NCBI GenBank assembly: GCA_964445375.1
Contig: CAYUKO010000001.1
Location: 9,302 to 73,301 of the forward strand
Source of the DNA: an uncultured Roseburia sp.
Lineage (GTDB): Bacteria; Bacillota; Clostridia; Lachnospirales; Lachnospiraceae
Length of the DNA stretch: 64,000 nucleotides
Direction of reading: 5' to 3'
Both the position numbers and the translations under genes were made by a program. This document shows positions 1-64,000 of the stretch, piece by piece (within the stretch, counting starts at the first letter, position 1; each line of letters opens with the position of its first letter). The notes under the pieces were generated by a model, which was not told where the DNA came from, ran no database searches, and saw only the letters and a list, made by a program, of their open reading frames with translations.

Positions 1-1661
1 TTATGACCCAATAAATGTTCTATTGATTCCATAACAGCCTGCTCTGTCTCGTTATCCAATGCCGATGTCGCTTCATCCAATACCAGAATCTCGGGATTGG
101 TATACAACGCTCTTGCAATACCGATTCGTTGTCTCTGACCGCCTGATAATCTCACGCCACGTTCACCAATCTTAGTGTCAAGCCCCTCTGGTAAGCTTTC
201 TACGAATTCCTTAAGCTGTGCCTGTTCCAATGCAGCCCAGATCTTCTCATCCTCACCTTCATCAACCACAATTCCAAATGCAACATTATTACGAATCGTA
301 TCATCAGATAAGAATATCGTCTGTGGTATATATCCCAGCTTATCTGCCCATTCACCTGCATGCTTTCTAATGTCTTTCCCATCACATAGAATCGTTCCTT
401 CAGACACTTCCAAAATACCAAGAATAACATCTGCCAGTGTCGTTTTTCCCGCACCGGACGGCCCCACAAAAGCAACTGCCTGCCCTTTACGAATATTCAT
501 GTTAATACCTGACAGAATCTCAACCTCTGTATTAGGATACATATAATGAATATTTTCCAGCCTTATCTCATCCTCAAAGGTTAAGGCATCTTCCTTCCTG
601 CCTTCTTCCTCTAACACCTCTCGCGTATACTTATGTTCTTCACTCATCTTCAAATCTTCATACACATGATCCATATATGGATAATTAAAGATAATCTGAT
701 TAATACATCCGTTTACCACACTGATTCTCGGGAATAAGCGGAATAAAGCCATCGCAAAAACAGACAGTTTCGGAACAAATATCGCTACATCCTCACCATT
801 CAGAATACGAAATGCAATCATAAGCAATAATACAATGACACAGAAAATCTCAAGAACCAAATGTGGAATCTGATTCAGGAAAGAAAATATCTTCTGTACA
901 TGAATATAAGAACCATAGTAGCCTGAATAATTATCAACGAAATATTGTTCTCTCTTGAGAATCTTGATCTCCTTAATTCCACCAAATGCCTGCATAAGCC
1001 ACTGTCCCTGCTTAGCACTGCATTCCTGTGATTGCTTTCCATATCTGAGGGATCTTGCTTTATTCCAACGAACAAAAAGAGTAACGAATAGAAACATTAC
1101 AATAATCATACTCATTGATAATATAAAATCTGTATAGAGTAAAAATGCACCAAAGATAACCATCATCAGACAGCTTGACAGCATAATCAAACACTGCATA
1201 ACCAACTGAAAGAACTGGTTTACATCTGTTCCGACACCTCGCATCAACACAGAAGAATTCTTCTCCAGAAAAAAGGAATATGGTTCTGCCATATAGCTCT
1301 TCATCAGTCTCACACCGATTTCCCTCTGATTATCAAATACAAATGCATTTCTTGCATAATAAGCAAATGCATTAAATAAATTCTTAACAACATACACTCC
1401 TATCAATGCGATTGCAATCCATACAAAAAATTCATTATTTGACTTCACTCCCAATGCATCATAGAAATAACTTAACATCTTATTGGTATGAATCATCTCA
1501 GGACTAAGCATTACTGCAATAAACGGATAAATCGATATAACACCCGTTAACTCCAAGATTGCTTCTCCTATAAGAATGGCTATCATACCAAGCAACTGCT
1601 TCTTCTGACGTTTCGTAAATATATAACTAATCTTCGCATAGATATCCTTTATATGATTCAT
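1..1661 (-). CDS. ABC transporter permease/ATPase, PglK/WlaB/HetA-like lipid-linked glycan flippase (3' end outside window)
   Basis: Absent from the ORF track because it has no stop in the window. Translated by hand from ATG 1661 (MNHIKDIYAKISYIFTKRQKKQLLG...): N-terminal TM domain, Walker A GPSGAGKT, signature LSGGQRQR, Walker B ILVLDEATSALD. Paralog of 29552..31297. Confidence 0.9.
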   Translation of the reverse strand, partial: MNHIKDIYAKISYIFTKRQKKQLLGMIAILIGEAILELTGVISIYPFIAVMLSPEMIHTNKMLSYFYDALGVKSNNEFFVWIAIALIGVYVVKNLFNAFAYYARNAFVFDNQREIGVRLMKSYMAEPYSFFLEKNSSVLMRGVGTDVNQFFQLVMQCLIMLSSCLMMVIFGAFLLYTDFILSMSMIIVMFLFVTLFVRWNKARSLRYGKQSQECSAKQGQWLMQAFGGIKEIKILKREQYFVDNYSGYYGSYIHVQKIFSFLNQIPHLVLEIFCVIVLLLMIAFRILNGEDVAIFVPKLSVFAMALFRLFPRISVVNGCINQIIFNYPYMDHVYEDLKMSEEHKYTREVLEEEGRKEDALTFEDEIRLENIHYMYPNTEVEILSGINMNIRKGQAVAFVGPSGAGKTTLADVILGILEVSEGTILCDGKDIRKHAGEWADKLGYIPQTIFLSDDTIRNNVAFGIVVDEGEDEKIWAALEQAQLKEFVESLPEGLDTKIGERGVRLSGGQRQRIGIARALYTNPEILVLDEATSALDNETEQAVMESIEHLLGH

Positions 1662-1667
1662 CAATAA

Positions 1668-3017
1668 CTAACCTCTTCTTAACTCTTTTCTATATCCTAA
1701 AAATCTCTCCATAACATCTGCCATAGCTATGGATTCCTCTTGTGTAAGCTTATATGTTCTTCCCTCGTGTCCATAGATCAAATGAGCAAAGTCACTTATC
1801 TCATAACGTAATCCTTGTCCAAGAAATTTCACAAAATGTTTGTCTACCTTATTCGGATCCTCATATCGTACTTCAAAGGACTTTGTTAACCACCATGGAG
1901 ATTCCGCCAGAATATATCCCTTCGTTCCAGCAATAATCAATTGCCCCTCCGACTTCACTCCAACGCCAGTCTTGGATAATGCAAACCCCTGTTCATAGCG
2001 AAAAGATGCTTTGGTATATAAGTCAATCTTATTCTCTGCCATGATACTATCAAAGCGCACTTCTTTATAATCCGTTCCCATTAACTTAATAATCGGGAGT
2101 AAAGTATAGCTTCCAAATTCGGTAAATCCTCCGCCATATTGCTGATCTACCATCTCACGAAGGCCATCTTGTGTCAATCTGGTAAAACATGCTTCCACAT
2201 CCCGGATTTCTCCAATCGTACCACTTTTAGCAATTGCCACCAATTGTGCAAATCCGGGAGAATACGCTGTTTTAATTGCTTCCATCAATACACATTGATT
2301 CTCATTAGCTATCTGATAAAGTTCCTCTGCCTGTGCCTTAGAAAACGCCATTGGTTTCTCGCATAATACATGCTTTTTATTTAACAATGCCTGCTTGGCA
2401 TACTCATAATGTGTTTCATGCGGTGAAGCAATATATACTGCATCCACATCTTCAAAAAAGCCTTTCAAATCATCCGTATAATGACTTAATTCAAACTGTT
2501 TTGCAAACGCTTCTGCACTTGTAATATGTGGATTATAAACACTGCGTACGGTAACACCACTGACATATTTCGCTTCTGGTATGAATCTTTTAGCAATGCG
2601 TCCTGTTCCTATTATTCCAATGCGAATAATAGAACGATTATTCGTTCTAAGTAATGTCGATGATACATTCTTCGTTCTTTCCAGATATACTACTTCACAA
2701 ATATCCTTTAGATAGTCAAAAGCCCCTACCCAGTCAGAACCAACCGTAAAGATATCTACTCCATACTTGAGAATATCCTCTATCTTCTGTCCCGAATGAT
2801 CTTCAACAATAATTTCATCCGCCAAGCCCGTCTTTCTTACATTATCAATTCTGTCTATCAAAGAATCAACAATATTGAGCTTTCCTCTTGACTCATCATA
2901 TTGCTCTGTTGTAATCCCAACGATTAAATAGTCGCCTAACGCTTTTGCTCTTTTTAACAGATTATAATGCCCCTCGTGAAACAGATCAAAGGAGCCATAT
3001 GTAATTACCTTCTTCAT
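1668..3017 (-). CDS. Fusion: TagD-like (glycerol-3-phosphate-type) cytidylyltransferase + Gfo/Idh/MocA oxidoreductase
   Basis: N-terminal TYGSFDLFHEGH (HxGH) and VYLERTKNVSST. C-terminal Rossmann GIIGTGRIA, VYIASPH and LCEKPM motifs. Confidence 0.88.
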   Translation of the reverse strand: MKKVITYGSFDLFHEGHYNLLKRAKALGDYLIVGITTEQYDESRGKLNIVDSLIDRIDNVRKTGLADEIIVEDHSGQKIEDILKYGVDIFTVGSDWVGAFDYLKDICEVVYLERTKNVSSTLLRTNNRSIIRIGIIGTGRIAKRFIPEAKYVSGVTVRSVYNPHITSAEAFAKQFELSHYTDDLKGFFEDVDAVYIASPHETHYEYAKQALLNKKHVLCEKPMAFSKAQAEELYQIANENQCVLMEAIKTAYSPGFAQLVAIAKSGTIGEIRDVEACFTRLTQDGLREMVDQQYGGGFTEFGSYTLLPIIKLMGTDYKEVRFDSIMAENKIDLYTKASFRYEQGFALSKTGVGVKSEGQLIIAGTKGYILAESPWWLTKSFEVRYEDPNKVDKHFVKFLGQGLRYEISDFAHLIYGHEGRTYKLTQEESIAMADVMERFLGYRKELRRG

Positions 3018-3045
3018 ATTCTTATCCTAACTCTTTTTCTAAGAC

Positions 3046-3999
3046 TTATGTCTCATCTGCATCAAAATTAATCCGCTTCTCTTCTACAACAATGGGTCTA
3101 TGAATGACTCTCGTATTAATATTCAAGATATATTCTCCCAAGAATCCAATGAAGAATAACTGCATAGACCCAATCAAGAATATACCAATTATCATTGGCG
3201 CCTGACCTGCCTGAAAACCATTCCAATTACACAATTTCATGATAAAATATACAACTGCTACGATAAGGCTCAAGCTTCCCATAATAAATCCAAGCCAGGT
3301 TGCGAGTCTAAGACCTACCTTGGTATAAGAAGTAAAGCTAAGCATTGCTGCATCGTACAAGCTGTAGAAATTGTTATGTGTTTTACCTGCTCTTCTTTGC
3401 GGTTGCTCATATTCAATCTCAGTCATATTAAAACCGGCTCCGTATTCCGCTACAATCCCTCGAATAAATGGAATCGAATCATCTAACTGCCTTAGTAATG
3501 AAATAAATGTCTTATCATATAATCCAAAGCCCGTAAAATGTTCAATCATCTGAACACTGGACATATTTTTTATCGCTTTATAATACATAGAACGCATAAA
3601 ATAAATCAATCCTGGCTCTTTACTGGACGATTTAATTCCACTGACTATCTTATGTCCTTTCTCCCATTCCTTCACAAATACCGGAATCAGTTCTACCGGA
3701 TCCTGAAAGTCACAACATAATGGTATCGTACAATCCCCTGTTGTCTGACACATTCCATAGAAAGGAGAATTGAATTGCCCAAAATTAGTTACATTAAAGA
3801 TTGCCTTTATCTTCTTATTACCTGCACAGATTTTCTCCAACTTATCTCTAGTTCCATCTGTTGATGCATTATCAATAAAAAGAACCTCATAATCATACTG
3901 TGGTAGCTGCGTCTCTAATACTTCTACTACTGCCTGACTAATCGGTTCTACATTTTCCACTTCATTATAGCACGGTATCATAATGCTAATCTTTTTCAT
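3046..3999 (-). CDS. GT2 polyprenyl-phosphate glycosyltransferase (GtrB/ArnC/YkcC-like)
   Basis: KISIMIPCYNE, IDNASTDGT, CCDFQDPVELI, two C-terminal TM helices, FIGFLGEYI. Start moved to ATG 3999; the longer ORF extension spans a terminator and promoter. Confidence 0.9.
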   Translation of the reverse strand: MKKISIMIPCYNEVENVEPISQAVVEVLETQLPQYDYEVLFIDNASTDGTRDKLEKICAGNKKIKAIFNVTNFGQFNSPFYGMCQTTGDCTIPLCCDFQDPVELIPVFVKEWEKGHKIVSGIKSSSKEPGLIYFMRSMYYKAIKNMSSVQMIEHFTGFGLYDKTFISLLRQLDDSIPFIRGIVAEYGAGFNMTEIEYEQPQRRAGKTHNNFYSLYDAAMLSFTSYTKVGLRLATWLGFIMGSLSLIVAVVYFIMKLCNWNGFQAGQAPMIIGIFLIGSMQLFFIGFLGEYILNINTRVIHRPIVVEEKRINFDADET

Positions 4000-4041
4000 T
4001 GCTTTTCCCCACTTAATCTTTCTCAATTCATCTGTAAACAT

Positions 4042-4086
4042 AAAAAGTAGAATGTAAACAGAGTACAAACTCTTTTCACATTCTAC
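4042..4086 (-). terminator. Intrinsic terminator ending unit B
   Basis: Minus strand GTAGAATGTGAAAAGAG-TTTGTA-CTCTGTTTACATTCTAC-TTTTT: 17-nt arms with one G-U pair and one mismatch, followed by a U-tract, downstream of the 4137 stop. Confidence 0.8.
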
Positions 4087-4108
4087 CTCATTCGACACCT
4101 ATCGTCAA
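4080..4108 (-). promoter_or_regulatory. Sigma-A-like promoter for unit C
   Basis: TTGACG (4108-4103), 17 nt spacer, TAGAAT (4085-4080) on the minus strand, upstream of GT2 ATG 3999. Confidence 0.7.
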
Positions 4109-4136
4109 ATAGTAATTATTGTATATCAGATATTCT

Positions 4137-5501
4137 TTAAAATAATTCAACCACTTTCCACAAGTATGTTTCCACGGTTGACACTAGCTCGTTAATCAGA
4201 TTCTGATGAAAAGTACCATTGATAGCTGCATAACAAAGCAAAAAGATATAATAATACTTATTTAAGCGAACATTTCTCACGTACTCTTTCGTCGCTTGTA
4301 CTACATTTTCATCATGAATTCGATTCAGAAGCCATATTATGGCAAACTCATACATAAATGCGCCATTCGTATATCTTCCATAATCATTCAAAAGTAAATA
4401 ACAAGGGAAAACGGTCAGCGCTCCGAATGGCAGCAAGCCATAAAACCAGTATAACTTCGTTCCATTTTCTTTCGCATACCTTACCGCCAATCTCCAATAC
4501 TTATAAATCTCATAAAAGAACGGTGCAAACAGGATTGCCATAGCTACTAAAAGCAGTCCATATTCATAAATATAAAAATGCCAACTGGTAAAGACTCTTT
4601 TTATCATACTGAACAATGAGTTTGAATTTGTATTTGTTTCTGGCACTTCCACGACTGGCGTGATGTCTTGCGCATCTGTCGAAACATTCTCCTCCGGTAT
4701 CTCTACCTCTTCACGAATCGGCATATCCTTAAAGATAAATGATGCTATCGTTCCACTATGATTGCTAGCTACTTCTTCTGCTGACTTATCCACAAATTCC
4801 GCTGTTCGTTCTATAACGTAGTCCATATAGATTCCCTCTTTTACATGCGCATAAAATTGCACATAAACAAAAAGCGAACCAACACATAATACATTAACCA
4901 ACAGCAGAAGGAATCGTTTTATATTATACTGCTTCTTTGGCATCACAAATGCCTGATATACTAAAAATGCCAGCACTAGGTTCCAATAAGTAAAAACATA
5001 TGCTGGATAAATCAAAACACCAATGCAACATACTACAACAGAAAGCCAGACATGCTTATTCTTTGCAAGCAAATAAACAGCAAATAACGAACACATTTCA
5101 ATCCACACATCTGTCAATGCAAAGTTACTATAATTTGCTACCCAGCCAGGTCCCATAAAGAAGGCTAACGCCAACCCCTTAAAAAAGAATTTCACATCCG
5201 CATTCTTTTCGCTTCCTAATGCCTTATAAATAATATAGAAATATATTATGGTATAAAATGACACCGTAAATATTCCGTAAATATATCTCATATACCCCCA
5301 CGGGATATGGCACACTGTAGAAATCACATCTAAAATTGTCCCCAAAAAGCCTCTCTGTATAAAACCATATCGATAAGAGAACGATAACATAATCTGATTC
5401 CAGCCCCCGAATTTAAAAGGGAAGTAGCGAATCGCCTGTGCTACCATGGTTGCAAAAATAACAAAATAATAATTTTTATTCTCTTTCCAGTTTTCTCTCA
5501 T
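4137..5501 (-). CDS. Multi-pass membrane protein of unknown function (possible GT-C or acyltransferase)
   Basis: About 10 hydrophobic segments, YRYGFIQRGFLGT motif near the N-terminus, acidic low-complexity loop in the middle. Confidence 0.75.
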   Translation of the reverse strand: MRENWKENKNYYFVIFATMVAQAIRYFPFKFGGWNQIMLSFSYRYGFIQRGFLGTILDVISTVCHIPWGYMRYIYGIFTVSFYTIIYFYIIYKALGSEKNADVKFFFKGLALAFFMGPGWVANYSNFALTDVWIEMCSLFAVYLLAKNKHVWLSVVVCCIGVLIYPAYVFTYWNLVLAFLVYQAFVMPKKQYNIKRFLLLLVNVLCVGSLFVYVQFYAHVKEGIYMDYVIERTAEFVDKSAEEVASNHSGTIASFIFKDMPIREEVEIPEENVSTDAQDITPVVEVPETNTNSNSLFSMIKRVFTSWHFYIYEYGLLLVAMAILFAPFFYEIYKYWRLAVRYAKENGTKLYWFYGLLPFGALTVFPCYLLLNDYGRYTNGAFMYEFAIIWLLNRIHDENVVQATKEYVRNVRLNKYYYIFLLCYAAINGTFHQNLINELVSTVETYLWKVVELF

Positions 5502-5513
5502 AATTTTCCCACC

Positions 5514-6932
5514 TTATCTCACCAAGCTGTTACCAATAATCCCTACTGAGTCAGCTATCACTTGGCTTTCCTCATCAAAAATGACGATATTGATACCCTC
5601 TTCACTCTTCTGATAATTTTTCTTATTCCAGTATATTCCACCTTGATCAACTAATAATTCCTTATCTCCAAACCGATCTGCCCAATAATAACCATAATCT
5701 GTTTTACTTACACACTGAATTCCCGTATCACTTATAACCCATGCACAATTATACTTTGCCTCATCTGTTGAAATTCCCCAAGTGTTTAACAAACTTTTCA
5801 TATTCTTACAAGAATCACCTTCAATCATCTTTCCTTTTACAGAAATCATAATCGTATAATGTTCCGGTAGCTTTTGTATCATATCACTATAGCTGTTTAT
5901 GTCTTGAATCTGTGATATTTCAAAGTTTATCAGATTATTTTGATAGTATCTTAATGCATGATCCCATGATACATATTTTTCTCTTTCATCCGTATGCGCC
6001 TTCCATTGATAATGACTTGTTAAATAATTACTTAAATAACGGGAAAAGCGGACATTACCAATGTATCCCATATGGTCACCATCCATAAAATCCGTATCCC
6101 AGTTAATTCCGATTTCCTCATATTGTTCATTGAAATTGCAAAAATCTACACCATATTCCTCTGCTATATCTTTTGCTGTATTATAGATGCCCATATGCCC
6201 TTCGTCATAATTTACATATGGAACAACTGCTATCAGCAAGGGAATATTTTCTTGCTGGCACAATTCTATAATCTTACGATAATATTCTTCCTGCTTTTCT
6301 GCAAGCTCAATTCTGGTGCCATCATTAACAACCTGTGGCTTTTCAAAAGAATATGCCGCATATCCTTCTCCAAATCCTTTCCATGATGAATAATATGCTT
6401 TATCATCAAGATACGGTTTATAATCAGCTGCTGTTAAATTCTTATATCGATTATGATATTGAATGTACTCGAAACCGAATTCCAGCCACCTATCTTCTGG
6501 TACGCTAGTCATTAATGCTCCTAGCTTATTAGTTATGGATTTTATACCATATACATTCTTAATGACTCTACTATCATCGGCATACTCTTCCTCTTTAGTC
6601 AATCCAAACCCTTCAAGAATAACCAACTGAGGAGATTGTTTCTTTAATGCTTCACGCAAAAAATAATAGCTATTCCATAACGGTGCTATAGAACCACATA
6701 ATTCAAAAGTTGCAATCTCTGATTCTTCCCAGATAATCATCGGATTTATATTCACAAACGCATGTGAGCTTCCCAAAACAAGTACATCTACGGTATCTTC
6801 CTCAAGCTCATAAAAGGTCTTCATCTGATAAATTCCATCATTAGACTTAAAAGAAAACACTTTATGAAAAGCTATTATTGCTATTATTAAAACAACTATT
6901 AAACCCATTGCATAAGCATAATTTTTTTTCAT
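5514..6932 (-). CDS. Membrane-anchored SGNH/DltD/AlgJ-like protein, partner of MBOAT
   Basis: N-terminal signal/TM, VLVLGSSH (block I Ser), DFMDGDH (DxxH); directly downstream of an MBOAT. Confidence 0.75.
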   Translation of the reverse strand: MKKNYAYAMGLIVVLIIAIIAFHKVFSFKSNDGIYQMKTFYELEEDTVDVLVLGSSHAFVNINPMIIWEESEIATFELCGSIAPLWNSYYFLREALKKQSPQLVILEGFGLTKEEEYADDSRVIKNVYGIKSITNKLGALMTSVPEDRWLEFGFEYIQYHNRYKNLTAADYKPYLDDKAYYSSWKGFGEGYAAYSFEKPQVVNDGTRIELAEKQEEYYRKIIELCQQENIPLLIAVVPYVNYDEGHMGIYNTAKDIAEEYGVDFCNFNEQYEEIGINWDTDFMDGDHMGYIGNVRFSRYLSNYLTSHYQWKAHTDEREKYVSWDHALRYYQNNLINFEISQIQDINSYSDMIQKLPEHYTIMISVKGKMIEGDSCKNMKSLLNTWGISTDEAKYNCAWVISDTGIQCVSKTDYGYYWADRFGDKELLVDQGGIYWNKKNYQKSEEGINIVIFDEESQVIADSVGIIGNSLVR

Positions 6933-6943
6933 CTAATGTCTCC

Positions 6944-8437
6944 CTAAAATTGAAAATATATAAATGTCTGTGCGTCAAATGCAGGACCATATGCACCAAA
7001 GATGATTATCGCCAAAGACAAAAGTACAATACAAAGATATTGAAAAATCACATTTTGTTCTAAAACAAAATCTACAATAAATATACGCTTATAATACTTT
7101 AGTAAGTCCGAAAGAAACAGTATCAGCAAGGATACCAGCAATATATTCATTTCTGTTCTATCTAACCCTAATGAATATAATCCTCCATTTGATAGTACCC
7201 ATGGATTAAAATCAATAAAGATTCTCTTAATATAAGATAATGCAACTTTTATTCCATCTGCTCTGAAAAAAATCCACGCAAAATCTACTAAAATAAAGGT
7301 TACTACTGTTTGTCCCAGCTTATAGCTAAAGCATTCGGTATTGACACGGCATATCTCTATGACCTTCTTTTTCATGGGCTGTAGTATATCGCCTACTATC
7401 TGAAATACTCCATGAATTCCTCCCCATACAACATATGTCATTGCTGCGCCATGCCATAATCCGCTCACCAGAAATGTAACCATAAGATTAAAATACCTGC
7501 GTATTTTTGTACAACGACTACCTCCTAAAGGAATATATAGATAATCTCTAAACCAGGAGCTTAATGAAATATGCCATCTTCTCCAGAATTCCTTTATACT
7601 TCTTGATAAATACGGAGCATCAAAATTTTCCATTAAAGAATATCCTAAAACTTTCGCTGCCCCAATTGCAATGATAGAATAACTTGCAAAATCACAATAT
7701 ATCTGAATTGCAAAAGCTGCTGCTCCTGCAACGAGCTCCACTCCACCATATAAGTAGTAATGCTCGAAGACGGTATCTACCAAGCTGACAATCCTGTCGG
7801 CTATTACCATTTTCAGGAACAATCCCCAAAGCATATATAAAAGTCCTTGAAATATTCTTCTATAATCTACTTTTCTTCTTGAGTCTTCCTGAATCTGCGA
7901 CAATAGATTCTTTGAACGTTCAATTGGTCCTGCAACAAGTTGTGGAAAAAAAGAAACAAACAGAGCATATTTTAAAAGATTCTTCTCTGGTTTTATATCT
8001 CCTCTATATACATCAATGGAATAGCTTAATGCCTGAAATGTATAAAATGATATGCCTACCGGTAATAAAACATCTACTTTCGGAATATTAACTGTAATAT
8101 CTATCTTCTGTAAGCAAATGGTTATCCATTCAATGAAGAAATTACTGTATTTAAAGTATCCCAATATTCCTAAATTTGCGACCAAAACAACTATCAGAAC
8201 TACTTTTCTACGTATACCTGATAAATTACTTACTCTTGAACTCCCTATTATTCTACTTCCCGAATAGGTAATTACTGTAGATGTTAACATCAATAATGCA
8301 TACTCAGGATTCCATGACATATAAAAATAATAGGAGCATATAAGCAGCCATATATATCGAATTTTCTTAGGCACTACATAATATCCCAATACTGCAATTG
8401 GAAAAAAGAACATAAAATCGATTGAATTAAAAAGCAT
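6944..8437 (-). CDS. MBOAT O-acyltransferase (AlgI/PatA/DltB-like)
   Basis: MLFNS start, LPVGISFYTFQALSY, EFWRRWHISLSSWFRDYLYIPLGG, VSGLWHGA. Confidence 0.93.
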   Translation of the reverse strand: MLFNSIDFMFFFPIAVLGYYVVPKKIRYIWLLICSYYFYMSWNPEYALLMLTSTVITYSGSRIIGSSRVSNLSGIRRKVVLIVVLVANLGILGYFKYSNFFIEWITICLQKIDITVNIPKVDVLLPVGISFYTFQALSYSIDVYRGDIKPEKNLLKYALFVSFFPQLVAGPIERSKNLLSQIQEDSRRKVDYRRIFQGLLYMLWGLFLKMVIADRIVSLVDTVFEHYYLYGGVELVAGAAAFAIQIYCDFASYSIIAIGAAKVLGYSLMENFDAPYLSRSIKEFWRRWHISLSSWFRDYLYIPLGGSRCTKIRRYFNLMVTFLVSGLWHGAAMTYVVWGGIHGVFQIVGDILQPMKKKVIEICRVNTECFSYKLGQTVVTFILVDFAWIFFRADGIKVALSYIKRIFIDFNPWVLSNGGLYSLGLDRTEMNILLVSLLILFLSDLLKYYKRIFIVDFVLEQNVIFQYLCIVLLSLAIIIFGAYGPAFDAQTFIYFQF

Positions 8438-8456
8438 CTAACTTAAGCCCCTATCT

Positions 8457-9449
8457 TTAGAAATGTTTCTTCGCCTCAAGCCAAAATCCCTTCGGAGCAC
8501 ATACAATCTTATCTTCTCGTTTGCTTAGATAATAGCCCCACCAGCTAAATGAACTAATAGCCAGAATATTATGCTTTGCATAAGTCATAAGCTGCATATC
8601 GCGGAAGCTTTCCTCTTCCTTATTCCAATCTACGAAAACAATCTTATCCAACTCACTTAGCCCTAATTCTTCTTTGTTTGTCTGACACCAATCCGGTTCA
8701 TCAGAAAAAATATAAAAAACGGGGGCAGCTATCTTTTCTTTCATATATCTGACTGCCTTCTGATAATAATTATCCTCGTATAAAAAGCCATTATCATACA
8801 TATGATCACTTCTTCTTACATGCAATACAACAGATTCTTCCGAAAGCATTTGTTCTTTATAAAATTGATTTTTCTCATCTGTGAAATCAGGGAATTGAAA
8901 CGTATCCATGATTTCATTTTTAATTTCTTTAAAATATTTGTCTGATGTATAATTAAATTCATCATAATAGACATTTGCATTCAAACGATACCAATTGCTC
9001 TTATACCGATCATTGACATAGCCATACTTTTTCGTCATGAACCTTGTCAAATATTCATATCTGAGCTTGAACAGTACTTTATCACGTAACTTCTTAACTT
9101 TAGCCAACGAAGAATTGTAGTAAGTATATTCTCCTCTGCTTACACGTATAATTTCTTCATCAGGCTGTTCTTTCATAAAGAACTCTGATGCCTTTTTAAA
9201 ATAATCGTGCACTAGTGGTTCATTTACATCATATAGCGTAGTAATATCCGGTGCCTCTATTCCAAATATTTTATTCAATTCATAACCGTTCCAAGCCTCT
9301 TGATATTGATAAAAATAAGTATCAATCATGTTGATTGTATTTTTACTCTTCTTATTCAACAATATATAAAAAGCATATTTTGCCATCTGGCTTCCTAATC
9401 CACCTGCTATTGTAACAATACAATAATGATTCTTCTTATGATGCCCCAT
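8457..9449 (-). CDS. GT11 alpha-1,2-fucosyltransferase-like glycosyltransferase
   Basis: GGLGSQM (variant of GGLGNQ), LHVRRSD, FYIFSDEPDW, DMQLMT...ISSFSWWG. Confidence 0.85.
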   Translation of the reverse strand: MGHHKKNHYCIVTIAGGLGSQMAKYAFYILLNKKSKNTINMIDTYFYQYQEAWNGYELNKIFGIEAPDITTLYDVNEPLVHDYFKKASEFFMKEQPDEEIIRVSRGEYTYYNSSLAKVKKLRDKVLFKLRYEYLTRFMTKKYGYVNDRYKSNWYRLNANVYYDEFNYTSDKYFKEIKNEIMDTFQFPDFTDEKNQFYKEQMLSEESVVLHVRRSDHMYDNGFLYEDNYYQKAVRYMKEKIAAPVFYIFSDEPDWCQTNKEELGLSELDKIVFVDWNKEEESFRDMQLMTYAKHNILAISSFSWWGYYLSKREDKIVCAPKGFWLEAKKHF

Positions 9450-9450
9450 C

Positions 9451-10278
9451 CTACTGTCCCTTCTTTATACTTAAAAAAATCTTCAGCCAATATTTTGTCT
9501 GTTTAATTGCTTCCCAGCCCATTCCATTTTGAAACATATACCAAAATTTTTGTCTGAAGAATATTTTCATTTCTGTTCTTTTCAGTTCTTGCGCACGCGA
9601 ACCTGTTATGGAACTTGCTGAAACACGGTATCCTGTGAGCTCGGCATCTATAAATCCGAAGCTGTATCCATTTTTAAGTAGCTTCATATGCATAGGATAA
9701 TCTTCTATTAATCTATAATGCTCATCATATCCTCCTAAATCCAGCAGTACCTTCCTTTCAAAGAAATCAGCAGCACATGCAACGATCCAATTCGTAAACA
9801 GCATCTTTTTATATTGTATCTCTCTATTTTCCTTAGCTGTCATATAACACTTTTCGCAATAGCTCTGTACTGATGAAACATCTTTTCCATCCTCTGCTAT
9901 CAACCACACTTTTGCAATCGGTATTACTTTATCGTGTGTCTGTGCAAATTCCGTATATTTTTCAATCGCATCAGGTGATAATAAGTCGTCTGCTGCCATA
10001 TATTTTATATACTTTCCTGATGCTTCCCGCAATCCTCTGTTCATATTGCCTGACAAACCAGTATTTGCTTCGGCATATACTCTTTTCACATTATAAAATC
10101 TACTTTCATTCTCTTTCAGCCATTCTTCTATCAGGCTCTTCGTTTCATCCTGAGAACAATCATCACAAATTACTAATTCTAACGGGCTATACGTCTGTGC
10201 CTTTATGCTTTCTAATGTCTCTATAACCGTATCTGACGAATTATAAGTCAAAACAACTGCACTTACTAATACATCCAT
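9451..10278 (-). CDS. GT2 glycosyltransferase
   Basis: VSAVVLTYNS, ICDDCSQD, YMAADD, EDYPM. Start placed at the ATG after a GAGGA RBS (ORF extends to 10323). Confidence 0.88.
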   Translation of the reverse strand: MDVLVSAVVLTYNSSDTVIETLESIKAQTYSPLELVICDDCSQDETKSLIEEWLKENESRFYNVKRVYAEANTGLSGNMNRGLREASGKYIKYMAADDLLSPDAIEKYTEFAQTHDKVIPIAKVWLIAEDGKDVSSVQSYCEKCYMTAKENREIQYKKMLFTNWIVACAADFFERKVLLDLGGYDEHYRLIEDYPMHMKLLKNGYSFGFIDAELTGYRVSASSITGSRAQELKRTEMKIFFRQKFWYMFQNGMGWEAIKQTKYWLKIFLSIKKGQ

Positions 10279-10312
10279 ATTCTTTTCCTCGTCTTTCATC
10301 CTTATAGCGCTT

Positions 10313-11290
10313 CTACTTTTCAAGGCATGATATTACAATCTGAGCTATCGCTTCCATGTCTTGTTCTGAATACCGCTGATCCATTGGCAATGGTATTAAG
10401 TATTTTGAAAGTTTCTTCTCAAACAGATTTGCCTCATTACTTTCCAGCACAGCTTTCCACCATTGAGGAACATAAACATGATTCTCAATCAGTTTGCCTC
10501 TTAATAAATCATTTGAAGCCAAAAATGGATAAACCATAGGAGCATTGATACCTTCTAAAGGGATTTCAAGCTCATTATAATCAGATAATGTATGATGCAG
10601 CGCCTTGAAATTGTCTGTTCTTTTCTTTTGAACCGAAGCATAGTCGACAGATTCCAATATACGATGCGTTAATAAAGACATTTCTAATATTGTTTCATCC
10701 TCAATTTTCTCCTCATTCAGGAGACTTTCATGATACAATTCATTTGTTCCCAGCTCATATACCTGTAATAAATAATCAATCTTACTAGAAGAGCTTTTTT
10801 CTAATTCTCTTTTTCTAAGATTCTTTTGGTAAAGATATGCGCCATCGCTTACGCCAAAAAATTTTCTACACGAATAAACAAAGTAGGAATCACCAAACGG
10901 TTCATGAAAAAAGGCTTGTGTATTATCGATAATTAATTGCGAACCATATCGGCCTGAGAGCATTTCTATATCGCTTTTCTTAGCAATGCCAAAATAATTC
11001 GCCCAAAACATACATTCCTTTTCTTTCAATATGATATCGGGAGGTAAAAATTTCTCATCAATGCTATAATACTCAATTTGAATGTCTGATTCTCGCTGAA
11101 TAAACTCTGCAACAGAAGGACACATAAATATTGGCAGATAAACTTTCTCAAAGGAACCATCTTGTATTGCTAAAAGAATAGCACTTCTGGCTTTATTTAA
11201 AGCTATAACATGTTCCATCTGATAATATTCCTGCCCACGCGATAACTCTAATGGAAGATAACCACCATATTCTTTAGTATTCCTTATCAT
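10313..11290 (-). CDS. Short DegT/RffA-like PLP-dependent (amino)transferase-fold protein
   Basis: WANYFG, IIDNTQAF (PLP-binding Asp), YSCRKFFGVSDGA (putative PLP Lys), PLPMDQRY C-terminus; 325 aa. Confidence 0.65.
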   Translation of the reverse strand: MIRNTKEYGGYLPLELSRGQEYYQMEHVIALNKARSAILLAIQDGSFEKVYLPIFMCPSVAEFIQRESDIQIEYYSIDEKFLPPDIILKEKECMFWANYFGIAKKSDIEMLSGRYGSQLIIDNTQAFFHEPFGDSYFVYSCRKFFGVSDGAYLYQKNLRKRELEKSSSSKIDYLLQVYELGTNELYHESLLNEEKIEDETILEMSLLTHRILESVDYASVQKKRTDNFKALHHTLSDYNELEIPLEGINAPMVYPFLASNDLLRGKLIENHVYVPQWWKAVLESNEANLFEKKLSKYLIPLPMDQRYSEQDMEAIAQIVISCLEK

Positions 11291-12833
11291 TTTTGTTATT
11301 TCCTTTCTTTCGGATTTTCTGCAAATATGGCTTAAAAATCGTATTAAATGCTTTCTGCATATTCTTAGTTCTTCCGAAGAATATGATAATCAGCAATGCT
11401 ATTACAAGTTCCGCCACAAGTCCCCGGCAGATAAATTGTAAGATTGGATTTGCGATTACTACATAGCAGATAATATGTTTTACAGCATAAGTAATCGCAA
11501 CAAATGCTACTGTATAAATTACATTTAACAACCAATACTGAATATATACACTAGCTTTCCCTTCAAAGCACTTCTTATTTACCACATAACTTCTTCCGAT
11601 CCAATAAATTCCAAGTGCAAATAAAGTTCCAAGCAATACACCTTCTATTCCCATAAACTGAACAAGAATAATAGAAGAAATCAGGTTTACTCCAGCTGCC
11701 ATTGCGGATATCCATTTATCTTCCTTGAACATGCCATACCCTCTCATAATCATACAATTAGGTTCATGCACCGTATTCATATATATATCAGCTACAATCA
11801 GCCCCAGTAAAAGAGGACTAATAACATATTCCTCTCCAATCCACATGATTACGAAGTCATCCGCTAATCCTAAAATCGGTATTAACATAATGGAACAGAT
11901 TACAAATTGCAGGAAGATAAACATGTGAAACATCTCTTTAATCCTATTTGCGTCCTTTTCCTCACTTAAGAAATTACCCCATGTAGGATTCAGGGAACTA
12001 TTCACGATATTTATTAATTGGCGAATTGACTGTGTAATTGTCTTATAATTAGACAGTAAACCTACTAGTAAAGATCCACAAAATGCTGAAATAACCATAC
12101 TATCCGTTGAACGATATACATATCCTGATATATTACCAAGCACAATCTCTTTCAAATCGGATATTAAATTTACTTTTTCTTCTTTGCTTGTCTCAAATTT
12201 TTTCAATACTAACGGATACTTCTTTTTACAATACCGGGAAATAATGTAGTTAGAGCCGAATAGCTGAACAAACTGCAACAATAGATATAAAATGTAGCTT
12301 TTTGCATATATAATAACGATGAATTTTATTGCATAAATCGCTATATTAAAGAAAATATCAACTGTCGTGCAAAAATATTGATTCTGGTAGGCACCGAGCA
12401 AAGTACGATAATAGTTCACATAGTACGCTGCTGCGGTTGCAGTCAATTGAATAATATAGACCAAATATACAATCTTCATATCAATTGTCGTATTCACAAT
12501 CAAATGAATAAATGGTATACAGGCAATTCCTCCAATTATAATAGCTGTACCAACAATACGATATGCTTTCTTAAATAAGGTAAAGATTTCGCCTATTTTA
12601 GCCTCATCACCTTCTGCAATTGGCTTATACAACCGATAAGAAATGGAGTATTGAATTCCAAGTTCACTTAATGCAAGCATGTTGATTACTTCTACGATTG
12701 TTGCATTTACACCAAGAATTTCTACTCCCAGATAATAAATCAGATATCTTCTGACAACCATTGCCAGAACAATACAAATCATTTGATTAATTAAGTTAAC
12801 GATCGAGTTTCTAATTGCCAGTTTACTTCTCAT
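11274..12833 (-). CDS. wzx: Wzx/MOP-family polysaccharide flippase
   Basis: About 14 TM segments, 519 aa, typical N-terminus (IRNSIVNLINQ...LGVEILGV) and GIEGVLLGT motif. Confidence 0.85.
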   Translation of the reverse strand: MRSKLAIRNSIVNLINQMICIVLAMVVRRYLIYYLGVEILGVNATIVEVINMLALSELGIQYSISYRLYKPIAEGDEAKIGEIFTLFKKAYRIVGTAIIIGGIACIPFIHLIVNTTIDMKIVYLVYIIQLTATAAAYYVNYYRTLLGAYQNQYFCTTVDIFFNIAIYAIKFIVIIYAKSYILYLLLQFVQLFGSNYIISRYCKKKYPLVLKKFETSKEEKVNLISDLKEIVLGNISGYVYRSTDSMVISAFCGSLLVGLLSNYKTITQSIRQLINIVNSSLNPTWGNFLSEEKDANRIKEMFHMFIFLQFVICSIMLIPILGLADDFVIMWIGEEYVISPLLLGLIVADIYMNTVHEPNCMIMRGYGMFKEDKWISAMAAGVNLISSIILVQFMGIEGVLLGTLFALGIYWIGRSYVVNKKCFEGKASVYIQYWLLNVIYTVAFVAITYAVKHIICYVVIANPILQFICRGLVAELVIALLIIIFFGRTKNMQKAFNTIFKPYLQKIRKKGNNKNDKEY

Positions 12834-12881
12834 CTATCTTCTCTTTTCCCTTATTACAAAACCTATCTACTTTCAAGTTCC

Positions 12882-13871
12882 TTAAGCCTTTATTGTTTTA
12901 TAAAATGTATAATTCACAAACTGTTTCGTTCCAAATCCTTCCTTGAATTGAGCTAACGATTTATTTAAGACCTTACCATGCTCCAACGTAGCTGTTCCAA
13001 AGGAAATATATGGATACTCATCTGCAATTGCCTGCTTAATCAGCGAATGGTATAAAAACTCATTCGGATACAATTGTAGTTTTTCCTGATTCGTTGCTAA
13101 ATATTGAGTGTGAAATACCTTTTTACCAAAATCAAATAACATTCCGCCTGCAATCATTTCCTGTTGCTCAAATACACCAAAGAATCTCATTTCCTCTGGA
13201 ATTCGATTTTGATATAAATCCAGAAGTTCTTCACAGGTATGAACAGGCTTTGTATCAAACTTCGTCATATTGTTTAATAAAATCTGATAGAACTGTTTGA
13301 TTTCCTCTTCTGCCTTCAATTCATGGAAAGTCAGTTCATTCTTCAGTGAATATCTATAATCTCGTCGTCTGGATGCACTGAAAGACTTCTCTATTTCGTC
13401 AGGTGATACAGATTTTAAATCAAGGTAATACCCAACTTCTAACATGGATCGATATCCTCTTGTAAAGAGCATGTAGTAAAGCATTTCAAACTCATCCTTA
13501 GAATATAGTTCACTTGTCTGCTTCAAAACAATTTTATCAAATTCCTGTTCTACAAGATACTGCTCAAATAAGTCTATCATTATCTCTAAGTCAGATATCT
13601 TTTTATATTGCTTCCCAACAATCATTCCCCCGAATGTACTACCCTGATGGGAATAGAACACTTTTTCTCCTTCTTCCATGACACAATTGGCTGGAATGAC
13701 TGCTACGATATTGCTTCCTTTCATAATCATAAGCGAATGATCCTGAAATCTGCCCTCTGCATGATAATTTAAGAACTTTCTTGTCTGTAATAATGTACCA
13801 TTAATACTGTCTCTATTTATAAACCGATCCCATGCCATTTCATAGGAATCCTGATATTTTACTATTTCCAT
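12882..13871 (-). CDS. FemAB-like / GNAT (Acetyltransf_6) acyltransferase
   Basis: YSHQGSTFGG, LDL...RRRDYRYSLKN, HTQYLA, ISFG...QFKEGFG; directly downstream of fdtA/fdtB. Confidence 0.75.
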   Translation of the reverse strand: MEIVKYQDSYEMAWDRFINRDSINGTLLQTRKFLNYHAEGRFQDHSLMIMKGSNIVAVIPANCVMEEGEKVFYSHQGSTFGGMIVGKQYKKISDLEIMIDLFEQYLVEQEFDKIVLKQTSELYSKDEFEMLYYMLFTRGYRSMLEVGYYLDLKSVSPDEIEKSFSASRRRDYRYSLKNELTFHELKAEEEIKQFYQILLNNMTKFDTKPVHTCEELLDLYQNRIPEEMRFFGVFEQQEMIAGGMLFDFGKKVFHTQYLATNQEKLQLYPNEFLYHSLIKQAIADEYPYISFGTATLEHGKVLNKSLAQFKEGFGTKQFVNYTFYKTIKA

Positions 13872-13884
13872 TTTTAACTCTCTC

Positions 13885-14298
13885 TTACTTTTTCAAATTT
13901 TTCGCAACCTCAAGGTATGTATCATAATCCCTGATATATTCATTCGCATCATAATGCTCACTCGCAAGTACAAGCAATACTGAGTCTTCTGAAAAGTCAT
14001 ACATATCCTTCCACACCAATTTAGGAAGATAGATTCCAATATGTGGTCTGTCTAAATCAAATATCTTCTGATTTGTTCCGTCATCTACCTTCACCTTAGA
14101 GGTTCCGGCTACGTTAATCAAGACAAACTCTGAATTATAGTTGGCATGTCTGCCACGTATAACATCTTTATCTGAGCCATAGATATAGAAAACTCTCTTT
14201 ATATCAAACGGAATATCCTGATTCCCCTCTACAATGACAAGATGTCCACGCTCATCACCTCTTTGAGGGAATTCTATTAATTTACATTCTTCTATCAT
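13885..14298 (-). CDS. fdtA: dTDP-4-keto-6-deoxyhexose 3,4-ketoisomerase (FdtA/QdtA cupin)
   Basis: DERGHLV, IPFDIKRVFYIY, RGRHA, VLLVLASEHYDANEYIRDY. Confidence 0.92.
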   Translation of the reverse strand: MIEECKLIEFPQRGDERGHLVIVEGNQDIPFDIKRVFYIYGSDKDVIRGRHANYNSEFVLINVAGTSKVKVDDGTNQKIFDLDRPHIGIYLPKLVWKDMYDFSEDSVLLVLASEHYDANEYIRDYDTYLEVAKNLKK

Positions 14299-14322
14299 TA
14301 TTTGTTACCCCTTTCGTAGTTA

Positions 14323-15417
14323 TCATAAAAACGCATTCAGCTTCTCAATGACGTAATCCTGCTCTTCCCATGTCATACCTGTGTAAAGTGGCAGGCTCAA
14401 TACCTCGTTAGCGTACTGTTCTGTGATTGGATATTCTCCCACTTTATGTCCAAGATGTTGATAACAATCTGCCAGATGCGGTGGTATCGGATAATGAATC
14501 TGTGTCTGGATTCCCTGTTCTTCCAGATATTTCTGAAGTTTCTCACGTTCTGCACAACGAATGACATACTGATGGAATATACTATCTGCGCCCTGTCTGA
14601 TTTCCGGCTTTATAATTTTGGCATTGGTAATTCCCTTTGTATAACGTTCTCCCAATACCTTTCGCTCATCATTTAATTCCTTGATATGCGCCAGCTTTAC
14701 TCGTAACAATGCCGCCTGCATTTCATCCAGTCTGGAATTGATTCCTTCAATCTCATTATGATATTTGATTTTGCTTCCATAGTTACGCATCATACGAATC
14801 TTGTCCGCAAAGTCCTTATCATCTGTTACAATAGCACCTGCATCACCGAATGCTCCCAGATTCTTGGTTGGATAAAAGCTAAAGCAGCCTGAGATTCCAA
14901 AAGTTCCTGTCATTTTCCCTTCAAAGCATGCACCATGAGACTGTGCACAATCTTCAATAATAGGAAGGTTGTGTTTCTTTGCAATCTCGACAATATGATC
15001 CATATTGCTTGCCTGACCATACAGATGGACTACCATAATCGCCTTTGTTTTGTCAGTAATCGCTGCTTCGATTCTATCTGCATCTATATTAAAATACTCG
15101 TCTGGTTCAACAAAAACAGGCGTTGCACCATTTTCTGTAATCCCAAGTACAGTTGCAATATAAGTGTTTGCCTGAACGATAACTTCATCGCCCTCGCCAA
15201 TTCCGAGTGCTCGCACGGACATAATTAACGCATCCAGACCCGAGTTTAATCCCACACAATATTTTCTTCCTGTAAAAGCTGCAAATTCCTCTTCAAACTG
15301 CTTTACTTCGTTACCAAGTACATACCAGCCGGAACGCAGTACCCGAAGCGCTGCATCCTCATATTCCTGCTGGTACATCTGAAATTGTCTGTCTAAAACA
15401 TTACATTTTATCTGCAT
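14323..15417 (-). CDS. fdtB: dTDP-3-amino-3,6-dideoxyhexose aminotransferase (FdtB/QdtB, DegT family)
   Basis: [49 protein letters not shown]; adjacent to fdtA. Confidence 0.92.
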
Positions 15418-15442
15418 TTATCCTACCTTACCCTTTCCAAGG

Positions 15443-16567
15443 TTATCTATATTTCTGGATAATCTTCCTCATCTGCTCTACTGACTTCTCCCATAGAAAT
15501 CTTTCAACTATACTATCATGAGCCTGCTGCCCTATGCTTTCTTTCTTAACAGTTAATACGCTATCTATCAAACTTGCTTCTTCATCGCATAGATAGCCGG
15601 TCTTCTCGTCTTCAATAATCAGCTCCGGTCCCGGCGCTCTTAATGCAACTACAACATTTTCATAATACATGGCTTCTAAGATTGCCATTCCAAATATCTC
15701 ATGAGTATTCAGATTCACATAGCACTCTGATAACCGATATAATTCCCACATTCTATCGTTTGGAACTTTTTTATGAATGCTTATCACCTGTTCCAACTGA
15801 CAGTTCTTGATTTCCTGCTCTACTTCATTCAGCAATTCTCCTTGTCCAATCATCATTAAACGATAGGTGCTATCCTTCTCATAAAGCTTTCGAAAAATCT
15901 GTATCATTTTAACAGGCTGTTTCTCAGATGTCATACGGCCGACAAAAAGAATAACCTTATCTTCTTGCTGATATCCCCAGTTCTTCTTAAGCTCTTCTAT
16001 GGAATACTTCGCATAATCCTGTTTCAACAGCTCTGTGTCAAGTCCAACGGGAACAACATGTATATTATCGCCTGCTCCTTGACTTCTCAGATAATCTGCC
16101 AATGCAGGAGTCTTTACCACAGTTGGCATCTTCTTATAATATGGTACATTGTTGCATAGCATGTCAACTACTCTTTTTTTCCATGCAGAAGCGTTATTGC
16201 TTCGTACAACACCTATATAAGGCAGACACAATATGTTATTCTTTTTACACCATTTTGAAAAGCTACCTAATGCAATATAATTATCGGATGCGGTAATGTA
16301 GCAGTCTCTTGTCTTATCAAGCTTATCATAATCTGGTAACGCATGCTTTCCAATATGCCTGCATCTCCGATATTCTACCGTAATGCCACTTCTTTGCTGT
16401 GTCTCAGCTTCCTGTTCCAAATCAGGAATCAGATGATATACCAATGCGTCATGCCCTTTTTCTGCAAATGCCTTGGCGATTCCTTCTGCCTGCGAATTAT
16501 AATACTGGCTGAGATTCTTTGGTTCTGTATTTAATGAAATAACGCCTATTTTTAATATCTTATCCAT
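15443..16567 (-). CDS. GT4 glycosyltransferase
   Basis: [25 protein letters not shown]. Start moved to the ATG that overlaps the upstream stop (ATGGATAA). Confidence 0.85.
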
Positions 16568-17630
16568 AAAATTCCTTATACCACTTTGCAAACGCATGAA
16601 GTCCTTCTCTTAAACTGGTTGCTGGTTTAAAGCCAAAATCCTCCTGAAGCTGTGTTACATCCGCATAGGTCATTTCTACATCGCCCGGCTGCATACCAAC
16701 AAGCTCCTTATGTGCTTCAAAATCATAGTCTTCCGGTAATACCTGTGCTTTCTTTAATTCATCCTGTAAAATATCTACAAAATCCAAAAGGTTCTCCGGC
16801 TGATTATTACCAATGTTATAAATCTTGTATTTCACACCGTCTGCATTCGGAAGCGGACTGCACTGCATGACTGCTTTTACACCTGTTACGATGTCATCAA
16901 TATACGTAAAATCTCTCTTACAATTACCATAGTTAAAGATTTTAATCGTTTCATTCTTGACAAGTTTATTCGTAAATCCAAAATATGCCATGTCCGGTCT
17001 TCCTGCCGGACCATAAACAGTAAAAAATCTTAAGCCTGTAGATGGAATCCCATATAACTTGGAATATGCGTGAGCAAGAAGCTCATCTGACTTCTTGGTT
17101 GCCGCATACAGGGAAACAGGATTATCTACCTTGTCCTCTGTAGCATATGGAATCTTCTTATTGCTGCCATAAACAGAAGAAGAACTTGCATATACCAAGT
17201 GCTCTACTCCATTTTCTCCATCATCATAACTATGACGACACGCCTCAAGAATATTGTAAAAACCAATTAAGTTAGATTCTATATATGCATCCGGGTTCTC
17301 AATACTGTAGCGAACCCCTGCCTGCGCTGCAAGATTCACGACTATCTGCGGCTTATATTCTGCAAATAATCTTGTGATCGTTTCCTTCTCCGCAATACTT
17401 CCCTTTATAAAGGTAAAATTACCCGATACCGATTTGGTCAGTTCTTCTATCTGCTGCAAGCGAAATTCTTTCAAGGAAACATCATAATAATCATTCATAT
17501 TATCAATGCCTATGATATGAACATTCTCTGTGCTTCTTAATAATTCCATTGTTAGATTCGAACCAATAAAACCAGCTGCACCTGTTATTAAAATACACTT
17601 TCCATTCAGTAAAATATTTTTCTCCAGCAT
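16560..17630 (-). CDS. NAD-dependent epimerase, UDP-glucuronate 4-epimerase (CapI/WbnF-like)
   Basis: [45 protein letters not shown]. Confidence 0.9.
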
Positions 17631-17646
17631 TATGTTCTTCTCCTAG

Positions 17647-18378
17647 CTATTTCTTACTCAACCTCTCATATATCCGGCTCTTTATCATTATAAAATAATA
17701 TTTCTTCTTCGACATGTATCCGCGCTCATATCGTATAGTTGCATTCTCACGCACACCAATCTGACTGCTTGACATTCCACCAAGCTGAAAATTAGATAAT
17801 ACCTGATAAACTGGCGTAAATACTACTTTCTTAGATTCATAAAAACGAAGCATCAAGTCATAATCTGCTGCGGAGCGGTATTTTAAATCAAATACACCAA
17901 GCTCTCTATAAGTATCCTTTGTAACGAAACAGGTTGGATGGGTAATCATCTGCTCTGAAAGGAAATCATGATGATAGATAAAGGTTGCTTTCTCCTTACC
18001 ATTCAGATAAGTACGCTGCATGCCATAAACTACTTCACATGGATTGCCTTGATAATGCTTCACAACTTGTTCCACTGTATCCTCTTCGTACCAGTCATCA
18101 CTGTTTACAATACCTATTAATTTACCCTTTGCAAGTCCAATTCCCTTATTCATGGCATCATAGATGCCATTGTCCTTCTCTGAAATCAGAGTGAATTGCT
18201 CTGGTAATCTGCTTCGATGTTTCTCGATTATTTCTAATGTTCCATCCGTAGAGCCACCGTCTACAATGATATATTCTATGTTTTTATATGTTTGGTTTTC
18301 TATACATTCTAATGTCTTTTCAATTGTTTTTACGCTATTATAGCATGGTGTCAGTACTGACACTAAGATTTCCTGCAT
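17647..18378 (-). CDS. GT2 glycosyltransferase (WcaE/PGL-type)
   Basis: IIVDGGSTDGT, DNGIYDAMNKGI, VNSDDWY, HPTCF, ADYDL. Confidence 0.9.
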   Translation of the reverse strand: MQEILVSVLTPCYNSVKTIEKTLECIENQTYKNIEYIIVDGGSTDGTLEIIEKHRSRLPEQFTLISEKDNGIYDAMNKGIGLAKGKLIGIVNSDDWYEEDTVEQVVKHYQGNPCEVVYGMQRTYLNGKEKATFIYHHDFLSEQMITHPTCFVTKDTYRELGVFDLKYRSAADYDLMLRFYESKKVVFTPVYQVLSNFQLGGMSSSQIGVRENATIRYERGYMSKKKYYFIMIKSRIYERLSKK

Positions 18379-19544
18379 ACAATCTCTTCCTCATATACTC
18401 TCTCTAACTGCTCTGCAATCGCTCTATAAGAAAACTTCTCTTCTACATAAGCTGCTATTCTTTGCGGCTCATACGGTGAATCCGGCTGCCCTATTGTCAG
18501 GATCATTTTCTCTAATGCCTGCACGAGTTCTTCTTCCTGTTCCGGCTGAATCAGTATTCCATTAAAGTCGTGGACAAAGTCATCCGGTCCGCCATTTGCC
18601 ACAGCAATGACCGGCTTACCACAGGCAAAGGCTTCAATATACACGACACCAAACGTCTCATATCGGCTTGGCAATACAAAGCAATCACACAGCTGCATCT
18701 GCTCTACCACTTGTGAACGTTGTAATGCTCCAAGAAATTCTACACTTTCTGTAACCTTGTATTCTTTTGTCCATTCTACTACTTTTTCCTGTGCTTTTCC
18801 ACCACCACCGACAATAAGTCTTGCCTGTGGGTGTTTGGGTGCAATCCTTGCCCATGCTTTGATTAGAATGTCCATTCCCTTTTTATAAAGCTGTGCTTCC
18901 TCTTCCATGTAGCAAACGGTCAGAAATCTGCAACCATCATTCCTGTGCCCGGTTACCTTAAACTGTTCACAATCCACTACATTTCCGATTACTTCGATAT
19001 TATCCGTATATTCCTCTAACAGCTTTGCAAATGCTCTGCTGACACAGATTACTTTGGATGCTTTCTGAAAAACTTGCGTAATCACAGCATGATTTACAGC
19101 GCTGATTGTATCCTTATGGAGTTGGAAAAGCGTTGCATGCTCAGTAATCACATAAGGAACCTTTACCTTTTCTGAAAGTTTCATAGCTGCATATCCTGCC
19201 CAGACACAACAATGAGCATGGATGATATCCACGCTTTGATTCTGCATATGCTTCTTCCAAAGCATTTCGATGCCCTTGGCAAATGCTTCTTTATGCCCTT
19301 CTATACCATGCTTCATCGGACAAAAGCTTTTGCCGCGATATATCTGTATTCCCTGTATCTGGGATGCGGTCTGTTCTTCATAAATAAGCCATTCTTTCGC
19401 ACATTTTACAGAATAGGTATCACAATAAAGAATCGTTACCTGATGTCCTGCTCTTCTAAGAGCCTTTGCCTGATCCAGAAAGAAGCTGCCTAACGTTGGT
19501 CTGCTCTTTGTCTGGAAAAATGCCGGAATAATTACAATGTTCAT
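18363..19544 (-). CDS. GT4 glycosyltransferase (TuaC-like)
   Basis: IIHAH, YVITEHAT, FVLPSRYETFGVVYIEAFACGKPVI. Start after a GAGG RBS. Confidence 0.9.
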   Translation of the reverse strand: MNIVIIPAFFQTKSRPTLGSFFLDQAKALRRAGHQVTILYCDTYSVKCAKEWLIYEEQTASQIQGIQIYRGKSFCPMKHGIEGHKEAFAKGIEMLWKKHMQNQSVDIIHAHCCVWAGYAAMKLSEKVKVPYVITEHATLFQLHKDTISAVNHAVITQVFQKASKVICVSRAFAKLLEEYTDNIEVIGNVVDCEQFKVTGHRNDGCRFLTVCYMEEEAQLYKKGMDILIKAWARIAPKHPQARLIVGGGGKAQEKVVEWTKEYKVTESVEFLGALQRSQVVEQMQLCDCFVLPSRYETFGVVYIEAFACGKPVIAVANGGPDDFVHDFNGILIQPEQEEELVQALEKMILTIGQPDSPYEPQRIAAYVEEKFSYRAIAEQLERVYEEEIVCRKS

Positions 19545-19552
19545 ATTTGACC

Positions 19553-20725
19553 TCATTCTCTATGCTTTCCTAACAATGTTTTTACTTGCCAAAAATATCC
19601 TTCCGGCTCCTGTCGTTCTGCAAATGGCTGATACCAGTAATATCCCATACATACCAGAAGATAATTTCTAAGTAAATAAACGGAAACAAAATGTGCCTCC
19701 ATCAGGTTATAAATCGAAAATGCCACAATCATAACCAGTAACACATAATCCTTATGTTTCCAGCTCTGCCAGATTAGATACAGATGCATAAGTCCATACA
19801 GTATTCCAGGTATAATTCCATACCAGTAAAATGCTCTTACAAAGCCGGCATCAAAATACATCTCATTCTCAGGTGCCGCAAAAAGCTTCCAGTTCTGAAG
19901 TCTTGCAGCCTCGACCTCATAGCAACGTTCATATCGTCCATTTAATACTTTGTCCAACTTATACATAAAGGTACTACTGTCATTCCAACCATTTCCCATA
20001 TAAGCTCCAAGTATCGAAAAAGCAATACAAACAAGCACTACAAATGCTCCTGCAATGTAAACCCATGAGCTCTTTTGTAAAAGTGGGATATACCGAAGCA
20101 CTACTACTCCTAAAATCGTTACTGTTGCAAGCAGCATTCCCGTATTAGAATCTGACAACAGGTAAGTACCAATATTAATTATCATCAACAACAGATAATG
20201 ATACCACTTCATAGAATCCGCATATAGGTACATAGCAAGCGTGATAACCATCCAGATCATACAATGCAATGCATTTGGGTGACCCATTCCAAGCGTATAT
20301 CTTGTTTCAATGGCTTCTCTTCCATAATCTGCCGTAACAGATATTGCACCGTAAATTCCAGTCACCGATAACAAAATCAGTACTATACAGCCAATCATGG
20401 TTACATAGAAGATAACTTTGATATTCTTCTTGAGGGAAATGTTCTTGCAGGAAGCCACAAACACAACGGCACGTACTGCTTCATCCTTTTCATTGATGAA
20501 ATACGAACATGCTGCAAGCAATCCGACAATCAATATGCAACTCCATTCCTTCATGGAATATTTTGTTGTAATAATTTTGATTCCAAATAATAAAAAGGTA
20601 ATTCGAAACAACTGACTTTCACATGGATTGAGATATGCACTTTTGTCCACAATCACAATCACAAGTTCTATAAATAATGCTATCCAGAAGCATATCTCAC
20701 CTATTCTTTTTGCTTTCGCTTCCAT
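19553..20725 (-). CDS. wzy: Wzy-like polysaccharide polymerase
   Basis: About 10-11 TM segments, RYTLGMGHPNALH (streptococcal-type Wzy loop), SDSNTG, YFDAGFVR. Confidence 0.7.
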   Translation of the reverse strand: MEAKAKRIGEICFWIALFIELVIVIVDKSAYLNPCESQLFRITFLLFGIKIITTKYSMKEWSCILIVGLLAACSYFINEKDEAVRAVVFVASCKNISLKKNIKVIFYVTMIGCIVLILLSVTGIYGAISVTADYGREAIETRYTLGMGHPNALHCMIWMVITLAMYLYADSMKWYHYLLLMIINIGTYLLSDSNTGMLLATVTILGVVVLRYIPLLQKSSWVYIAGAFVVLVCIAFSILGAYMGNGWNDSSTFMYKLDKVLNGRYERCYEVEAARLQNWKLFAAPENEMYFDAGFVRAFYWYGIIPGILYGLMHLYLIWQSWKHKDYVLLVMIVAFSIYNLMEAHFVSVYLLRNYLLVCMGYYWYQPFAERQEPEGYFWQVKTLLGKHRE

Positions 20726-22449
20726 GCTAGTCCTCCCTTACTAAAGCCGTACCACATCACGATGCCTACTGAAATGACAGAAACCAGTTCTGCCACTCTC
20801 CAATACCAAGGCTCCAAAAACGCTACCTTAATATCACAATCCATACCCGCATCCAATTCTACGCTTACTACATTGTTCTGTCCGGCTGAAATCTCCATTG
20901 GAAGGCATGTACCGTCTGCCAATGTTGCCGTTGCCTGATAACCATCATAATACAAAAGAGGTAACTCTACGCATCCTGTATTCTCTTTGGTATTCTTACC
21001 ATGGAATTCTATGGTTGTTCCTGTCTTCGTATAATCAGACACTTCTATACCTTCTGTAATAGCAAGATTGTCCTTCGTTAAATCATCTAACACTGTATTA
21101 ACAAGTAAATATTCTTCTCCGGATGCAACAAAGCTATCCATATCGGCAGCAGAATGAATCTGGATACGCTCGCCACGATTGAACAGATCTACCATAAAAT
21201 ATCCTGCTGATGGGGACATCACAAGCATGACGCATGCTGCCAATACGACAGCTTTCTTCTGCCCATACTGCTTCCATATATAAGAAACAACTGCACACCA
21301 AAGTAATGCAAGCACTGCAGTCGCAACTCCGGTAAAACGCCATGGAAACTGAATCTTAACAATCACATACTGAAAAATCTTTGCAACTCTGCATAAAAAA
21401 TCCCATGGGAAATAAATCGTACTCATCCCCACCATTGCCAAACCAAACAAGGCAGCCGTCATTGCAATTCTTTGATTTCTCTTTTCCTCCTTTGTTCGAT
21501 AGCCAAGGAAAAACAAACCCAAAAACGCCGGTACAGCGAGTATAAGTCCAAGTCCTGCTCCCTGTGCAAAATCGCCCTGTGTTCCTGCACTCAAATCAAG
21601 ACTTTGTCCGATAGCATTATCAAACAAAGCAAATACCTGCGATAAAAATACACCCTGACGTTGAATCAGTATATCATTATTGCGAATACTGTTTATGTTG
21701 AATTCTCCACACAACATATAGTCCAGAAATGGCACTAAAAACCATGCACTTAAACCAACTGCAACAGCTACTGCCTTTCCCCCTGCAAGCAGGACTTCTT
21801 TACAGAACACTCGCTTACAGTAAAGAACAACAACTCCTACAAGTACCATGCATGCAATTTCCGCTGTCAGTATATGACTCTGTAAGATACATGCCATACT
21901 AACTCCTAGAATAATTGAACCTTTTTTCAGATTTTCCTTCTTTTTCTCCTCATCAAGCAGCAATACACATGCATAGATCAAAAGAGGCAGGAACATCATT
22001 CCCGTATATTCGCCTACTGCACCTCTCGTATAGAGATTGACAAGGTGATAGGCAGACATACTATATAAGAAACCTCCAAATACTCCTATATATTCGTTCT
22101 TGAAAATCTTGCCAAAGCTATAGCCTGCAATTGTTATCGTTGCTATATTGCAGATAATAACATAGCCTTTATAAGCATTTTGCAGGGAAAAGCCAAGCAG
22201 TCTTAAAATAGCTGCCAGATATACAAATAAATCGCCATAAAATACGGACACCGAATATCCATAATCATCATACCAAACCGGCTGAATCTTAACCGGGAAC
22301 TGTCCATTTCTCATCCCTTGTGCCAATCCTTCGATACGCATCAAATGAAAATAAATATCATGGCCACGAATGAGGAAGTCATTCATGACCGGAATAGATA
22401 CTGCTATGATAAAAATGATATATAATAAAATACACTTCTTGTTTTTCAT
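20701..22449 (-). CDS. YfhO/PTPS-related GT-C-type membrane glycosyltransferase
   Basis: GHDIYFHLMRIEGL, FYGDLF, NLYTRGAVGEY, QFPWRF, C-terminal extracellular domain with LPLLYYDGY. Confidence 0.75.
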   Translation of the reverse strand: MKNKKCILLYIIFIIAVSIPVMNDFLIRGHDIYFHLMRIEGLAQGMRNGQFPVKIQPVWYDDYGYSVSVFYGDLFVYLAAILRLLGFSLQNAYKGYVIICNIATITIAGYSFGKIFKNEYIGVFGGFLYSMSAYHLVNLYTRGAVGEYTGMMFLPLLIYACVLLLDEEKKKENLKKGSIILGVSMACILQSHILTAEIACMVLVGVVVLYCKRVFCKEVLLAGGKAVAVAVGLSAWFLVPFLDYMLCGEFNINSIRNNDILIQRQGVFLSQVFALFDNAIGQSLDLSAGTQGDFAQGAGLGLILAVPAFLGLFFLGYRTKEEKRNQRIAMTAALFGLAMVGMSTIYFPWDFLCRVAKIFQYVIVKIQFPWRFTGVATAVLALLWCAVVSYIWKQYGQKKAVVLAACVMLVMSPSAGYFMVDLFNRGERIQIHSAADMDSFVASGEEYLLVNTVLDDLTKDNLAITEGIEVSDYTKTGTTIEFHGKNTKENTGCVELPLLYYDGYQATATLADGTCLPMEISAGQNNVVSVELDAGMDCDIKVAFLEPWYWRVAELVSVISVGIVMWYGFSKGGLAWKRKQKE

Positions 22450-22461
22450 TGTCTTATTCTC

Positions 22462-23418
22462 TTATTGTTTTCTCATGCGCTGGATTCTGGCATTTACAAA
22501 GCATTTTACTGTTTCCTTCTGCTCTGCAAACCACTTCTTCCAATACATTCCGCTGTCAATTCCAAGTGTCTTTGCTTCCTGTAATCCCTTGTGATACTTA
22601 ATCACAAACTGCTCCGTAAAATAGGCTCTACAATTTGCACTCTCCTGCAAATGATACTTTGTATACATATAACGATAATCGTTATAAATACGCATGTCCT
22701 TCTCTGCAAAGGTTTCTGTATACTGATTCTCATGAACACCAACGCAAATAAGCGGTTGGGTAGTATATGCAAACTTTTCGCTCTTTCTAAGCAGTTCAAA
22801 ATACAAAAACATGTCCGATGCCCAATTACTCTTCTCATCAAAAAGGGAAAGTTCCTTGCCCCTTCGATAAATACTCGCACTTGGCGTTCCTATCTCATTG
22901 CCAAGGAACAGATTTCGATAATCCTGTTCCAGTCTGGTGATAAATTCTGCCGATGCATGACGATCATAAGAGTCCTTTACATTCTCTTTGGTAAGATGCT
23001 TTACCCCTTCTGCATCAGAACCAGCCAGCATGACCTGTCTGCTGCCGCAAAATGCAAGCATAGCATCCGGATTCTCGTCCAGCATAGCAACAAATGCGCC
23101 AAGACTCTTACTATCCGTAAACCAGTCATCACTGAACATGATCTTAATATACTCTCCGGTTGCCATCTTAACAGCAGCATTCCAGTTGATAATATGCCCT
23201 AATCGCTTTTCATTATGAACATATCGGATTTGTTCTGTGCCATACTGTTTCTGATAGCCCTTTACCACCATTGCAATTTCTTCATTCGTGGAGTCATCTG
23301 ATATATTTATTTCAAAATCTTTGTATTCCTGCTCATATATGGACTCTAACAAATGCTTCACCTCATCTGCATTGTTGTATGACGGAATACATATTGATAC
23401 CTTTGGCATGTTTCTCAT
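22462..23418 (-). CDS. GT2 glycosyltransferase
   Basis: KVSICIPSYN, ISDDS, MFSDDW, ASDMFLY; ATGA overlap with the upstream stop. Confidence 0.88.
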   Translation of the reverse strand: MRNMPKVSICIPSYNNADEVKHLLESIYEQEYKDFEINISDDSTNEEIAMVVKGYQKQYGTEQIRYVHNEKRLGHIINWNAAVKMATGEYIKIMFSDDWFTDSKSLGAFVAMLDENPDAMLAFCGSRQVMLAGSDAEGVKHLTKENVKDSYDRHASAEFITRLEQDYRNLFLGNEIGTPSASIYRRGKELSLFDEKSNWASDMFLYFELLRKSEKFAYTTQPLICVGVHENQYTETFAEKDMRIYNDYRYMYTKYHLQESANCRAYFTEQFVIKYHKGLQEAKTLGIDSGMYWKKWFAEQKETVKCFVNARIQRMRKQ

Positions 23419-24242
23419 CCTTTTAGCTTATTCATTACGCGGTATACCAATTTTCCAAGCTTACTTCTGCGCCATTTCAATTCCTTTAACGATTCCACAT
23501 TCATTCTATGAGAGTCAATAATCTGTGGAAATGTACTTCTTTCTTCCACATCTTTCTCATAATGATTTACTAATCCGAACTGCGATGGATCTCGAAAACG
23601 CTTTAGCTTGTACTTTTTTATCATCAATGACCATACTGCCTGATCATGTCTGTGTACTACAAAATCATCATAATCAGGCTGCCCTAATGTATTTTCCTTC
23701 TCAGTTATGATTCTTGGATCCTGCGCATATTCCAGGTCTTCCCTTAAAAACTTTTCCACAAAAGGAGACTTTTTCATGACTACATATCCACCAATTGACT
23801 GTGGTGTATCGGTATATTCTGTGGAATCACATCCCATCAGAATAAGAGCATCTCTTTTATTGTATTTTCTCTCCAGCATCTCAAGTTCAAGCGAAAATAC
23901 CATCAAATCAACCTGTTCCTTTTCCATACAGTCAATCAGATATTGAATCTTATTCACATACACGGAACCTGCATCCGTATAAATAAGGTAATCGCCTTCC
24001 TTCAATTCCTGATATGCTTTATTTAGGAAATAAGGTTTCCAGAGATAATAGCCATTGCCCTTCTTAGCCGATAAAATCTCTTTATTCTTCTCCTTAAATT
24101 CCTCATCCATATCCTTTGGCGTATAACCGATTACCTTATCTGCACCCCATTGAAGAGCCGTTTCCAGATTCAGCTTCTGTGCTTTTTGAAAGCCTTCATT
24201 TGCATAGTTAATTGCAATAATCATTCTTCTATCCTCTGCCAA
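23415..24242 (-). CDS. Uncharacterised GT-A-like protein (GYxxWKP...DAG...HRHDQ family)
   Basis: KGNGYYLWKPY, LIYTDAG (DxD-like), HRHDQAVWS motifs; glycosyltransferase context. Confidence 0.6.
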   Translation of the reverse strand: MAEDRRMIIAINYANEGFQKAQKLNLETALQWGADKVIGYTPKDMDEEFKEKNKEILSAKKGNGYYLWKPYFLNKAYQELKEGDYLIYTDAGSVYVNKIQYLIDCMEKEQVDLMVFSLELEMLERKYNKRDALILMGCDSTEYTDTPQSIGGYVVMKKSPFVEKFLREDLEYAQDPRIITEKENTLGQPDYDDFVVHRHDQAVWSLMIKKYKLKRFRDPSQFGLVNHYEKDVEERSTFPQIIDSHRMNVESLKELKWRRSKLGKLVYRVMNKLKG

Positions 24243-25182
24243 TCAGCTTTTTAACCAGTCTCTTTAGCCCAACCTCAACCTGATAACACACATTCTTACA
24301 CGTTACCTTGATGTGTCTCAATGTCTTCTCGACTGGCTTTTCTTCTTGCATAATCAGATAAGAAAGCTCTTTCTGATTCTCTCTGATATAAACCGGGAAA
24401 CTCTCATCTATCTCACAACGAATGAACTTTGCATCCCTTCCGAAGATATCCTTACCATCCTTAATCTGGTCTGTTACATTGGACAAGACATGCCTGGAAT
24501 TATACTCCTGATGCGCAGCAGAAATTACCTTCTCTTGCACACGCTTCTTGATATCCTTTTCTCCTTTGCCACCCATGTAGCCAAAGTGCCAGCCGCCGTC
24601 TTCCACACGAATACCGATTTCCTTACGCTCAGGGAAACGAAGTTCTCCAAGCTGTAAGTTCTGCTCACGAAGAAGCTTATAGCTGCACATCTTCGTTCCT
24701 ATCCACTTCTTTCGCTCTACACCTTCAAATTCCCCTGCATAAGACAAAAGATTGCCAGATACTTCTTCCATATTGAGATAACAGTAGAATAAACGCTGCG
24801 CAAAATGATAAATCTTATCCTCTTGAAAATCCTTTAAAATTTCTTTGATTTTCTCTGGATTTGGGATTTCGTCTAAATCACTGAAAATGATAATATCATC
24901 ATCCGTACAGTCCTTTAATCCTCTTGTTACCGCATTTTTCTGGAATGTATCGCGGTCATGGGTATCGCCTTGTGGTGTATCATCCACAACGACATGAATA
25001 ATCTTGTCGGCAAATTCTGCAAACATTTCCTTATTTTCTTCATAATAAAGAGGCTTCTTAAGTCCTGAAAAAGTCTCTGTTGCCTCGCTGATAACGAACT
25101 TATCAACAATAGGACTCATAACATGAAGCCTGATTTTAAGCATATCTAATTCATTAAAAAATTGAAAACAATCGTATACCAT
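24229..25182 (-). CDS. GT17-like (MGAT3/beta-1,4-GlcNAc-transferase-like) glycosyltransferase
   Basis: YDCFQFFNELDMLKIRL, FVISEATETFSG, FSDLDEIP, GGWHFGY. Confidence 0.82.
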   Translation of the reverse strand: MVYDCFQFFNELDMLKIRLHVMSPIVDKFVISEATETFSGLKKPLYYEENKEMFAEFADKIIHVVVDDTPQGDTHDRDTFQKNAVTRGLKDCTDDDIIIFSDLDEIPNPEKIKEILKDFQEDKIYHFAQRLFYCYLNMEEVSGNLLSYAGEFEGVERKKWIGTKMCSYKLLREQNLQLGELRFPERKEIGIRVEDGGWHFGYMGGKGEKDIKKRVQEKVISAAHQEYNSRHVLSNVTDQIKDGKDIFGRDAKFIRCEIDESFPVYIRENQKELSYLIMQEEKPVEKTLRHIKVTCKNVCYQVEVGLKRLVKKLIGRG

Positions 25183-25186
25183 CTGA

Positions 25187-25942
25187 TTATCCCCTTCGTA
25201 ATATTTTCCTTGCGACTGCTTTACAGCGCTCCTTTATGGTCGGTTTGATAAAATTCGGATACTGTGCATTGGTTCCTTCCCATTTATGAAAAGCAAACGG
25301 AGTAATTCCCTGCACTTCGGGGATCATCTGCTCATGGCTGTAATACTTTGCTATTTCAAGTGGAGCAATCTGCATTCCTTCTGCTTCTAACAAGTGTCTT
25401 ATCTTGCAGCAGATAAATCCGTCCTCATAGAACCACATCTTTCCATAGGCATATTCTCCCTCCCATGGAACATTCGCAATTTTGGGAAAATCCATCAAGC
25501 GCTTACTACGAATTCCCGCGCTGTTTCCAACACGGCAGATATTTCCATGGATATCACGATAAGTCGTGGTATCTCCATCCTTTGGCAACGGCCATGGTGC
25601 GCCAATGTAATCATAGTCTAAGAACTCATCCCGCCACATTTCCGGATGCACAACAAAACCATCTGCATGAACAATCAAAGCATAATCGGTCTTGATATGA
25701 TCTCCTAGTTCATATACCATTTTGTAATTAAAATCATCTATGTTCGTCAGCTTACTTGTATGACTGTAACGTATGGACTTTGGCAAGCCAAAAGGCTTCT
25801 TATGTGTAATCAATACGGCATCACCAAAATCAATGCCACGCATGCTGTATTCCATTGCCTGAATCGTTGCCTTTACATTCACACTTGTCATTGCTACAAG
25901 TGTTACCTGTGGAAGCTGTAGTTTTTGTTTATTTTCTTTCAT
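25187..25942 (-). CDS. DUF5672-family GT-A-like protein
   Basis: LIVHADGFV, FLDYDYIGAPWP, VGNS...RSKRL, EDGFIC, PFAFH. Confidence 0.78.
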   Translation of the reverse strand: MKENKQKLQLPQVTLVAMTSVNVKATIQAMEYSMRGIDFGDAVLITHKKPFGLPKSIRYSHTSKLTNIDDFNYKMVYELGDHIKTDYALIVHADGFVVHPEMWRDEFLDYDYIGAPWPLPKDGDTTTYRDIHGNICRVGNSAGIRSKRLMDFPKIANVPWEGEYAYGKMWFYEDGFICCKIRHLLEAEGMQIAPLEIAKYYSHEQMIPEVQGITPFAFHKWEGTNAQYPNFIKPTIKERCKAVARKILRRG

Positions 25943-25972
25943 CCTACTAATTTATCCTTTAAATTTATATCT

Positions 25973-27559
25973 CTATTCTGCTAAATCAACATTCATTTGT
26001 TCTATGATACACTCGTGTTTCTTCGCATCTTTATCATAGTTAATACCTACTAAGAGTAAATTGCCCTTATATTCCAAAAGACTCTCTGTATATTTCTTAT
26101 CCTTTATCTGGGCAATTGCTCCCTGCACACTCTTATCATATTTTAATTCTATTACCATTGCAGGCTTATCTGCTGCTTTTGCTTTCGGGATAAATACAAT
26201 ATCAGCATAGCCTTTTCCTGTGGGCAGTTCACGAAATACAGAATAATACTCTCTTGCTGCATAAAATGCCAGTGAAATCGTATAACTGAGTGCATTCTCA
26301 TCATTATATGTCAAAATAGAAGTCTCATAATGTGCCTTTTCCACACCCTTTGCAACCGCATTGGCATCCATTGCCCATGCGCTCTTCAACAAAGCTTCCG
26401 ATTCCTTTACGGAACGGATGATTTCTCCCCATGAAGTATTCCTGATTGCTGTAATAAACTCTTTCGAAATCTCTTTATTCGGAATATAGACTTCTTCCTT
26501 TTCCCAATCATAGGCAAGGTAGCCCAAATGAACAAGCAAGGTCAGAACATCTTCATAATTATGGAATGTTGTCATATCGTTGACAAAGCTTCTTACATCA
26601 ATCTGTACATGTTCTCCTGCAAGCATTCGTATGATAGCATCCTTCAATCCATCATAATTCATATCAATATATGTTCGTAATGCTTCAAATGTCTCGGTCT
26701 GATTCCAGTAAGTATCAAAAGCATTCGCAAGCATTGCCCCCACAACTGACCTCGGATTATAAATGGATGCAACCTTCCCCAGATGATAACCATCATACCA
26801 AGTCTTTGTATCTTCAAAGCTCATTTCATATCGCTCGCACAACCCTTTTACTTCCTTTTCATTGAAGCCAAAATATCCGGCAAGCTGTCCTGCATTTGTC
26901 ATAGAGTATTCCGTAAACATATTCAATGCAGAATGTGTTCCATATTTCTTGATTGGCAGGATTCCTGTCATATAGGCAAGAGAGATGTATTCTTTATCTT
27001 TAAGCCAATTACGCAGAAAATCAAGATATTTTCCCTGTTCTTCCTTTTTGTCCTTGTATTCTCGGAAGATGCAGTCCCATTCGTCTACTAATATAACAAA
27101 ATATCTTTCATTTCTTCTATAAACATCCTGCATAACCCAAGACAACGAACTTTCATTTGTCTCATCTACGATATCCGGATATTTCTCTTTGAATTCTTTT
27201 ATCACTCTTATTTCGAGCTGTTTTAACAATTCCTCAGAAGAATACGTTCTTCCAATGAATTCCGTCATATTAATACGAATCACATCATATTGATTCAAAT
27301 GCTTCTTATAGCTCTTAGCCTTGCCAATTTCCAAATCTTTAAATAACTGATCCGAATCACTTTCTGCGTTATAATAAGCTGACAGCATTTTAATAGCCAT
27401 CGACTTACCAAATCTTCTCGGTCGGCTGACACAGACAAATCTTTGTTCTGTATTTATCAAACGGTTCAACTGCTCGATAAGTCCTGTTTTGTCAACATAT
27501 ATCTCTGAATTAAGACTGTCTTGAAAACCTTTTGTCGTTGGATTTAAATAATATCCCAT
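25973..27559 (-). CDS. Predicted AAA-ATPase with C-terminal PD-(D/E)XK nuclease domain
   Basis: YVDKT, SRPRRFGKS (Walker A), VILVDEWD (Walker B), YNPRSV, C-terminal RELPTGKGYADIV...VIELKY...QI...Y. Confidence 0.9.
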   Translation of the reverse strand: MGYYLNPTTKGFQDSLNSEIYVDKTGLIEQLNRLINTEQRFVCVSRPRRFGKSMAIKMLSAYYNAESDSDQLFKDLEIGKAKSYKKHLNQYDVIRINMTEFIGRTYSSEELLKQLEIRVIKEFKEKYPDIVDETNESSLSWVMQDVYRRNERYFVILVDEWDCIFREYKDKKEEQGKYLDFLRNWLKDKEYISLAYMTGILPIKKYGTHSALNMFTEYSMTNAGQLAGYFGFNEKEVKGLCERYEMSFEDTKTWYDGYHLGKVASIYNPRSVVGAMLANAFDTYWNQTETFEALRTYIDMNYDGLKDAIIRMLAGEHVQIDVRSFVNDMTTFHNYEDVLTLLVHLGYLAYDWEKEEVYIPNKEISKEFITAIRNTSWGEIIRSVKESEALLKSAWAMDANAVAKGVEKAHYETSILTYNDENALSYTISLAFYAAREYYSVFRELPTGKGYADIVFIPKAKAADKPAMVIELKYDKSVQGAIAQIKDKKYTESLLEYKGNLLLVGINYDKDAKKHECIIEQMNVDLAE

Positions 27560-27578
27560 AGTCTGTGTCTCCTCCCTG

Positions 27579-28601
27579 TTATATTCCCATTCTACGCTTT
27601 AACGAACGTAACATTCTGAAAAATAAATCCTGATAAATCAAATACTTTGCATGGAGTCTTGCCGTTGCTAGCTGTGCTCCCTGCAATTTCTTCCCAATTT
27701 CTTTGTATCTCTTAGAATTCTTCTTATATTCTTCCAGTTCCTTGCGGCATTCCTGTGCCGTAAAGAGCTTTCCCTTTCTGTCCATATAGACAAAATCAGA
27801 ATAAATATTCTGCTCCGATGCCCAATAGCCATCGGACACATTATGTCTTGCCCAATACTTCGGTGCAATGACATACTTTACGGTCTCACTGGTAAAGGCC
27901 GGGAAAAATGCAAACGTGGAATTCGATAAAATAAGATACTGTGCATTCTTAATTGCCGTATAATCTCCTGCTAAATCAAAATGAAAAGCCGGAACCTCCG
28001 GTAGAATTCTTCTTGCTGCTTCTATGTCGTCTGTCACTACCATAAATTCCATGTCCGAGCGCTTGTTTTTCATGACTTTCATGGCATCCAGCCAGTATTT
28101 TCTTCTTAAGAACAGCTCAGGGTTGCTAGTGTATTCACCTCCACGGATGTTGATAATACACAGATTCTCTCTGGAATACTTATAATCATCATATTCCGGC
28201 TTTACCTTCATCCAATTCCTAATCTCTTCTCTATACTTTACAAAATAAGACTCATCCTGAAGATTACCATATACAAGTGTCGTTTCATCCAATTCAAAGA
28301 GCTTCTCATCTGCTCCCGTAATATAACAGCCATGTTCGATATCATGCTTGGAATTACCTAAAAAGATTCTGTCCTCTCTCTCCTGATAAACTTTCTTAAA
28401 ATCCTCTTTTGTAAGGTCTAATCCACAATCTAAGTCCATGAAATACATACCCTTATTACTATGGATGTTATTGGCAAGGATTTCACGGTTTAAGATGCTA
28501 AAATCCCATCCCTTTTCCAATGCCAGACATCTGGTCGCAATATAACAGAACAGCTGATTTCCCAGTCCCTGTCCTTTTAATAATTCGGTTGCCAATATCA
28601 T
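27579..28601 (-). CDS. Divergent GT11-like glycosyltransferase
   Basis: GQGLGNQL, YGNLQDESYF, INIRGGEY, VVTDD, LSNSTFAFF, APKYW. Confidence 0.8.
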   Translation of the reverse strand: MILATELLKGQGLGNQLFCYIATRCLALEKGWDFSILNREILANNIHSNKGMYFMDLDCGLDLTKEDFKKVYQEREDRIFLGNSKHDIEHGCYITGADEKLFELDETTLVYGNLQDESYFVKYREEIRNWMKVKPEYDDYKYSRENLCIINIRGGEYTSNPELFLRRKYWLDAMKVMKNKRSDMEFMVVTDDIEAARRILPEVPAFHFDLAGDYTAIKNAQYLILSNSTFAFFPAFTSETVKYVIAPKYWARHNVSDGYWASEQNIYSDFVYMDRKGKLFTAQECRKELEEYKKNSKRYKEIGKKLQGAQLATARLHAKYLIYQDLFFRMLRSLKRRMGI

Positions 28602-28618
28602 TTTTCAACCCTTCTTCT

Positions 28619-29524
28619 CTATTCTCCGACTTTTTCTGTTACTTTAGATAATTTTTGATATATTTCATCAACAATACTCTTATCGATTTTTTCATCAAAT
28701 TTTCTTGCAAACATTTCATCTGCGTGTAAAATTTCATCTAAGTCTTCACTTCGAAATACATAAGGTGTTCCTCGTTTCCAATCAATATAACGCATACATG
28801 CTTTATAGTTATCTTCGAAGTCTGATATATACAAATTATTCTTATATGGTGAATCCATAATCATTGTTTGCCATATTAATTCATCACTAATTTGAGTCAA
28901 ACGAAAAGCTTTGCTATATTTCTTCCACTTACAAACAACATACTGCGCGAACTGTTCTGTAATACTACACCAGTTTGCACCTCCGTAAAATTCAAAAGAA
29001 ACATTTCTAGTTCGATCAATGTTGAGTCTTCTTTGAATTGCAAGAGAATATGTTTCTAAATTGCGCCAAAACGGATCACGTTTTCTACCAAGTTGTTTCG
29101 AAAAGAAATGATAGGAAACATATCTACATGCTATATCCTGCTGGTACTGCTTTGTTCCAAAATGGATAAATTCCTTTCCTTGATTTGCATCAAAGAACTC
29201 ATGAATTTCTTGCTGTGTTTTTATTGGTAAATCTGCACCTGACAAAAAGTGGTAATAAGCATATTTACTCGTATTGACTGCCATTTTCAACAATTCAATT
29301 TCTGCTAATGAGATACTATTAGTTCCCCAAAATACCTTATATTTTTTTAGAATAACCACTTTCGACTTTTTTGCCCATCTTCTTATCTCCTCAACATTAA
29401 CAAATTTACTATTCTTATCAACATGAATAAATATATCATTATATTCATAATCCAATAATTGAATTAATCGTTTTAAAACAAATGTATTTTCATGAATTAA
29501 TAGCAAATAAGCATGTTTTAACAT
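28619..29524 (-). CDS. GT14 (core-2/I-branching beta-1,6-GlcNAc-transferase-like) glycosyltransferase
   Basis: HAYLLLIH, IFIHVDK, HFLSGADLPIK, GANWCSIT, SDEL, RYIDW, FARKFD. Confidence 0.87.
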   Translation of the reverse strand: MLKHAYLLLIHENTFVLKRLIQLLDYEYNDIFIHVDKNSKFVNVEEIRRWAKKSKVVILKKYKVFWGTNSISLAEIELLKMAVNTSKYAYYHFLSGADLPIKTQQEIHEFFDANQGKEFIHFGTKQYQQDIACRYVSYHFFSKQLGRKRDPFWRNLETYSLAIQRRLNIDRTRNVSFEFYGGANWCSITEQFAQYVVCKWKKYSKAFRLTQISDELIWQTMIMDSPYKNNLYISDFEDNYKACMRYIDWKRGTPYVFRSEDLDEILHADEMFARKFDEKIDKSIVDEIYQKLSKVTEKVGE

Positions 29525-29551
29525 TTATATTACCTCTTTTTGCTTAAAAGT

Positions 29552-31297
29552 TTAATGTAATGAAGTTTGTTCAATTTTTCCATCTTCCACTTTATAAATA
29601 ATATCACACTTTTCAATGGTATTAAGTCTATGCGCAATGATGACCATCGTCTTCTTGCCATGGAAGCTGTTGATTGCTTCCATAACAGCCTGCTCTGTTT
29701 CATTATCCAGTGCAGAGGTTGCTTCATCAAATACCAAAATCTCCGGGTTATGATAGAGCGCTCTTGCAATACCAAGTCGCTGTCTCTGACCACCCGAAAG
29801 TCTGACACCCCTGTCACCGATTGTTGTATCCAAGCCTTCCGGCAAAGTCTTAATAAAGTCTTTTAACTGTGCTTCCTCTAATACCTGCCAGATTCTTTCA
29901 TCATCGATTTCTTCATCTGCAATACCAAAAGCAATGTTATTTCTAATTGGTTCATCCACCAGATAAATAGCCTGTGGAATATAGCCTATCTGTGCAAGCC
30001 ATGCCGGATAGTTATCAAAGATATTCACACCATCACAGGTAATCGAACCCTCATGAACTCTCAATAATCCAAGTAAGATATCAACAATCGTGGATTTACC
30101 TGCACCGGATGGTCCCATAATACCAACCGACTTACCATAAGGCACTTCCATATGTGCATGGTCAAAAATCAGCTTGTCTGTATTTGGATAAGCATACACA
30201 ATATTCTTTAACTCAATCTTATCTCTTAGTTTAATCTCTACTGTAGAATCCTTAGATAACAAGTTCGGATTTGTTTTCTCGCTTATTGCATTAATATTCA
30301 TATTCTCATATACATAATCCAGACATGGCTTTTGGTACGCAATCTCTGTCATATACGTATTGATTCTGTTTGCACTAGGCATTAATCGCATCGCTGCCAA
30401 CGCAAATACAGATAATAATGGAATCATTTCCATAACATCATTTCCTGCCAGAATATATACGATCAAATAGCAAATAAAACTTGTCATAAATAAGGTTTCA
30501 ATCATTAATCTTGGCACATTATTCATAACAGAATATCTTCTTGCATAGCCGGCTCCAACTTTACCGGTATTCTCATAATTATCTGCAAAAAAAGCTTCCC
30601 TGTGAAGAACCTTTACATCCTTAATACCATAAATAGCCTGAATTCTCCACTTTGCAATTCTTGACTGAATTGCCTGATTCTTACTGCCAAGCTTTGATAA
30701 TCTTGGTTTCAATACCTTTAACATAAGTAAAGTAACGAATCCTAATACAACTACTACAAATAAGGTCATCTTCCAATCTGTTGCTATTAGAACACAGCTT
30801 AACAGTACAAATACTACCGATTCCGATACTAAGGAAATGATTGCCATAATCATATTAAATACATTCGGAATGTCACTGTCTGTCAAACGAAAAACGGTTG
30901 GAATATCTGCATCCAGATAGAATTCATACGGTCTGTTTAAAAACTCGCGAAGAACTCTGCTGATTAACTGATTTCGATTCGTACAAATAAAACGGTTCTG
31001 TTCATTTACCAGCACTAATAAGTAAAGATTCTTAATGATGTACATTACAATTAATAGAACTAGCAATGGTATCACCAAGTCCTGTGCGTCCTCAATATGC
31101 AGGAAATTCATTACTTTTTGTCCATACTTATTCTGGGCTATGGCATCCGGGCTAAGAATTGCCATAACAACAGGAAGCATTGCAGAAACACTTAATGTCT
31201 CCAATAATCCTCCAATAAAAATCATAACACCCAGAACTCCAATTTGTTTCTTCTGACTCTTATTCAAAATGTAGTTCAATTTTTTTAAGATTTCCAT
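29552..31297 (-). CDS. ABC transporter permease/ATPase, PglK/WlaB/HetA-like flippase
   Basis: Six-TM N-terminal domain, GPSGAGKST, LSGGQRQR, LVFDEATSALD, IAHRL. Confidence 0.92.
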   Translation of the reverse strand: MEILKKLNYILNKSQKKQIGVLGVMIFIGGLLETLSVSAMLPVVMAILSPDAIAQNKYGQKVMNFLHIEDAQDLVIPLLVLLIVMYIIKNLYLLVLVNEQNRFICTNRNQLISRVLREFLNRPYEFYLDADIPTVFRLTDSDIPNVFNMIMAIISLVSESVVFVLLSCVLIATDWKMTLFVVVVLGFVTLLMLKVLKPRLSKLGSKNQAIQSRIAKWRIQAIYGIKDVKVLHREAFFADNYENTGKVGAGYARRYSVMNNVPRLMIETLFMTSFICYLIVYILAGNDVMEMIPLLSVFALAAMRLMPSANRINTYMTEIAYQKPCLDYVYENMNINAISEKTNPNLLSKDSTVEIKLRDKIELKNIVYAYPNTDKLIFDHAHMEVPYGKSVGIMGPSGAGKSTIVDILLGLLRVHEGSITCDGVNIFDNYPAWLAQIGYIPQAIYLVDEPIRNNIAFGIADEEIDDERIWQVLEEAQLKDFIKTLPEGLDTTIGDRGVRLSGGQRQRLGIARALYHNPEILVFDEATSALDNETEQAVMEAINSFHGKKTMVIIAHRLNTIEKCDIIYKVEDGKIEQTSLH

Positions 31298-31321
31298 CTT
31301 TTTCCTCCTTAGGTCTATAAG

Positions 31322-32386
31322 CTACCTGAAAATACTTTCGTAATCGTAATTCAGATAATATTCCTTCTCTATTTCTAAACGCTCCAAATAATTATCTTTG
31401 GTTACAAGTCCATCTTCAGAAGCCATCCACTCTAAAATCTTAGAATTAATTTCTGCCGAATAATGCTCCTTGTCACGATAATTATCGGTATTTGTAATCA
31501 CATCGTACTTTTCATAGAAGTTAAACAGTTTTACATTCGGACACTCAAGAAGCAACTCTGTTGCAATCTGTTCTGCTTCAAACTGCATCTTCATCATGCC
31601 TTCCTGATTTAAAAAATCCCAGTAACAAATGCTATATGGTGTATAAAAAATGTAAAAAGTCGTATCCGGATACTGATTAACCAAATCAACAAAGTTCTCT
31701 TTGATATTAGCAGTAACCATCTCTCTTTCTTCTTCCGTGAGACCTTCTATCATGTCTGCTTTCTCTTCCCACCGGTCATAGCTTTGCATGATAAATGCAA
31801 GACCTGTCTCTTTATCCCAGGAAGAGTATTCATCCATAGTCGTACTAGACCGTCCTAATAATGTCTTTCCCACATTCGGTAATACGCCATGATACATAAT
31901 AGACTTATTGAACACATATGATACGTCGTTCCATGGATTCTCATCATATAAATATGTTGGATATCCTTCATATTGTGTCCAGTCTTTCTCTCTTATAAAT
32001 GCATTGTAGTCCATGGTCCAAATCACCGTTTTGAGATTCTCATTACGCTGCAATGCTCTCTCCAGATTCTCCGACAGCTCCTTGTAACCTGCTCCTGAAA
32101 AAGTCTCTTTCACGGACTGCGTTCCAAATAATGTATCTATTTCACTCGTCTTAAAGTTCTGTGCCATAGATGTTCCTGTCACAATGGCATCGTAATCAAA
32201 ATGCCTTGATATCCCATCATTTGTATATCGCTCATCATACAGCCTATACGATACAAATGAAAACGGCTTGTGAAAATGGAAATACGGATCAAACACATAC
32301 ACGACAGCAAATATAAGAAAAATTGTTCCAAACAGACATATTATGCACTTTTTAAACCATTTCTTTGATTGATTATTCTCTTTCAC
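31322..32386 (-). CDS. Membrane-anchored SGNH/DltD/AlgJ-like protein, partner of MBOAT
   Basis: N-terminal TM, IVTGTSM (block I Ser), YRDKEHY (DxxH); GTG start; downstream of an MBOAT. Confidence 0.72.
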   Translation of the reverse strand: MKENNQSKKWFKKCIICLFGTIFLIFAVVYVFDPYFHFHKPFSFVSYRLYDERYTNDGISRHFDYDAIVTGTSMAQNFKTSEIDTLFGTQSVKETFSGAGYKELSENLERALQRNENLKTVIWTMDYNAFIREKDWTQYEGYPTYLYDENPWNDVSYVFNKSIMYHGVLPNVGKTLLGRSSTTMDEYSSWDKETGLAFIMQSYDRWEEKADMIEGLTEEEREMVTANIKENFVDLVNQYPDTTFYIFYTPYSICYWDFLNQEGMMKMQFEAEQIATELLLECPNVKLFNFYEKYDVITNTDNYRDKEHYSAEINSKILEWMASEDGLVTKDNYLERLEIEKEYYLNYDYESIFR

Positions 32387-32436
32387 TTTCTAAATCCCTT
32401 GCTAGAAATGTAACCATTCAATACCTTCATAGTTAC

Positions 32437-33906
32437 CTAGAAATTAACATATAAAAACTCACTTACTTCCGATAGTGACAAAATACTCCATACCATAAGC
32501 AGTACAATAACGAAAATTCTGCCATTGGTGAATCGCATCTCCTTCACCTTTTCCTGCGTGTTCTTCATAAAGAAGCATGCAAGAAGCAAAACAATGACAA
32601 ATAGAATCAGAAGCATTCCCGGATAAGAAGTAATCACACCACTAAGTCCCAATCTATATAACAGCTTTATCTCTGTCATATCGTTAAATACTTCTGTGAT
32701 TGGTGCATAAATCGCTCCCCAATCTGCCACAAAGAACCTGCTCCATAAGTTTCTTGCCTGCTCCACGGAATCTGCCCTGAATAAGCTCCACGCAAAAGAA
32801 GCAAATACAAACGTTCCTGCAACACGAATCCCCTTTGGAATCCTGGCTAATACTGTCTTAACCGGTTTCCAGCGTTCTATGATATTCAATACTCCATGCA
32901 TAGCGCCCCATAAAAGAAAGCTCCAGTTTGCTCCATGCCAGAAGCCACTCACCAGAAATACAATCATGACATTGAGATATGTTCTGGCTGCGCCTTTTCT
33001 GTTTCCACCCAAAGGGATATAGACATATTTTGTAAAAAAGCGCGTTAATGTCATGTGCCATCTTGACCAGAAATCAATAATGGACTGCGCCTTATATGGT
33101 GAATTAAAATTAACAGGTAATTCGATGTTAAAGAAATATCCAACACCCGATGCCATATCGCAATAACCACTAAAATCAAAATAAATCTGTAGCGAATAGC
33201 AAATCATAACAAGTAATGTACTTGGTATATTTAACTCATGAATGCTGCCATAACCAATCGTAACAACCTTAGAAAGCGTATCTGCAAGCAGTACCTTCTT
33301 GGCAAGACCTAATGCAAATGCATAGATTCCCTTTGCTAAATTATCATAATTTAGTCTTTTATTCTCAATCTTGCGAAACTGTGGTATCAGCTCATGATGA
33401 TACGTAATCGGTCCCTGAATCAGCTTTGGAAAAAAGGTTACATATGCCGTATATTCCAAGAACCCGTATTTCTCGCAATCTCCTTTGTAATAGTCAATGA
33501 CATAAGACAATTGCTGGAATGTATAAAAGCTGATTCCTAACGGCAGAATCAATTCCAGCAGTGCAATATCCGTTTTGAATACCACATTCACATTTTCCAA
33601 AAAGAAATTGAAATACTTAAAATAAAGCAAAGCTCCTATATTCCATACCAAACCTGCCAGGAAAAGGCTTTTACGTCCAAGTTCTCCCTTAGCCCTTGAC
33701 ATTGCCTCAATCAATATATAATTTATCAGAATGCTAATCAGCAGTATCAACAGATAACTTGGATTCATATACCCGCAGAACCACATGGACATACCTGTTA
33801 AAAACGCCAACGCAAGCTTATACTGTTTCAAATAATTCAGTCCATAGTACCCAAACAATACCAATGGCAAAAACAAAAAGATAAAGATATAAGAATTAAA
33901 AAGCAT
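32437..33906 (-). CDS. MBOAT O-acyltransferase (AlgI/PatA/DltB-like)
   Basis: MLFNS, LPLGISFYTFQQ, YFDFSGYCDMA, FWSRWHMTL, VSGFWHGA. Confidence 0.93.
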   Translation of the reverse strand: MLFNSYIFIFLFLPLVLFGYYGLNYLKQYKLALAFLTGMSMWFCGYMNPSYLLILLISILINYILIEAMSRAKGELGRKSLFLAGLVWNIGALLYFKYFNFFLENVNVVFKTDIALLELILPLGISFYTFQQLSYVIDYYKGDCEKYGFLEYTAYVTFFPKLIQGPITYHHELIPQFRKIENKRLNYDNLAKGIYAFALGLAKKVLLADTLSKVVTIGYGSIHELNIPSTLLVMICYSLQIYFDFSGYCDMASGVGYFFNIELPVNFNSPYKAQSIIDFWSRWHMTLTRFFTKYVYIPLGGNRKGAARTYLNVMIVFLVSGFWHGANWSFLLWGAMHGVLNIIERWKPVKTVLARIPKGIRVAGTFVFASFAWSLFRADSVEQARNLWSRFFVADWGAIYAPITEVFNDMTEIKLLYRLGLSGVITSYPGMLLILFVIVLLLACFFMKNTQEKVKEMRFTNGRIFVIVLLMVWSILSLSEVSEFLYVNF

Positions 33907-33921
33907 ATCTGCTCCTTTGCT

Positions 33922-34944
33922 CTAGCTTCTACTCCTCAAGGGAATGATTACCTTTTCATATCCCTTTGTTATGCAACTGTAAAGCTCCGGACTTGCCAAT
34001 GCAAGCTTCATTCTGGCACGGTCACCTGCTGCTATAAAATCATTGTTGTATATTCTTTGAATCTCCTGCCGGTTACTCTTTAATTCCTCTGCAATCCTTC
34101 TTGCATAGTCACCACGTACCTGCTTTGATTCCTTCTTCCAATCCATATAGTAGAATAACAGCCTTCGATAATAATGATATGCCGCAAAATCTCCCATCTT
34201 TTCTGAAACATGCTCTCTGATATAAGCAATATGTTCCCTCCAGAAAGGAAGCTCATCCTGAAACATTCGCTCGCCACGCTTTACATTCATAATGCTTCCA
34301 TCACGGTCCAGCACATAATCATACAGACAACTGTCGATGTAAACGCCTCTGTCAGCCTTACAAAAAGCCTTCGTCGTATACATGATATCTTCAGAGTTTC
34401 TACCTGTCGGGAACGGTACACCATCTACGATTTCTCTTGCAAAGAGCTTGCTCCATACCGAATTATAGATAATATAATCATCATGACCGCCAATATAGAT
34501 CTTAAGAAGCTCTTCCCTGTCAAAAGCAGTCACTTTGTCATTTCCGCCTTGTATCGTATGGTCCTTATATACCTGTGCATATCGACAGACTGCAACCTGC
34601 GCATCATGTTCCACACATGCCTGATACATCTTCTCATACATATCCGGTTCAATCCAGTCATCACTGTCTACATATCCGATATATGCTCCGCTTGCAATGG
34701 CAAGTCCTGCATTTCTGGCATCTGACAGTCCACCATTTTGTTTATGAACAACCTTGATTCTGCTGTCTTTTCTCGCATACTCATCGCACATCTGTGAAGA
34801 CTTGTCCGTAGAACCATCATCTACTAAAATAATTTCCAGATTCGTATAGGTCTGCTGCCATATGGAATTCATACAACGTTCCAAATACTGCTCCATGTTA
34901 TAAACAGGAACAATAATGGATATTACATCCTTCTGCTGTGTCAT
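33922..34944 (-). CDS. GT2 glycosyltransferase (EpsJ-like)
   Basis: ISIIVPVYN, LVDDGSTD, NGGLSDARNAG, YVDSDDW; TAATG coupling to the upstream stop. Confidence 0.92.
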   Translation of the reverse strand: MTQQKDVISIIVPVYNMEQYLERCMNSIWQQTYTNLEIILVDDGSTDKSSQMCDEYARKDSRIKVVHKQNGGLSDARNAGLAIASGAYIGYVDSDDWIEPDMYEKMYQACVEHDAQVAVCRYAQVYKDHTIQGGNDKVTAFDREELLKIYIGGHDDYIIYNSVWSKLFAREIVDGVPFPTGRNSEDIMYTTKAFCKADRGVYIDSCLYDYVLDRDGSIMNVKRGERMFQDELPFWREHIAYIREHVSEKMGDFAAYHYYRRLLFYYMDWKKESKQVRGDYARRIAEELKSNRQEIQRIYNNDFIAAGDRARMKLALASPELYSCITKGYEKVIIPLRSRS

Positions 34945-35840
34945 TAACAAATATTTCCTTCTGCATCTATTAATATCCAGCCTGGCCAGTTTTCATGCAT
35001 CTGGTCTGCTGTTATCGTCTCATAGTTATCATGTTTCAGAGGGCGGATCATAAGCTTATCTGTATTCTGATTCAGTCTGGCGCCCCAGAAGCTAAAGGTC
35101 GAATTCGCACAAATATTATGCTTACACTGGCTCATCAGCTGCATATCAAAGAGGCTGTCCTCTCCCGTATTCCAATCTACAATACGGATATCCGCTCCCT
35201 GATAATGCGCTCTTACATATTCCACATCATCGGAAAAGATATAAAAGACTGGATTTTCCACCTGCTCTCTTATATACTGCATTGCTTTCTCATAATACGT
35301 ATCCGTACAGATTCCCATATAACGTTTTCCATCTGCCACGGACAGATAATCCGTTCTGCGGATATGAACACTGACTGCCTGTTCCTGTTTCATCTGCTCC
35401 ATACAGGCATAATTCTTAGGATTTGTACTTTGTGGAAATACCAGCTTTCTTTGAAGATTCTCTATTCTGTCCACATAATACCTCTCGCAGTCCCAGAACC
35501 CATACAGATAAACGTTATCTTGGCAAAAAAGTTCAGGCATATACTTTCCGTCATCCTTTAAGGTCTTATCCTGTCTGCCCAAAAGCTTTCTCCTGAGTCT
35601 GTCTGAAAAAGCCATGCTGTTATCCAGCAGTTTCGTTCTTTCTTCTTTCGTACAGACTTCGTATTCCAGATTTTCAAAACGGGTAAGCTCTAGGCTTCGC
35701 CATTCTTTCTCTTCTCCTGCTTCTTCTGTATATGCATGGAAATCCAGCTTTACTGCTTTCCCCATGCTCTTTAATTTCTCATACATCGCATACTGGTACA
35801 GTTGGTTTCCAAGTCCTCCCATAACATGTATGATTATCAT
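34944..35840 (-). CDS. GT11 alpha-1,2-fucosyltransferase-like glycosyltransferase
   Basis: GGLGNQLYQYA, GFWDCERYY, VHIRRTDY, FSDD, DMQLMSQCKHNICANSTFSFWGA. Confidence 0.92.
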   Translation of the reverse strand: MIIIHVMGGLGNQLYQYAMYEKLKSMGKAVKLDFHAYTEEAGEEKEWRSLELTRFENLEYEVCTKEERTKLLDNSMAFSDRLRRKLLGRQDKTLKDDGKYMPELFCQDNVYLYGFWDCERYYVDRIENLQRKLVFPQSTNPKNYACMEQMKQEQAVSVHIRRTDYLSVADGKRYMGICTDTYYEKAMQYIREQVENPVFYIFSDDVEYVRAHYQGADIRIVDWNTGEDSLFDMQLMSQCKHNICANSTFSFWGARLNQNTDKLMIRPLKHDNYETITADQMHENWPGWILIDAEGNIC

Positions 35841-35868
35841 AAGCGATACCTCTCTATATCTATGAATA

Positions 35869-37467
35869 TTACTCCGCTGCTTTTATTCCACCCTCCGGTG
35901 CTGTCAGAAGTAACAGCTCAGCAGTGGTATCTACCTGCTCCTCAATGGTATAACCATAGCTTTCCAGTGCTTTTGCAATGGTATCCACCTGCCCCGAAAC
36001 CACATAAAGTTTCTCTGGCAATCCATCCGGATACACTTCCGTTTCCAGAAATTCCAACCATTCCTCTGCTGAATACTGTAAAGAATCCAGATTCTGACTA
36101 CAGTATACATTCTCCCATTTATCCTCACTAAATTCCTCATCATGGGTAAAATAATATACAAACGGATATCTCTGATGGAAGTTTACATAAGTTGGAATCT
36201 CATATCCTTCATCCTCATACCAGATAGACACTACGCTTCTAAGGTCCATCTTCATCCAGTGATCATTGATTCTCTTTACACCATAACAGCAGAACAATAA
36301 TGTTGCCATTATAATAACACAACGTAATGCTGGAACTGCCTTTTTCATCCACTCTTTTCCAGTTTGGGTTACTATCTGTAAAAACTCATAAATCACGGTA
36401 ACAATGAGTATGAACCACATTGGAAGAATGAATAAATTATAACGGTTTCCGAACCAGCCATAAGCATAGATATTGAGTGTGGTTAAAACATAATAAACCA
36501 GATAAATACCAATGTTACAATTAATGAACATCTTCAGTTCTTTACGCTTCGTACAACGATACGTAATAATACCAACGATGAGCAACACAAATAGAATAAT
36601 CCAGATTGCCCAAGTCAGCTTATCCCAATCTCTGTCATAGTCAAGCATACACCAGCGAAGCACCCACATCATACTGTCAAAGAAATCCAGTATAATATTA
36701 TTTCCTGTTATCTCTAACGGCTTATCCACGCCCATGGTAGAAACAGGATTCTTCGACTGTGGAACCAAAAACAGTAAAATAAGTGGAACTCCTGCACCAA
36801 CTGCCGCAACAACATAGGAAATCAATGCGGTCTTAAGTGCCTTCCATTCTTTGCTCTTAACATAGTAATACAATAACTGTATTGCCATTGGAACCATAAC
36901 AAATGCCGCACCATAATGTGTATAGATATTAACAACACACAGCACCGTAAATCCCAGTACTCTCTTTATTGTTATCTTTTCCAGAATGTGAAGATACAGA
37001 TATACAGTCCAGATTATGAGCATAATCAACATACTGTATTCCGATGCTTCCTTAACATAATACTGGAGAATGTAGATGCTGGAAAAGGTAATTACTGACA
37101 ACGTAGCGGTAAAGCGGTTGCAGAGCTTCTTCATAACCAGATACAGTCCGATTACCGCGATAAATACCATTACTACGCTGGAAAAGCGATACCACCATCC
37201 ATCCTCGCTGATTTGCAGCCATAAACACATTACCCAGTTATAAAGTGGCGGTTGCTGCTGAATATTAGCCATTCTCTCATACATGGTTTCATATTGTGTG
37301 ATACCCTGAATCGCACCTTTTACTGGAATGGAACAATAAAATTCCATCGTCTCATCCTGCCAGATTGGTGCATCCATCAGCTTATACAATGCCAAAACCC
37401 AATAATACACAAAGGCAAGTCCTGCTGTAAGCCATTCGGGTAAACATATCTTATTCTTTAACTTCAT
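35869..37467 (-). CDS. GT-C glycosyltransferase (GT39/PMT_2/ArnT-like)
   Basis: WQDE in the first loop, QPPLY, YRFSSV, KEASEYS, YTHY; multi-TM with a C-terminal extracellular domain. Confidence 0.82.
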   Translation of the reverse strand: MKLKNKICLPEWLTAGLAFVYYWVLALYKLMDAPIWQDETMEFYCSIPVKGAIQGITQYETMYERMANIQQQPPLYNWVMCLWLQISEDGWWYRFSSVVMVFIAVIGLYLVMKKLCNRFTATLSVITFSSIYILQYYVKEASEYSMLIMLIIWTVYLYLHILEKITIKRVLGFTVLCVVNIYTHYGAAFVMVPMAIQLLYYYVKSKEWKALKTALISYVVAAVGAGVPLILLFLVPQSKNPVSTMGVDKPLEITGNNIILDFFDSMMWVLRWCMLDYDRDWDKLTWAIWIILFVLLIVGIITYRCTKRKELKMFINCNIGIYLVYYVLTTLNIYAYGWFGNRYNLFILPMWFILIVTVIYEFLQIVTQTGKEWMKKAVPALRCVIIMATLLFCCYGVKRINDHWMKMDLRSVVSIWYEDEGYEIPTYVNFHQRYPFVYYFTHDEEFSEDKWENVYCSQNLDSLQYSAEEWLEFLETEVYPDGLPEKLYVVSGQVDTIAKALESYGYTIEEQVDTTAELLLLTAPEGGIKAAE

Positions 37468-37481
37468 TTCCTGCCAATCCT

Positions 37482-39365
37482 CTATTTATGATAAATGTCA
37501 CACATCCAGCTCTGGAACATTAAGATATACCAAATCTGAATTCGCCAGTTATCATTTTCCACATAATCCTTCCAGATTCTCCAAACGGCATCTGGATTCA
37601 GGATTCCCTGCTGCTCTAATGTTTTTCTATCAATGAGGCTTTCTGCCCATGCACGAAGCTCTGGCTCTTTGAGCCACTTCATGATTGGAATGGAAAAGCC
37701 TTTCTTTGGTCTGTCCATCATTTCCTTTGGTACATAACGATACAGAACATCCTTTAAGACAAGCTTGCCTTCCTCGCCCTGCTTCTTATATTCCATAGGA
37801 ATCGTCCATGCAAATTCCACAACATCCTTATCAAGCATAGGAACTCTTGTTTCCAGTGACACTGCCATTGCCGTTCTGTCCACCTTAACAAGAATATCAT
37901 CCGGATGATATACCTCCATATCCATCAGCATAATACGGTTTCTGGTATCTTCAAGTTCCCCGTAAGGTCTATTATTATGCTTATAGGAATACACTTCTTT
38001 CTCCAATGCAATATCCAGGTTTGAAGCCTCCTGTGCATTAGAAAGTTCATACAGATGCTCAGGACTCTTAGCACCAAGCAAATATGCCTTCGTCTGTAGT
38101 ACCTGATTATTCTTTCCAAACGGGCAGTGAATCAGCAAATCACTACATAGCTTTCTTACTCTATACGGAACACCCTGCATCTTTCCCCAGATTCTATCAA
38201 TAGACGGATAAGTCATATAACCACAGAATAGCTCATCACCACCATCTCCGCTTAAGGATACGGTTACATGCTCTCTTGTCATCTTACTTACCAGATAAGT
38301 CGGAATCTGTGAAGAATCTGCAAATGGCTCTGCAAACATCCACGAAAGCTTCGGAATGACTGCTTTTGCATCCTCTTCTGTAATGTAAAGCTCCGTATGT
38401 TCTGTTCCTAAATGCTTTGCAATCTCCTTAGCAAAAGTAGCTTCATTGTACTTAGGATCATCCATACCAATCGTGAAGCTTCTTACCTTCTGATTAGACT
38501 GCGCCTGCATCAATGCCACAGTGGTACTGCTGTCAATTCCTGCCGATAAAAAGGCTCCAACTGGAACATCTGCTACCATCTGATCTTTAATGGATGCCTT
38601 TAACAATCTTTCCAGTTCATCTGCGGCTTCCTCTCTGCTTCCCTTAAACGGATGCGCCTGTCCATACTTTGCAGCCTCTCTGACTGACCAGTAGGTACTA
38701 ATCTTAGGCTCCTTATATGGTGCATCTATTTCTATCATGCAGCCTGCATCCAACTTATAGATATCCTGATAAATAGAATACGGTGCCGGAATATAACCAT
38801 GAATAAAATAAATCTGAAGCACCTTGGTATCAATTTCGTTATGAAAATCCTCCAGGGCTGCAATACTTCCCAAATCTGAAGCAAATACGAAGCTTCCATT
38901 GACAAAGCCATAATAAAGCGGCTTCTCACCAATTCTGTCACGAATTAAGGTAAGCTTTCCTGTCTCTTTATCTAATAATGCAATGGCAAACATCCCCTTG
39001 CACATTGCAATGGTCTCTCTTACGCCATAAGCTTCAAAGGCTTCCAGTAATACTTCTGTGTCAGAACTTCCACGAAATGCTGTTACCTTCTTCTCTGCAA
39101 GAAGCTTGTCCCTGATCGTCTTATAATTATAGATTTCTCCATTAAACACACAGACATATCTTCCTGATGCGGAATGCATCGGCTGTGATCCATTCTCAGA
39201 CAAATCCACAATGGAAAGTCTTCTATGTCCAAATACAACGCTTGCATCCTCGTTTGCCCATATGCCTCCAGCATTTGGTCCACGATGATACATTCTCTCA
39301 TTCATCTTCTCTATATTTTCTTTCCAATTCTTAGGATGATTACAAAATCCTGCGATTCCACACAT
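37482..39365 (-). CDS. asnB: Asparagine synthase-like glutamine amidotransferase (polysaccharide amidation type)
   Basis: MCGIAG (N-terminal Cys), HRRLSI, FNGEIYN, RDRIGEKPLYY, LSAGIDSS, LSGDGGDELF, KVDRTAM, RPKKGF. Confidence 0.95.
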   Translation of the reverse strand: MCGIAGFCNHPKNWKENIEKMNERMYHRGPNAGGIWANEDASVVFGHRRLSIVDLSENGSQPMHSASGRYVCVFNGEIYNYKTIRDKLLAEKKVTAFRGSSDTEVLLEAFEAYGVRETIAMCKGMFAIALLDKETGKLTLIRDRIGEKPLYYGFVNGSFVFASDLGSIAALEDFHNEIDTKVLQIYFIHGYIPAPYSIYQDIYKLDAGCMIEIDAPYKEPKISTYWSVREAAKYGQAHPFKGSREEAADELERLLKASIKDQMVADVPVGAFLSAGIDSSTTVALMQAQSNQKVRSFTIGMDDPKYNEATFAKEIAKHLGTEHTELYITEEDAKAVIPKLSWMFAEPFADSSQIPTYLVSKMTREHVTVSLSGDGGDELFCGYMTYPSIDRIWGKMQGVPYRVRKLCSDLLIHCPFGKNNQVLQTKAYLLGAKSPEHLYELSNAQEASNLDIALEKEVYSYKHNNRPYGELEDTRNRIMLMDMEVYHPDDILVKVDRTAMAVSLETRVPMLDKDVVEFAWTIPMEYKKQGEEGKLVLKDVLYRYVPKEMMDRPKKGFSIPIMKWLKEPELRAWAESLIDRKTLEQQGILNPDAVWRIWKDYVENDNWRIQIWYILMFQSWMCDIYHK

Positions 39366-39437
39366 GCCCTCTCACTCCTATCCTTGAATCCTTATATCTT
39401 ATACATATTGATTCTGCATACACAATTCCATCATTAG

Positions 39438-39466
39438 ATAATAACATAATTGCCCCTTATTTTCAA
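39438..39466 (-). promoter_or_regulatory. Sigma-A-like promoter (extended -10) for unit B
   Basis: TTGAAA (39466-39461), 17 nt spacer ending TGT, TATTAT (39443-39438), in a 166-nt intergenic gap after a terminator. Confidence 0.72.
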
Positions 39467-39505
39467 TGTTTCCCTCTTTTATCCAGTCTATCCCCATAAT
39501 CACCC

Positions 39506-39533
39506 AAAAGAAAAAGACCATCCATGTGGTCTT
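39506..39533 (-). terminator. Intrinsic terminator ending unit A
   Basis: AAGACCA-CATGGA-TGGTCTT stem-loop followed by TTTCTTTT, overlapping the 39532 stop codon. Confidence 0.75.
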
Positions 39534-40623
39534 ACTTCTTCGCAATATGTGATAAATACTTCTTCCATTCACTGTTTACTTTGTCAGGATTTAGTTCTTT
39601 TGTGATATTATAAGCATTTTCTCCTAACTTTTCTGCAAACTCTGCATCCGATAAAATTTTTCTAAACGCATCGGATAAGGCAAAGGCATCACCAACGGGA
39701 ACTAACAATCCATTCACACCATCTTCAATCAAGGTCGCAGGACCACCACAAGGGCAATCCGTTGATACAACCGGAATCCCGAGTGCCATAGCTTCCATAA
39801 TGGAATTAGGCATTCCTTCCGTATTCGAAGTCAGTGTAAAGATTCTTGCCTTGCAGATTCGATCGGCAATATCTGTCACGCTGCCTGGCATGGAGATTCT
39901 ATCGGCAAGCCCTTTCTCCTCGACTAAGGCTTCCAGCTTCTCTCTGCTTTCTCCTTCACCATAGATTATCAGCTTCGTATTTGGGTATTCCCCTGCGATT
40001 TTTGCAAAAGCATGAATGAGCATGGCATGATTCTTATTCTCATCCAATCTTCCTGCTGCCACAATCACATCTTCCTTTTCCCCAGTATATCGTTTCTTCA
40101 AAAACAGCGGATTAATGGGATTTGGAAGAATGACTGCTTTCTTACGAACTACCTTCGGAAAGAACTCACATGCCTGCTTCGTCTGCAAAACAATACCATC
40201 TGCAAAGAGAAATCCCCATTTTGCCAGAAACTGCATCAGCTTTCCTTCATATTCCATGGTCGGTTCACCACGAACGGATACGGCTACTCTTGCTGGCAAA
40301 AACATAGAAGTTGCAATTGCCATCAGATTGTTCTTTCCCAAAAAAGACAAAATCACATCAGGCTTGTACGCCTGCCAGATACTTCGAAGCTTCTGAAATC
40401 TTACCATAAAGTTACGGATACGTCCTCCCTGCAACTCATGTTCATCCGGTTCGGAATATACCCTTCGAATTTCTGGTGAGATTTCATATTCTATTTCATT
40501 TTTATACTGTGTTACCAGAATTACCTCATATCGATTCTTATGAAGATATTCTGCCAGATTTGCCATAACACGTTCTGAGCCACCCTTTTGCAGAGAGCTG
40601 ATAAATAGTGCTATTCTTTTCAT
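39532..40623 (-). CDS. GT4 glycosyltransferase (PglH/PglJ/AmsD-like)
   Basis: KGGSERV, VSVRGEP, AAGRLDENKN, SNTEGMPNSIMEAMALGIPVVSTDCPCGGP. Confidence 0.92.
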   Translation of the reverse strand: MKRIALFISSLQKGGSERVMANLAEYLHKNRYEVILVTQYKNEIEYEISPEIRRVYSEPDEHELQGGRIRNFMVRFQKLRSIWQAYKPDVILSFLGKNNLMAIATSMFLPARVAVSVRGEPTMEYEGKLMQFLAKWGFLFADGIVLQTKQACEFFPKVVRKKAVILPNPINPLFLKKRYTGEKEDVIVAAGRLDENKNHAMLIHAFAKIAGEYPNTKLIIYGEGESREKLEALVEEKGLADRISMPGSVTDIADRICKARIFTLTSNTEGMPNSIMEAMALGIPVVSTDCPCGGPATLIEDGVNGLLVPVGDAFALSDAFRKILSDAEFAEKLGENAYNITKELNPDKVNSEWKKYLSHIAKK

Positions 40624-42008
40624 TCTGGATGTACCCCTTCTTCTTTCACTTTTCTAATACGTGCTATCTCTATTAACATCAGGAATCCAGCCTGATAAAA
40701 CAGCCCCGTATTATACAGCATATATCGCATCTGAGAATAAATGGTTACCGCTGTTAAAAATACATTTGCCACAATTGCCACCATGACAAGACATGCAAAT
40801 GGCAGGACAGATGTCTGTACCTTTGCATATGATTTCTGCTTAACCAGATAAATAAATACTCCAAAATACAAAATATATAATCCAAGTGCAGGAAGATTCA
40901 AAAGCGGATGAACCTTTAGCACCGTAGTAATAAATCCATGAAGCACATTACCATAAGATATCCGCGCCATATCCTGAATGCAGGCAGGAAGCAGAGCCTT
41001 CATCATAGTAGCTGTAATCTCATTGTACAGTTCTTCTCTTTGTGGCTGCACCATTCCTTTTTCGTCCAGATACTCATTTAAAGTAACATTAATGATATCG
41101 AATTTGATGCGGTCATAAGAGTTACTATAATGGCTTTCTATATTACGCCAGCCGCTTTGTGCATATTTCAGATTATACTGATTTTCATCTGCTCTTTTCA
41201 TTATTTCAAGAAAGAGCTGCTGATATTCTTCATTCTCGATTCGTGAAACCATCCCGGTATCTGCTACAAAGATTTCTGTTCCAAGAATGAACATAGAATC
41301 TCCGGTATGGGAAGCAAAGACACCTCTCGTTACATAATTATATGAATAGTCGATGAGTTTCATTAATGAGAAACCAAGCAAAAGCAGAATAACTGCCTGT
41401 GCAAGTCCCTTTTTCCATTTCCTGTTCTTCCATTCTACATAGAAAATGACCAGGAAAAACAAACCAAAGGATATCATCATATGTTTTCTGATTGTCGTTA
41501 ATATCACACACCATAACAATGCCTGTACAATGTCCTTTTTCTGTGCATCATACAGAATTCGAACCAAACAGACAAATAAGAAAACCCATAAAGAATACGT
41601 AATTCCTTCTGTTTCAATACTATTAAAATAGCTATATCTTCTCTGGGCAACAAATCGGTTTAATAAGGTCAGTCCATACTGAACAATTAAAATGCAAAGC
41701 ATCTGTAAATCATGCAAAGCGAATCTTTTCTGCAATTCCTTACAGATTGCTACCGCCGCAATCGCCGCAATCAGGCACTGTACAATTACTGCTGCATCCA
41801 GATAGCAGCCTGCCGGGAATAACGCTCTGAAAAACGCCAGATACATACAATATCCCGGTTCTCTGTTTGCTTCCATAACAATATAGGAATTCGCATCGGG
41901 TGTCTGAATGACGCCATCCAACAAATACCACAGCACATAAAATCCAAAGCTGACAATCCCTATAAGCCAGTATTTCCATTCTATCTTTTTCATTTTCTGT
42001 TCGGTCAT
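40620..42008 (-). CDS. Multi-pass membrane protein, putative GT-C glycosyltransferase
   Basis: TPDANSY...REPGY first-loop motif, NSIETEGITYSL, RYMLYN; paralog of 49954..51309. Confidence 0.65.
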   Translation of the reverse strand: MTEQKMKKIEWKYWLIGIVSFGFYVLWYLLDGVIQTPDANSYIVMEANREPGYCMYLAFFRALFPAGCYLDAAVIVQCLIAAIAAVAICKELQKRFALHDLQMLCILIVQYGLTLLNRFVAQRRYSYFNSIETEGITYSLWVFLFVCLVRILYDAQKKDIVQALLWCVILTTIRKHMMISFGLFFLVIFYVEWKNRKWKKGLAQAVILLLLGFSLMKLIDYSYNYVTRGVFASHTGDSMFILGTEIFVADTGMVSRIENEEYQQLFLEIMKRADENQYNLKYAQSGWRNIESHYSNSYDRIKFDIINVTLNEYLDEKGMVQPQREELYNEITATMMKALLPACIQDMARISYGNVLHGFITTVLKVHPLLNLPALGLYILYFGVFIYLVKQKSYAKVQTSVLPFACLVMVAIVANVFLTAVTIYSQMRYMLYNTGLFYQAGFLMLIEIARIRKVKEEGVHPE

Positions 42009-42029
42009 TTCTTCCTCTTTCCTAATCCT

Positions 42030-43124
42030 TTAACGAATCAGTGTCTCCACATAATCCTTCCATTCCTGATAAATCTTCTGCGGATTCACACTGTTAACAA
42101 CACCTCTGGCCTGCATTCCTATGCGATTTGCAAGTTCTGTATCTGACAATACGCTTCTCATCGCCTCTGCAAGCTCTTCCTCTGCACCTGTTGGAACTAA
42201 AATCCCACCATATTGGTCAATAAGTAAGGCAGAACCGCCACATGGACAGTCTGTTGCAACACAAGGAAGCCCCATTGCCATTGCCTCAATAAGCGCATTC
42301 GGCATGCCTTCGTAATCAGAAGGAAGTACGAACAGTCCTGCATTTTTGATATCTTTTTCCAGTGTACTGCTTGCTCCCATAAAGCTTACTCTATCCGCAA
42401 TTTTATGTTCTATACAAAATGCTTCCAGCTCTTCTTTCACGCCATCGCTGCCAGCCTCTCCATATATCTGAAGCTGATACTCGGGGAATTCGTCACATAT
42501 TTTGGAAAATGCCCTAAGTAGAAGCATCTGATTCTTCTGTCTGGTAATTCTTCCTACCGTAACAATGGTTTTATCACGCTGCTTTGCCTGTGATTCCTGA
42601 TTGGAAAGGTATTTTTCATCCAGCGGATTCCAGATAATTCTTGATTTCTTCTGCAATTCCTCGTCAAAGAACTTCTTCGCATCGGGTGTCTGGAAGACAC
42701 AACCGACAGCCTTTTTTGTCATAAATCTGCATTTTTTCGGATAAGGAGCATAGTCCGTCCTCGGGTCATTTCGCACAGAAACCAGGAGCGGAATCTTTGT
42801 TCCGATAAGGCTATAAGCGCTTCTAAAATTTGCGTTTGCACAAAAGGATATTACAATATCCGGCTTCTCTTTCAGAATGGATTGGCGATAGCGAAGCATT
42901 CTGACAAGTGCCTTATAGATTCTGCCCTTTTTCTCCTCCTCTGGCGTAAGTCCTACATGGATACGTCTGACACGCTCATCCAGCGGATATTCCTCTTGGG
43001 CTGTCCATAATGTTGCCACTGCTACATCATTTCCATCCTGGGCAAAACAGCGTGACAGAATACTGATTACTCTCTCTGCTCCGCCCTTACCCATGCTGTT
43101 AATATGAAATAAAATCTTACTCAT
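42030..43124 (-). CDS. GT4 glycosyltransferase (PglH/PglJ/AmsD-like)
   Basis: KGGAERV, VSVRNDP, TVGRITRQKN, SDYEGMPNALIEAMAMGLPCVATDCPCGG; paralog of 39532..40623. Confidence 0.92.
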   Translation of the reverse strand: MSKILFHINSMGKGGAERVISILSRCFAQDGNDVAVATLWTAQEEYPLDERVRRIHVGLTPEEEKKGRIYKALVRMLRYRQSILKEKPDIVISFCANANFRSAYSLIGTKIPLLVSVRNDPRTDYAPYPKKCRFMTKKAVGCVFQTPDAKKFFDEELQKKSRIIWNPLDEKYLSNQESQAKQRDKTIVTVGRITRQKNQMLLLRAFSKICDEFPEYQLQIYGEAGSDGVKEELEAFCIEHKIADRVSFMGASSTLEKDIKNAGLFVLPSDYEGMPNALIEAMAMGLPCVATDCPCGGSALLIDQYGGILVPTGAEEELAEAMRSVLSDTELANRIGMQARGVVNSVNPQKIYQEWKDYVETLIR

Positions 43125-44979
43125 AAGTCTGATACCAACGCTGGAATACGAAAAGTGCCCATATCATACGGGAATAATTTGCTCCTGTTCCCGAACCAGC
43201 GTCTCCTGTCTCTAAATATTTTTCAATAAAAGAAGCTACATAGTCTGCATCAAACAATCCCTGCTTCTGTAAGTACTGCTTCTGTGTGAGATCAAGCAGC
43301 TGCTCCTTCAATGGACCTCTAAGCCACTTATCCAAAGGCACACCAAAGCCTACCTTTGGGCGGTCTAGCAAATCCTTTGGAATATAATCATAGGCAATGT
43401 CCTTAAGAATTCGTTTCTTATTGCCTGCCTGATACTTGAATTCGTGAGGAATGCTAAAGGCAAATTCCATAACATTCGTATCCAGTATTGGACATCTTGT
43501 CTCTAAGGAATATTTCATGGCTGCACGGTCTACCTTACACAGAATGTCTCCCGGAAGATAGGTGTCCATATCCAGTAACATCCTTCTCTCCTGCCAGTTA
43601 TCTTCGTTATACTTCGTCTCGAAATCGTAGTAGCATGGAATACCCTCTTTGCACACCATATTCTGTGCAACCTGTAAGTAATTGCCTGCAATAAACTGTG
43701 TCTTTGCCTCTTTATTACGGTTCTGTGCGATGACACGAACCTTAAATGGATAATGCTTCTCCAGATTACCAATTCTTCCGATTTGATGGGCAATTGCACC
43801 AAGCCCGTCCAGCTTCTGTGCCTGTTCCAGCTTCTTATAAATATTATAACCACAGAAGAACTCATCTCCACCATCACCGGAAAGTGCAACGGTAACATCC
43901 TTTCTTGCAAGCTCTGCGACAAGCATGGATGGAATCTGAGAACTGTCTGCAAAAGGTTCATCAAAATACTTTGGAATACTATCAACCAGTCTAAACATAT
44001 CATTTTCATCAATGTAAAGTTCCGTATGATGTGTTCCTAAATGCTTTGCAACCTGCTTTGCATAATCAGCCTCATTGTATTTTTCATCATGAAAGCCTAT
44101 CGAAAAAGTTTTCACCGGCTCAGACGATAAGGACTGTGCAACTGCTGTTACAAGAGACGAATCATATCCACCACTTAAGAATGTTCCTAATGGCACATCT
44201 GCTATCATTCTCTGTTTCACAGCCTTTTCCAAATGCTTTTTCAATTCTGCCTTTGCTTCCTCATAATCCTTAGGACCTGTTCCCTTTTTCTGATGATATA
44301 CTTCCTTCAAATCCCAATATTTCCATGTGGTAATCTGTCCAGCTGAGAATTTCAAAATGCTTCCCGGCTCAACCTGATAAACATTTTGATAGATGCTATC
44401 CGGCGCCTTAATATACTGTTGGTACAGGAAACGCCCTAAAATATCAGCGTTTACCTTCTTATGAAATCCGGGATATCCCATAATTGGCTTTAACTCTGAT
44501 GCAAAGACAAGATTCTCATCCTCATACCAGTAATACAATGGCTTTTTCCCGATTCGATCACGTACTAAGTAAATTTCATCATTTTCTCTATCGAACAGTG
44601 CAATGGCAAACATGCCATGAATTCTTTCGATACACTTGATTCCCCACTTCAGATATGCAGCAAGAATCACCTCGGTATCACAGGTGGAGTGAAACGGATA
44701 ATCGGAAAGTTCTTCTTTTAATTCCTGAAAATTATAGATTTCACCATTAAATACAATGGATACTCTCTGATCTGCGGAATGCATTGGCTGATGCCCTAAT
44801 GGCGACAGATCCAGTATGGATAATCTTCGCTGCGCCAGACCAACCTGATAACCATTTCTCATTGGATAGATTTCTGCTCCGCTATCATTTGGTCCTCTGT
44901 GATACATGGTATCATTGATTTCTCTTAACTTTTCTACTGTAATACCTTTTCTGGATACATAGCCACATATTCCACACAT
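43117..44979 (-). CDS. asnB: Asparagine synthase-like glutamine amidotransferase (polysaccharide amidation type)
   Basis: MCGICG, QRRLSI, FNGEIYN, RDRIGKKPLYY, LSGGYDSS, LSGDGGDEFF, KVDRAAM, RPKVGF. Confidence 0.95.
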   Translation of the reverse strand: MCGICGYVSRKGITVEKLREINDTMYHRGPNDSGAEIYPMRNGYQVGLAQRRLSILDLSPLGHQPMHSADQRVSIVFNGEIYNFQELKEELSDYPFHSTCDTEVILAAYLKWGIKCIERIHGMFAIALFDRENDEIYLVRDRIGKKPLYYWYEDENLVFASELKPIMGYPGFHKKVNADILGRFLYQQYIKAPDSIYQNVYQVEPGSILKFSAGQITTWKYWDLKEVYHQKKGTGPKDYEEAKAELKKHLEKAVKQRMIADVPLGTFLSGGYDSSLVTAVAQSLSSEPVKTFSIGFHDEKYNEADYAKQVAKHLGTHHTELYIDENDMFRLVDSIPKYFDEPFADSSQIPSMLVAELARKDVTVALSGDGGDEFFCGYNIYKKLEQAQKLDGLGAIAHQIGRIGNLEKHYPFKVRVIAQNRNKEAKTQFIAGNYLQVAQNMVCKEGIPCYYDFETKYNEDNWQERRMLLDMDTYLPGDILCKVDRAAMKYSLETRCPILDTNVMEFAFSIPHEFKYQAGNKKRILKDIAYDYIPKDLLDRPKVGFGVPLDKWLRGPLKEQLLDLTQKQYLQKQGLFDADYVASFIEKYLETGDAGSGTGANYSRMIWALFVFQRWYQTYE

Positions 44980-44994
44980 ATTCTGTCACCTCTT

Positions 44995-46179
44995 TTATGC
45001 TTCTATGAGTCTTATTATTGCCTCTTTGTATTTCTCCATGGAAAAATCATTTGCCCGCTTCTTCGTTAATTCACGATAGCTCTGATATAGCTCCTGATTC
45101 TGTAACATCGTAAGCATTGCCTGTGCAAGCGCTTCTTCCTCTTCTTCCAGAACAATTTTGTCATTCTGCTGTTCATATTCCATGTTCTTCTGCGGCGTAA
45201 GTGCCGGCGTAAGTATACCATAATCAGCCTGCATAGCGCCAACCGCGCTTTCTGCTTCCTTCCAGTCATCATGTAAGATTTCCGCAGGTCCTGACTTACA
45301 GTTTACTGACACAATCGGAAGTCCTACTGTCAAAGCCTCAACCAGCGCATTCGGAAGTCCTTCGCTAATCGAGGATAAGACATAGATATCACTTGCCTTC
45401 ATAAAGGAAAAGGGATTCTTCTGCATACCGGTAAATAATACCCTTTCCCCGATACCCATAGACTCTGCAAGTCTCTTATATTCTTCAAAGCTGCCCTCAC
45501 CGACAATAGCAAGCTTTGTATCCGGCATTTCTTCCTGCACTCTCTTAAATGCCTTTAAAAGATGCCAGAAGCCCTTCACATCATGTTCTCTTCCCATAGA
45601 AAGAATCACGTTATCTTCGCCTTCAAAAAATGGTTTATACGCATCTGCAAGTTCCTGTTCGCCAAGCTCCCGAATACCTGAAATATCACAAGGATTCCAG
45701 ATTTCCTGTACATCCTTTGCCTGATACTTCTCTCTTACTTCCTCTGCCATGGCTTTCGCACAACAGACAACATAATCCATTTTCTTTAGAATCAGATTCA
45801 TATACTGCTTATTATGAATCTCTCCAAAGGAATGACAGGCTGCTATTTTTCTTGCCTTTCCTCTACTTAGGGCACTTGCCATATTCGCGGTCTGACCAAA
45901 GCTGTACATGACATCGATCTGAAGCTCCTTTTGTAAACTGGAAAGCTTCTTTGCTCGTTTGAAGAGATTTGTAATCTTTCCAAGCTTCCCCGGTACTGCC
46001 CCAAGATGCAGGTCAATTACATGCACCCCGGAAACATCATAAATCATGCCCGCCGTATTAAATACGACAAGATGTATCTCATATGTTGTTTTTAAAAGCT
46101 GCGCTGTTAAAGCACATACACGCTCTAAGCCACCCTGATCCAGCATGGGAACAACGAGCATGATTCTCTTTTTTGTCAT
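44995..46179 (-). CDS. GT4 glycosyltransferase (PglJ-like)
   Basis: QGGLERV, SMGREHDVKG, QKNPF, SISEGLPNALVEAL, SGPAEIL. Confidence 0.9.
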   Translation of the reverse strand: MTKKRIMLVVPMLDQGGLERVCALTAQLLKTTYEIHLVVFNTAGMIYDVSGVHVIDLHLGAVPGKLGKITNLFKRAKKLSSLQKELQIDVMYSFGQTANMASALSRGKARKIAACHSFGEIHNKQYMNLILKKMDYVVCCAKAMAEEVREKYQAKDVQEIWNPCDISGIRELGEQELADAYKPFFEGEDNVILSMGREHDVKGFWHLLKAFKRVQEEMPDTKLAIVGEGSFEEYKRLAESMGIGERVLFTGMQKNPFSFMKASDIYVLSSISEGLPNALVEALTVGLPIVSVNCKSGPAEILHDDWKEAESAVGAMQADYGILTPALTPQKNMEYEQQNDKIVLEEEEEALAQAMLTMLQNQELYQSYRELTKKRANDFSMEKYKEAIIRLIEA

Positions 46180-46182
46180 TTT

Positions 46183-46968
46183 CTAATTCACCCTTTTCAT
46201 CAGCTTCATAGCGGTTACTGCAAGCTTTCCAAGAAGTGTATTACCAGTAAACACATTGTAATACGTAATCTTATCGCCACCGAATTTGAGCTTGAATTCA
46301 TCGATACCGTTTGGATTCTCAAAGTCTGAGATACCGCCCCAGTCATAACGAACGAGTCCCTTTTCCTTAAAGTACTTGATATCTTCCCAGTGCAGACGCT
46401 TATTGGCACGTCCAATCATGGACTGGTCTGCACTCTCTTCACGGAAGCAGGATGCAGAATGTAATAATCTTGCGTCTGTTTCATCACAGATGTAGGAATG
46501 GAACACAAGAATCTCTCCTTCATGTAAAACAGCAGAAAAGATAATCGCATCTGCTTCCAGATAACGGTCGATTGCTGTAATATTAAGCTTCGTATCAGAG
46601 CCCTTGGACTGATACATTCTCTCATAGATATCCGCAAAGGTATCTATTAAGCTTCGATCTGCCTCAATATCAGCCTTTGTATAGAATCTGACTTCGATAC
46701 CATCCTTCTCACTACGGCGAAACTGATACTTTACTGCCTTGTTGATATTGGTAAGCATATCTTCTTCTGACATCGTAAGGTCATTCATACAGGTATGATA
46801 TTCCTGCCAGCCTCGAAAGCTTCCCTTTGTCTGCTCTTTCTCCACACCATGAACAAAGAGAATATCTGCCTTTCTCTTCTGTTCAAGCAGCTCTGAAATC
46901 GTTGTTTTACCCGGATACCAGATTTGATTTATCTTCAAAAATTTCTTCTGATACATTACATCTATCAT
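46183..46968 (-). CDS. FemAB-like GNAT-fold acyl/aminoacyl transferase
   Basis: NDLTMSEED...KYQFRRSEKDG, ANKRLHWEDIKYFKEKG..YDWGGI, GIDEFKLKFGG. Confidence 0.72.
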   Translation of the reverse strand: MIDVMYQKKFLKINQIWYPGKTTISELLEQKRKADILFVHGVEKEQTKGSFRGWQEYHTCMNDLTMSEEDMLTNINKAVKYQFRRSEKDGIEVRFYTKADIEADRSLIDTFADIYERMYQSKGSDTKLNITAIDRYLEADAIIFSAVLHEGEILVFHSYICDETDARLLHSASCFREESADQSMIGRANKRLHWEDIKYFKEKGLVRYDWGGISDFENPNGIDEFKLKFGGDKITYYNVFTGNTLLGKLAVTAMKLMKRVN

Positions 46969-47019
46969 AAATTCTCTACCCCGTTTATGAATTTTGGTAA
47001 TTATTCAGTACCTGAATAG

Positions 47020-48180
47020 TTACGATTTTTTTACATTACCTGGCGGGTTTTGTCCTGTCCGATAGAATTCCTCCATCCGTGCCGCCTGTGTATTTACATC
47101 AAAGTCTTTCTTCGCAATGGCTTCTTGCATGTCTTTACGAAGAAATGCTTCCCTGGCATTCTTAAGTATTTCCTCTGCCCAAAGCTTTGGTTCTTCTTCT
47201 ATACTTCGATAGGACACAAGGTCTGTCAAAGCAACCTCCCTTGTAATCCGGTCAGATATCAGGCAATGCAGTCCTGCTGCCTGTGCCTCTACAACGCTTC
47301 CCGGAAGTCCCTCAAAGGTGGATGGAAATACAAAGTAATCAAATGCCTGATAATAGCGTTCCACATCAAATTTATTTCCAAGGAATAACACCTTATCCTC
47401 TATACCTAATGCCTTAAGCTTATCATGAATAGTAGCTTCTTCCTCACCCTTGCCAATTAAGACAAGAGCCATATCCTCACGGCTTTTACAAAGCTCTGCA
47501 AAGATATCAACAAGGTACGTATGATTCTTCATGAATCCAAAACGACCAACGTGACCAATGACAAACTTATCCTGAATGCCAAGTTGTTCTCTTACCTCGT
47601 TTCGAACTGCTTCATTATACTGGAATCTCTTTGCATCAATGGCATTGGGAATGGTCCATACGTTACCCTGCTCAACCCATTTCTTACCAAAAACCGCAAT
47701 TCCGGCTTCTTCGGAACAGGTAAAACAATAGTCCGCCTTATGTTTCAAAGAGCTTCGCAAGAGCTTTGTTACATAGCCTTTTGCACCCTTATCCACACCT
47801 GCGCTTCTTGCATGAGCAATGGTTACGACAGAAGGGTTCTCTTTCTTTGCAATCGGAAGATAGATGGATGCTGTACTTGTCATATGTCCCTGCACCGCAA
47901 CAAACTCCTGATGTTCCTTAAAAAACTGTCTGATTGCTTTCTTATATTCTGCAAGGTTTACCACCTTGAATCGCGGCAAACTATAAATCTTACCGCCAAG
48001 CTCTCGTATTTCCTTGCTATAATGTCCTTCCTCTGTCGTATGTACAAGAAAATCAAACTGCACCTTACTGCGGTCTATGCAGCGATACAGCTCCATAATT
48101 CTACTCTCTGCACCACCAAGGTTTGTCGTTCCCAGTACATGCAAAACTCTGATTGGATTCTGTGTCTTCTGATTGGTCAT
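47020..48180 (-). CDS. GT4 glycosyltransferase (EpsF-like)
   Basis: LGGAESRI, QFDFL, IGHVGRFGFMKNH, FPSTFEGLPGSVVEAQAAGL. Confidence 0.92.
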   Translation of the reverse strand: MTNQKTQNPIRVLHVLGTTNLGGAESRIMELYRCIDRSKVQFDFLVHTTEEGHYSKEIRELGGKIYSLPRFKVVNLAEYKKAIRQFFKEHQEFVAVQGHMTSTASIYLPIAKKENPSVVTIAHARSAGVDKGAKGYVTKLLRSSLKHKADYCFTCSEEAGIAVFGKKWVEQGNVWTIPNAIDAKRFQYNEAVRNEVREQLGIQDKFVIGHVGRFGFMKNHTYLVDIFAELCKSREDMALVLIGKGEEEATIHDKLKALGIEDKVLFLGNKFDVERYYQAFDYFVFPSTFEGLPGSVVEAQAAGLHCLISDRITREVALTDLVSYRSIEEEPKLWAEEILKNAREAFLRKDMQEAIAKKDFDVNTQAARMEEFYRTGQNPPGNVKKS

Positions 48181-48190
48181 TCTTTTCCCT

Positions 48191-48937
48191 TTACTTTCTT
48201 ATGTTATTTAAACGTACCAGTACATACTTGCTGACTGCCATAAGATACTCTTTGCTTCTTCCCAAAATGCCACGCTTATCCGGCGTAATCTTCAAATAAT
48301 CCTGATAAGAAATCAGCTTATCTTTCTGTTCCGCAAACATCTTCTCATAACGTTCAAAATCTTTATCATTCATGGTATTGGCATGAATGACAAAGGTCGT
48401 ATAGCCATTTTCCTGCTTTAAGCTATTGCTCTGTTTGAAGGAAATCGGATAAAAAATCATTCCCTTCCACTCATATGGCTTATCGCCAAAGCCATCGGTC
48501 AGCTTTGCAAAGCCTGCTGCCTTCAAAGCCTTGAGTGTATTCTTATCGTAGGAATGTGCCGGAGCCATAAAGATATCGGTATAGATACCGTGACTTTCTA
48601 AGATTTCCTTACCCTTTTTCAGGGATGCAAGCTGTTCCTCATAGGTCTTTCCTGCATACTCTGAAATTGCATTTAATGGAAAACAGCCCTTCTTCTTCGT
48701 GCTGTAAATATGGGTACAGCCATGCTGTGCAATAGTCCAGCCTTCTTTTTCTAATTGTAATAAATATTCCCAAAAATCCTCCCTTGCTTCGTCGATATGA
48801 AGCATAGAATCCTGATTTTCGGGAACTACCCCTATAAGCGGTTTGACCTGATACAGATCACAAAGCTCCTTAAATCTAAGGAACTTTGCCCAATCCATAT
48901 CAGGTGTTATATCATCCATTCTTATCGAAATATTCAT
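48191..48937 (-). CDS. DUF2334 / CE4-like polysaccharide deacetylase
   Basis: IRMDDITP, GVVP, AQHGCTH, FMAPAHSYD, VIHAN (NodB-like DD, HxxxH and P motifs). Confidence 0.78.
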   Translation of the reverse strand: MNISIRMDDITPDMDWAKFLRFKELCDLYQVKPLIGVVPENQDSMLHIDEAREDFWEYLLQLEKEGWTIAQHGCTHIYSTKKKGCFPLNAISEYAGKTYEEQLASLKKGKEILESHGIYTDIFMAPAHSYDKNTLKALKAAGFAKLTDGFGDKPYEWKGMIFYPISFKQSNSLKQENGYTTFVIHANTMNDKDFERYEKMFAEQKDKLISYQDYLKITPDKRGILGRSKEYLMAVSKYVLVRLNNIRK

Positions 48938-48957
48938 CTAATTCTCCAAGTATAAGA

Positions 48958-49932
48958 TTACAGGTTTGCCTTGTACCAGTCGATTGCAAGGGCAATACCC
49001 TTCTCAAAATCGTATTCCGGATCATATCCAAGTAACTCTCTTGCCTTTGAAATATCAGCATTAGAATGCTTGATATCTCCTGCTCTGTCTGGTCCAAAGT
49101 GAGGCTCTACGTCCTTACCAAGTGCCTTACAGAGATCATAATAAATATCAATCAGATATTCTCTTCCGCCGTAAGCTACGTTAAATGCCTGTCCTGCTGC
49201 ATCACTGGAAGCAAGACATGCCTTCATATTTGCTTCGATTACATTATCAATATAAGTAAAGTCTCTTGACTGCTTTCCATCACCGTTAATGGTTGGAACT
49301 TCTCCGTCTAAGAGCTGCTTAATAAACTTTGGAATAACAGCTGCATATGCGCCATTTGGATCCTGACGGCGTCCGAATACGTTGAAATAACGAAGTCCAT
49401 AAGTATCCAGACCATAAAGCTTCTTATAAAGCTTTCCATATTCTTCATCCACACGCTTTGTTAACGCATATGGAGAAAGAAGATTTCCTTCCTGTCCCTC
49501 TTTCTTAGGGAGTACCGGATGATCGCCATAAACGGAAGAACTTGATGCATAGACAAACTTCTTAACACCATTCTGTCTTGCAGCTTCCATCATATTTAAA
49601 GTACCCATAATGTTATTCTGCTCATAGAATAAAGGCATCTCAATACTTCTTGGAACAGAACCCCATGCAGCCTGATTCATAACGAAATCTACGCCCTCAC
49701 AAGCCTTCATACAAGTATCAAAATCCTTGATATCTCCCTTAATAAAGGTATAATTTGGTCTGTCCAACAGCATCTTTACATTTTCTTCACGGCCTGTAGA
49801 AAGGTCATCCAGACATCTTACCTGATATCCCATATCTGTTAATGCCTCACACAAGTTAGAACCAATAAAGCCAGCTCCACCTGTTACAAGAAAAACACTA
49901 TTTTCCGGAAATTTCAAATCCTTATATCCCAT
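48958..49932 (-). CDS. tviC: UDP-GlcNAc(A) C4-epimerase (TviC/WbpP-like SDR)
   Basis: TGGAGFIG, QAAWGSVPRSI, LSPYALTK, YFNVFGRRQDPNGAYAAVIPKF, RAGDIKHS. Confidence 0.9.
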   Translation of the reverse strand: MGYKDLKFPENSVFLVTGGAGFIGSNLCEALTDMGYQVRCLDDLSTGREENVKMLLDRPNYTFIKGDIKDFDTCMKACEGVDFVMNQAAWGSVPRSIEMPLFYEQNNIMGTLNMMEAARQNGVKKFVYASSSSVYGDHPVLPKKEGQEGNLLSPYALTKRVDEEYGKLYKKLYGLDTYGLRYFNVFGRRQDPNGAYAAVIPKFIKQLLDGEVPTINGDGKQSRDFTYIDNVIEANMKACLASSDAAGQAFNVAYGGREYLIDIYYDLCKALGKDVEPHFGPDRAGDIKHSNADISKARELLGYDPEYDFEKGIALAIDWYKANL

Positions 49933-49953
49933 CGTTATTCCAATCCTTTCCTA

Positions 49954-51309
49954 CTACTTCTTTGCTGCCTTGCATATCTCATAACATTCTAACAATAACA
50001 GCAATCCTGCCAGATAAAACAGTGGCAGATTATATAACATATATCTGGAAATGCACTGAATCATCAGAGAAGTTCCAGTCACATTTCCAGTAATCATCAA
50101 CAACACAAGTGCCATAAAAGGTGCTGCCTTGGAGTCATGGTTCTTCATCCAGACAACTATCGTAAGTATGATTGCTATCAGATAAATCCCAAGTGCATAC
50201 CAATTAAATATCGGATGTACAAACGCCACACTTCGAATAAAGCCCATCAGAACCATAGCCACATAGTTATATGCGTACTTCATAAGTACCTGTGGTAACA
50301 GTTCACTCATGAGTGCAGAAGCTACCTTGTCCACTTCCACCATCATAAGCTGATAATCTTCTACCGTAACACCCGTGGTTTTGGTAACATACTCTTTTGC
50401 ACAAATGGCAAAATAATCAAAGTTCAGACTGTCATGACATGCCTCATGATGTGCTGCTCTTGCAAGCAGACCATCCGGCGAGAACTGGTAATTCATACTA
50501 TCTGCATAGGCTCTATCATAAATTTCATAGAAAAGCTCTCTTAAGCCTTCGTCTTCTATTGCTTCGCCATCTTCCCTGTCTGCTACATACAAAACATTGG
50601 CAACAGACATTGCCTTACCGGATGCGGTATCAACAAACAGTCCCTGTTCACAGTAATTATACGTCTTAATAAGCAATCCACGCCCTACAAAGGCAACAGC
50701 AAGCATAACGACGAATACCGCAATCTGCTTCCATTTCTTCTGTAAAAAGGCAATGAGCGCCATGGCAAGAAACCATACGAGAATCAGCACCATAAACTGT
50801 CCGCGTACCAAGGACACTCCAATCGCCCAGAAAAAGGCAAGCAAGCTATCCTTTCCGAGAATATTTCTACTCCAGACTGCCTTTAAAATATACAGAATAA
50901 AGAACAGATAAAGAGAATATGCGATTCCTTCTGATAACAGGGAGTTCGTTATAATCATCCCCGAAGAAGAAGCAAGTGGTGTCATAATGTGTGGTGCTAA
51001 TAAAATCACCATTACGACCGGAAGCATGTACCATTTCAGGTTCAACAATCTTCGCAACGCACATACAAATATCGTATTTGCCACAATCGCTAGAATATTC
51101 TGCACGATAATAATAAGCTCATAATGATGCTCTGGTGACAGAAACCGAAGAAACTGTATGAGCAAAGCATAAACAGGCTCTCTTGTTACAAACTGCATCT
51201 CATGCTGAAAGCTATCACCAAGATAAAGCGGTTCCCCGGTTATCAGCAGAAAACCGAAGAACACGGCAAACACCAAAAATATGGTTATATCGGTTATTCT
51301 TTTTCGCAT
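49954..51309 (-). CDS. Multi-pass membrane protein, putative GT-C glycosyltransferase
   Basis: LGDS...REPVY, NSLLSEGIAYSL, RYMLYN; TAATG-coupled to the tviB-like stop; paralog of 40620..42008. Confidence 0.65.
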   Translation of the reverse strand: MRKRITDITIFLVFAVFFGFLLITGEPLYLGDSFQHEMQFVTREPVYALLIQFLRFLSPEHHYELIIIVQNILAIVANTIFVCALRRLLNLKWYMLPVVMVILLAPHIMTPLASSSGMIITNSLLSEGIAYSLYLFFILYILKAVWSRNILGKDSLLAFFWAIGVSLVRGQFMVLILVWFLAMALIAFLQKKWKQIAVFVVMLAVAFVGRGLLIKTYNYCEQGLFVDTASGKAMSVANVLYVADREDGEAIEDEGLRELFYEIYDRAYADSMNYQFSPDGLLARAAHHEACHDSLNFDYFAICAKEYVTKTTGVTVEDYQLMMVEVDKVASALMSELLPQVLMKYAYNYVAMVLMGFIRSVAFVHPIFNWYALGIYLIAIILTIVVWMKNHDSKAAPFMALVLLMITGNVTGTSLMIQCISRYMLYNLPLFYLAGLLLLLECYEICKAAKK

Positions 51310-52625
51310 TATAATCTCCAATAAATATAGCCTGCATCCTGATATGCTTTCTTGTCTAAGATACCCTTAAGGTCTGTTAATACCTTTGTCTGGTTCTTAG
51401 ATGTATACAGCGCATCGATATCCTTCATTTCAAGGCTCTTAAAGGATTCATGTGCTACTGCAAGAATCACAGCATCACAATCCTTAATCTCTGCCATTGG
51501 AACGAATTCAATACCATATAATCTCTTAGCTTCTGCTGCATCTGCATTATCATCTGTTACAACAGCAGTAATGCCATATTCCTGTAATTCCTTGTAAATA
51601 TCAATAATCTTGGTATTTCTGGTATCCGGACAATTCTCCTTAAAGGTAAAGCCAAGAATAGCAACCTTGGCACTCTTAACCGGAATATCAGCCTTAATTA
51701 AATTCTTAACCAGATTCTCAGCTACATACTTGCCCATATCATCATTGATACGACGTCCTGAAAGGATAATCTGTGAGTGATAGCCTAACTGCTCTGCCTT
51801 ATAGGTTAAGTAATATGGGTCTACACCGATACAGTGTCCGCCTACAAGTCCCGGCTGGAAGTTTAAGAAGTTCCACTTCGTTCCTGCTGCTGCAAGTACA
51901 GACTTCGTATCAATGCCCATTTTATTAAAGATAATAGACAACTCGTTCATGAAAGCGATATTGATATCACGCTGGCTGTTTTCAATAACCTTAGCAGCCT
52001 CTGCTACCTTGATGCTTTCTGCACGGTATACACCTGCTTCTACCACAAGCTCGTACACCTTAGCTACCTGATCCAGTGTCTCTTCGTCCATACCGGATAC
52101 AATCTTGGTAATGGTTTCCAGTCTGTGTACTTTATCACCAGGATTGATACGTTCTGGAGAATAACCAATCTTAAAGTCTACACCACACTTAAGTCCTGAT
52201 TCCTTCTCTAAGATAGGAACACAGATATCCTCTGTTACACCTGGATATACGGTAGACTCGAATACAACGATAGAACCCTTTGTCAGATTCTGTCCTAAGA
52301 TTCTGCTTGCTCCTTCTACTGGTGTCAAATCCGGTGTGTGATCATCATTTACCGGTGTTGGAACTGCAACGATATGGAACTTTGCTTCCTTTAACTTTGT
52401 AGGATCAGCAGTAAACTCTACAGTTGTGTTCTTGATGACATCATCACCAACTTCATTTGTTGGATCAACACCCGACTTATATAAGTCAATCTTTGCTGCA
52501 TTCAGGTCGAATCCTACTACCTTAATCTTTCTTGCAAAAGCAACAGCGATTGGCATACCTACATAACCAAGTCCTACTAATGATACTTTCTCTTTTCCAC
52601 TTACAATATCTTCATATAAGCTCAT
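51309..52625 (-). CDS. tviB: UDP-N-acetylhexosamine 6-dehydrogenase (TviB/WbpO/CapL-like)
   Basis: [71 protein letters not shown]. Confidence 0.93.
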
Positions 52626-52672
52626 ATTTTTCTCCTATCTGTGCATGTTTCCTTTCACACACCTTTATGTTC

Positions 52673-53767
52673 TTATGATTTACTTACTGCATGTATCTCT
52701 TCCATATAAGCATCTACTACCTGCTTACGGTCAAATTCGCGCTCCATCTTTGCTCTGGCATTACGTCCCATCTGTGCACGTTCCTCGCCGGAAAGCTTCA
52801 TAAAGCGTCTGAGTGCTTCTAATAATGCCTCTTTATCCCTTGCCGGGAATCCAAAGCCTGTGACACCATCCTCAAAGCCTTCCTGACAGCCCGGTATCTT
52901 AGATGCCAGTACCGGTCTTCCCGTAGCACTTGCTTCCAGAATGACATTAGACATTCCCTCATGATAGCTTGGCATCAACACAGCCGCTGCCTCTTTATAA
53001 TAGGGATGTATCTCTTTCTGATAGCCTATCAGCTCCAGAATACCATCCTGTTCATATTGTTCCATGATATCCTTATAATCATCCTCATAGTTGCCAACCA
53101 ATCGGAAAACAGCCTGCGGATATTCCTTGCAAATAGCCTTTGCCGCATAGAGTAATTCCTCAATGCCCTTTTCCTTCATGACTCTTCCAACATATAAGAA
53201 TATCATTTTCTCCTCTTTAGAAGAATATTCCTCAAAGTGATGTCTGTCAAGATTTACTCCTGAGCCAGGCACAAGCCTTGCCTTCTTCCCAAGGATTCCA
53301 TATTGCTTAAAGATTTCCTGATTCTTTTCATTTTGGAAAAAGATACAGGACGCCTTTTTCAGTGCCATCTTATATAAAAATACGACTATTCTTTGTACCA
53401 TACCGCCATTTTCGAAAGCAGAACCAAGTCCTGTAATGTTTACGATATAAGGGATATGCCTCATTCTACAGCAAAGATTGCCATAGATGTTCGGTTTTAT
53501 CGTATAGGTAAGCACCACATCCGGTTTTACCTCTTTCATAAGCTTCCAATACGCACCCAAAAGTCCTAAGTCTCTGACCGGGTTCATTCCTCGTCTGTCA
53601 ATTGGTGTATGATGAACCTTACATCCTTCCTCAGAAAGCTGTGGTACCTTTTCTTCATCGGGAAGACTTACGTGTACTTCATATTCCTTAAGCAATGTCA
53701 GTATCAGTTCGTTTCGAAAATCATACAGACCACTTGCCGAATTTGCAAGAATTAATATCTTCTTCAT
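52673..53767 (-). CDS. GT4 glycosyltransferase (PglA/CapM/WbuB-like, likely second sugar)
   Basis: RRGMNP, YTIKPNIYG, ITGLG, FFQN, PGSGV, PSYHEGMSNVILEASA. Start moved to MKKIL. Confidence 0.9.
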   Translation of the reverse strand: MKKILILANSASGLYDFRNELILTLLKEYEVHVSLPDEEKVPQLSEEGCKVHHTPIDRRGMNPVRDLGLLGAYWKLMKEVKPDVVLTYTIKPNIYGNLCCRMRHIPYIVNITGLGSAFENGGMVQRIVVFLYKMALKKASCIFFQNEKNQEIFKQYGILGKKARLVPGSGVNLDRHHFEEYSSKEEKMIFLYVGRVMKEKGIEELLYAAKAICKEYPQAVFRLVGNYEDDYKDIMEQYEQDGILELIGYQKEIHPYYKEAAAVLMPSYHEGMSNVILEASATGRPVLASKIPGCQEGFEDGVTGFGFPARDKEALLEALRRFMKLSGEERAQMGRNARAKMEREFDRKQVVDAYMEEIHAVSKS

Positions 53768-53780
53768 GTGTAACCTCTTC

Positions 53781-54749
53781 TTATTGTATGACATCCGTAA
53801 TCATGATTTCATTATATTTCATCATGACTTTATTGACTGCATAGCATCCAATCTGCTGCATATTCGCCTTGCCCTGCAAATTATTCTTAATAAGCGTCAT
53901 ATGGTCAGCACCACATGCATAGGCGTGCGGATAACCTCCGCCAAATCGGGGATTCACCTCTGAGAAATAGTACACACCGTCTTTTTCAAAAATATCAATA
54001 TCAATCTGTCCGCGGAAACCATTCTCCTTCACGAACTTCTCTATCTCCATAAAGAGTCTCTCATCGCGGAAGGAAATTGCCTTATCCGTTTCTCCTGCAC
54101 GCATGACAAGCTTCTTCTTGGTAAAAATAGAAACAATCTCGTTACTGATTAAATCAATATATACGTCTGCTCCAATCTCCTGACCAGTCATGAATTCCTG
54201 AATCATCATCTGCTCGCCATGTGAAAAGAGTAATTCTACCGTTTCCTTATCTTCCGCCTTGGAAATCTGTAAGCTTGCGCTTCCCTTCATAGGCTTTACA
54301 AATACCGGGAAACTGATTTCTCCCTTTTCCAAATCCTCATAAAAGGATTCCAAAGTGATATACGACTTCGCGCATGGATAAGCATGCTCCTTCATCCAGC
54401 AGTACATTTCCCATTTATTCAAGGTTCTCTCGCAAAGCTCATAGGAAGATTCGATTACCGTAACCCCAAGCTTTCGGAATTCTTCTTCGTGCTTTGCAAT
54501 CAGGGAAAGCTCCGGGTCAATCAACGAAAGTACTCCTGTTACATTCTCCTTACGGCAAATATCAAAAATATTCTCGATATATCCAGGTTCTGTAATTCTT
54601 GGTACGATGTAATGTGCATCTGCCTCATATAATGCCGGTGCATAAGGACTGCAATCGGTACAGATTACCTTTCCTTCTCCTGCAAAAGCCTCCTTAAAGT
54701 ACTGAACCACCTTATCTCTTGTGCCACAGCTTAAAATCAACAGATTCAT
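53781..54749 (-). CDS. ATP-grasp domain protein (carbamoyl-phosphate-synthase-like ligase)
   Basis: LSLIDPEL, FVKPMKGSAS, IQEFMTGQEIGAD, RAGETDK, SEVNPRFGGGYP. Confidence 0.85.
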   Translation of the reverse strand: MNLLILSCGTRDKVVQYFKEAFAGEGKVICTDCSPYAPALYEADAHYIVPRITEPGYIENIFDICRKENVTGVLSLIDPELSLIAKHEEEFRKLGVTVIESSYELCERTLNKWEMYCWMKEHAYPCAKSYITLESFYEDLEKGEISFPVFVKPMKGSASLQISKAEDKETVELLFSHGEQMMIQEFMTGQEIGADVYIDLISNEIVSIFTKKKLVMRAGETDKAISFRDERLFMEIEKFVKENGFRGQIDIDIFEKDGVYYFSEVNPRFGGGYPHAYACGADHMTLIKNNLQGKANMQQIGCYAVNKVMMKYNEIMITDVIQ

Positions 54750-54776
54750 GTGTTTACCTCTTCTTTCTGCTTCTAT

Positions 54777-55415
54777 TTATTCCTGTTCTTCCAACTTTGC
54801 CTTTCTGATTTCTGCAAAATTTCCTTCGACCTTGTTAGTATCTACTTCGATATCTTCTCGAACAAATACCTTCTTAATCGTAAGGAAAAATATCTTTACA
54901 TCCATTGCAAAGGTCAGATTTCTGACATATTCTACATCCGTTGCAAATCTCTTATCCCAGTCAAGAAGATTCCTTCCTCTTACCTGTGCAAGTCCGGTCA
55001 ATCCCGGTCTTACAGTATGTCTCAGTCTTTCTTCTTCTGTATAATACGGCAGATAACTGATTAACAGTGGTCTTGGACCTATAATACTCATATCGCCTTT
55101 TAAGATATTCCAAAGCTCCGGCAGTTCATCAAGGCTTGTTGCACGAAGGATTCTTCCAAATTTCGTAAGTCTAACGGAATCCGGAAGCAGATTGCCTTCC
55201 TCATCCCGCTCATCTGTCATGGAACGAAACTTACAAAGCTTGAAAATCTTCTCGTTATAGCCTGGTCTTTCCTGATGAAAGATAACCGGCGAACCAAGCT
55301 TACAGCGTACCAGTATTGCCACAATCAACAATACCGGGCTTAAAACGACCAACGCCACAAATGAAATTACGATGTCCAATAATCTTTTTATATACTTACG
55401 ATACATGGGCTTCAT
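54777..55415 (-). CDS. Monotopic phosphoglycosyl transferase (PglC/EpsL-like initiating sugar transferase)
   Basis: KRLLDI, QERPG, KFRSM, SLDELPELWNILKGDMSIIGPRP, VRPGLTGLAQV, DVEYV. Confidence 0.93.
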   Translation of the reverse strand: MKPMYRKYIKRLLDIVISFVALVVLSPVLLIVAILVRCKLGSPVIFHQERPGYNEKIFKLCKFRSMTDERDEEGNLLPDSVRLTKFGRILRATSLDELPELWNILKGDMSIIGPRPLLISYLPYYTEEERLRHTVRPGLTGLAQVRGRNLLDWDKRFATDVEYVRNLTFAMDVKIFFLTIKKVFVREDIEVDTNKVEGNFAEIRKAKLEEQE

Positions 55416-55420
55416 CCTTC

Positions 55421-56557
55421 CTATGCAAAGAGCTTACGTACTGTCTTGATAATAAGCTCCATATCTTCCGGTGTATTCTTAATATCACTTGGCATGCAGA
55501 CACCTCTGTTGAAGATATCCTCACCCACACTGATTCCTTCATCATTATGGTTAAAGAAATCACAATCTGCATATACCGGCTGGAGATTCATCGGCTTCCA
55601 GATAGGTCTGGATTCGATATTCTCAGCATCTAATGCATCCATGATGTCATTTGGTGTCACCTTACAGCCTTCCTTTAAGAGGATGCAGGATAACCAGTTA
55701 TTTGCATCGCCATCCGGATTCATCGGATTCATGGAGATCTCTTCCATATCCGCAAATGCTTCCTCATACTGCTTGTAAATGGCATTCTTTAACTTCTTAT
55801 GCTCTTCCATATGCAAGAGCTGTCCCCTGCCAATACCAGCCACAATATTACTCATGCGATAGTTATAACCAATCTCAGAATGCTGATAATGTCTTGCTGC
55901 ATCTCTTGCCTGTGTTGCCAGGAAGGTTGCCTTCTTGGTCAGTTCTTCTTCCTTGGAAACCATCATACCGCCGCCAGAGGTTGTAATAATCTTATTGCCA
56001 TTGAAAGAATAGATTCCGATTCTTCCAAAGGTTCCTGTCATCTGTCCCTTGTAAGTAGAACCAAGTGACTCTGCTGCATCTTCGATCATCGGTACATTAT
56101 GTTCTGCACAGATTTCCATGATTTCATCCAGCTTTGCCGGTGTTCCATATAAATGTGCCATAATCACTGCCTTTGGATTTGGGTATTTCTCAAACGCCTT
56201 TCTAAGTGCCTTTGGAGACATGTTCCAGGTATCCGGCTCAGAATCGATAAATACCGGCTTTGCCTTCTCATATGTAATCGGATTACAGGTTGCGGCAAAG
56301 GTCAGGGAAGATACAAATACCACATCATCCTGCTTGATGCCAAGCAACTTGAGCGCAAGATGAATGGCTGCTGTTCCTGCACTTAACGCAGCCGCATAAC
56401 CACAGCCTGTATATGCTGCCATTTCCTCTTCAAATTTATTTACATTTGGTCCAAGTGGTGCTACCCAATTGGTATCAAATGCCTCCTGTACAAATTTCTG
56501 CTCATCTCCATGCATGGTAGGGGAGGATAAAAAGATTCTTTTCTTCTGCTCTGCCAT
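55421..56557 (-). CDS. UDP-4-keto-6-deoxy-GlcNAc 4-aminotransferase (PglE/EpsN-like)
   Basis: IFLSSP, TNWVAPLGPNV, EDAAESLG, SFNGNKIITTSGGG, GYNYRMSN, ESRPIWKPM. Confidence 0.9.
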   Translation of the reverse strand: MAEQKKRIFLSSPTMHGDEQKFVQEAFDTNWVAPLGPNVNKFEEEMAAYTGCGYAAALSAGTAAIHLALKLLGIKQDDVVFVSSLTFAATCNPITYEKAKPVFIDSEPDTWNMSPKALRKAFEKYPNPKAVIMAHLYGTPAKLDEIMEICAEHNVPMIEDAAESLGSTYKGQMTGTFGRIGIYSFNGNKIITTSGGGMMVSKEEELTKKATFLATQARDAARHYQHSEIGYNYRMSNIVAGIGRGQLLHMEEHKKLKNAIYKQYEEAFADMEEISMNPMNPDGDANNWLSCILLKEGCKVTPNDIMDALDAENIESRPIWKPMNLQPVYADCDFFNHNDEGISVGEDIFNRGVCMPSDIKNTPEDMELIIKTVRKLFA

Positions 56558-56602
56558 AACTACAACGCCTCCAATTCTGAATTTATTTACAAAAAATATG
56601 CT

Positions 56603-58468
56603 TTACATGGTCTCTTTGCGTGGAATATAGGTCGGTACGATTTCCTGTATCAGCGGTCTGATATCGGAACATTCCTTATCCACTTCCTTTTTCAGCTCAT
56701 TAAGCTGTACAAAGAACTTGGACTCGTCAAATTCAATCGGCTTTCCGATATGAATCAGCTTATTCTCGGTATCCGTCAGTCCTTCCTCATTCATCAGAAG
56801 TTCTTCATAAAGCTTTTCTCCCGGACGAAGTCCTGTGAATTCTATCTTGATATCTTCGTCAACTTTATAACCGGACAAACGAATCAGGTTCTTGGCAAGG
56901 TCTAAAATTTTAACAGGTTCACCCATATCAAGTACGAATATCTCTCCACCCTTTGCGTAAACACCTGCCTGCAATACAAGAGAAACCGCTTCCGGTATCG
57001 TCATAAAATAACGAATAATGTCAGGATGTGTTACCGTAACCGGTCCACCTTCCATAATCTGCTTCTTGAATAATGGAATAACACTTCCGTTACTGCCAAG
57101 TACATTACCAAAACGAACTGCCACGAATTCGGTATCATAATGTCTGTTATAAGTCTGGATAATCATTTCACAGATACGCTTGGAAGCTCCCATGATATTG
57201 GTAGGATTGACTGCCTTATCGGTGGAAATCATAACAAACTTCTTGACACCGTTCTGCACGGCTGCCTGTGCCGTCTTCCATGTACCAAATACATTGTTCT
57301 TAATTGCCTCATTCGGACTGTCCTCCATCAGAGGCACATGCTTATGGGCTGCCGCATGGTAAATGATATCCGGATGATACTGCGCCATAATACTATTCAT
57401 ACGATTTGTATTTCGAACTGATGCAATCAATACAACTAAATCAAGATATGGATACTTATGCTTTAACTCCTGTTGAATCTCATATGCGTTATTCTCATAA
57501 ATATCTACAATAACCAACTGCTTTGGCTGATGTCCTGCGATCTGTCTGCAAAGTTCACTACCAATAGAACCGCCGCCGCCAGTTACCATAACAACCTTAT
57601 CTCTTACATAATTTAAAATGGAATCAAGATCAACCTTAATCGGATCTCTTCCAAGCAAATCTTCTACATCAACGTCACGAAGCTTGCTGACATTGACCTC
57701 ACCGTTTACCAACTGATAAATACCTGGTAATGTCCTAAGCTTACAATTGGTTTCCTGACAGATTTCTACCAGTTCCTTCATAGTTGCCCTGCTTGCAGAA
57801 GGAATGGCAATAATAATCTCATCAATTCCATAAAAAGCTGCATACTCTACAATTTTAGTACGTCCACCAACGATTTTAATTCCCTGAATGAAACGTCCCC
57901 ATTTCATGGAATTATCATCAATGATGCATTTAATCGTCATCGTACTGAAATTACTGTTTACGATTTCCTTGATTACGGTATTGGCTGCTTCTCCTGCACC
58001 AACCACCATTACCTTGATGCCATTTTTCTTATTCTGCTGCTTATGCTTGATTCCTCTAAGAATTCGATAAGAGAATCTGCCACAGGTCGTAATCGCAGTC
58101 AAAACCATGGCATACAGAAAATAATAGCTTCTTGGAATCGGATAATCCAGAATCTGAAAGCCACAGAAATTGATAAGAGCACACAAGAAACACGCAGCCA
58201 CAATATTCTGTGCCTCCGAAGTTCCTGCAAACGCCCACAGACTGTGATACAGCCTGAAGAAATAAAACACAAGTAATGTAACAACGACATTCATTACCAT
58301 AAAATTCCATGCCGAATTCAAATATACATCGGGAATTTCTTTATAATGCATCTCAAAACGAAACCATAATGGTGCAATACTTGATATGCATACTGTCATA
58401 ATGTCTAATATAATTAACACAATTCTTCTGTGTAGTAATTGTCTGTTCACCTTAGCCAGTATTTTCAT
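56603..58468 (-). CDS. Membrane-bound UDP-GlcNAc 4,6-dehydratase (PglF/CapD/EpsC-like)
   Basis: Four N-terminal TMs, VGAGEA, EDLLGR, TGGGGSIGSELC, HAAAHKHVP, STDKAVNPTNIMGASKR, RFGNVLGS, GLRPGEKLYEEL. Confidence 0.94.
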   Translation of the reverse strand: MKILAKVNRQLLHRRIVLIILDIMTVCISSIAPLWFRFEMHYKEIPDVYLNSAWNFMVMNVVVTLLVFYFFRLYHSLWAFAGTSEAQNIVAACFLCALINFCGFQILDYPIPRSYYFLYAMVLTAITTCGRFSYRILRGIKHKQQNKKNGIKVMVVGAGEAANTVIKEIVNSNFSTMTIKCIIDDNSMKWGRFIQGIKIVGGRTKIVEYAAFYGIDEIIIAIPSASRATMKELVEICQETNCKLRTLPGIYQLVNGEVNVSKLRDVDVEDLLGRDPIKVDLDSILNYVRDKVVMVTGGGGSIGSELCRQIAGHQPKQLVIVDIYENNAYEIQQELKHKYPYLDLVVLIASVRNTNRMNSIMAQYHPDIIYHAAAHKHVPLMEDSPNEAIKNNVFGTWKTAQAAVQNGVKKFVMISTDKAVNPTNIMGASKRICEMIIQTYNRHYDTEFVAVRFGNVLGSNGSVIPLFKKQIMEGGPVTVTHPDIIRYFMTIPEAVSLVLQAGVYAKGGEIFVLDMGEPVKILDLAKNLIRLSGYKVDEDIKIEFTGLRPGEKLYEELLMNEEGLTDTENKLIHIGKPIEFDESKFFVQLNELKKEVDKECSDIRPLIQEIVPTYIPRKETM

Positions 58469-58481
58469 AATATACTCCTAT

Positions 58482-61037
58482 CTACTCCACCTGCTGTGCT
58501 GTTTCCTCCCCACGCACATCAGGTAATTCACCCTTTTGTCTACGACTCCTTGGTTTCTGCATTAGCAGCATTTGTACGAAGAAAAATGCAAAGCCTGCCG
58601 GAATACATGGGTGAAACGCCCATTCTGTCAGGCTGGTAAAACCAAATACGATAATCAACGAAAATGGTACAAAATAAATACTATAATTTCTTGCATAATG
58701 ATATGCAAACATAATCGCTTTCCACAAGGTAACGGCACATAAAACCAAAAATGCCACACCTGCTATGAATCCAAAATCATAAGCTACCTGAATGTAGGAA
58801 TTATGTGCATGGGAATGCGAATATTGTTCTGTTTCCAGTGCCATCTTCTCATGACCACCAAGCTTTAGGTTCTTTATATAATCGCTAAATATCTCAAATC
58901 GTCCATTCGAAACATCCGACTGGCTTTCTGCCATCTCTTCAGAATCAGCAGCAGAAGGATATGATACAGGTAACGTATTCTTTCCTATGTATGCCAGAAG
59001 CATATCATCCATTCTCTCTTCTCTTGCTTCCTCTTCTTCAGATTGAAATCTTCCAAAGAACACATCAAAATAACGCTGTATGGTCATATATTTATCCGAA
59101 TCGACCTTATCGCCTTCATAAATCATATAAGAACGATCCTGTGGTTCAATCTCATAACGAACCGGATCATTTATCACTGCCGGCACAACCCTTATCACAG
59201 AATACATCAAAGGAAAGCTGATTACAATAGCAGCGCCAAGGAAAACACACTCTGTAACGATTTGTCTTACCTCTTTCTTATATACAATGGCTGCCAGAAG
59301 CACAACTGCTATCACATTGACAGCAAGCGTGAGCATCGCTGTTCTTGACATCGTAAACAGGATATTGGCTACCGCTGCAACCAGAACAAACAGTTCTATT
59401 TTACCTGTCTTCCACAATTTATCGCTATTTTTCCACTTTCCATATAGCTTTGCTAACGCAGCTCCCGTTACCACACCAAGATACATTCCTGTGCAGGCAA
59501 CCGTATGAAAGATACCATTATAACGATAGCGCATCCAGTAATGATATGGTCTGTGCATAAGGCAAAACAGCATGACAAACCCAAAACTTAACAAAATTCC
59601 ATTGGTAAAGTTCTTAAGCAGACGGCTTTTACCCGCAGCGCTCAAATCCATAAAAAGTATGGTCAAAAACGGAAGTGTCGCAACAAATACCCATACTTTA
59701 TCAAAGCGATTACTATACATAAATACAACAAAAACCAACCACACTGCAAAGAATGGCCAGTATATTGTCTTCCAAAAATCTTTCTTTACTTGTCTAAGTG
59801 TGTTTACAATCACAAGCCCCCACACAACCGTTACTGCTGCGGCAAGCTTTGCAAGGTACCATTCCTGTTCCCCTTCCACACCATGACAATAGGTTACAGA
59901 ACCAAGAAACCCTGCAGCGAGCCATATTCCACTCATATAATTACACAGTTCTTTCTCTGTATATATCATCAAAAAGGCGATGCCCAGAAAAATGAGCATC
60001 CATCTGGTATTCACATAATGATAATATTCCCTGTCCGCATTAACATACTGACAAAGAGCATAAAATAATAACCCAAAGCTAACTGTCTGAATATAATTGC
60101 GCCAAATAAGAGAACTCTGCTTATCTGCTCGAAGCTTTGATTTCTTTCTTTTGGCTCCCGGCATCCAGACAGCATAATAGAACCATAATACACCAACCAA
60201 AGAAGCTGCTCCATATACACATCGGTCTGCTATCTCTCCGCCAAAACCATTCCTGATGACAGCAAAAACAAAAAAAACAAATGCTGCAAGCGCCACAACA
60301 ACGCCAGTCACTCTTTTTCCATAAAAACAAAACGTTTCCAGATATTCTTCAAAATAATATAAAAGCCATACGATTCCTATATAGCAAAGAATTGCTATCA
60401 CAAGAATCAGTAAGTCATAACCTATGATATGAAATACCGTCAGTTCTCTGGTATAGTCAAAGTCTGCAACAAGAGAAGTATCCTCTGTGTAGATACCATC
60501 TATATAAAGAATGGTATTCTCTTCCTGTCCAAGACTTGCTTTATCCCCAACCGGCAGTCTAAGACTTCCTGTTGTTTCTTCCGGAATTATGATTTCATAA
60601 TAATAGTCTTTTTCCAGTTCTACATCCATATCCGGTGTTGCCAGAAATCCACCATTTTTCTCAAGAAGTCCAAAGGATTGTGTCTCTTCGTAAATACAGG
60701 AAAACGAATCGTTATAAAGTCGAAACATCACATAATCCTGATTCGCGTCGTACCCTTCTTCGCAAGACAGATAAACAAAAACTTCATGTAGATGCTCCTG
60801 CAAAAAACGAACCGCCTGCAGCTTTTTATCTGCACTGGTAAAGGTTTCACCCGAAAGATTCTTCGTAGATGAATACGCCTGCTGAACCGATTCTGTATGG
60901 CGTTGCACCAGACCAAGTGGCCAGACACGGCATAACAGAATAAAAGCAAGCGTGGCTATCACGATTTGAATAATTGTATTTCTTCTTACATGCTCAGAAT
61001 CATATGCAGCATGTTCCATCAGTTCCCTTGGATTCAA
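58482..61037 (-). CDS. Large O-antigen-ligase/Wzy_C-family membrane protein with an extra N-terminal extracellular domain
   Basis: More than 12 TMs, TMSRTA, SNGRFEIF, HAHNSYIQVAYDFG. The ORF extends to TTG 61109, but that stretch contains a promoter; the start is probably TTG 61037 or ATG 61019, after GGAG/AGGGA. Confidence 0.75.
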   Translation of the reverse strand: MNPRELMEHAAYDSEHVRRNTIIQIVIATLAFILLCRVWPLGLVQRHTESVQQAYSSTKNLSGETFTSADKKLQAVRFLQEHLHEVFVYLSCEEGYDANQDYVMFRLYNDSFSCIYEETQSFGLLEKNGGFLATPDMDVELEKDYYYEIIIPEETTGSLRLPVGDKASLGQEENTILYIDGIYTEDTSLVADFDYTRELTVFHIIGYDLLILVIAILCYIGIVWLLYYFEEYLETFCFYGKRVTGVVVALAAFVFFVFAVIRNGFGGEIADRCVYGAASLVGVLWFYYAVWMPGAKRKKSKLRADKQSSLIWRNYIQTVSFGLLFYALCQYVNADREYYHYVNTRWMLIFLGIAFLMIYTEKELCNYMSGIWLAAGFLGSVTYCHGVEGEQEWYLAKLAAAVTVVWGLVIVNTLRQVKKDFWKTIYWPFFAVWLVFVVFMYSNRFDKVWVFVATLPFLTILFMDLSAAGKSRLLKNFTNGILLSFGFVMLFCLMHRPYHYWMRYRYNGIFHTVACTGMYLGVVTGAALAKLYGKWKNSDKLWKTGKIELFVLVAAVANILFTMSRTAMLTLAVNVIAVVLLAAIVYKKEVRQIVTECVFLGAAIVISFPLMYSVIRVVPAVINDPVRYEIEPQDRSYMIYEGDKVDSDKYMTIQRYFDVFFGRFQSEEEEAREERMDDMLLAYIGKNTLPVSYPSAADSEEMAESQSDVSNGRFEIFSDYIKNLKLGGHEKMALETEQYSHSHAHNSYIQVAYDFGFIAGVAFLVLCAVTLWKAIMFAYHYARNYSIYFVPFSLIIVFGFTSLTEWAFHPCIPAGFAFFFVQMLLMQKPRSRRQKGELPDVRGEETAQQVE

Positions 61038-61075
61038 TGCGATAACCTTCTCCTTCCGTTGTTTTTGCTTATCGT

Positions 61076-61104
61076 AGTATAGCACAATCACTTGTTGAAT
61101 ACAA
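61076..61104 (-). promoter_or_regulatory. Sigma-A-like promoter (extended -10) for unit A
   Basis: TTGTAT (61104-61099), 17 nt spacer ending TGC, TATACT (61081-61076), immediately after the 61106 stop. Confidence 0.75.
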
Positions 61105-61105
61105 C

Positions 61106-62608
61106 TCAAGTATTTTCTGTCTTATGTCCTACTTCTTCGCGAATGACATACTGTGGAGAGTTATTAATACTGATGTAAATTCTTCCAACATACTCTCCTA
61201 CCAGACCTAGCATAATCATAATCATTCCACCAAAAAATACCAAAGCTGACATGAGGGCACTAAAGCCCATTGGTACATTCGGATTCACGAATCTCTTAAT
61301 AATCGTATAGATTCCATATAAGAATCCCACGCCCGCGCAGATACTTCCTGCTACGGTTGCAATACGAAGCGGCAGAATGGAAAATGCGGTAAATCCATTA
61401 AACCATAATCCTAACAGCTTCTTCATGGTATATCCGGATGCACCGATTTCACGGCTTCTATGATTTACAGGCACATTGGTAATGTTCTTGGTTGCACGAA
61501 GCACCAGACCTATAATATAAGGATAACTCTTCTCATAGGCCAGCATGCTCTCTACCACAAAACGCTTTGCCGCAAAGTAGCTTGTCAGATGCAAATCCTT
61601 CGGTTTCCCAAGCATTACCCTTGTCATGATATCATTCATCCAAGTACCAAAATTACGGAATGCGCTGTGTTTTTTAGACTCATACTGCGCATATACAACA
61701 TCGCTTCCCTCTTCGATTCCTGCAAGCAGCTTTCCAACCTCATTGGCGGGTGTCTGACCATCATCATCCAGACATACCACGATATCTCCATCTGACTTAC
61801 GAAGTCCTGCCATCAATGCCGAATGCTGCCCGAAATTCTTCGCCAGACTGATTCCTGTAATATTGTCATACTGGTTACAGAGCTTTCTAATCACCTCAAA
61901 GGTATTATCCGGCGAGCAGTCATTAATCAGAAAAATGTCATATTGATACGCAGTCAGTGTCTGCATCGTATCACGAATCTCATTGATCACGCCCTCTAAT
62001 GTCTTCTCGCTACGATAGCAGGGAATAATAAAACTAACCTTTTTCTTATCTGCCTGTTTACTCTCTTGTTCTGCCGGATTAATGGCGCCATAGAAAATCA
62101 AATCTTCATATTTTCCATCCAAAAACAGTTCATCCTTTAAATAAGACTCCAGCTTATAGCCTGCCTTCTCATGCATCTTACGACTTCCCTGATTGTAGCT
62201 TAACACCCTTGCCGTAAGCTTATGAAGCTTTAACGTAGAAAACGCATACTCCAAAACAAGCTTTGCTGCCTCTGTTCCGATTCCTCTTCCATAAGCTTCG
62301 TCCTCACCTAAAAAGATGCCTTCTTCTGCCTGACGGCTTGTCTCATTAAAATTCTGCAAATAGATCGAACCAAGCGGCTTATCAGATTGTAAGTCGCAGA
62401 TGATAAACTGAATCACCTGTCCTGTCTCCACTTTATTATGAAGCCAGTTTATATGCTCTTCCTTACTGATATTCTTACGGTAAATGAAATTCTCTACAAT
62501 CTTCCTGTCATTTCTCCATCGAACCACGTTATCCGTATCCTCTATGGTAATCGGGCGAAGATAAATCTGACTTCCCTTGATTCTTAAATCCTTTTGTACC
62601 TGTTCCAT
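61106..62608 (-). CDS. Fusion: PseH/RimJ-like GNAT N-acetyltransferase + GtrB/ArnC-like GT2
   Basis: GNAT part: YLRPIT, WRND, GRGIGTEA, LHKL, HEKAGY. GT2 part: KVSFIIPCY, DCSPD, NFGQHSALMAG, LDDDGQTP, two TMs, GEYVGRIY. Confidence 0.88.
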   Translation of the reverse strand: MEQVQKDLRIKGSQIYLRPITIEDTDNVVRWRNDRKIVENFIYRKNISKEEHINWLHNKVETGQVIQFIICDLQSDKPLGSIYLQNFNETSRQAEEGIFLGEDEAYGRGIGTEAAKLVLEYAFSTLKLHKLTARVLSYNQGSRKMHEKAGYKLESYLKDELFLDGKYEDLIFYGAINPAEQESKQADKKKVSFIIPCYRSEKTLEGVINEIRDTMQTLTAYQYDIFLINDCSPDNTFEVIRKLCNQYDNITGISLAKNFGQHSALMAGLRKSDGDIVVCLDDDGQTPANEVGKLLAGIEEGSDVVYAQYESKKHSAFRNFGTWMNDIMTRVMLGKPKDLHLTSYFAAKRFVVESMLAYEKSYPYIIGLVLRATKNITNVPVNHRSREIGASGYTMKKLLGLWFNGFTAFSILPLRIATVAGSICAGVGFLYGIYTIIKRFVNPNVPMGFSALMSALVFFGGMIMIMLGLVGEYVGRIYISINNSPQYVIREEVGHKTENT

Positions 62609-62650
62609 TCCTTTACACCTTTCTGCATCTCATCCTCATGTAATGTAAGT

Positions 62651-64000
62651 CTATTGTAACTGGTATACCGTAAAGCACGCGGTATCTCCATCATATATCG
62701 TATCAATTCTTTCAGGCTGTATCACATATCCCTGAAAAGCATAATAATTAACAAGCCAGCTTAAATCCTTATCACAGGCAGCAATAAAATACGCTTTCTG
62801 TTCCGGATACAATGCGCTTTCCAGATCATTTATCATACTGTTTGCAAGCTTTTCCTGCATGAGAGGGCTTTTTGCCAGCCATCCTCCACAGATATCGAAA
62901 TTCCGATAACGGTTATCCACATTTTTATATATTTTCTCAGAATATGAGATTCCTTCATAAGAAGTGGAAGAATACACATCTACTACATAATATGCCTCAT
63001 CATGCTCTTTACAATAAGCAATCAATGACTCCCAACGGGAATTGATGCGTTCTCTGTCCTCATACTCCGTTCTTGTTCGCTGTATATTACCGAAAAGTGC
63101 CACAAGCCCGCAAAGAGCTATCAGCACATACACACCACTTAGCTGAATCTTTGTAAATATCGGATTCTTCGTATCTTCCTGCTTCCTGCGTGTTTCCTCC
63201 ACAATCCAGCCAAGCAGTACAAGAAACTCAGCAAGCAACAGTGGAATGGTAATTCTCTCCAAACAACGGTCTACCATATATAAATATATCCACAATATGC
63301 TTCGAATAACCAGAAGCAGGGAAACTTTCCAGTAACAGCCGCTCTTTTTCCTGCTGCCTGCAAGCAGAATATAAGATACATAAGCAGCAATCAGTACATA
63401 TGCATAGACACCGCTCTTTAATCCAAGCAGATGTTCCTTATAAAGCCATATGGCTTCTTTCAAACTATTCTTACTGAGAAAGCCTGCTGTTTTAGCAAGT
63501 CCATTCGATTCTCCTGCATGCTGCTTATGAAATTCTACAAGCTTTTCCAGCAAATGCTCATCTATCGATTCATCCAGTGAAAAGTTATAATTCTCTAATA
63601 GCGTATAGGATTCCCTTGCTAAACCAATTTCCTGATAAAACTCGTGATTGGCTTCATAGGAAGGTAATCCATAGAAATCATAAATATCTGTTCTTGCATC
63701 GAAAAAGCGTTGGAAAGACTTCCAATCCTCTGCATCTTCTGCTGTCGCATAGGCACACTGGTCTATAACATACATAGCTGCCATGCCAAGTAACGCTATG
63801 CCAACTACATACAGATAGCGTTTTACATTGTTCACAGTAAATATCTTTTCCTGCGCCATCCATTTTGCAAATCCGGCAAGCAATAAAAACGGAAAGAGCA
63901 TAATACAAAGCTCTGTTCGTATCAGAAAGGAAAGTATTACTAACAAAATCGGAGCGATATTCTGTTTTAAATACGTTATTGGAGACTCCGCTTCTTCTCC
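62651..64000 (-). CDS. Multi-pass membrane protein of unknown function, possible GT-C (5' end outside window)
   Basis: The frame is open from 64000 (GEEAESPITYLKQNIAPILLV...) to TAG at 62651; TM segments flank a large extracellular loop (RTDIYDFYGLPSY). Confidence 0.75.
   Translation of the reverse strand, partial: GEEAESPITYLKQNIAPILLVILSFLIRTELCIMLFPFLLLAGFAKWMAQEKIFTVNNVKRYLYVVGIALLGMAAMYVIDQCAYATAEDAEDWKSFQRFFDARTDIYDFYGLPSYEANHEFYQEIGLARESYTLLENYNFSLDESIDEHLLEKLVEFHKQHAGESNGLAKTAGFLSKNSLKEAIWLYKEHLLGLKSGVYAYVLIAAYVSYILLAGSRKKSGCYWKVSLLLVIRSILWIYLYMVDRCLERITIPLLLAEFLVLLGWIVEETRRKQEDTKNPIFTKIQLSGVYVLIALCGLVALFGNIQRTRTEYEDRERINSRWESLIAYCKEHDEAYYVVDVYSSTSYEGISYSEKIYKNVDNRYRNFDICGGWLAKSPLMQEKLANSMINDLESALYPEQKAYFIAACDKDLSWLVNYYAFQGYVIQPERIDTIYDGDTACFTVYQLQ

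Follow-up and report, generated by a model that had tools for sequence, protein, structure and literature searches.

The locus and its genes

The stretch of DNA analysed here, called the window, is 64 kb long (G000:C1:9302-73301, so that a window position is the C1 position minus 9301), and the contig was also read to its start. The setting is a glycan cluster of about 55 genes that all lie on a single strand. Near the left edge of the window is a gene, CT-Ox (P0001), whose product joins a cytidylyltransferase (CT) domain to an oxidoreductase (Ox) domain. This gene and its neighbours are listed below, from the upstream to the downstream side.

4137..5501, minus strand: 454-aa membrane protein with at least six hydrophobic segments and no Pfam family
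3046..4098, minus strand: GT2 polyprenyl-phosphate glycosyltransferase-like protein (PgfS/ArnC-like), directly upstream of CT-Ox across a 28-nt gap
1668..3017, stop included, minus strand: CT-Ox fusion gene, intact open reading frame, 449 aa
2637..3017, minus strand: TagD-like CT domain, aa 1-127 (PF01467, 6e-17; alignment with 1coz)
1671..2627, minus strand: Gfo/Idh/MocA Ox domain, aa 131-449 (PF01408, 2e-29; motif table)
3..1664, minus strand: PglK/MsbA-like ABC exporter, 603 aa, downstream of CT-Ox across a 3-nt gap and running about 150 nt past the left edge
G000:C1:6873-9188, outside the window, same strand: Metallophos-GDPD protein, 771 aa, third in order after CT-Ox and the ABC exporter
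G000:C1:6034-6861, outside the window, same strand: LicD, 275 aa (PF04991, 2e-38), three genes downstream of CT-Ox
Fifth in order from CT-Ox, after LicD, same strand: 515-aa protein of no family
Sixth in order, same strand: MptE/Maf-like protein
Seventh in order, same strand: NeuB
Eighth in order, same strand: CMP-sugar synthetase-HAD fusion
Ninth in order, same strand: GT8

The CT-Ox frame starts with ATG, has AGGA 8-11 nt upstream, and passes from one domain to the other through about five residues with neither a stop nor a frameshift. Pfam places CTP_transf_like at aa 5-125 (6e-17), GFO_IDH_MocA at aa 131-246 (2e-29) and GFO_IDH_MocA_C3 at aa 256-369, and AlphaFold2 modelled the full-length protein with a pLDDT of 92.8 and a pTM of 0.86. 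An in-frame fusion of a TagD-like domain to a Gfo/Idh/MocA dehydrogenase was the core of the original prediction, and it is borne out by the intact 449-aa frame, the Pfam matches and the homologs described below.

On the upstream side, the GT2 product has two C-terminal TM segments, and the 454-aa membrane protein may be a partner that uses the lipid-linked sugar from GT2. On the downstream side, Metallophos-GDPD and LicD are two to three genes away, about 0.1-3.3 kb beyond the left edge. In the former, the GDPD half retains the HRG, ELD and HD motifs and matches 2pz0, a GDPD from T. tengcongensis, at 1e-63; the Metallophos half falls in a family of about 430 aa that has no name. Neither Metallophos-GDPD nor LicD has a TM or hydrophobic segment and the same is true of CT-Ox, so all three should act in the cytoplasm.

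The earlier reading of this DNA had seen no LicD or TagB/F acceptor enzyme and had proposed a search beyond the left edge. Its statement is correct for the window itself, which contains no LicD or TagF: the seven window reading frames of at least 150 aa without a Pfam family have no match to either, and six of the seven (all except 31322-32386) were also re-scanned loosely and gained no Pfam family at E <= 0.001. It does not extend past the edge, where the proposed search was positive and found both LicD and Metallophos-GDPD on the same strand. Elsewhere, the window's genome has a normal GpsA, no bona fide TagD above the cut-off and, at 95% completeness, no PEP mutase above the cut-off. Six flagellin genes were also seen in this genome, on other contigs.

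Distribution of the fused form

A word-indexed search returned at least 8000 homologs of CT-Ox, and the best 120 of them (73-88% identity) all have both domains; the named members among these 120 are labelled only “Gfo/Idh/MocA family oxidoreductase”. An exhaustive search of representatives at 50% identity gave 351 clusters at E <= 1e-30. In contigs from one genome per species, the domains are fused in 80/80 of the best species loci. On the Bacillota side these loci come from Lachnospiraceae, Oscillospiraceae, Selenomonadaceae and Paenibacillus, and the others from Desulfobacter, Bacteroidales, Akkermansia, Propionibacteriales (Actinomycetota), Fibrobacter and a Methanobrevibacter MAG. The spread inside the window's own family is patchy: a full-length copy is present in about 38 of the 300 genera sampled, and the only other genome of the window's genus in this family survey has none.

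Because the same architecture recurs in the best 120 homologs and the best 80 species loci, the fusion is neither a chance event nor an assembly artefact. The original prediction had named normally separate genes joined by misassembly as a finding that would overturn it. That possibility is ruled out by the 120 homologs, the 80 loci and the roughly 38 of 300 genera, all of them fused, and the fused form is instead the common form across phyla. A search of the literature found no paper on the CT-Ox fusion.

The cytidylyltransferase domain

Among NCBIfam families, TIGR01518 (TagD) ranks first for the CT domain at 5e-29, with the next family at 51 bits. The score of 100.9 bits (103.9 bits in the genome search) is under the equivalog cut-off of 165.4. 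A PDB sequence search matched aa 1-124 to B. subtilis TagD (1coz) at 4e-31, and S. aureus TarD is also among the closest solved proteins to this segment. The HxGH motif reads H14-E-G-H17 and is invariant in the 33 diverse and 81 species-level homologs, in which K46, R56, D95-W96 and R114 are likewise invariant or nearly so. A variant of the RTxGISTT motif, R114-T-K-N-V-S-S-T121, includes the essential Arg, and its R114, T115, S119 and S120 are invariant across CT-Ox homologs. The functional roles of the aligned TagD residues are taken from published work, in which Lys44 and Lys46 of TagD contact the phosphates of CDP-glycerol (PMC8262930). At the first of these positions CT-Ox has an invariant Arg (R44), and at the second the lysine (K46) is invariant. 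In the 1coz alignment W74 of TagD is replaced by Ser75.

Given the score below the cut-off and the change of W74 to Ser, the specificity of the CT domain may differ from that of TagD. CT-Ox is not filed as a TagD equivalog because it fails the curated TagD cut-off and because its domain pair is unlike that of Bcs1. The latter difference had been claimed before and holds up, as neither Pfam nor NCBIfam found an IspD or SDR family in CT-Ox. A further part of the original prediction, that the product is an “unusual” CDP-alditol, is unsupported. With TagD as the closest relative, the phosphate-binding residues largely kept and a canonical glycerophosphodiesterase linked, the evidence points to a head group of the glycerol-phosphate type.

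The oxidoreductase domain

The Ox domain has a Rossmann GxGxxA motif (G137-T-G139-R-I-A142; PF01408 at 103 bits against a cut-off of 24), an EKP motif with the catalytic lysine (E220-K221-P222) and a GGx3(D)x3(H/Y) motif in which Glu replaces Asp (G296-G297...E300...Y304), as well as P374-W-W376. E300 is found in 100% and Y304 in 93% of the CT-Ox members that keep the lysine. The PDB sequence search matched aa 131-439 to 3e9m at 5e-26, and the closest solved proteins to this segment are the uncharacterised Gfo/Idh/MocA proteins 3e9m, 3evn and 4had. For the C-terminal part, the best Foldseek matches are 4had, 3e9m and the dimeric dihydrodiol dehydrogenase 2o48, followed by an S. pneumoniae NADP complex (4nhe), the KijD10 3-ketoreductase, 1,5-anhydrofructose reductase and GnnA. 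Among the nearest structures, reductases or dehydrogenases that work with NADP(H) predominate (4nhe, KijD10, dihydrodiol dehydrogenase and 1,5-anhydrofructose reductase). In Rossmann folds, a strand beta-2 that ends without an acidic residue leans to NADP(H). In Ox this strand ends VYNPH, without such a residue, and the cofactor is probably NADPH.

The catalytic lysine is kept in 56/81 species loci and lost in 25/81, where Thr, Ile, Leu, Phe, Ser or Pro takes its place. In the window protein and in the 56 loci that keep it, every catalytic motif is intact and conservation is strong. The two groups also differ in their neighbours: on the same strand and no more than two genes away, 22/25 lysine-less loci vs 2/56 lysine-keeping ones have a classical SDR or a class-V aminotransferase (Fisher p = 1.5e-14, uncorrected for phylogeny). 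On the tree the state of the lysine changes about three times, namely in a 22-member clade centred on Bacteroidota (in which Thr or Ile replaces the lysine), in locus L082, and in L084 together with L085. A phylogeny-aware test finds only 2-3 independent pairs and is not significant, so the association holds at the level of clades and is statistically insecure. The pattern suggests that in lysine-less loci the Ox step has passed to a different reductase or to a transaminase. However, most other conserved Ox residues are kept in the lysine-less clade, so the lysine-less Ox may still be active, which weakens the argument from replacement.

If the replacement argument is followed, it carries information about the substrate. 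An aminotransferase partner needs a carbonyl substrate, and for this reason the two kinds of loci probably share a carbonyl phosphate as precursor, with reduction coming before activation. Taken with the lysine/partner pattern, this need suggests that the lysine-keeping Ox, that of the window protein among them, would reduce a carbonyl phosphate before cytidylyl transfer. The nearest solved relative of the aminotransferase is an uncharacterised E. rectale protein, and serine-pyruvate and AEP transaminases come next. The similarity to AEP transaminases, together with published work (PMC6697681), prompted a phosphonate reading, in which phosphonoacetaldehyde would be converted to hydroxyethylphosphonate and then cytidylylated as by Fom1. 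This reading is unsupported in the window's genome, where no PEP mutase scores above the cut-off.

The degenerate forms could also mean that Ox is mainly structural or regulatory (for example in oligomerisation or NAD(P)H sensing) and that the protein is simply a TagD-type CDP-glycerol synthase. In many of the 33 diverse representatives the Rossmann motif is degenerate and the EKP lysine is missing, yet the CT residues and a GTxGY...PWW core are still present; the 22-member clade in which the lysine has become Thr or Ile is consistent with the same idea. We nevertheless consider a structural role quite unlikely. All catalytic motifs are intact in the window protein and in 56/81 species loci, the loss of the lysine accompanies the arrival of another redox or amino-transfer enzyme, and close Ox paralogues fused to GDPD have intact motifs in 15/17 cases. 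The other outcome that had been named as fatal to the original prediction was an enzyme that makes CDP-glycerol alone, its oxidoreductase domain being inactive. For the window protein an inactive domain is ruled out at the level of motifs, since the Rossmann motif, the EKP lysine and the Glu/Tyr motif are all kept.

Partner genes and domain fusions

Neighbours of CT-Ox were searched within 7 kb in 81 loci, with HMMs built from the sequences of this analysis. LicD was found in 39/81 loci and a TagF-like transferase (PF04464, 3e-67) in 19/81; one or the other is present in 55/81, and in 41/52 of the loci with full flanks. A GDPD or Metallophos gene lies within two genes in 19/56 lysine-keeping vs 0/25 lysine-less loci. 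The recurring partners of CT-Ox are therefore LicD or a TagF-like transferase, GDPD and Metallophos, or instead an SDR or aminotransferase. The smallest set that recurs is CT-Ox with one transferase (LicD or TagF-like), which implies that the fusion must make the donor from common metabolites.

The same domains are also joined in single chains. Among the representatives there are Metallophos-CT-Ox, CT-Ox-GDPD, Metallophos-CT-Ox-GDPD (1240 aa), CT-CT-Ox and Ox-Metallophos proteins, as well as many Ox-GDPD proteins of about 600 aa, LicD-Ox-GDPD and Ox-GDPD-LicD. Fusion in so many different orders marks CT, Ox, GDPD, Metallophos and LicD as one putative functional unit. Several related loci have, in addition, separate cassettes of the IspD+epimerase-family and FGGY+LicC-like kinds that coexist with CT-Ox. 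Flagellin genes were observed beside the module in five Lachnospiraceae loci.

A candidate route to an activated glycerol phosphate

From the domain architecture, intact motifs, gene linkage and recurrent fusions that are observed for the module, we infer all the substrates, and the order of the steps, in the route that follows. First, a triose phosphate, either dihydroxyacetone phosphate (DHAP) or glyceraldehyde 3-phosphate (GAP), would be reduced by Ox to glycerol phosphate with NAD(P)H, NADPH being the probable cofactor. Second, CT would join glycerol phosphate to CTP, giving CDP-glycerol and pyrophosphate. Third, LicD would act in the cytoplasm, taking glycerol phosphate off CDP-glycerol and attaching it to a hydroxyl on the cluster's glycan, and fourth, the PglK-like ABC exporter would flip the lipid-linked product. 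Metallophos-GDPD would most likely feed the same pool by salvage, releasing sn-glycerol 3-phosphate from glycerophosphodiesters. The coupling of a redox step to CDP activation was already part of the original prediction and has gained comparative support from the domain fusions and the lysine/partner pattern, with the qualification just given for its substrates. That CT-Ox is a bifunctional donor synthase acting through triose phosphate reduction, CDP-glycerol formation and transfer by LicD is our tentative first choice, to which we give somewhat less than an even chance. Besides the CT score under the cut-off, the change at W74, the insecure lysine/partner association and the possibly active lysine-less Ox, two observations count against it: the genome has GpsA, which leaves no evident need for another source of sn-glycerol 3-phosphate, and the frequent fusion of Ox to GDPD fits serial action better than it fits two parallel suppliers of one pool.

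The same two observations are more easily understood if the head group is not sn-glycerol 3-phosphate and is sn-glycerol 1-phosphate or another small polyol phosphate. Ox could make sn-glycerol 1-phosphate, either directly from DHAP or by oxidising and re-reducing the glycerol 3-phosphate supplied by GDPD or GpsA, or it could give another product such as a C4 or C5 alditol phosphate, and CT would then activate the product for LicD. With GpsA already present, a dedicated reductase is more sensible if its product differs, and the Ox-GDPD fusions suggest that glycerol 3-phosphate derived from GDPD is processed further. The CT score under the TagD equivalog cut-off and the replacement of W74 by Ser also leave room for another substrate. 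TagD-family enzymes for either enantiomer have been reported (Rodrigues 2017, as cited in PMC8262930), and the LicD-family proteins fukutin and FKRP prefer CDP-1-glycerol (PMC8262930). Set against this, the catalytic and phosphate-binding residues of TagD are largely kept, GDPD yields the sn-3 isomer, the separate IspD+epimerase-family and FGGY+LicC-like cassettes imply that donors of the CDP-ribitol type seem to be made elsewhere, and no particular alternative is directly supported, so that we judge a different head group unlikely. A bolder form of the idea is that sn-glycerol 1-phosphate would be reached through Ox by a route that is new and non-homologous, with DHAP as its direct source or with epimerisation of the glycerol 3-phosphate that GDPD sets free, and that gut bacteria would use CDP-1-glycerol to put the “wrong-handed” isomer on their surface or flagellar glycans. 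The Metallophos domain would then be a further processing step. This version seems distinctly improbable.

The order of the two activities could also be the reverse. CT would first make CDP-glycerol from glycerol 3-phosphate of the general pool (from GpsA or GDPD), and Ox would then epimerise the CDP-linked glycerol, or oxidise it to an aldehyde or keto form, before transfer. Some structural relatives of Ox do act on nucleotide-linked substrates (KijD10 on TDP-sugars, GnnA on UDP-GlcNAc), fusion to CT would let the CDP product be handed over, and the retention of both GDPD, as a supplier of glycerol 3-phosphate, and Ox would be accounted for. Three points make this order hard to accept, and we regard it as a poor prospect. 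First, the minimal module of CT-Ox with a LicD or TagF-like transferase has no enzyme that would finish an oxidised intermediate. Second, the known donors of LicD and TagF are CDP-polyols or CDP-choline. Third, in the aminotransferase-linked loci Ox is without its lysine, and often without its tyrosine too, so that no keto intermediate would be possible there. A CDP-glycerate product was considered as well and is unsupported: CpgD is of the LicC type and unrelated to TagD (PMC12275187).

Of these readings, reduction followed by cytidylyl transfer remains the one we prefer. More generally, the most likely product of this widely conserved two-domain enzyme is an activated building block of the glycerol-phosphate type. 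Phospho-polyol tags on surface glycans (glycerol phosphate, ribitol phosphate, phosphocholine) shape charge, recognition by phages and antibodies, and interaction with the host. CT-Ox is found in many gut and rumen lineages, and in about one in eight of the sampled genera of its own family. If the preferred reading is true, it would be a common, non-orthologous route of donor synthesis, and genome sequences could then be used to predict decoration with glycerol phosphate. Related donors, perhaps amino-polyol phosphates, are hinted at by the lysine-less forms that have an SDR or aminotransferase partner.

Comparison with known systems

CT-Ox may work like TagD with TagF or LicD and, at the same time, follow the reductase-plus-transferase logic of Bcs1 and TarIJ, with a domain pair that differs from that of Bcs1. 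The TagD/TarD (Gct) systems with TagF/LicD-like transferases, known from the wall teichoic acid of Bacillus and Staphylococcus and from A. pleuropneumoniae Cps3B/7B with TagF-like polymerases, have the same CT fold and largely the same catalytic and phosphate-binding residues, and they share with CT-Ox the linkage to LicD/TagF-like genes and a likely CDP-glycerol product. Unlike them, CT-Ox carries a 320-aa Gfo/Idh/MocA domain, has R44 for K44 and S75 for W74, scores under the equivalog cut-off and is linked to Metallophos and GDPD.

In Bcs1 of H. influenzae and in TarI/TarJ, an IspD-type cytidylyltransferase works with an SDR or MDR reductase to make CDP-ribitol, and Bcs1 reportedly reduces first and then activates. 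A polyol-phosphate reductase is thus combined with a cytidylyltransferase, in a single protein or in two paired genes, as it would be in CT-Ox. However, the families are unrelated (IspD with SDR/MDR, HxGH with Gfo/Idh/MocA), which makes these systems analogues and not homologues. A pneumococcal CDP-2-glycerol pathway is said to consist of Gtp1, Gtp2 and Gtp3 with WchX. Its logic resembles that proposed for CT-Ox, running from a reductase through activation with CTP to the placing of glycerol phosphate on a capsule sugar. The annotations of Gtp1-3 read “glycerol-2-phosphate dehydrogenase”, “nucleotidyl transferase” and “phosphotransferase” (PMC3493582), which suggests other families and an extra phosphotransfer step.

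Fusions of an HxGH cytidylyltransferase to an enzyme of a neighbouring step have a precedent in the CyTase of Fom1 and other PF01467 domains that are fused to PEP mutase (PMC6697681). These fusions too feed LicD-like surface decoration, but the Fom1 pathway handles phosphonates, unlike the one proposed here, and in the window's genome no PEP mutase passed the cut-off. At the present locus, LicD stands in the same gene string as a cytidylyltransferase of the type that forms CDP-alcohols, which places the locus among LicD-dependent decoration modules.

Possible export routes and putative glycan-modifying genes in the window

The genes of the window's cluster that are concerned with export, together with a gene of another kind that sits among the glycosyltransferases, are as follows (window positions):

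3-1664, PglK/MsbA-like half-transporter ABC exporter
29552-31297, second PglK/MsbA-like half-transporter ABC exporter
11274-12833, Wzx-like flippase
25973-27559, AAA-ATPase_like and PD-(D/E)XK (PDDEXK_9) protein

Both ABC exporters share one cluster with the Wzx-like flippase and with Wzy_C-like proteins, a gene content suggestive of at least two glycans or export routes. The AAA-ATPase_like/PDDEXK_9 protein resembles an insert of the mobile or defence type.

Two further groups of genes in the cluster point to modification of the glycan:

6944-8437, MBOAT acyltransferase (within 5514-8437)
32437-33906, MBOAT acyltransferase (within 31322-33906)
37482-39365, asparagine-synthase-like amidotransferase
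43117-44979, asparagine-synthase-like amidotransferase
53781-54749, ATP-grasp protein

Each MBOAT gene is followed by a partner (one DUF1574/SGNH-like with a single transmembrane segment, the other a 354-aa protein without a family), and the two pairs look like glycan O-acylation modules. The amidotransferases and the ATP-grasp protein are probably involved in amidation of uronic or nonulosonic acids.

Genes past LicD and a second LicD module

To the left of the window, the genes downstream of the putative transferase gene LicD occupy G000:C1:1-6000 (L005:2-5978) of the window's own genome, G000. Their order, 3′ of LicD, is a 515-aa protein without a family, an MptE/Maf-like protein, NeuB, a CMP-sugar synthetase-HAD fusion and GT8; together they resemble a nonulosonic-acid, flagellin-type set of glycosylation genes. 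Six genes for large flagellins are present in the genome, all on contigs other than C1.

A second LicD module lies on another contig of the same genome:

G000:C12:10300-18400 (L097:6312-14425), second LicD module

It comprises a 745-aa protein, made up of 600 unassigned residues and a C-terminal TagD-like cytidylyltransferase domain, and then two large proteins that contain LicD, one of them methyltransferase-like at its N-terminus. Adjoining the module are RgpF and DUF4422 genes that belong to a rhamnan-type locus.

CT-Ox and its neighbours in other loci

Directly upstream of CT-Ox (the cytidylyltransferase-oxidoreductase fusion), 18 Firmicute loci have a conserved protein of ~850 aa without a Pfam family (loci given: L016, L018-L021, L023, L025, L027, L028, L030-L033, L036, L055, L067); the window has none. 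Several loci have an extra oxidoreductase paralogue, ~50% identical and either standalone or fused to a glycerophosphodiesterase (GDPD) domain, directly after CT-Ox (L008, L014, L015, L017 and L034; genomes G008, G134, G247, G262 and G295). At L015, Tyr304 is missing from the fused CT-Ox copy and the Ox-GDPD copy is intact.

In a Bacteroidota-centred clade (L052-L083 and others), the EKP lysine of the oxidoreductase domain is replaced by Thr or Ile, and the gene's neighbour is either a classical SDR, which comes after it, or a class-V aminotransferase. These lysine-less loci may be a source of related donors, for example an amino-polyol phosphate. Tyr304 is also frequently replaced by Phe in the aminotransferase subtype.

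Follow-up and report, generated by a model that had tools for sequence, protein, structure and literature searches.

The closest described relatives of the locus analysed here are the PglK/Wzk pathways (Campylobacter jejuni pgl; Helicobacter pylori O-antigen), in which soluble glycosyltransferases act before flipping by a single-polypeptide ABC exporter, and a membrane protein of the Wzy_C/WaaL superfamily acts downstream. The Enterococcus Epa, Lactococcus cwps and streptococcal RGP loci encode cell-wall polysaccharides and combine a conserved core with a variable region. A third point of comparison is provided by animal Golgi enzymes, namely C2GnT/IGnT (GT14), FUT1/2 (GT11) and MGAT3 (GT17), with which our locus shares catalytic-domain families according to Pfam. 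Bacterial GT11 members include the alpha1,2-fucosyltransferases FutC of H. pylori and WbwK, WbsJ and WbiQ of Escherichia coli (PMC4202792).

The DNA comes from a ruminant-gut Lachnospiraceae bacterium, and the gut commensal origin that had been presumed is thus borne out. The cassette under study occupies positions 22462–29524 of the window (the whole stretch of DNA analysed, 64 kb); it is encoded on the minus strand, as are all genes located below. Seven co-directional ORFs fill the whole span, and the gene for an ABC half-transporter lies directly upstream. The original prediction described a tightly coupled cassette right after an ABC flippase, which is correct as the intergenic gaps measure only −4 to +30 nt. 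Inside the cassette, no promoter or terminator signals above shuffled expectation were found. Six ORFs are of glycosyltransferase type: GT14, a GT11-like protein, DUF5672, GT17, a protein of the HRHDQ family and a GT2 enzyme (GT2b). None of the six proteins has a hydrophobic segment; the ABC, Wzy-like and PTPS_related proteins encoded nearby are polytopic. The description as a glycosyltransferase cassette had overlooked a seventh ORF of 528 aa (25973–27559), which takes up 22% of the span and is not a glycosyltransferase. Its product combines an AAA-ATPase_like domain with a PD-(D/E)XK domain (PDDEXK_9), matched by Pfam at 108.7 and 40.4 bits, and has no PADLOC match. Among the loci compared, only the two nearest genomes carry the gene, which is thus an insertion into the operon specific to this lineage. 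The cassette is flanked by canonical GT11 genes.

We consider it rather probable that the cassette is the centre of an operon for the assembly of a lipid-linked oligosaccharide at the cytoplasmic side of the membrane; after flipping, this would be displayed as a conserved envelope glycan whose decoration varies between strains.

To define the conserved part, we assembled 80 species-level loci and counted genes in the 50 full loci that extend for 8 kb or more to both sides of the GT17 gene. Among these 50, all from genomes chosen for carrying the GT17 gene, DUF5672 was found in 48, GT2b in 46, a second GT2 enzyme (GT2a) in 44, the GT11-like protein in 43, a Wzy-like protein in 42, a canonical GT11 enzyme (GT11a) in 38 and the ABC exporter in 37. 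The core therefore consists of the ABC, GT11-like, DUF5672, GT17, GT2 and Wzy-like genes together with the upstream genes for GT2a and GT11a, and is syntenic across Lachnospiraceae. Its carriers include cultured bacteria, such as Lachnospiraceae bacterium A4 and COE1 and Kineothrix alysoides. The proposal that all cassette genes form one module holds for the GT11-like protein, DUF5672, GT17 (the anchor) and GT2b, which accompany the ABC exporter across the family with the glycosyltransferases in 43–48 of the 50 loci. It does not hold for GT14 (5/50), the HRHDQ protein (9/50) and the ATPase (2/50), which are accessory. The cassette itself is real, as described; because the same gene set is syntenic in dozens of genomes, it is not a chance pattern. 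Contigs from bovine-gut metatranscriptomes cover the cassette, one of them crossing the DUF5672/GT17/HRHDQ junctions, which points to transcription in vivo, although contigs from RNA runs may include contaminating DNA.

The surroundings would also suit a locus of the ordinary kind for a strain-specific capsule or exopolysaccharide, the mixture of glycosyltransferase families being mere serotype variation. Around the cassette extends a polysaccharide super-locus of 64 kb, in which Wzx and Wzy-like genes, many GT2 and GT4 genes and sugar-modification genes are found; the window holds at least one additional pathway, for which a Wzx and further Wzy-like proteins are encoded, and some cassette genes are indeed variable among strains and species. 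However, the core gene order is kept across dozens of species from several genera at 52–94% identity, unlike what is seen for serotype-specific glycosyltransferases. In-frame fusions in other species argue further for a long-term functional linkage of the core genes. GT2b is fused to the Wzy-like protein in six species, GT2a and GT11a are fused in 11 species and in both orders, and fusions of Wzy-like with GT4, GT11-like with GT4 and GT2 with DUF5672 were also found. A mere capsule locus is thus quite unlikely.

The accessory genes occupy fixed slots, which in other loci hold an LtaS-like sulfatase-family protein, DUF6056, DUF6020 or DUF3431. A syntenic core with an ABC exporter, and slots in which accessory glycosyltransferases, GT-C enzymes and LtaS-like transferases are swapped, recall what is generally known of the Epa, cwps and RGP loci. 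Our locus differs from these in having neither rhamnose synthesis genes nor a rhamnan, in its glycosyltransferase families and in its exporter, a PglK-type half-transporter instead of an ABC-2 Wzm/Wzt pair. Neither was an LCP-type wall ligase found within the 64 kb window. In several distant loci, a gene for a polyprenyl-phosphate sugar-phosphate transferase is located directly 3' of the Wzy-like gene, and the module is therefore self-contained there.

Of the families named in the original prediction, Pfam searches confirmed GT14, GT17, DUF5672 and GT2. By its sequence, the 'GT11' of the cassette (27579–28601) is a divergent relative within the GT11 superfamily (fucosyltransferase-like, GT-B) and not a canonical GT11. 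It matches the Pfam profile Glyco_transf_11 at 28.4 bits (cut-off 23.9) and only with its C-terminal part (profile positions 109–282), and close homologues in other loci score weakly or not at all. Upon comparison with the canonical GT11a family by hhalign, the C-terminal domain was aligned with a probability of 99.2 (E 1e-19); the N-terminal domain remained unmatched. Motif I, in the GDP-fucose-binding region, reads NIRGGEY instead of the canonical HxRRxD[YF]. This is a property of the family, 40 of 57 members having N[IVLM]RGGEY and 15 having HLRC[ST]DY, whereas H[IV]RRxDY is present in 32 of 34 members of the GT11a family. The known bacterial alpha1,2-fucosyltransferases are matched by GT11a (34944–35840; Pfam GT11 96.9 bits), which has the motif in the form HIRRTDY. 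GT11a and GT2a (33922–34950; Pfam GT2 134.9 bits) are core partners encoded outside the cassette coordinates.

The original prediction read the animal-type families as a sign of host-glycan mimicry, with a GT11-type alpha1,2-fucose (H antigen) and a GT14-type beta1,6-GlcNAc branch giving a surface glycan similar to mucin O-glycans or milk oligosaccharides. The organism does live in the gut, and the canonical GT11a gene is located just upstream and conserved together with the module. Characterised bacterial GT11 enzymes make H antigen, although HhFT2 is an alpha1,3-fucosyltransferase (PMC4202792). On the other hand, it is the cassette enzyme that carries the non-canonical motif I, and no gmd/fcl equivalent for GDP-L-fucose synthesis was found within the 64 kb window, where SDR enzymes score well below the cut-offs of those models; such genes may be located elsewhere in the genome. 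The sugar genes that do adjoin the cassette are for sugars typical of bacteria, namely a bacillosamine-like sugar, GalNAcA and a 3-amino-3,6-dideoxyhexose.

For GT14 (28619–29524, Core-2/I-branching, soluble), membership of the CAZy family is solid, which speaks for mimicry. The Pfam profile Branch (PF02485) is matched at 70.6 bits (cut-off 23.4) over positions 2–232 of 250, and a profile of the GT14 family matches the structures of XylT1 (6ej7) at 6e-18 and C2GnT (3otk) at 2e-13. The alignment with animal C2GnT is full length and retains the catalytic residues. E215 (in ISDE) and K275 (in ARKF), both invariant in the family, align with chain indices 283 and 364 of 3otk, which under the construct offset of the literature are Glu320 (the catalytic base) and Lys401 (leaving-group) of C2GnT. 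Transfer of beta1,6-GlcNAc or beta-Xyl is a putative activity. The gene is anomalous in composition (GC 0.30, GC3 0.225), and contigs which skip precisely GT14 were found in gut metagenomes and in a metatranscriptome. GT14 is thus dispensable at strain level. Its scarcity among the loci and its loss from co-occurring strains argue against a mimicry that depends on it.

GT17 (24229–25182) matches its Pfam profile (PF04724) at 86.2 bits (cut-off 26), but only over positions 75–204 of 348. Among 6662 homologues, the best 120 are 84–100% identical, and PF04724 was detected in all of these 120. The motif SD[LVA]DE is present in 80 of 80 sequences (79 locus homologues and the protein from the window). 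No sequence relative was found in PDB. The acceptor of the animal enzyme MGAT3, which adds the bisecting beta1,4-GlcNAc, is the N-glycan core, and this does not exist here. According to a review (PMC4202792), the bacterial members of GT17 have yet to be characterised, and bacteria have no known equivalent of the MGAT enzymes. The cassette proteins also differ from the Golgi enzymes in having no signal-anchor, and their acceptors must be different, presumably lipid-linked bacterial glycans. Family membership fixes neither donor nor acceptor nor linkage. Mimicry would matter more if it were true, but what currently speaks for it are the names of animal family members only, and we regard it as very doubtful.

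The two poorly characterised proteins had been proposed to be GT-A-like, and AF2 models with Foldseek searches agree with this. DUF5672 (25187–25942; Pfam 41.3 bits, cut-off 24.4) is a predicted GT-A-fold glycosyltransferase of the core. Its model has a pLDDT of 88.4 and all top matches are GT-A proteins (CHSY3/CHPF, BoGT6a, GTB, glycogenin), with TM scores of only 0.45–0.5. The gene is usually located immediately upstream of that for GT17 (adjoining in 35 of 50 loci). The HRHDQ protein represents an unclassified GT-A-fold family of 5558 representative clusters, 32 members of which gave no Pfam match. Its ORF, which includes the HRHDQ motif and has no Pfam match either, is listed as 23415–24242; the most likely start is the ATG at 24224, giving a protein of 269 aa (23415–24224), as in databases. 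The model (pLDDT 86.6) retrieved XXYLT1, the glycosyltransferase domain of LH3, GTA/GTB, LARGE1 and glycogenin at TM 0.4–0.5, and in this predicted structure the protein resembles retaining GT8/GT6 enzymes. To our knowledge, no bacterial DUF5672 or HRHDQ protein has been characterised biochemically. The last gene of the cassette, for GT2b (22462–23418; Pfam GT2 85.8 bits), belongs to the core and is usually immediately downstream of the GT17 gene (adjoining in 34 of 50 loci).

The core exporter (29552–31297), a half-transporter with a transmembrane and a nucleotide-binding domain (ABC_membrane and ABC_tran), is a candidate flippase for lipid-linked oligosaccharides of the PglK/Wzk type. Its best NCBIfam model is PglK, matched over the full length (1–558 of 558) at 364 bits, and the PglK structure 5c73 is the best half-transporter in PDB (residues 4–577 aligned to 2–562, E 6.5e-84). 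As the score is far below the NCBI equivalog cut-off of 1000, flippase specificity is assigned by analogy and flipping is predicted. The Wzy/WaaL-like membrane protein of the core (19553–20725), polytopic by hydropathy, is a candidate polymerase or ligase. It matches Pfam Wzy_C at 16.2 bits, below the cut-off of 31.7; sub-threshold matches were obtained for 7 of 20 family members (best 5.5e-4), and no sequence match was found in PDB. Between this gene and the cassette lies an accessory gene (20701–22449), present in 10 of 50 loci, for a PTPS_related membrane protein (Pfam 31.8 bits) with about 11 hydrophobic segments, a GT-C-like candidate for extracytoplasmic glycosylation. On the other side of the ABC gene, an MBOAT acyltransferase (32437–33906; Pfam MBOAT 114.5 bits) and a partner without Pfam match but with one hydrophobic segment (31322–32386) co-occur in 16–18 of 50 loci; the pair probably O-acylates the exported glycan.

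The likeness to PglK/Wzk pathways extends to a PglF/PglE/PglC-like trio elsewhere in the window, in which the PglC-type protein is a small initiating transferase. An 875-aa protein with a Wzy_C domain is also encoded there. Together with the PglK-like exporter and the weak Wzy_C similarity of the module's own membrane protein, these genes would suit general protein O-glycosylation, in which an oligosaccharide is built on a lipid, flipped and transferred by a Wzy_C-type oligosaccharyltransferase to a surface protein such as flagellin or an S-layer protein. However, weak or sub-threshold Wzy_C matches do not distinguish polymerase, ligase and oligosaccharyltransferase, no gene for an acceptor protein was identified within the window, and protein acceptors look the same in these data as wall or lipid acceptors. 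We therefore regard protein O-glycosylation as improbable, if somewhat less so than mimicry or a mere capsule locus. Differences from the PglK/Wzk pathways are the Gram-positive-type Lachnospiraceae host, the absence of PglB, and the presence of GT17, DUF5672, the divergent GT11 and GT14, which have no counterpart there.

For the assembly of an envelope glycan on a lipid carrier, the reading we prefer, the following course may be proposed. The soluble enzymes GT2a, GT11a, GT11-like, DUF5672, GT17 and GT2b would extend an undecaprenyl-(pyro)phosphate-linked primer sugar by sugar, joined in this strain by GT14 and the HRHDQ GT-A enzyme. The completed unit would be flipped by the PglK-like half-transporter and, outside the membrane, polymerised or ligated to an acceptor by the Wzy/WaaL-like protein. 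GT-C-type enzymes (PTPS_related, PMT_2) and MBOAT acyltransferases may decorate it, and the accessory enzymes would vary this decoration between species and strains. We infer which lipid serves as carrier, in what order the steps follow, that flipping occurs and what the glycan is attached to, as well as every sugar and linkage.

Few gut bacteria are as abundant as the Lachnospiraceae, but hardly anything is known of their surface glycans outside Ruminococcus gnavus (PMC12413058). As a tentative extension, possible but not what we would expect, the core (PglK-like exporter, GT11-like, DUF5672, GT17, GT2, Wzy-like) might make a family-wide 'Lachnospiraceae common glycan', which would typify this major gut clade in the way that teichoic acids or rhamnose polysaccharides typify other Firmicutes, with PglK-type export that is unusual for Gram-positive wall polymers. 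Strains would then vary it by swapping GT14, HRHDQ-type GT-A, DUF3431, GT-C and LtaS-like proteins, with phages or immunity as the probable selective pressure. In that case, bacterial GT17, DUF5672 and an unclassified GT-A family of more than 5000 clusters would receive their first functions; the module would be a natural system in which to assign the activities of GT17, DUF5672 and HRHDQ proteins. The division between core and accessory genes would be a possible genetic marker of 'glycotypes', and the conserved assembly core with its strain-variable enzymes would offer a handle on what Lachnospiraceae display to host immunity and to phages.

The cassette at 22462–29524 is present as the original prediction described it. 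It comprises seven tightly spaced ORFs, all on the minus strand, behind an ABC half-transporter of 581 residues (29552–31297) directly upstream. They encode a GT14/Branch protein (28619–29524; Pfam 70.6 bits), a GT11-like protein (27579–28601), a 528-residue AAA-ATPase_like protein with a PDDEXK_9 domain (25973–27559), a DUF5672 protein (25187–25942; 41.3 bits), a GT17 protein (24229–25182; 86.2 bits, matching profile positions 75–204 of 348 only), a protein named after its HRHDQ motif (ORF 23415–24242, gene noted as 23415–24224; no Pfam match) and a GT2 enzyme, GT2b (22462–23418; 85.8 bits). The labels GT14, GT17, DUF5672 and GT2 were thus confirmed by Pfam. The GT11 assignment needs a caveat, as the protein is divergent and its 28.4 bits are barely above the cut-off of 23.9, and the ATPase ORF, which is not a glycosyltransferase, had been overlooked. 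With these two amendments the observation stands; intergenic distances are small (−4 to +30 nt). A scan for promoters and terminators inside the array revealed nothing convincing: promoter-like sites were at the level expected from shuffled sequence, and terminator-like matches, mostly inside coding sequence, look spurious. All but one of the seven proteins lack an NCBIfam model. PDB sequence searches with the GT11-like, GT17 and HRHDQ families and with the Wzy-like polytopic membrane protein encoded downstream of the cassette (19553–20725) gave no match.

The GT17 protein has 6662 homologues, and the best 120 of these 6662 (84–100% identity) are named just ‘glycosyltransferase [Lachnospiraceae bacterium]’. 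A scan with one genome per species gave 80 loci, against which every protein of the window was compared by tblastn. Nearly all are from Lachnospiraceae, from the guts of goat, deer, mouse, chicken, rabbit and human. Isolates among them are COE1, A4, Kineothrix alysoides and Lachnoclostridium sp. Marseille-P6806; at 93% identity, a Lachnospiraceae MAG from goat rectum is the closest genome. The exact sequence of the window's GT17 protein was matched by a single contig, of 2.6 kb. Counts were restricted to those 50 loci that extend 8 kb or more to both sides of GT17. DUF5672 is found in 48 of these, GT2b in 46, the upstream GT2a (33922–34950) in 44, the GT11-like gene in 43, the Wzy-like gene in 42, the upstream canonical GT11a (34944–35840) in 38 and the ABC exporter in 37. 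DUF5672 lies directly upstream of GT17 in 35 of the 50 loci and GT2b directly downstream in 34. Co-occurrence as a module, which the original prediction had proposed for the entire cassette, therefore holds for DUF5672, GT2b, the GT11-like gene and the exporter; it fails for HRHDQ (9/50) and GT14 (5/50). The AAA-ATPase is present in two loci. Of the isolates, A4 carries GT14 and HRHDQ in addition to the core, COE1 adds HRHDQ to the core but lacks GT14, and K. alysoides KNHs209 and Lachnoclostridium sp. Marseille-P6806 have nothing beyond the core. Several distant loci have a gene for a small polyprenyl-phosphate sugar-phosphate transferase after the Wzy-like gene, and the module is therefore a self-contained pathway.

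Other species fill the positions between the core genes with alternative accessory genes, among them those for an LtaS-like sulfatase-family protein, DUF6056, DUF6020/PMT_2-like GT-C proteins, DUF3431 proteins and a second ATPase-nuclease. We regard an ordinary serotype-type capsule locus as an improbable reading of the module. The DUF3431 proteins, about 280 residues long, occur in differing variable slots in many species (L011 11951–12793, L013 4009–4857, L044 7388–8194, L057 10960–11814, L072 10884–11693 and L041 4833–5678, in the numbering of the compared loci). Being of similar size and from the same loci, they were considered as relatives of HRHDQ; an hhalign probability of 0.2 shows the two to be unrelated. 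The AAA-ATPase/PD-(D/E)XK gene of the window is in-line and co-oriented within the glycosyltransferase operon and occupies the same slot only in the two nearest genomes, L008 and L009. ATPase-nuclease genes are located at 6021–7592 and 8410–9987 in L008, which has a second, different one between DUF5672 and GT17, and at 7571–9142 in L009. PADLOC made no defence-system assignment for the window protein. One contig labelled Elusimicrobiaceae (L071, CAZUQT010000011.1) carries a Lachnospiraceae-type module with GT17 (57% identity), DUF5672 and the GT11-like gene, which points to misbinning or horizontal transfer.

The GC content of GT14 is 30% (GC3 22.5%) versus 36–42% for its neighbours. Two ruminant gut metagenomes contain contigs in which 28599 is joined to 29592, or 28574 to 29586; these joints skip exactly GT14, and in one of the metagenomes the gene is carried by other contigs with zero mismatches. 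As contigs of the same metagenomes lack precisely this gene, GT14 is polymorphic for presence or absence within the population, and it has the appearance of a decoration gene that was acquired recently and is dispensable. The window sequence was found in gut metagenomes of sheep, goat and cattle. Most of the cassette is covered by bovine-gut metatranscriptome contigs, one crossing the HRHDQ/GT17/DUF5672 junctions and one showing the GT14-less junction; this fits co-transcription in vivo, bearing in mind that metatranscriptome libraries can contain DNA.

A profile of the window GT14 and its homologues matched human XylT1 (6e-18) and mouse C2GnT (2e-13). E215 and K275, invariant in the small family alignment, align with the C2GnT positions that we take to be the catalytic Glu320 and Lys401. 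Profile–profile comparison of the GT11-like protein with the canonical family of the upstream GT11a gave a probability of 99.2 (E 1e-19) in the C-terminal domain. The hallmark HxRRxDY is replaced by NIRGGEY, and across the family the motif reads N[IVLM]RGGEY or HLRC[ST]DY. Judged by its sequence, the protein genuinely belongs to the superfamily but is divergent, and family membership does not fix its donor. For DUF5672 and HRHDQ, AlphaFold gave confident models (pLDDT 88.4 and 86.6), and in the PDB both are matched best by GT-A glycosyltransferases throughout (GT6, GT8, chondroitin synthase, LARGE1), at TM-scores of only about 0.4–0.5. The earlier description of both as GT-A-like is thus supported at the level of fold and nothing finer. 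The GT-A-like family to which HRHDQ belongs is large and unclassified; it has 5558 representative clusters at E ≤ 1e-3 and 862 at 1e-30, and 32 members searched against Pfam gave zero matches. W62, Y82 and D84 are invariant in this family, and D78, R192, D194 and Q195 nearly so.

None of the six glycosyltransferases of the cassette has a hydrophobic segment; they are predicted to be soluble cytoplasmic enzymes, whereas their Golgi namesakes are type II proteins. According to the review by Brockhausen (PMC4202792), the GT17 proteins of bacteria have yet to be characterised, and there is no known bacterial counterpart of the MGAT enzymes. The branched, fucosylated, mucin- or milk-like oligosaccharide that the original prediction derived from the family names is unsupported. 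Host mimicry is a proposal about what the product looks like and would be compatible with the assembly pathway proposed below; we give it little credence.

Components of the module are fused in other species. In-frame fusions with no internal stop unite GT2b and the Wzy-like protein in six species, the Wzy-like protein and a GT4 in seven, and GT2a and GT11a, in both orders, in eleven; further ones are GT11-like–GT4 and GT2–DUF5672. Examples are L074 (6998–9079 and 11946–14165) and L076 (11857–14121), with others in L038, L071 and further loci. Apparent GT17–GT2b fusions in L064, L069, L076 and L079 were rejected as artefacts of ORF extension, as each contains an internal stop. The in-frame fusions tie the components together, and the fusion of a cytoplasmic glycosyltransferase to the polytopic Wzy-like domain suggests that the Wzy-like protein scaffolds a glycosyltransferase complex.

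The entire 64 kb window is a single co-directional polysaccharide super-locus. Upstream of the cassette, 43117–61109 (minus strand) contains a trio of PglF-, PglE/LegC- and PglC-like genes, an ATP-grasp enzyme, TviB/TviC-like enzymes predicted to make UDP-GalNAcA, an AsnB-type amidotransferase and an 875-residue Wzy_C protein; a second AsnB follows just downstream (37482–39365). A bacillosamine-like sugar and amidated GalNAcA are implied, and the gene content is reminiscent of pgl-type glycosylation loci. Several GT4 enzymes, a PMT_2 GT-C enzyme, GT11a, GT2a and an MBOAT with its partner are also encoded upstream. Downstream are the Wzy-like protein, the PTPS_related polytopic protein (20701–22449), further GT2 and GT4 enzymes, another GT11 and another MBOAT. 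The FdtA isomerase, DegT aminotransferase, GNAT/FemAB-like acyltransferase and Wzx flippase at 11274–15417 (minus strand), also downstream, make up a branch for a 3-acylamido-3,6-dideoxyhexose and a second export route, which depends on Wzx. The two MBOAT acyltransferases, each followed by a partner (31322–33906 and 5514–8437, minus strand), are probably glycan O-acylation pairs; of the partners, one gave no Pfam match and contains just one hydrophobic segment, and the other is weakly DUF1574/GDSL-like. The genes gmd and fcl and an LCP ligase were not found within the 64 kb.

The best NCBIfam model for the ABC exporter is PglK (end-to-end alignment, 364 bits, well below the equivalog cut-off), and its best PDB half-transporter match is also PglK (5c73; E 6.5e-84, full length). 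The module resembles PglK/Wzk-dependent pathways in function but is not a member, as it lacks PglB and has a different set of glycosyltransferases. Protein O-glycosylation, with which a PglK-like exporter could be reconciled, is an unlikely role, if slightly less so than a capsule locus. We rather favour a conserved envelope glycan with decoration that varies by strain. Soluble glycosyltransferases would lengthen a primer on a presumed lipid carrier at the inner membrane face, the PglK-like exporter would flip the completed unit, the Wzy/WaaL-like protein would polymerise it or ligate it to a putative final acceptor, and GT-C enzymes and MBOATs would modify it externally. The findings at gene level are observations; the carrier, the flipping, the acceptor, this order of steps and every linkage are inferred. 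A conserved core with a variable region is also found in wall-polysaccharide loci of Gram-positive cocci, from which the module differs in lacking rhamnan genes and in its exporter class and glycosyltransferase set. Literature searches covering DUF5672, GT17 and GT14 of bacteria, and the wall-polysaccharide loci of Lachnospiraceae brought up no account of the module, and the sole mention of DUF5672 found concerns an unrelated topic. We class the module as a locus for the biosynthesis of a bacterial surface glycan. An assembly core of uncharacterised enzyme families that is conserved Lachnospiraceae-wide, with swappable accessory genes, is a more solid and more interesting result than the proposed resemblance to host glycans.

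Follow-up and report, generated by a model that had tools for sequence, protein, structure and literature searches.

The surface-polysaccharide locus described here, from a gut Lachnospiraceae bacterium, is contained in a 64-kb stretch of DNA, hereafter the window. Four genes on the minus strand between positions 53781 and 58468 encode a dehydratase like PglF, an aminotransferase like PglE, a phosphoglycosyl transferase (PGT) like PglC and an intact ATP-grasp enzyme, and the gene for a GT4 glycosyltransferase comes after that of the ATP-grasp enzyme. These genes and their neighbours, listed in the direction of transcription, are as follows.

61106-62608, minus strand: fusion protein of 500 aa, with a PseH-like GNAT domain (Acetyltransf_3, E 3e-25) and an ArnC/PgfS-like GT2 domain (Glycos_transf_2, E 2e-28; NF007986 ArnC-like, 183 bits)
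58482-61109, minus strand: polytopic protein of 875 aa with a weak Wzy_C/O-antigen-ligase-like region (Wzy_C, E 9.5e-6, below the cut-off)
56603-58468, minus strand: PglF/WbpM-type membrane-anchored UDP-GlcNAc 4,6-dehydratase, 621 aa (Pfam Polysacc_synt_2, E 3e-125)
55421-56557, minus strand: PglE/LegC-like PLP aminotransferase, 378 aa (DegT_DnrJ_EryC1, E 8e-96)
54777-55415, minus strand: small monotopic phosphoglycosyl transferase, PglC-like, 212 aa (Bac_transf, E 8.5e-63)
53781-54749, minus strand: predicted ATP-grasp carboxylate-amine ligase, 322 aa, in the position of PglD (PylC-like_N, E 1.6e-41, and ATP-grasp_3)
52673-53794, minus strand: GT4 glycosyltransferase, 373 aa, predicted to add the second sugar (Glycos_transf_1/Glyco_trans_4_2)
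51309-52625, minus strand: TviB-like UDP-GlcNAc 6-dehydrogenase, a member of the conserved module (NF011729 TviB, 488 bits against a cut-off of 592)
48958-49932, minus strand: TviC-like UDP-GlcNAcA 4-epimerase for GalNAcA supply (NF011728, 293 bits against a cut-off of 760; Epimerase, E 1.7e-59)

The genes of the module are separated by -14 to 45 nt. The PGT and the ATP-grasp enzyme are separate open reading frames with a gap of 27 nt, and the start of the GT4 gene overlaps the stop of the ATP-grasp gene by 14 nt, in agreement with the initial annotation, which had placed the ATP-grasp gene between those of the phosphoglycosyl transferase and the GT4. The overall order is Wzy-like protein, dehydratase, aminotransferase, PGT, a variable slot (here the ATP-grasp enzyme), GT4 and TviB, and the position of the Wzy-like protein (58482-61109) as upstream neighbour of the module is conserved in related loci. 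Two AsnB-like amidotransferases are also encoded in the window.

The closest solved structures are 5bju (C. jejuni PglF/WlaL) for the dehydratase (E 1.4e-95), 1o61 (C. jejuni PglE) for the aminotransferase (E 4.5e-92) and 8g1n (PglC, the diNAcBac-1-P transferase) for the PGT (E 8e-70), so that by nearest PDB relatives the PglF-, PglE- and PglC-type enzymes of the canonical diNAcBac pathway are all present. The dehydratase carries the TDK...MGASK motif, defined as PglF-type in PMC8987622, and the aminotransferase matches TIGR04181 (LegC family) at 389 bits, under the cut-off of 420. The remaining component of the canonical pathway, a PglD-type hexapeptide N-acetyltransferase, was not found within the 64-kb window. 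A domain scan of the 52 complete open reading frames of at least 100 aa in the window gave no match to Hexapep or PglD_N, with the limit that for 30 of the 52 the cut-off was E<=1e-5, at which weak Hexapep matches could be missed. A search for hexads in all six frames of the window, which recovered four of four genuine PglD proteins as control, likewise detected no hexapeptide acetyltransferase. The PglF-PglE-PglC-like set without PglD, as it had first been annotated, was thereby confirmed.

The protein at 53781-54749 is full length against NCBIfam NF009406 (501.4 bits against a cut-off of 271, model positions 3-321 of 327), and its gene is preceded by an AAGAGG ribosome-binding site. It is a clear member of this family (PRK12767.1-5), the name of which, 'carbamoyl phosphate synthase-like protein', is a placeholder. 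The AlphaFold model (pLDDT 92.5) has the three-domain ATP-grasp fold, and Foldseek matched it with a probability of 1.00 each to 2pn1, biotin carboxylases, PylC, PurK/PurT and L-amino acid ligase. The Exiguobacterium protein 2pn1 (sequence match E 3e-91; TM 0.88 to the model) is the sole solved member of NF009406, a structural-genomics entry without function, and the Exiguobacterium loci, unlike the window, have no adjacent PGT. The PylC-like N-domain and ATP-grasp fold are shared with PylC (3-methylornithine--lysine ligase) and L-amino acid ligases, which form an amide between an amino-acid carboxylate and an amine, as predicted here, but these enzymes differ from the window protein in acceptor and are distant from it (about 15-20% identity, TM about 0.71). 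Residues K152, E264, N266, R268 and G270-272 were invariant in an alignment of 41 ATP-grasp sequences with 27-100% identity; from general knowledge of ATP-grasp enzymes, the SEVNPRFGGG stretch is taken to supply the Mg-binding Glu/Asn and Arg, and K152 to be the ATP-binding Lys. The enzyme is intact and, judged by motifs and modelled fold, looks catalytically competent.

The content of the slot after the PGT was compared among 57 loci anchored on the aminotransferase. A total of 40 loci carried only the ATP-grasp, 11 only PglD, one only a formyltransferase, one both PglD and ATP-grasp, and four neither; since about 25 of the 40 ATP-grasp-only loci belong to a single human-gut species, these counts are not independent. 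The co-occurrence analysis proposed in the initial annotation thus gave near-exclusive distributions of PglD and ATP-grasp in homologous pglF/E/C loci. Within the same Lachnospiraceae module, the slot is occupied by PglD in three loci (L132, L164 and L160), by a formyltransferase in L131, and by ATP-grasps of at least three subtypes in other loci. The eps locus of the B. cereus group exists in two variants, in which the dehydratase, aminotransferase and PGT genes (97, 94 and 93% identical between variants, respectively) are followed either by a PglD_N plus Hexapep protein (NeuD/PglB/VioB family, 231 bits) or by an ATP-grasp and a HAD hydrolase. The latter ATP-grasp (P0169, 327 aa) shares only 32% identity with the window protein, and its best-fitting model is NF009405. 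The hexapeptide N-acetyltransferases of PglD/NeuD/PglB type are directly interchangeable with the ATP-grasp in related loci, sharing its position and presumed substrate amine, but they use acetyl-CoA and a left-handed beta-helix, in contrast to ATP-dependent acyl-phosphate formation on an unrelated fold. That the ATP-grasp enzyme occupies the place of PglD in the locus is well supported by this comparative genomics.

Such a swap is known from two systems, and the association of small PGTs with this kind of ATP-grasp has already been noted in print. In Neisseria meningitidis, PglB2 combines PGT and ATP-grasp domains, and the product, the sugar GATDH, bears a 4-glyceramido group where a 4-acetamido group would otherwise be (Chamot-Rooke et al. 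2007), the activity of PglB2 being a proposal from genetics and mass spectrometry. The diNAcBac pathway is otherwise unchanged there, an ATP-grasp module standing where PglB has its acetyltransferase module. The PglB2 and PglB alleles are mutually exclusive, as ATP-grasp and acetyltransferase almost always are in the B. cereus group and the Lachnospiraceae module; PglB2 carries its ATP-grasp domain at the C-terminal end of the PGT domain, whereas the window has no such fusion. In B. cereus ATCC 14579, according to Hwang et al. (2014, J Biol Chem 289:35620), Pat and Pyl (BC5273/BC5272) make UDP-Yelosamine, Pyl using ATP and 2-oxoglutarate to N-acylate the 4-amine of UDP-4-amino-6-deoxy-HexNAc. 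Pyl is a stand-alone ATP-grasp in a polysaccharide operon beside a 4-aminotransferase and a small PGT, the same arrangement as the ATP-grasp, DegT-type aminotransferase and small monotopic PGT of the window. Pyl (41.9 kDa) is larger than the 322-aa window protein, and its gene precedes that of the PGT instead of following it. Since the swap has precedents in Neisseria and B. cereus, the predicted ligase of the window is a further, uncharacterised example of an established theme, and the earlier claim of a new linker sugar pathway is not supported.

Taken with these precedents, the four genes probably build a modified priming sugar, on which the ATP-grasp enzyme N-acylates the 4-amine with an acid other than acetate before transfer to undecaprenyl phosphate. 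The PglF-like dehydratase is predicted from its sequence to convert UDP-GlcNAc to the UDP-4-keto-6-deoxy-HexNAc intermediate, and the PglE-like aminotransferase to convert this to UDP-2-acetamido-4-amino-2,4,6-trideoxyhexose, the C4 configuration of which is not readable from the sequence. The ATP-grasp enzyme would then activate a carboxylic acid as acyl phosphate, with conversion of ATP to ADP, and join it to the 4-amine as an amide, doing the job of PglD with another acid in place of acetyl-CoA. Undecaprenyl phosphate would receive the N-acylated sugar-1-phosphate through the adjacent PglC-like PGT, and the GT4 encoded by the overlapping gene would add the next sugar onto the Und-PP-linked N-acylated priming sugar.

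It is unlikely, by comparison, that the priming sugar is ordinary diNAcBac, its 4-amine being acetylated by the PseH-like GNAT of 61106-62608 or by a PglD encoded elsewhere, with the ATP-grasp making a precursor or modifying another residue. PseH N-acetylates UDP-4-amino-4,6-dideoxy-HexNAc, and the GNAT domain scores 91.4 bits against the PseH model TIGR03585 (cut-off 93.1); furthermore, one related locus (L171) holds PglD and ATP-grasp together, and the search for PglD covered the 64-kb window. Most loci with this ATP-grasp, however, have neither a GNAT nor PglD nearby, and the GNAT-GT2 fusion is not tied to the slot, because it accompanies at least two ATP-grasp subtypes and is missing from others. 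An E. coli IncR plasmid carries a DegT-GNAT-PLP-ATP-grasp gene set inside a dTDP-sugar cluster that lacks both a PGT and uronic-acid genes; with one aminotransferase in this cluster, its GNAT and its ATP-grasp would act in series, which fits a GNAT that acetylates the attached amino acid. The GNAT domain in the window is possibly such a partner, or possibly an alternative N-acetylase of the 4-amino sugar.

The same N-acylation could also take place at the membrane on the Und-PP-sugar, after transfer of a free-amine sugar by the PGT, but this order of events is unlikely. It would agree with the gene order, PGT then ATP-grasp, and with the presence of both domains in one protein, as in Neisseria PglB2 and in P0183 (545 aa), the latter found only in a distant Bacillaceae subtype; given such two-domain proteins, ligase and PGT may operate side by side. 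Against it, the ATP-grasp at 53781-54749 is soluble-looking, with no membrane segment predicted in the AlphaFold model, and the characterised analogues PglD and Pyl act on UDP-sugars. In addition, the identity of the PGT to that of the window co-varies with the type of ATP-grasp (Spearman rho 0.62, p 1.6e-5), in line with a PGT that has to recognise the acyl group. No such co-variation was found for the dehydratase, the aminotransferase or TviB. GT4 identity differed by ATP-grasp class (68/52/44%) between classes only, two of which contain few loci, and its overall rank correlation with ATP-grasp type was nil.

Neighbours up to four genes away from the ATP-grasp were also counted, in 74 species-representative loci that encode a related enzyme. 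A PGT was present in 61 of these and an aminotransferase in 54, indicating that the arrangement is not a matter of chance, whereas TviB was present in only 36; GT4 followed the ATP-grasp in 40 of the 74. The ATP-grasp tracks the PGT and the aminotransferase, not the uronic-acid genes. Although TviB/TviC-like genes follow one to four genes downstream, both in the window and in many relatives among the Lachnospiraceae, uronic-acid amidation is how the C. jejuni capsule glucuronamide ligases work, and ATP-grasp chemistry is compatible with it, activation of the GlcNAcA or GalNAcA carboxylate of the TviB/TviC-like products for amidation with an amine or amino acid is very unlikely, given that the enzyme stays beside the PGT and aminotransferase in loci without TviB/TviC (B. 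cereus, Priestia and, with its aminotransferase, the E. coli plasmid), that it swaps with PglD and formyltransferase, both of which act on amines, and that the two AsnB-like amidotransferases already cover uronamide formation.

With N-acylation of the 4-amine as the preferred reaction, the acid itself can be guessed with low confidence to be a dicarboxylic amino or oxo acid, e.g., Glu, Asp or 2-oxoglutarate, because a DAP/ornithine-type PLP decarboxylase accompanies some ATP-grasps of the same clade (about 80% identity), and because B. cereus Pyl ligates 2-oxoglutarate. The initial annotation had suggested that the 4-amine may carry an amino or hydroxy acid, or remain free; the swap in the PglD slot makes a non-acetyl N-acyl group the most likely substituent. 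Accessory enzymes beside the ligase in its relatives include a D-Cys-desulfhydrase-like PLP enzyme, GNAT, a DAP/Orn-decarboxylase-like protein, 2-hydroxyacid dehydrogenase and HAD, a variable set of the kind required to supply or tailor an attached amino or oxo acid.

A wider and more tentative reading is that the slot after the PGT might serve gut Lachnospiraceae, and Firmicutes beyond them, as a diversification cassette, in which each N-acylase installs a different acyl group and is matched by its PGT; the subtype in the window might then make a chemically undescribed N-acyl bacillosamine-type sugar, e.g., a gamma-glutamyl, beta-aspartyl or oxo-acid amide. The occupants of such a cassette would be PglD, formyltransferase and at least three NF009406 subtypes, some accompanied by helper enzymes (PLP, decarboxylase, dehydrogenase, HAD or GNAT). 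If this holds, the slot would help commensals to vary their capsule antigens.

Which PGT, glycosyltransferases, polymerase and ligase can work on a glycan depends on its priming (reducing-end) sugar, which is also a strong antigenic determinant. The slot swap gives the very large NF009406 family a testable assignment, N-acylase of UDP-4-amino-6-deoxy-HexNAc, which predicts non-acetyl bacillosamine-type sugars in many gut commensals, should help the assignment of substrates in uncharacterised small-PGT clusters and supplies enzymes for making unusual UDP-sugars. More than 8000 relatives were retrieved in one search, and at least 562 loci were identified among species-representative genomes, in Lachnospiraceae, Clostridia, Bacillaceae, Bacteroidota, Saccharibacteria and Elusimicrobia.

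The window carries 52 genes, all on the minus strand in a single co-directional run (GC content about 0.39, with a strong GC skew), and a domain scan gave nearly every one of them a role in glycan biosynthesis. The four consecutive genes of concern here are the following.

56603-58468, minus strand: PglF-like dehydratase (DH) with a Polysacc_synt_2 domain, 621 aa; best solved relative C. jejuni PglF (5bju, E 1.4e-95)
55421-56557, minus strand: PglE-like DegT aminotransferase (AT); nearest solved relative C. jejuni PglE (1o61, E 4.5e-92), slightly below the LegC-family cut-off
54777-55415, minus strand: PglC-like small phosphoglycosyl transferase (PGT) with a Bac_transf domain, 212 aa; closest to PglC (8g1n, E 8e-70)
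53781-54749, minus strand: ATP-grasp protein with PylC-like_N and ATP-grasp_3 domains, 322 aa

The DH contains the TDK...MGASK catalytic motif that defines the PglF type (PMC8987622). The ATP-grasp gene is preceded by a ribosome-binding site, AAGAGG, and its stop lies in a 14-nt overlap with a GT4 gene. Its position directly after the PGT, hereafter the slot, is that of a PglD-type acetyltransferase in some related loci. The 52 complete ORFs of the window gave no hit to Hexapep or PglD_N (30 of them were scanned at E<=1e-5 only), and a six-frame hexad scan of the whole 64-kb window gave no hexapeptide acetyltransferase; its strict pattern detected the genuine PglDs included as positive controls. 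The set of dehydratase, aminotransferase, PGT and ATP-grasp without PglD, as described in the initial annotation, was thus confirmed by the domain, structure-relative and hexad scans.

The content of the slot was followed in a metagenome scan anchored on the aminotransferase of the window, which is unbiased as to what comes after it. Among the 57 loci with enough flank, ATP-grasp alone was found in 40, PglD alone in 11, a formyltransferase alone in one and neither in four, about 25 of the 40 ATP-grasp-only loci being from one human-gut species so that the counts are not independent. ATP-grasp and PglD occurred together in only a single locus of the 57, and the co-occurrence check proposed in the initial annotation came out in its favor. 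Within the module of the window itself, the slot is occupied by PglD in three related loci (L132, L164 and L160, by Pfam), and in the otherwise syntenic Lachnospiraceae-type module of locus L131 by a Formyl_trans_N protein (2216-2977, by Pfam), which predicts a 4-formamido priming sugar.

The slot ATP-grasps of this module fall into at least three subtypes, each above the cut-off of the NCBIfam model NF009406, "carbamoyl phosphate synthase-like protein" (501 bits for the window protein, cut-off 271). Identity to the window protein is 76% (L118 and L121) or 91% (L087) for its own type, 53-60% for the second and 39-42% for the third (L119, L120, L127, L129 and L183). Since the third type is found amid the flanks closest to those of the window (DH 84%, the UDP-GlcNAc 6-dehydrogenase TviB 92%), the slot content has been swapped without regard to the genes around it. 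Over 41 distinct identity profiles, percent identity to the window rose together for ATP-grasp and PGT (Spearman 0.62, p 1.6e-5), and no correlation of the ATP-grasp with DH, AT or TviB was found. For the downstream GT4, the overall rank correlation with ATP-grasp type was nil, the values by ATP-grasp class (68/52/44%) giving a class-level trend only. Because the slot ATP-grasp is exchangeable with two 4-amine N-acyl transferases and co-varies with the PGT that accepts the product, it is best explained as a predicted N-acylase of the sugar 4-amine.

A similar exchange was observed in the eps locus of the Bacillus cereus group, where a conserved run of Wzz, kinase, CpsB, GalU, DH, AT and PGT is followed by at least two variants, either a PglD_N+Hexapep protein of 206-215 aa (NeuD/PglB/VioB family, 231 bits) or a 327-aa ATP-grasp with a HAD hydrolase. 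Between the two (L090-L092 and L103-L110 versus L093-L102 and L111-L115), DH is 97%, AT 94% and PGT 93% identical. The ATP-grasp of this group (P0169), reached by a protein search seeded with a Priestia ATP-grasp, has 32% identity with the window protein and best matches the sibling model NF009405. Its locus order, DH-AT-PGT-ATP-grasp-HAD, differs from the Pat-Pyl-PGT order published for strain ATCC 14579, which would be a third eps variant; in the neighbourhoods retrieved for B. cereus dehydratase alleles, only the PglD and ATP-grasp+HAD variants were seen and the Pat-Pyl-PGT order was not.

In a scan of species-representative genomes, at least 562 loci with ATP-grasp relatives were identified, of which the best 80 were analysed, and neighbourhoods were counted in the 74 of these 80 where the ORF caller recovered the ATP-grasp. 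Among their hosts are Lachnospiraceae, other Clostridia, Bacillales, Muribaculaceae, Saccharibacteria and Elusimicrobia. Within four genes of the ATP-grasp, a PglC-like PGT was present in 61 of the 74 loci, an aminotransferase in 54, and a TviB-like dehydrogenase in no more than 36, in essence those of Lachnospiraceae. A Lachnospiraceae module is conserved, in the order Wzy-like 875-aa protein, DH, AT, PGT, ATP-grasp, GT4, TviB, TviC (UDP-GlcNAcA 4-epimerase), DUF2334, GT4 and GT4. The ATP-grasp is linked to the amino-sugar and PGT genes and not to the uronic-acid genes.

Among other explanations of the four-gene set, a pglD may be located elsewhere in the genome, outside the 64-kb window. Acetylation of the same 4-amine by a GNAT domain encoded in the window is improbable. 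The genes concerned are the following.

61106-62608, minus strand: PseH-like GNAT (PseH model 91.4 bits, cut-off 93.1) fused to an ArnC/PgfS-like polyprenyl-phosphate GT2
62651 to beyond 64000, minus strand: large membrane protein, upstream of the GNAT-GT2 gene and running off the window

The GNAT domain falls just short of the PseH cut-off, but the fusion is not tied to any single ATP-grasp subtype. Together with the upstream membrane protein, it looks like a CsbB/YfhO-style system of Und-P-sugar side-chain glycosylation with a built-in amino-sugar N-acetylase. In L081 and L087 the membrane protein has a counterpart of 602 aa. Relatives encode a DUF6020 protein and a GT2 that lacks the GNAT domain. 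Amidation of the uronic acid GalNAcA by the ATP-grasp, for which neighbouring TviB-like genes might speak, was rejected, as the linkage to PGT and aminotransferase genes in the 74 loci exceeds that to TviB.

The ATP-grasp protein matches NF009406 over its full length and is 43-46% identical to the sole solved member of this family, 2pn1, a structural-genomics entry from Exiguobacterium without known function. Its predicted model (pLDDT 92.5) is a classical three-domain ATP-grasp, for which a fold search returned 2pn1 first (TM 0.88) and then, less similar, biotin carboxylases, PylC, PurK/PurT and an L-amino acid ligase; besides 2pn1, no close neighbour in this search was informative on function. 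Among 41 relatives of 27-100% identity, no variation was seen at the FVKP-strand Lys, at Glu, Asn and the next Arg of the SEVNPR motif, or in the GGG loop, all of which presumably bind ATP and Mg. One protein search gave more than 8000 relatives, the closest from Lachnospiraceae MAGs, and B. cereus was absent among the best 80 (of at least 562) relatives of 2pn1 in the genome scan.

N-acylation of the 4-amine by the ATP-grasp, as proposed in the initial annotation, is right in kind given the slot swap, but the claim of a new pathway does not hold in view of two precedents. Neisseria PglB2 is described as having an ATP-grasp domain where PglB has its acetyltransferase domain, and as making 4-glyceramido-2-acetamido-trideoxyhexose instead of diNAcBac; the two alleles exclude each other. 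In B. cereus ATCC 14579, Pat and the ATP-grasp Pyl (BC5273 and BC5272 in a proteomics supplement) are described as forming UDP-FucNAc-4N-(2)-oxoglutarate, or UDP-Yelosamine, with a small PGT directly downstream; by this description, aminotransferase and small PGT lie beside the ATP-grasp as in the window, and the link of Pyl-type ATP-grasp with a PGT cluster is already published. A literature search gave no other characterised ATP-grasp sugar N-acylase. What can be new here is only the assignment of the very large, so far unnamed NF009406 family to a known N-acylase mechanism. In this way the slot-swap evidence gives the uncharacterised family a testable function, and by it gut commensals would make N-acyl bacillosamine-type sugars that are yet to be discovered. 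A JGI metagenome protein of 545 aa (P0183) holds Bac_transf and ATP-grasp domains in one chain as PglB2 does; it is from one metagenome contig only, and could be a frameshift artefact because relatives have the two genes in a 14-nt overlap.

Variable genes are located in relatives between PGT and ligase or right after the ligase. They encode a PLP enzyme of the D-cysteine-desulfhydrase/ACC-deaminase family (sometimes fused to GNAT), a free PseH-like GNAT, a DAP/ornithine-decarboxylase-like enzyme (best model N-citrylornithine decarboxylase FslC, below cut-off), a D-2-hydroxyacid dehydrogenase and a HAD phosphatase, and would suit the supply or tailoring of an attached amino, hydroxy or oxo acid. 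No helper gene adjoins the ATP-grasp subtype of the window, and the decarboxylase gene lies beside its relatives of about 80% identity (L088, L089). Fold-III PLP decarboxylases require a free alpha-amino-acid end. In the work of Hwang et al., Pat is said to use L-Glu and to release 2-oxoglutarate, which Pyl then ligates. The decarboxylase in relatives and this 2-oxoglutarate precedent weakly suggest a dicarboxylic amino or oxo acid, linked via its distal carboxylate.

A cassette of GNAT, D-Cys-desulfhydrase/ACC-deaminase-family PLP enzyme and ATP-grasp recurs (L033, L044, L069, L125, L130, L048, L060 and L070), both beside UDP-sugar PGT loci and in a dTDP-sugar cluster, and is a candidate for making N-acetyl-aminoacyl amino sugars. 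The latter cluster, O-antigen-like, is on the E. coli IncR plasmid NZ_LR890610 (L086, 6646-8996; DegT-GNAT-PLP enzyme-ATP-grasp), one of the Priestia and E. coli plasmid loci recovered by plasmid tblastn, and contains neither PGT nor uronic-acid genes.

Further genes of the window are as follows.

1668-3017, minus strand: TagD-like cytidylyltransferase fused to a GFO/IDH/MocA oxidoreductase, 449 aa
12882-13871, minus strand: weakly FemAB-like protein, 329 aa
13885-14298, minus strand: FdtA-like 3,4-ketoisomerase
14323-15417, minus strand: second DegT aminotransferase
25973-27559, minus strand: AAA-ATPase_like and PD-(D/E)XK (PDDEXK_9) gene
37482-39365 and 43117-44979, minus strand: two AsnB-like glutamine amidotransferases
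46183-46968, minus strand: FemAB-like protein, 261 aa

The FdtA-like and DegT pair is followed by the weakly FemAB-like gene and not by a hexapeptide FdtC, so that with 12882-15417 the window may have a second amino sugar that is aminoacylated instead of acetylated. The AsnB-like pair are probably WbpS-like uronamide-forming enzymes acting on GlcNAcA/GalNAcA from the TviB/TviC-like genes. The FemAB-like gene at 46183-46968 separates two GT4 genes that are direct neighbours where related loci have the conserved module, and is a lineage-specific insertion. The AAA-ATPase_like gene has glycosyltransferase genes on both sides, in the midst of the glycan locus, and homologues of the TagD-like fusion also occur close to the ATP-grasp cassette of several unrelated loci (L007, L036 and L058).
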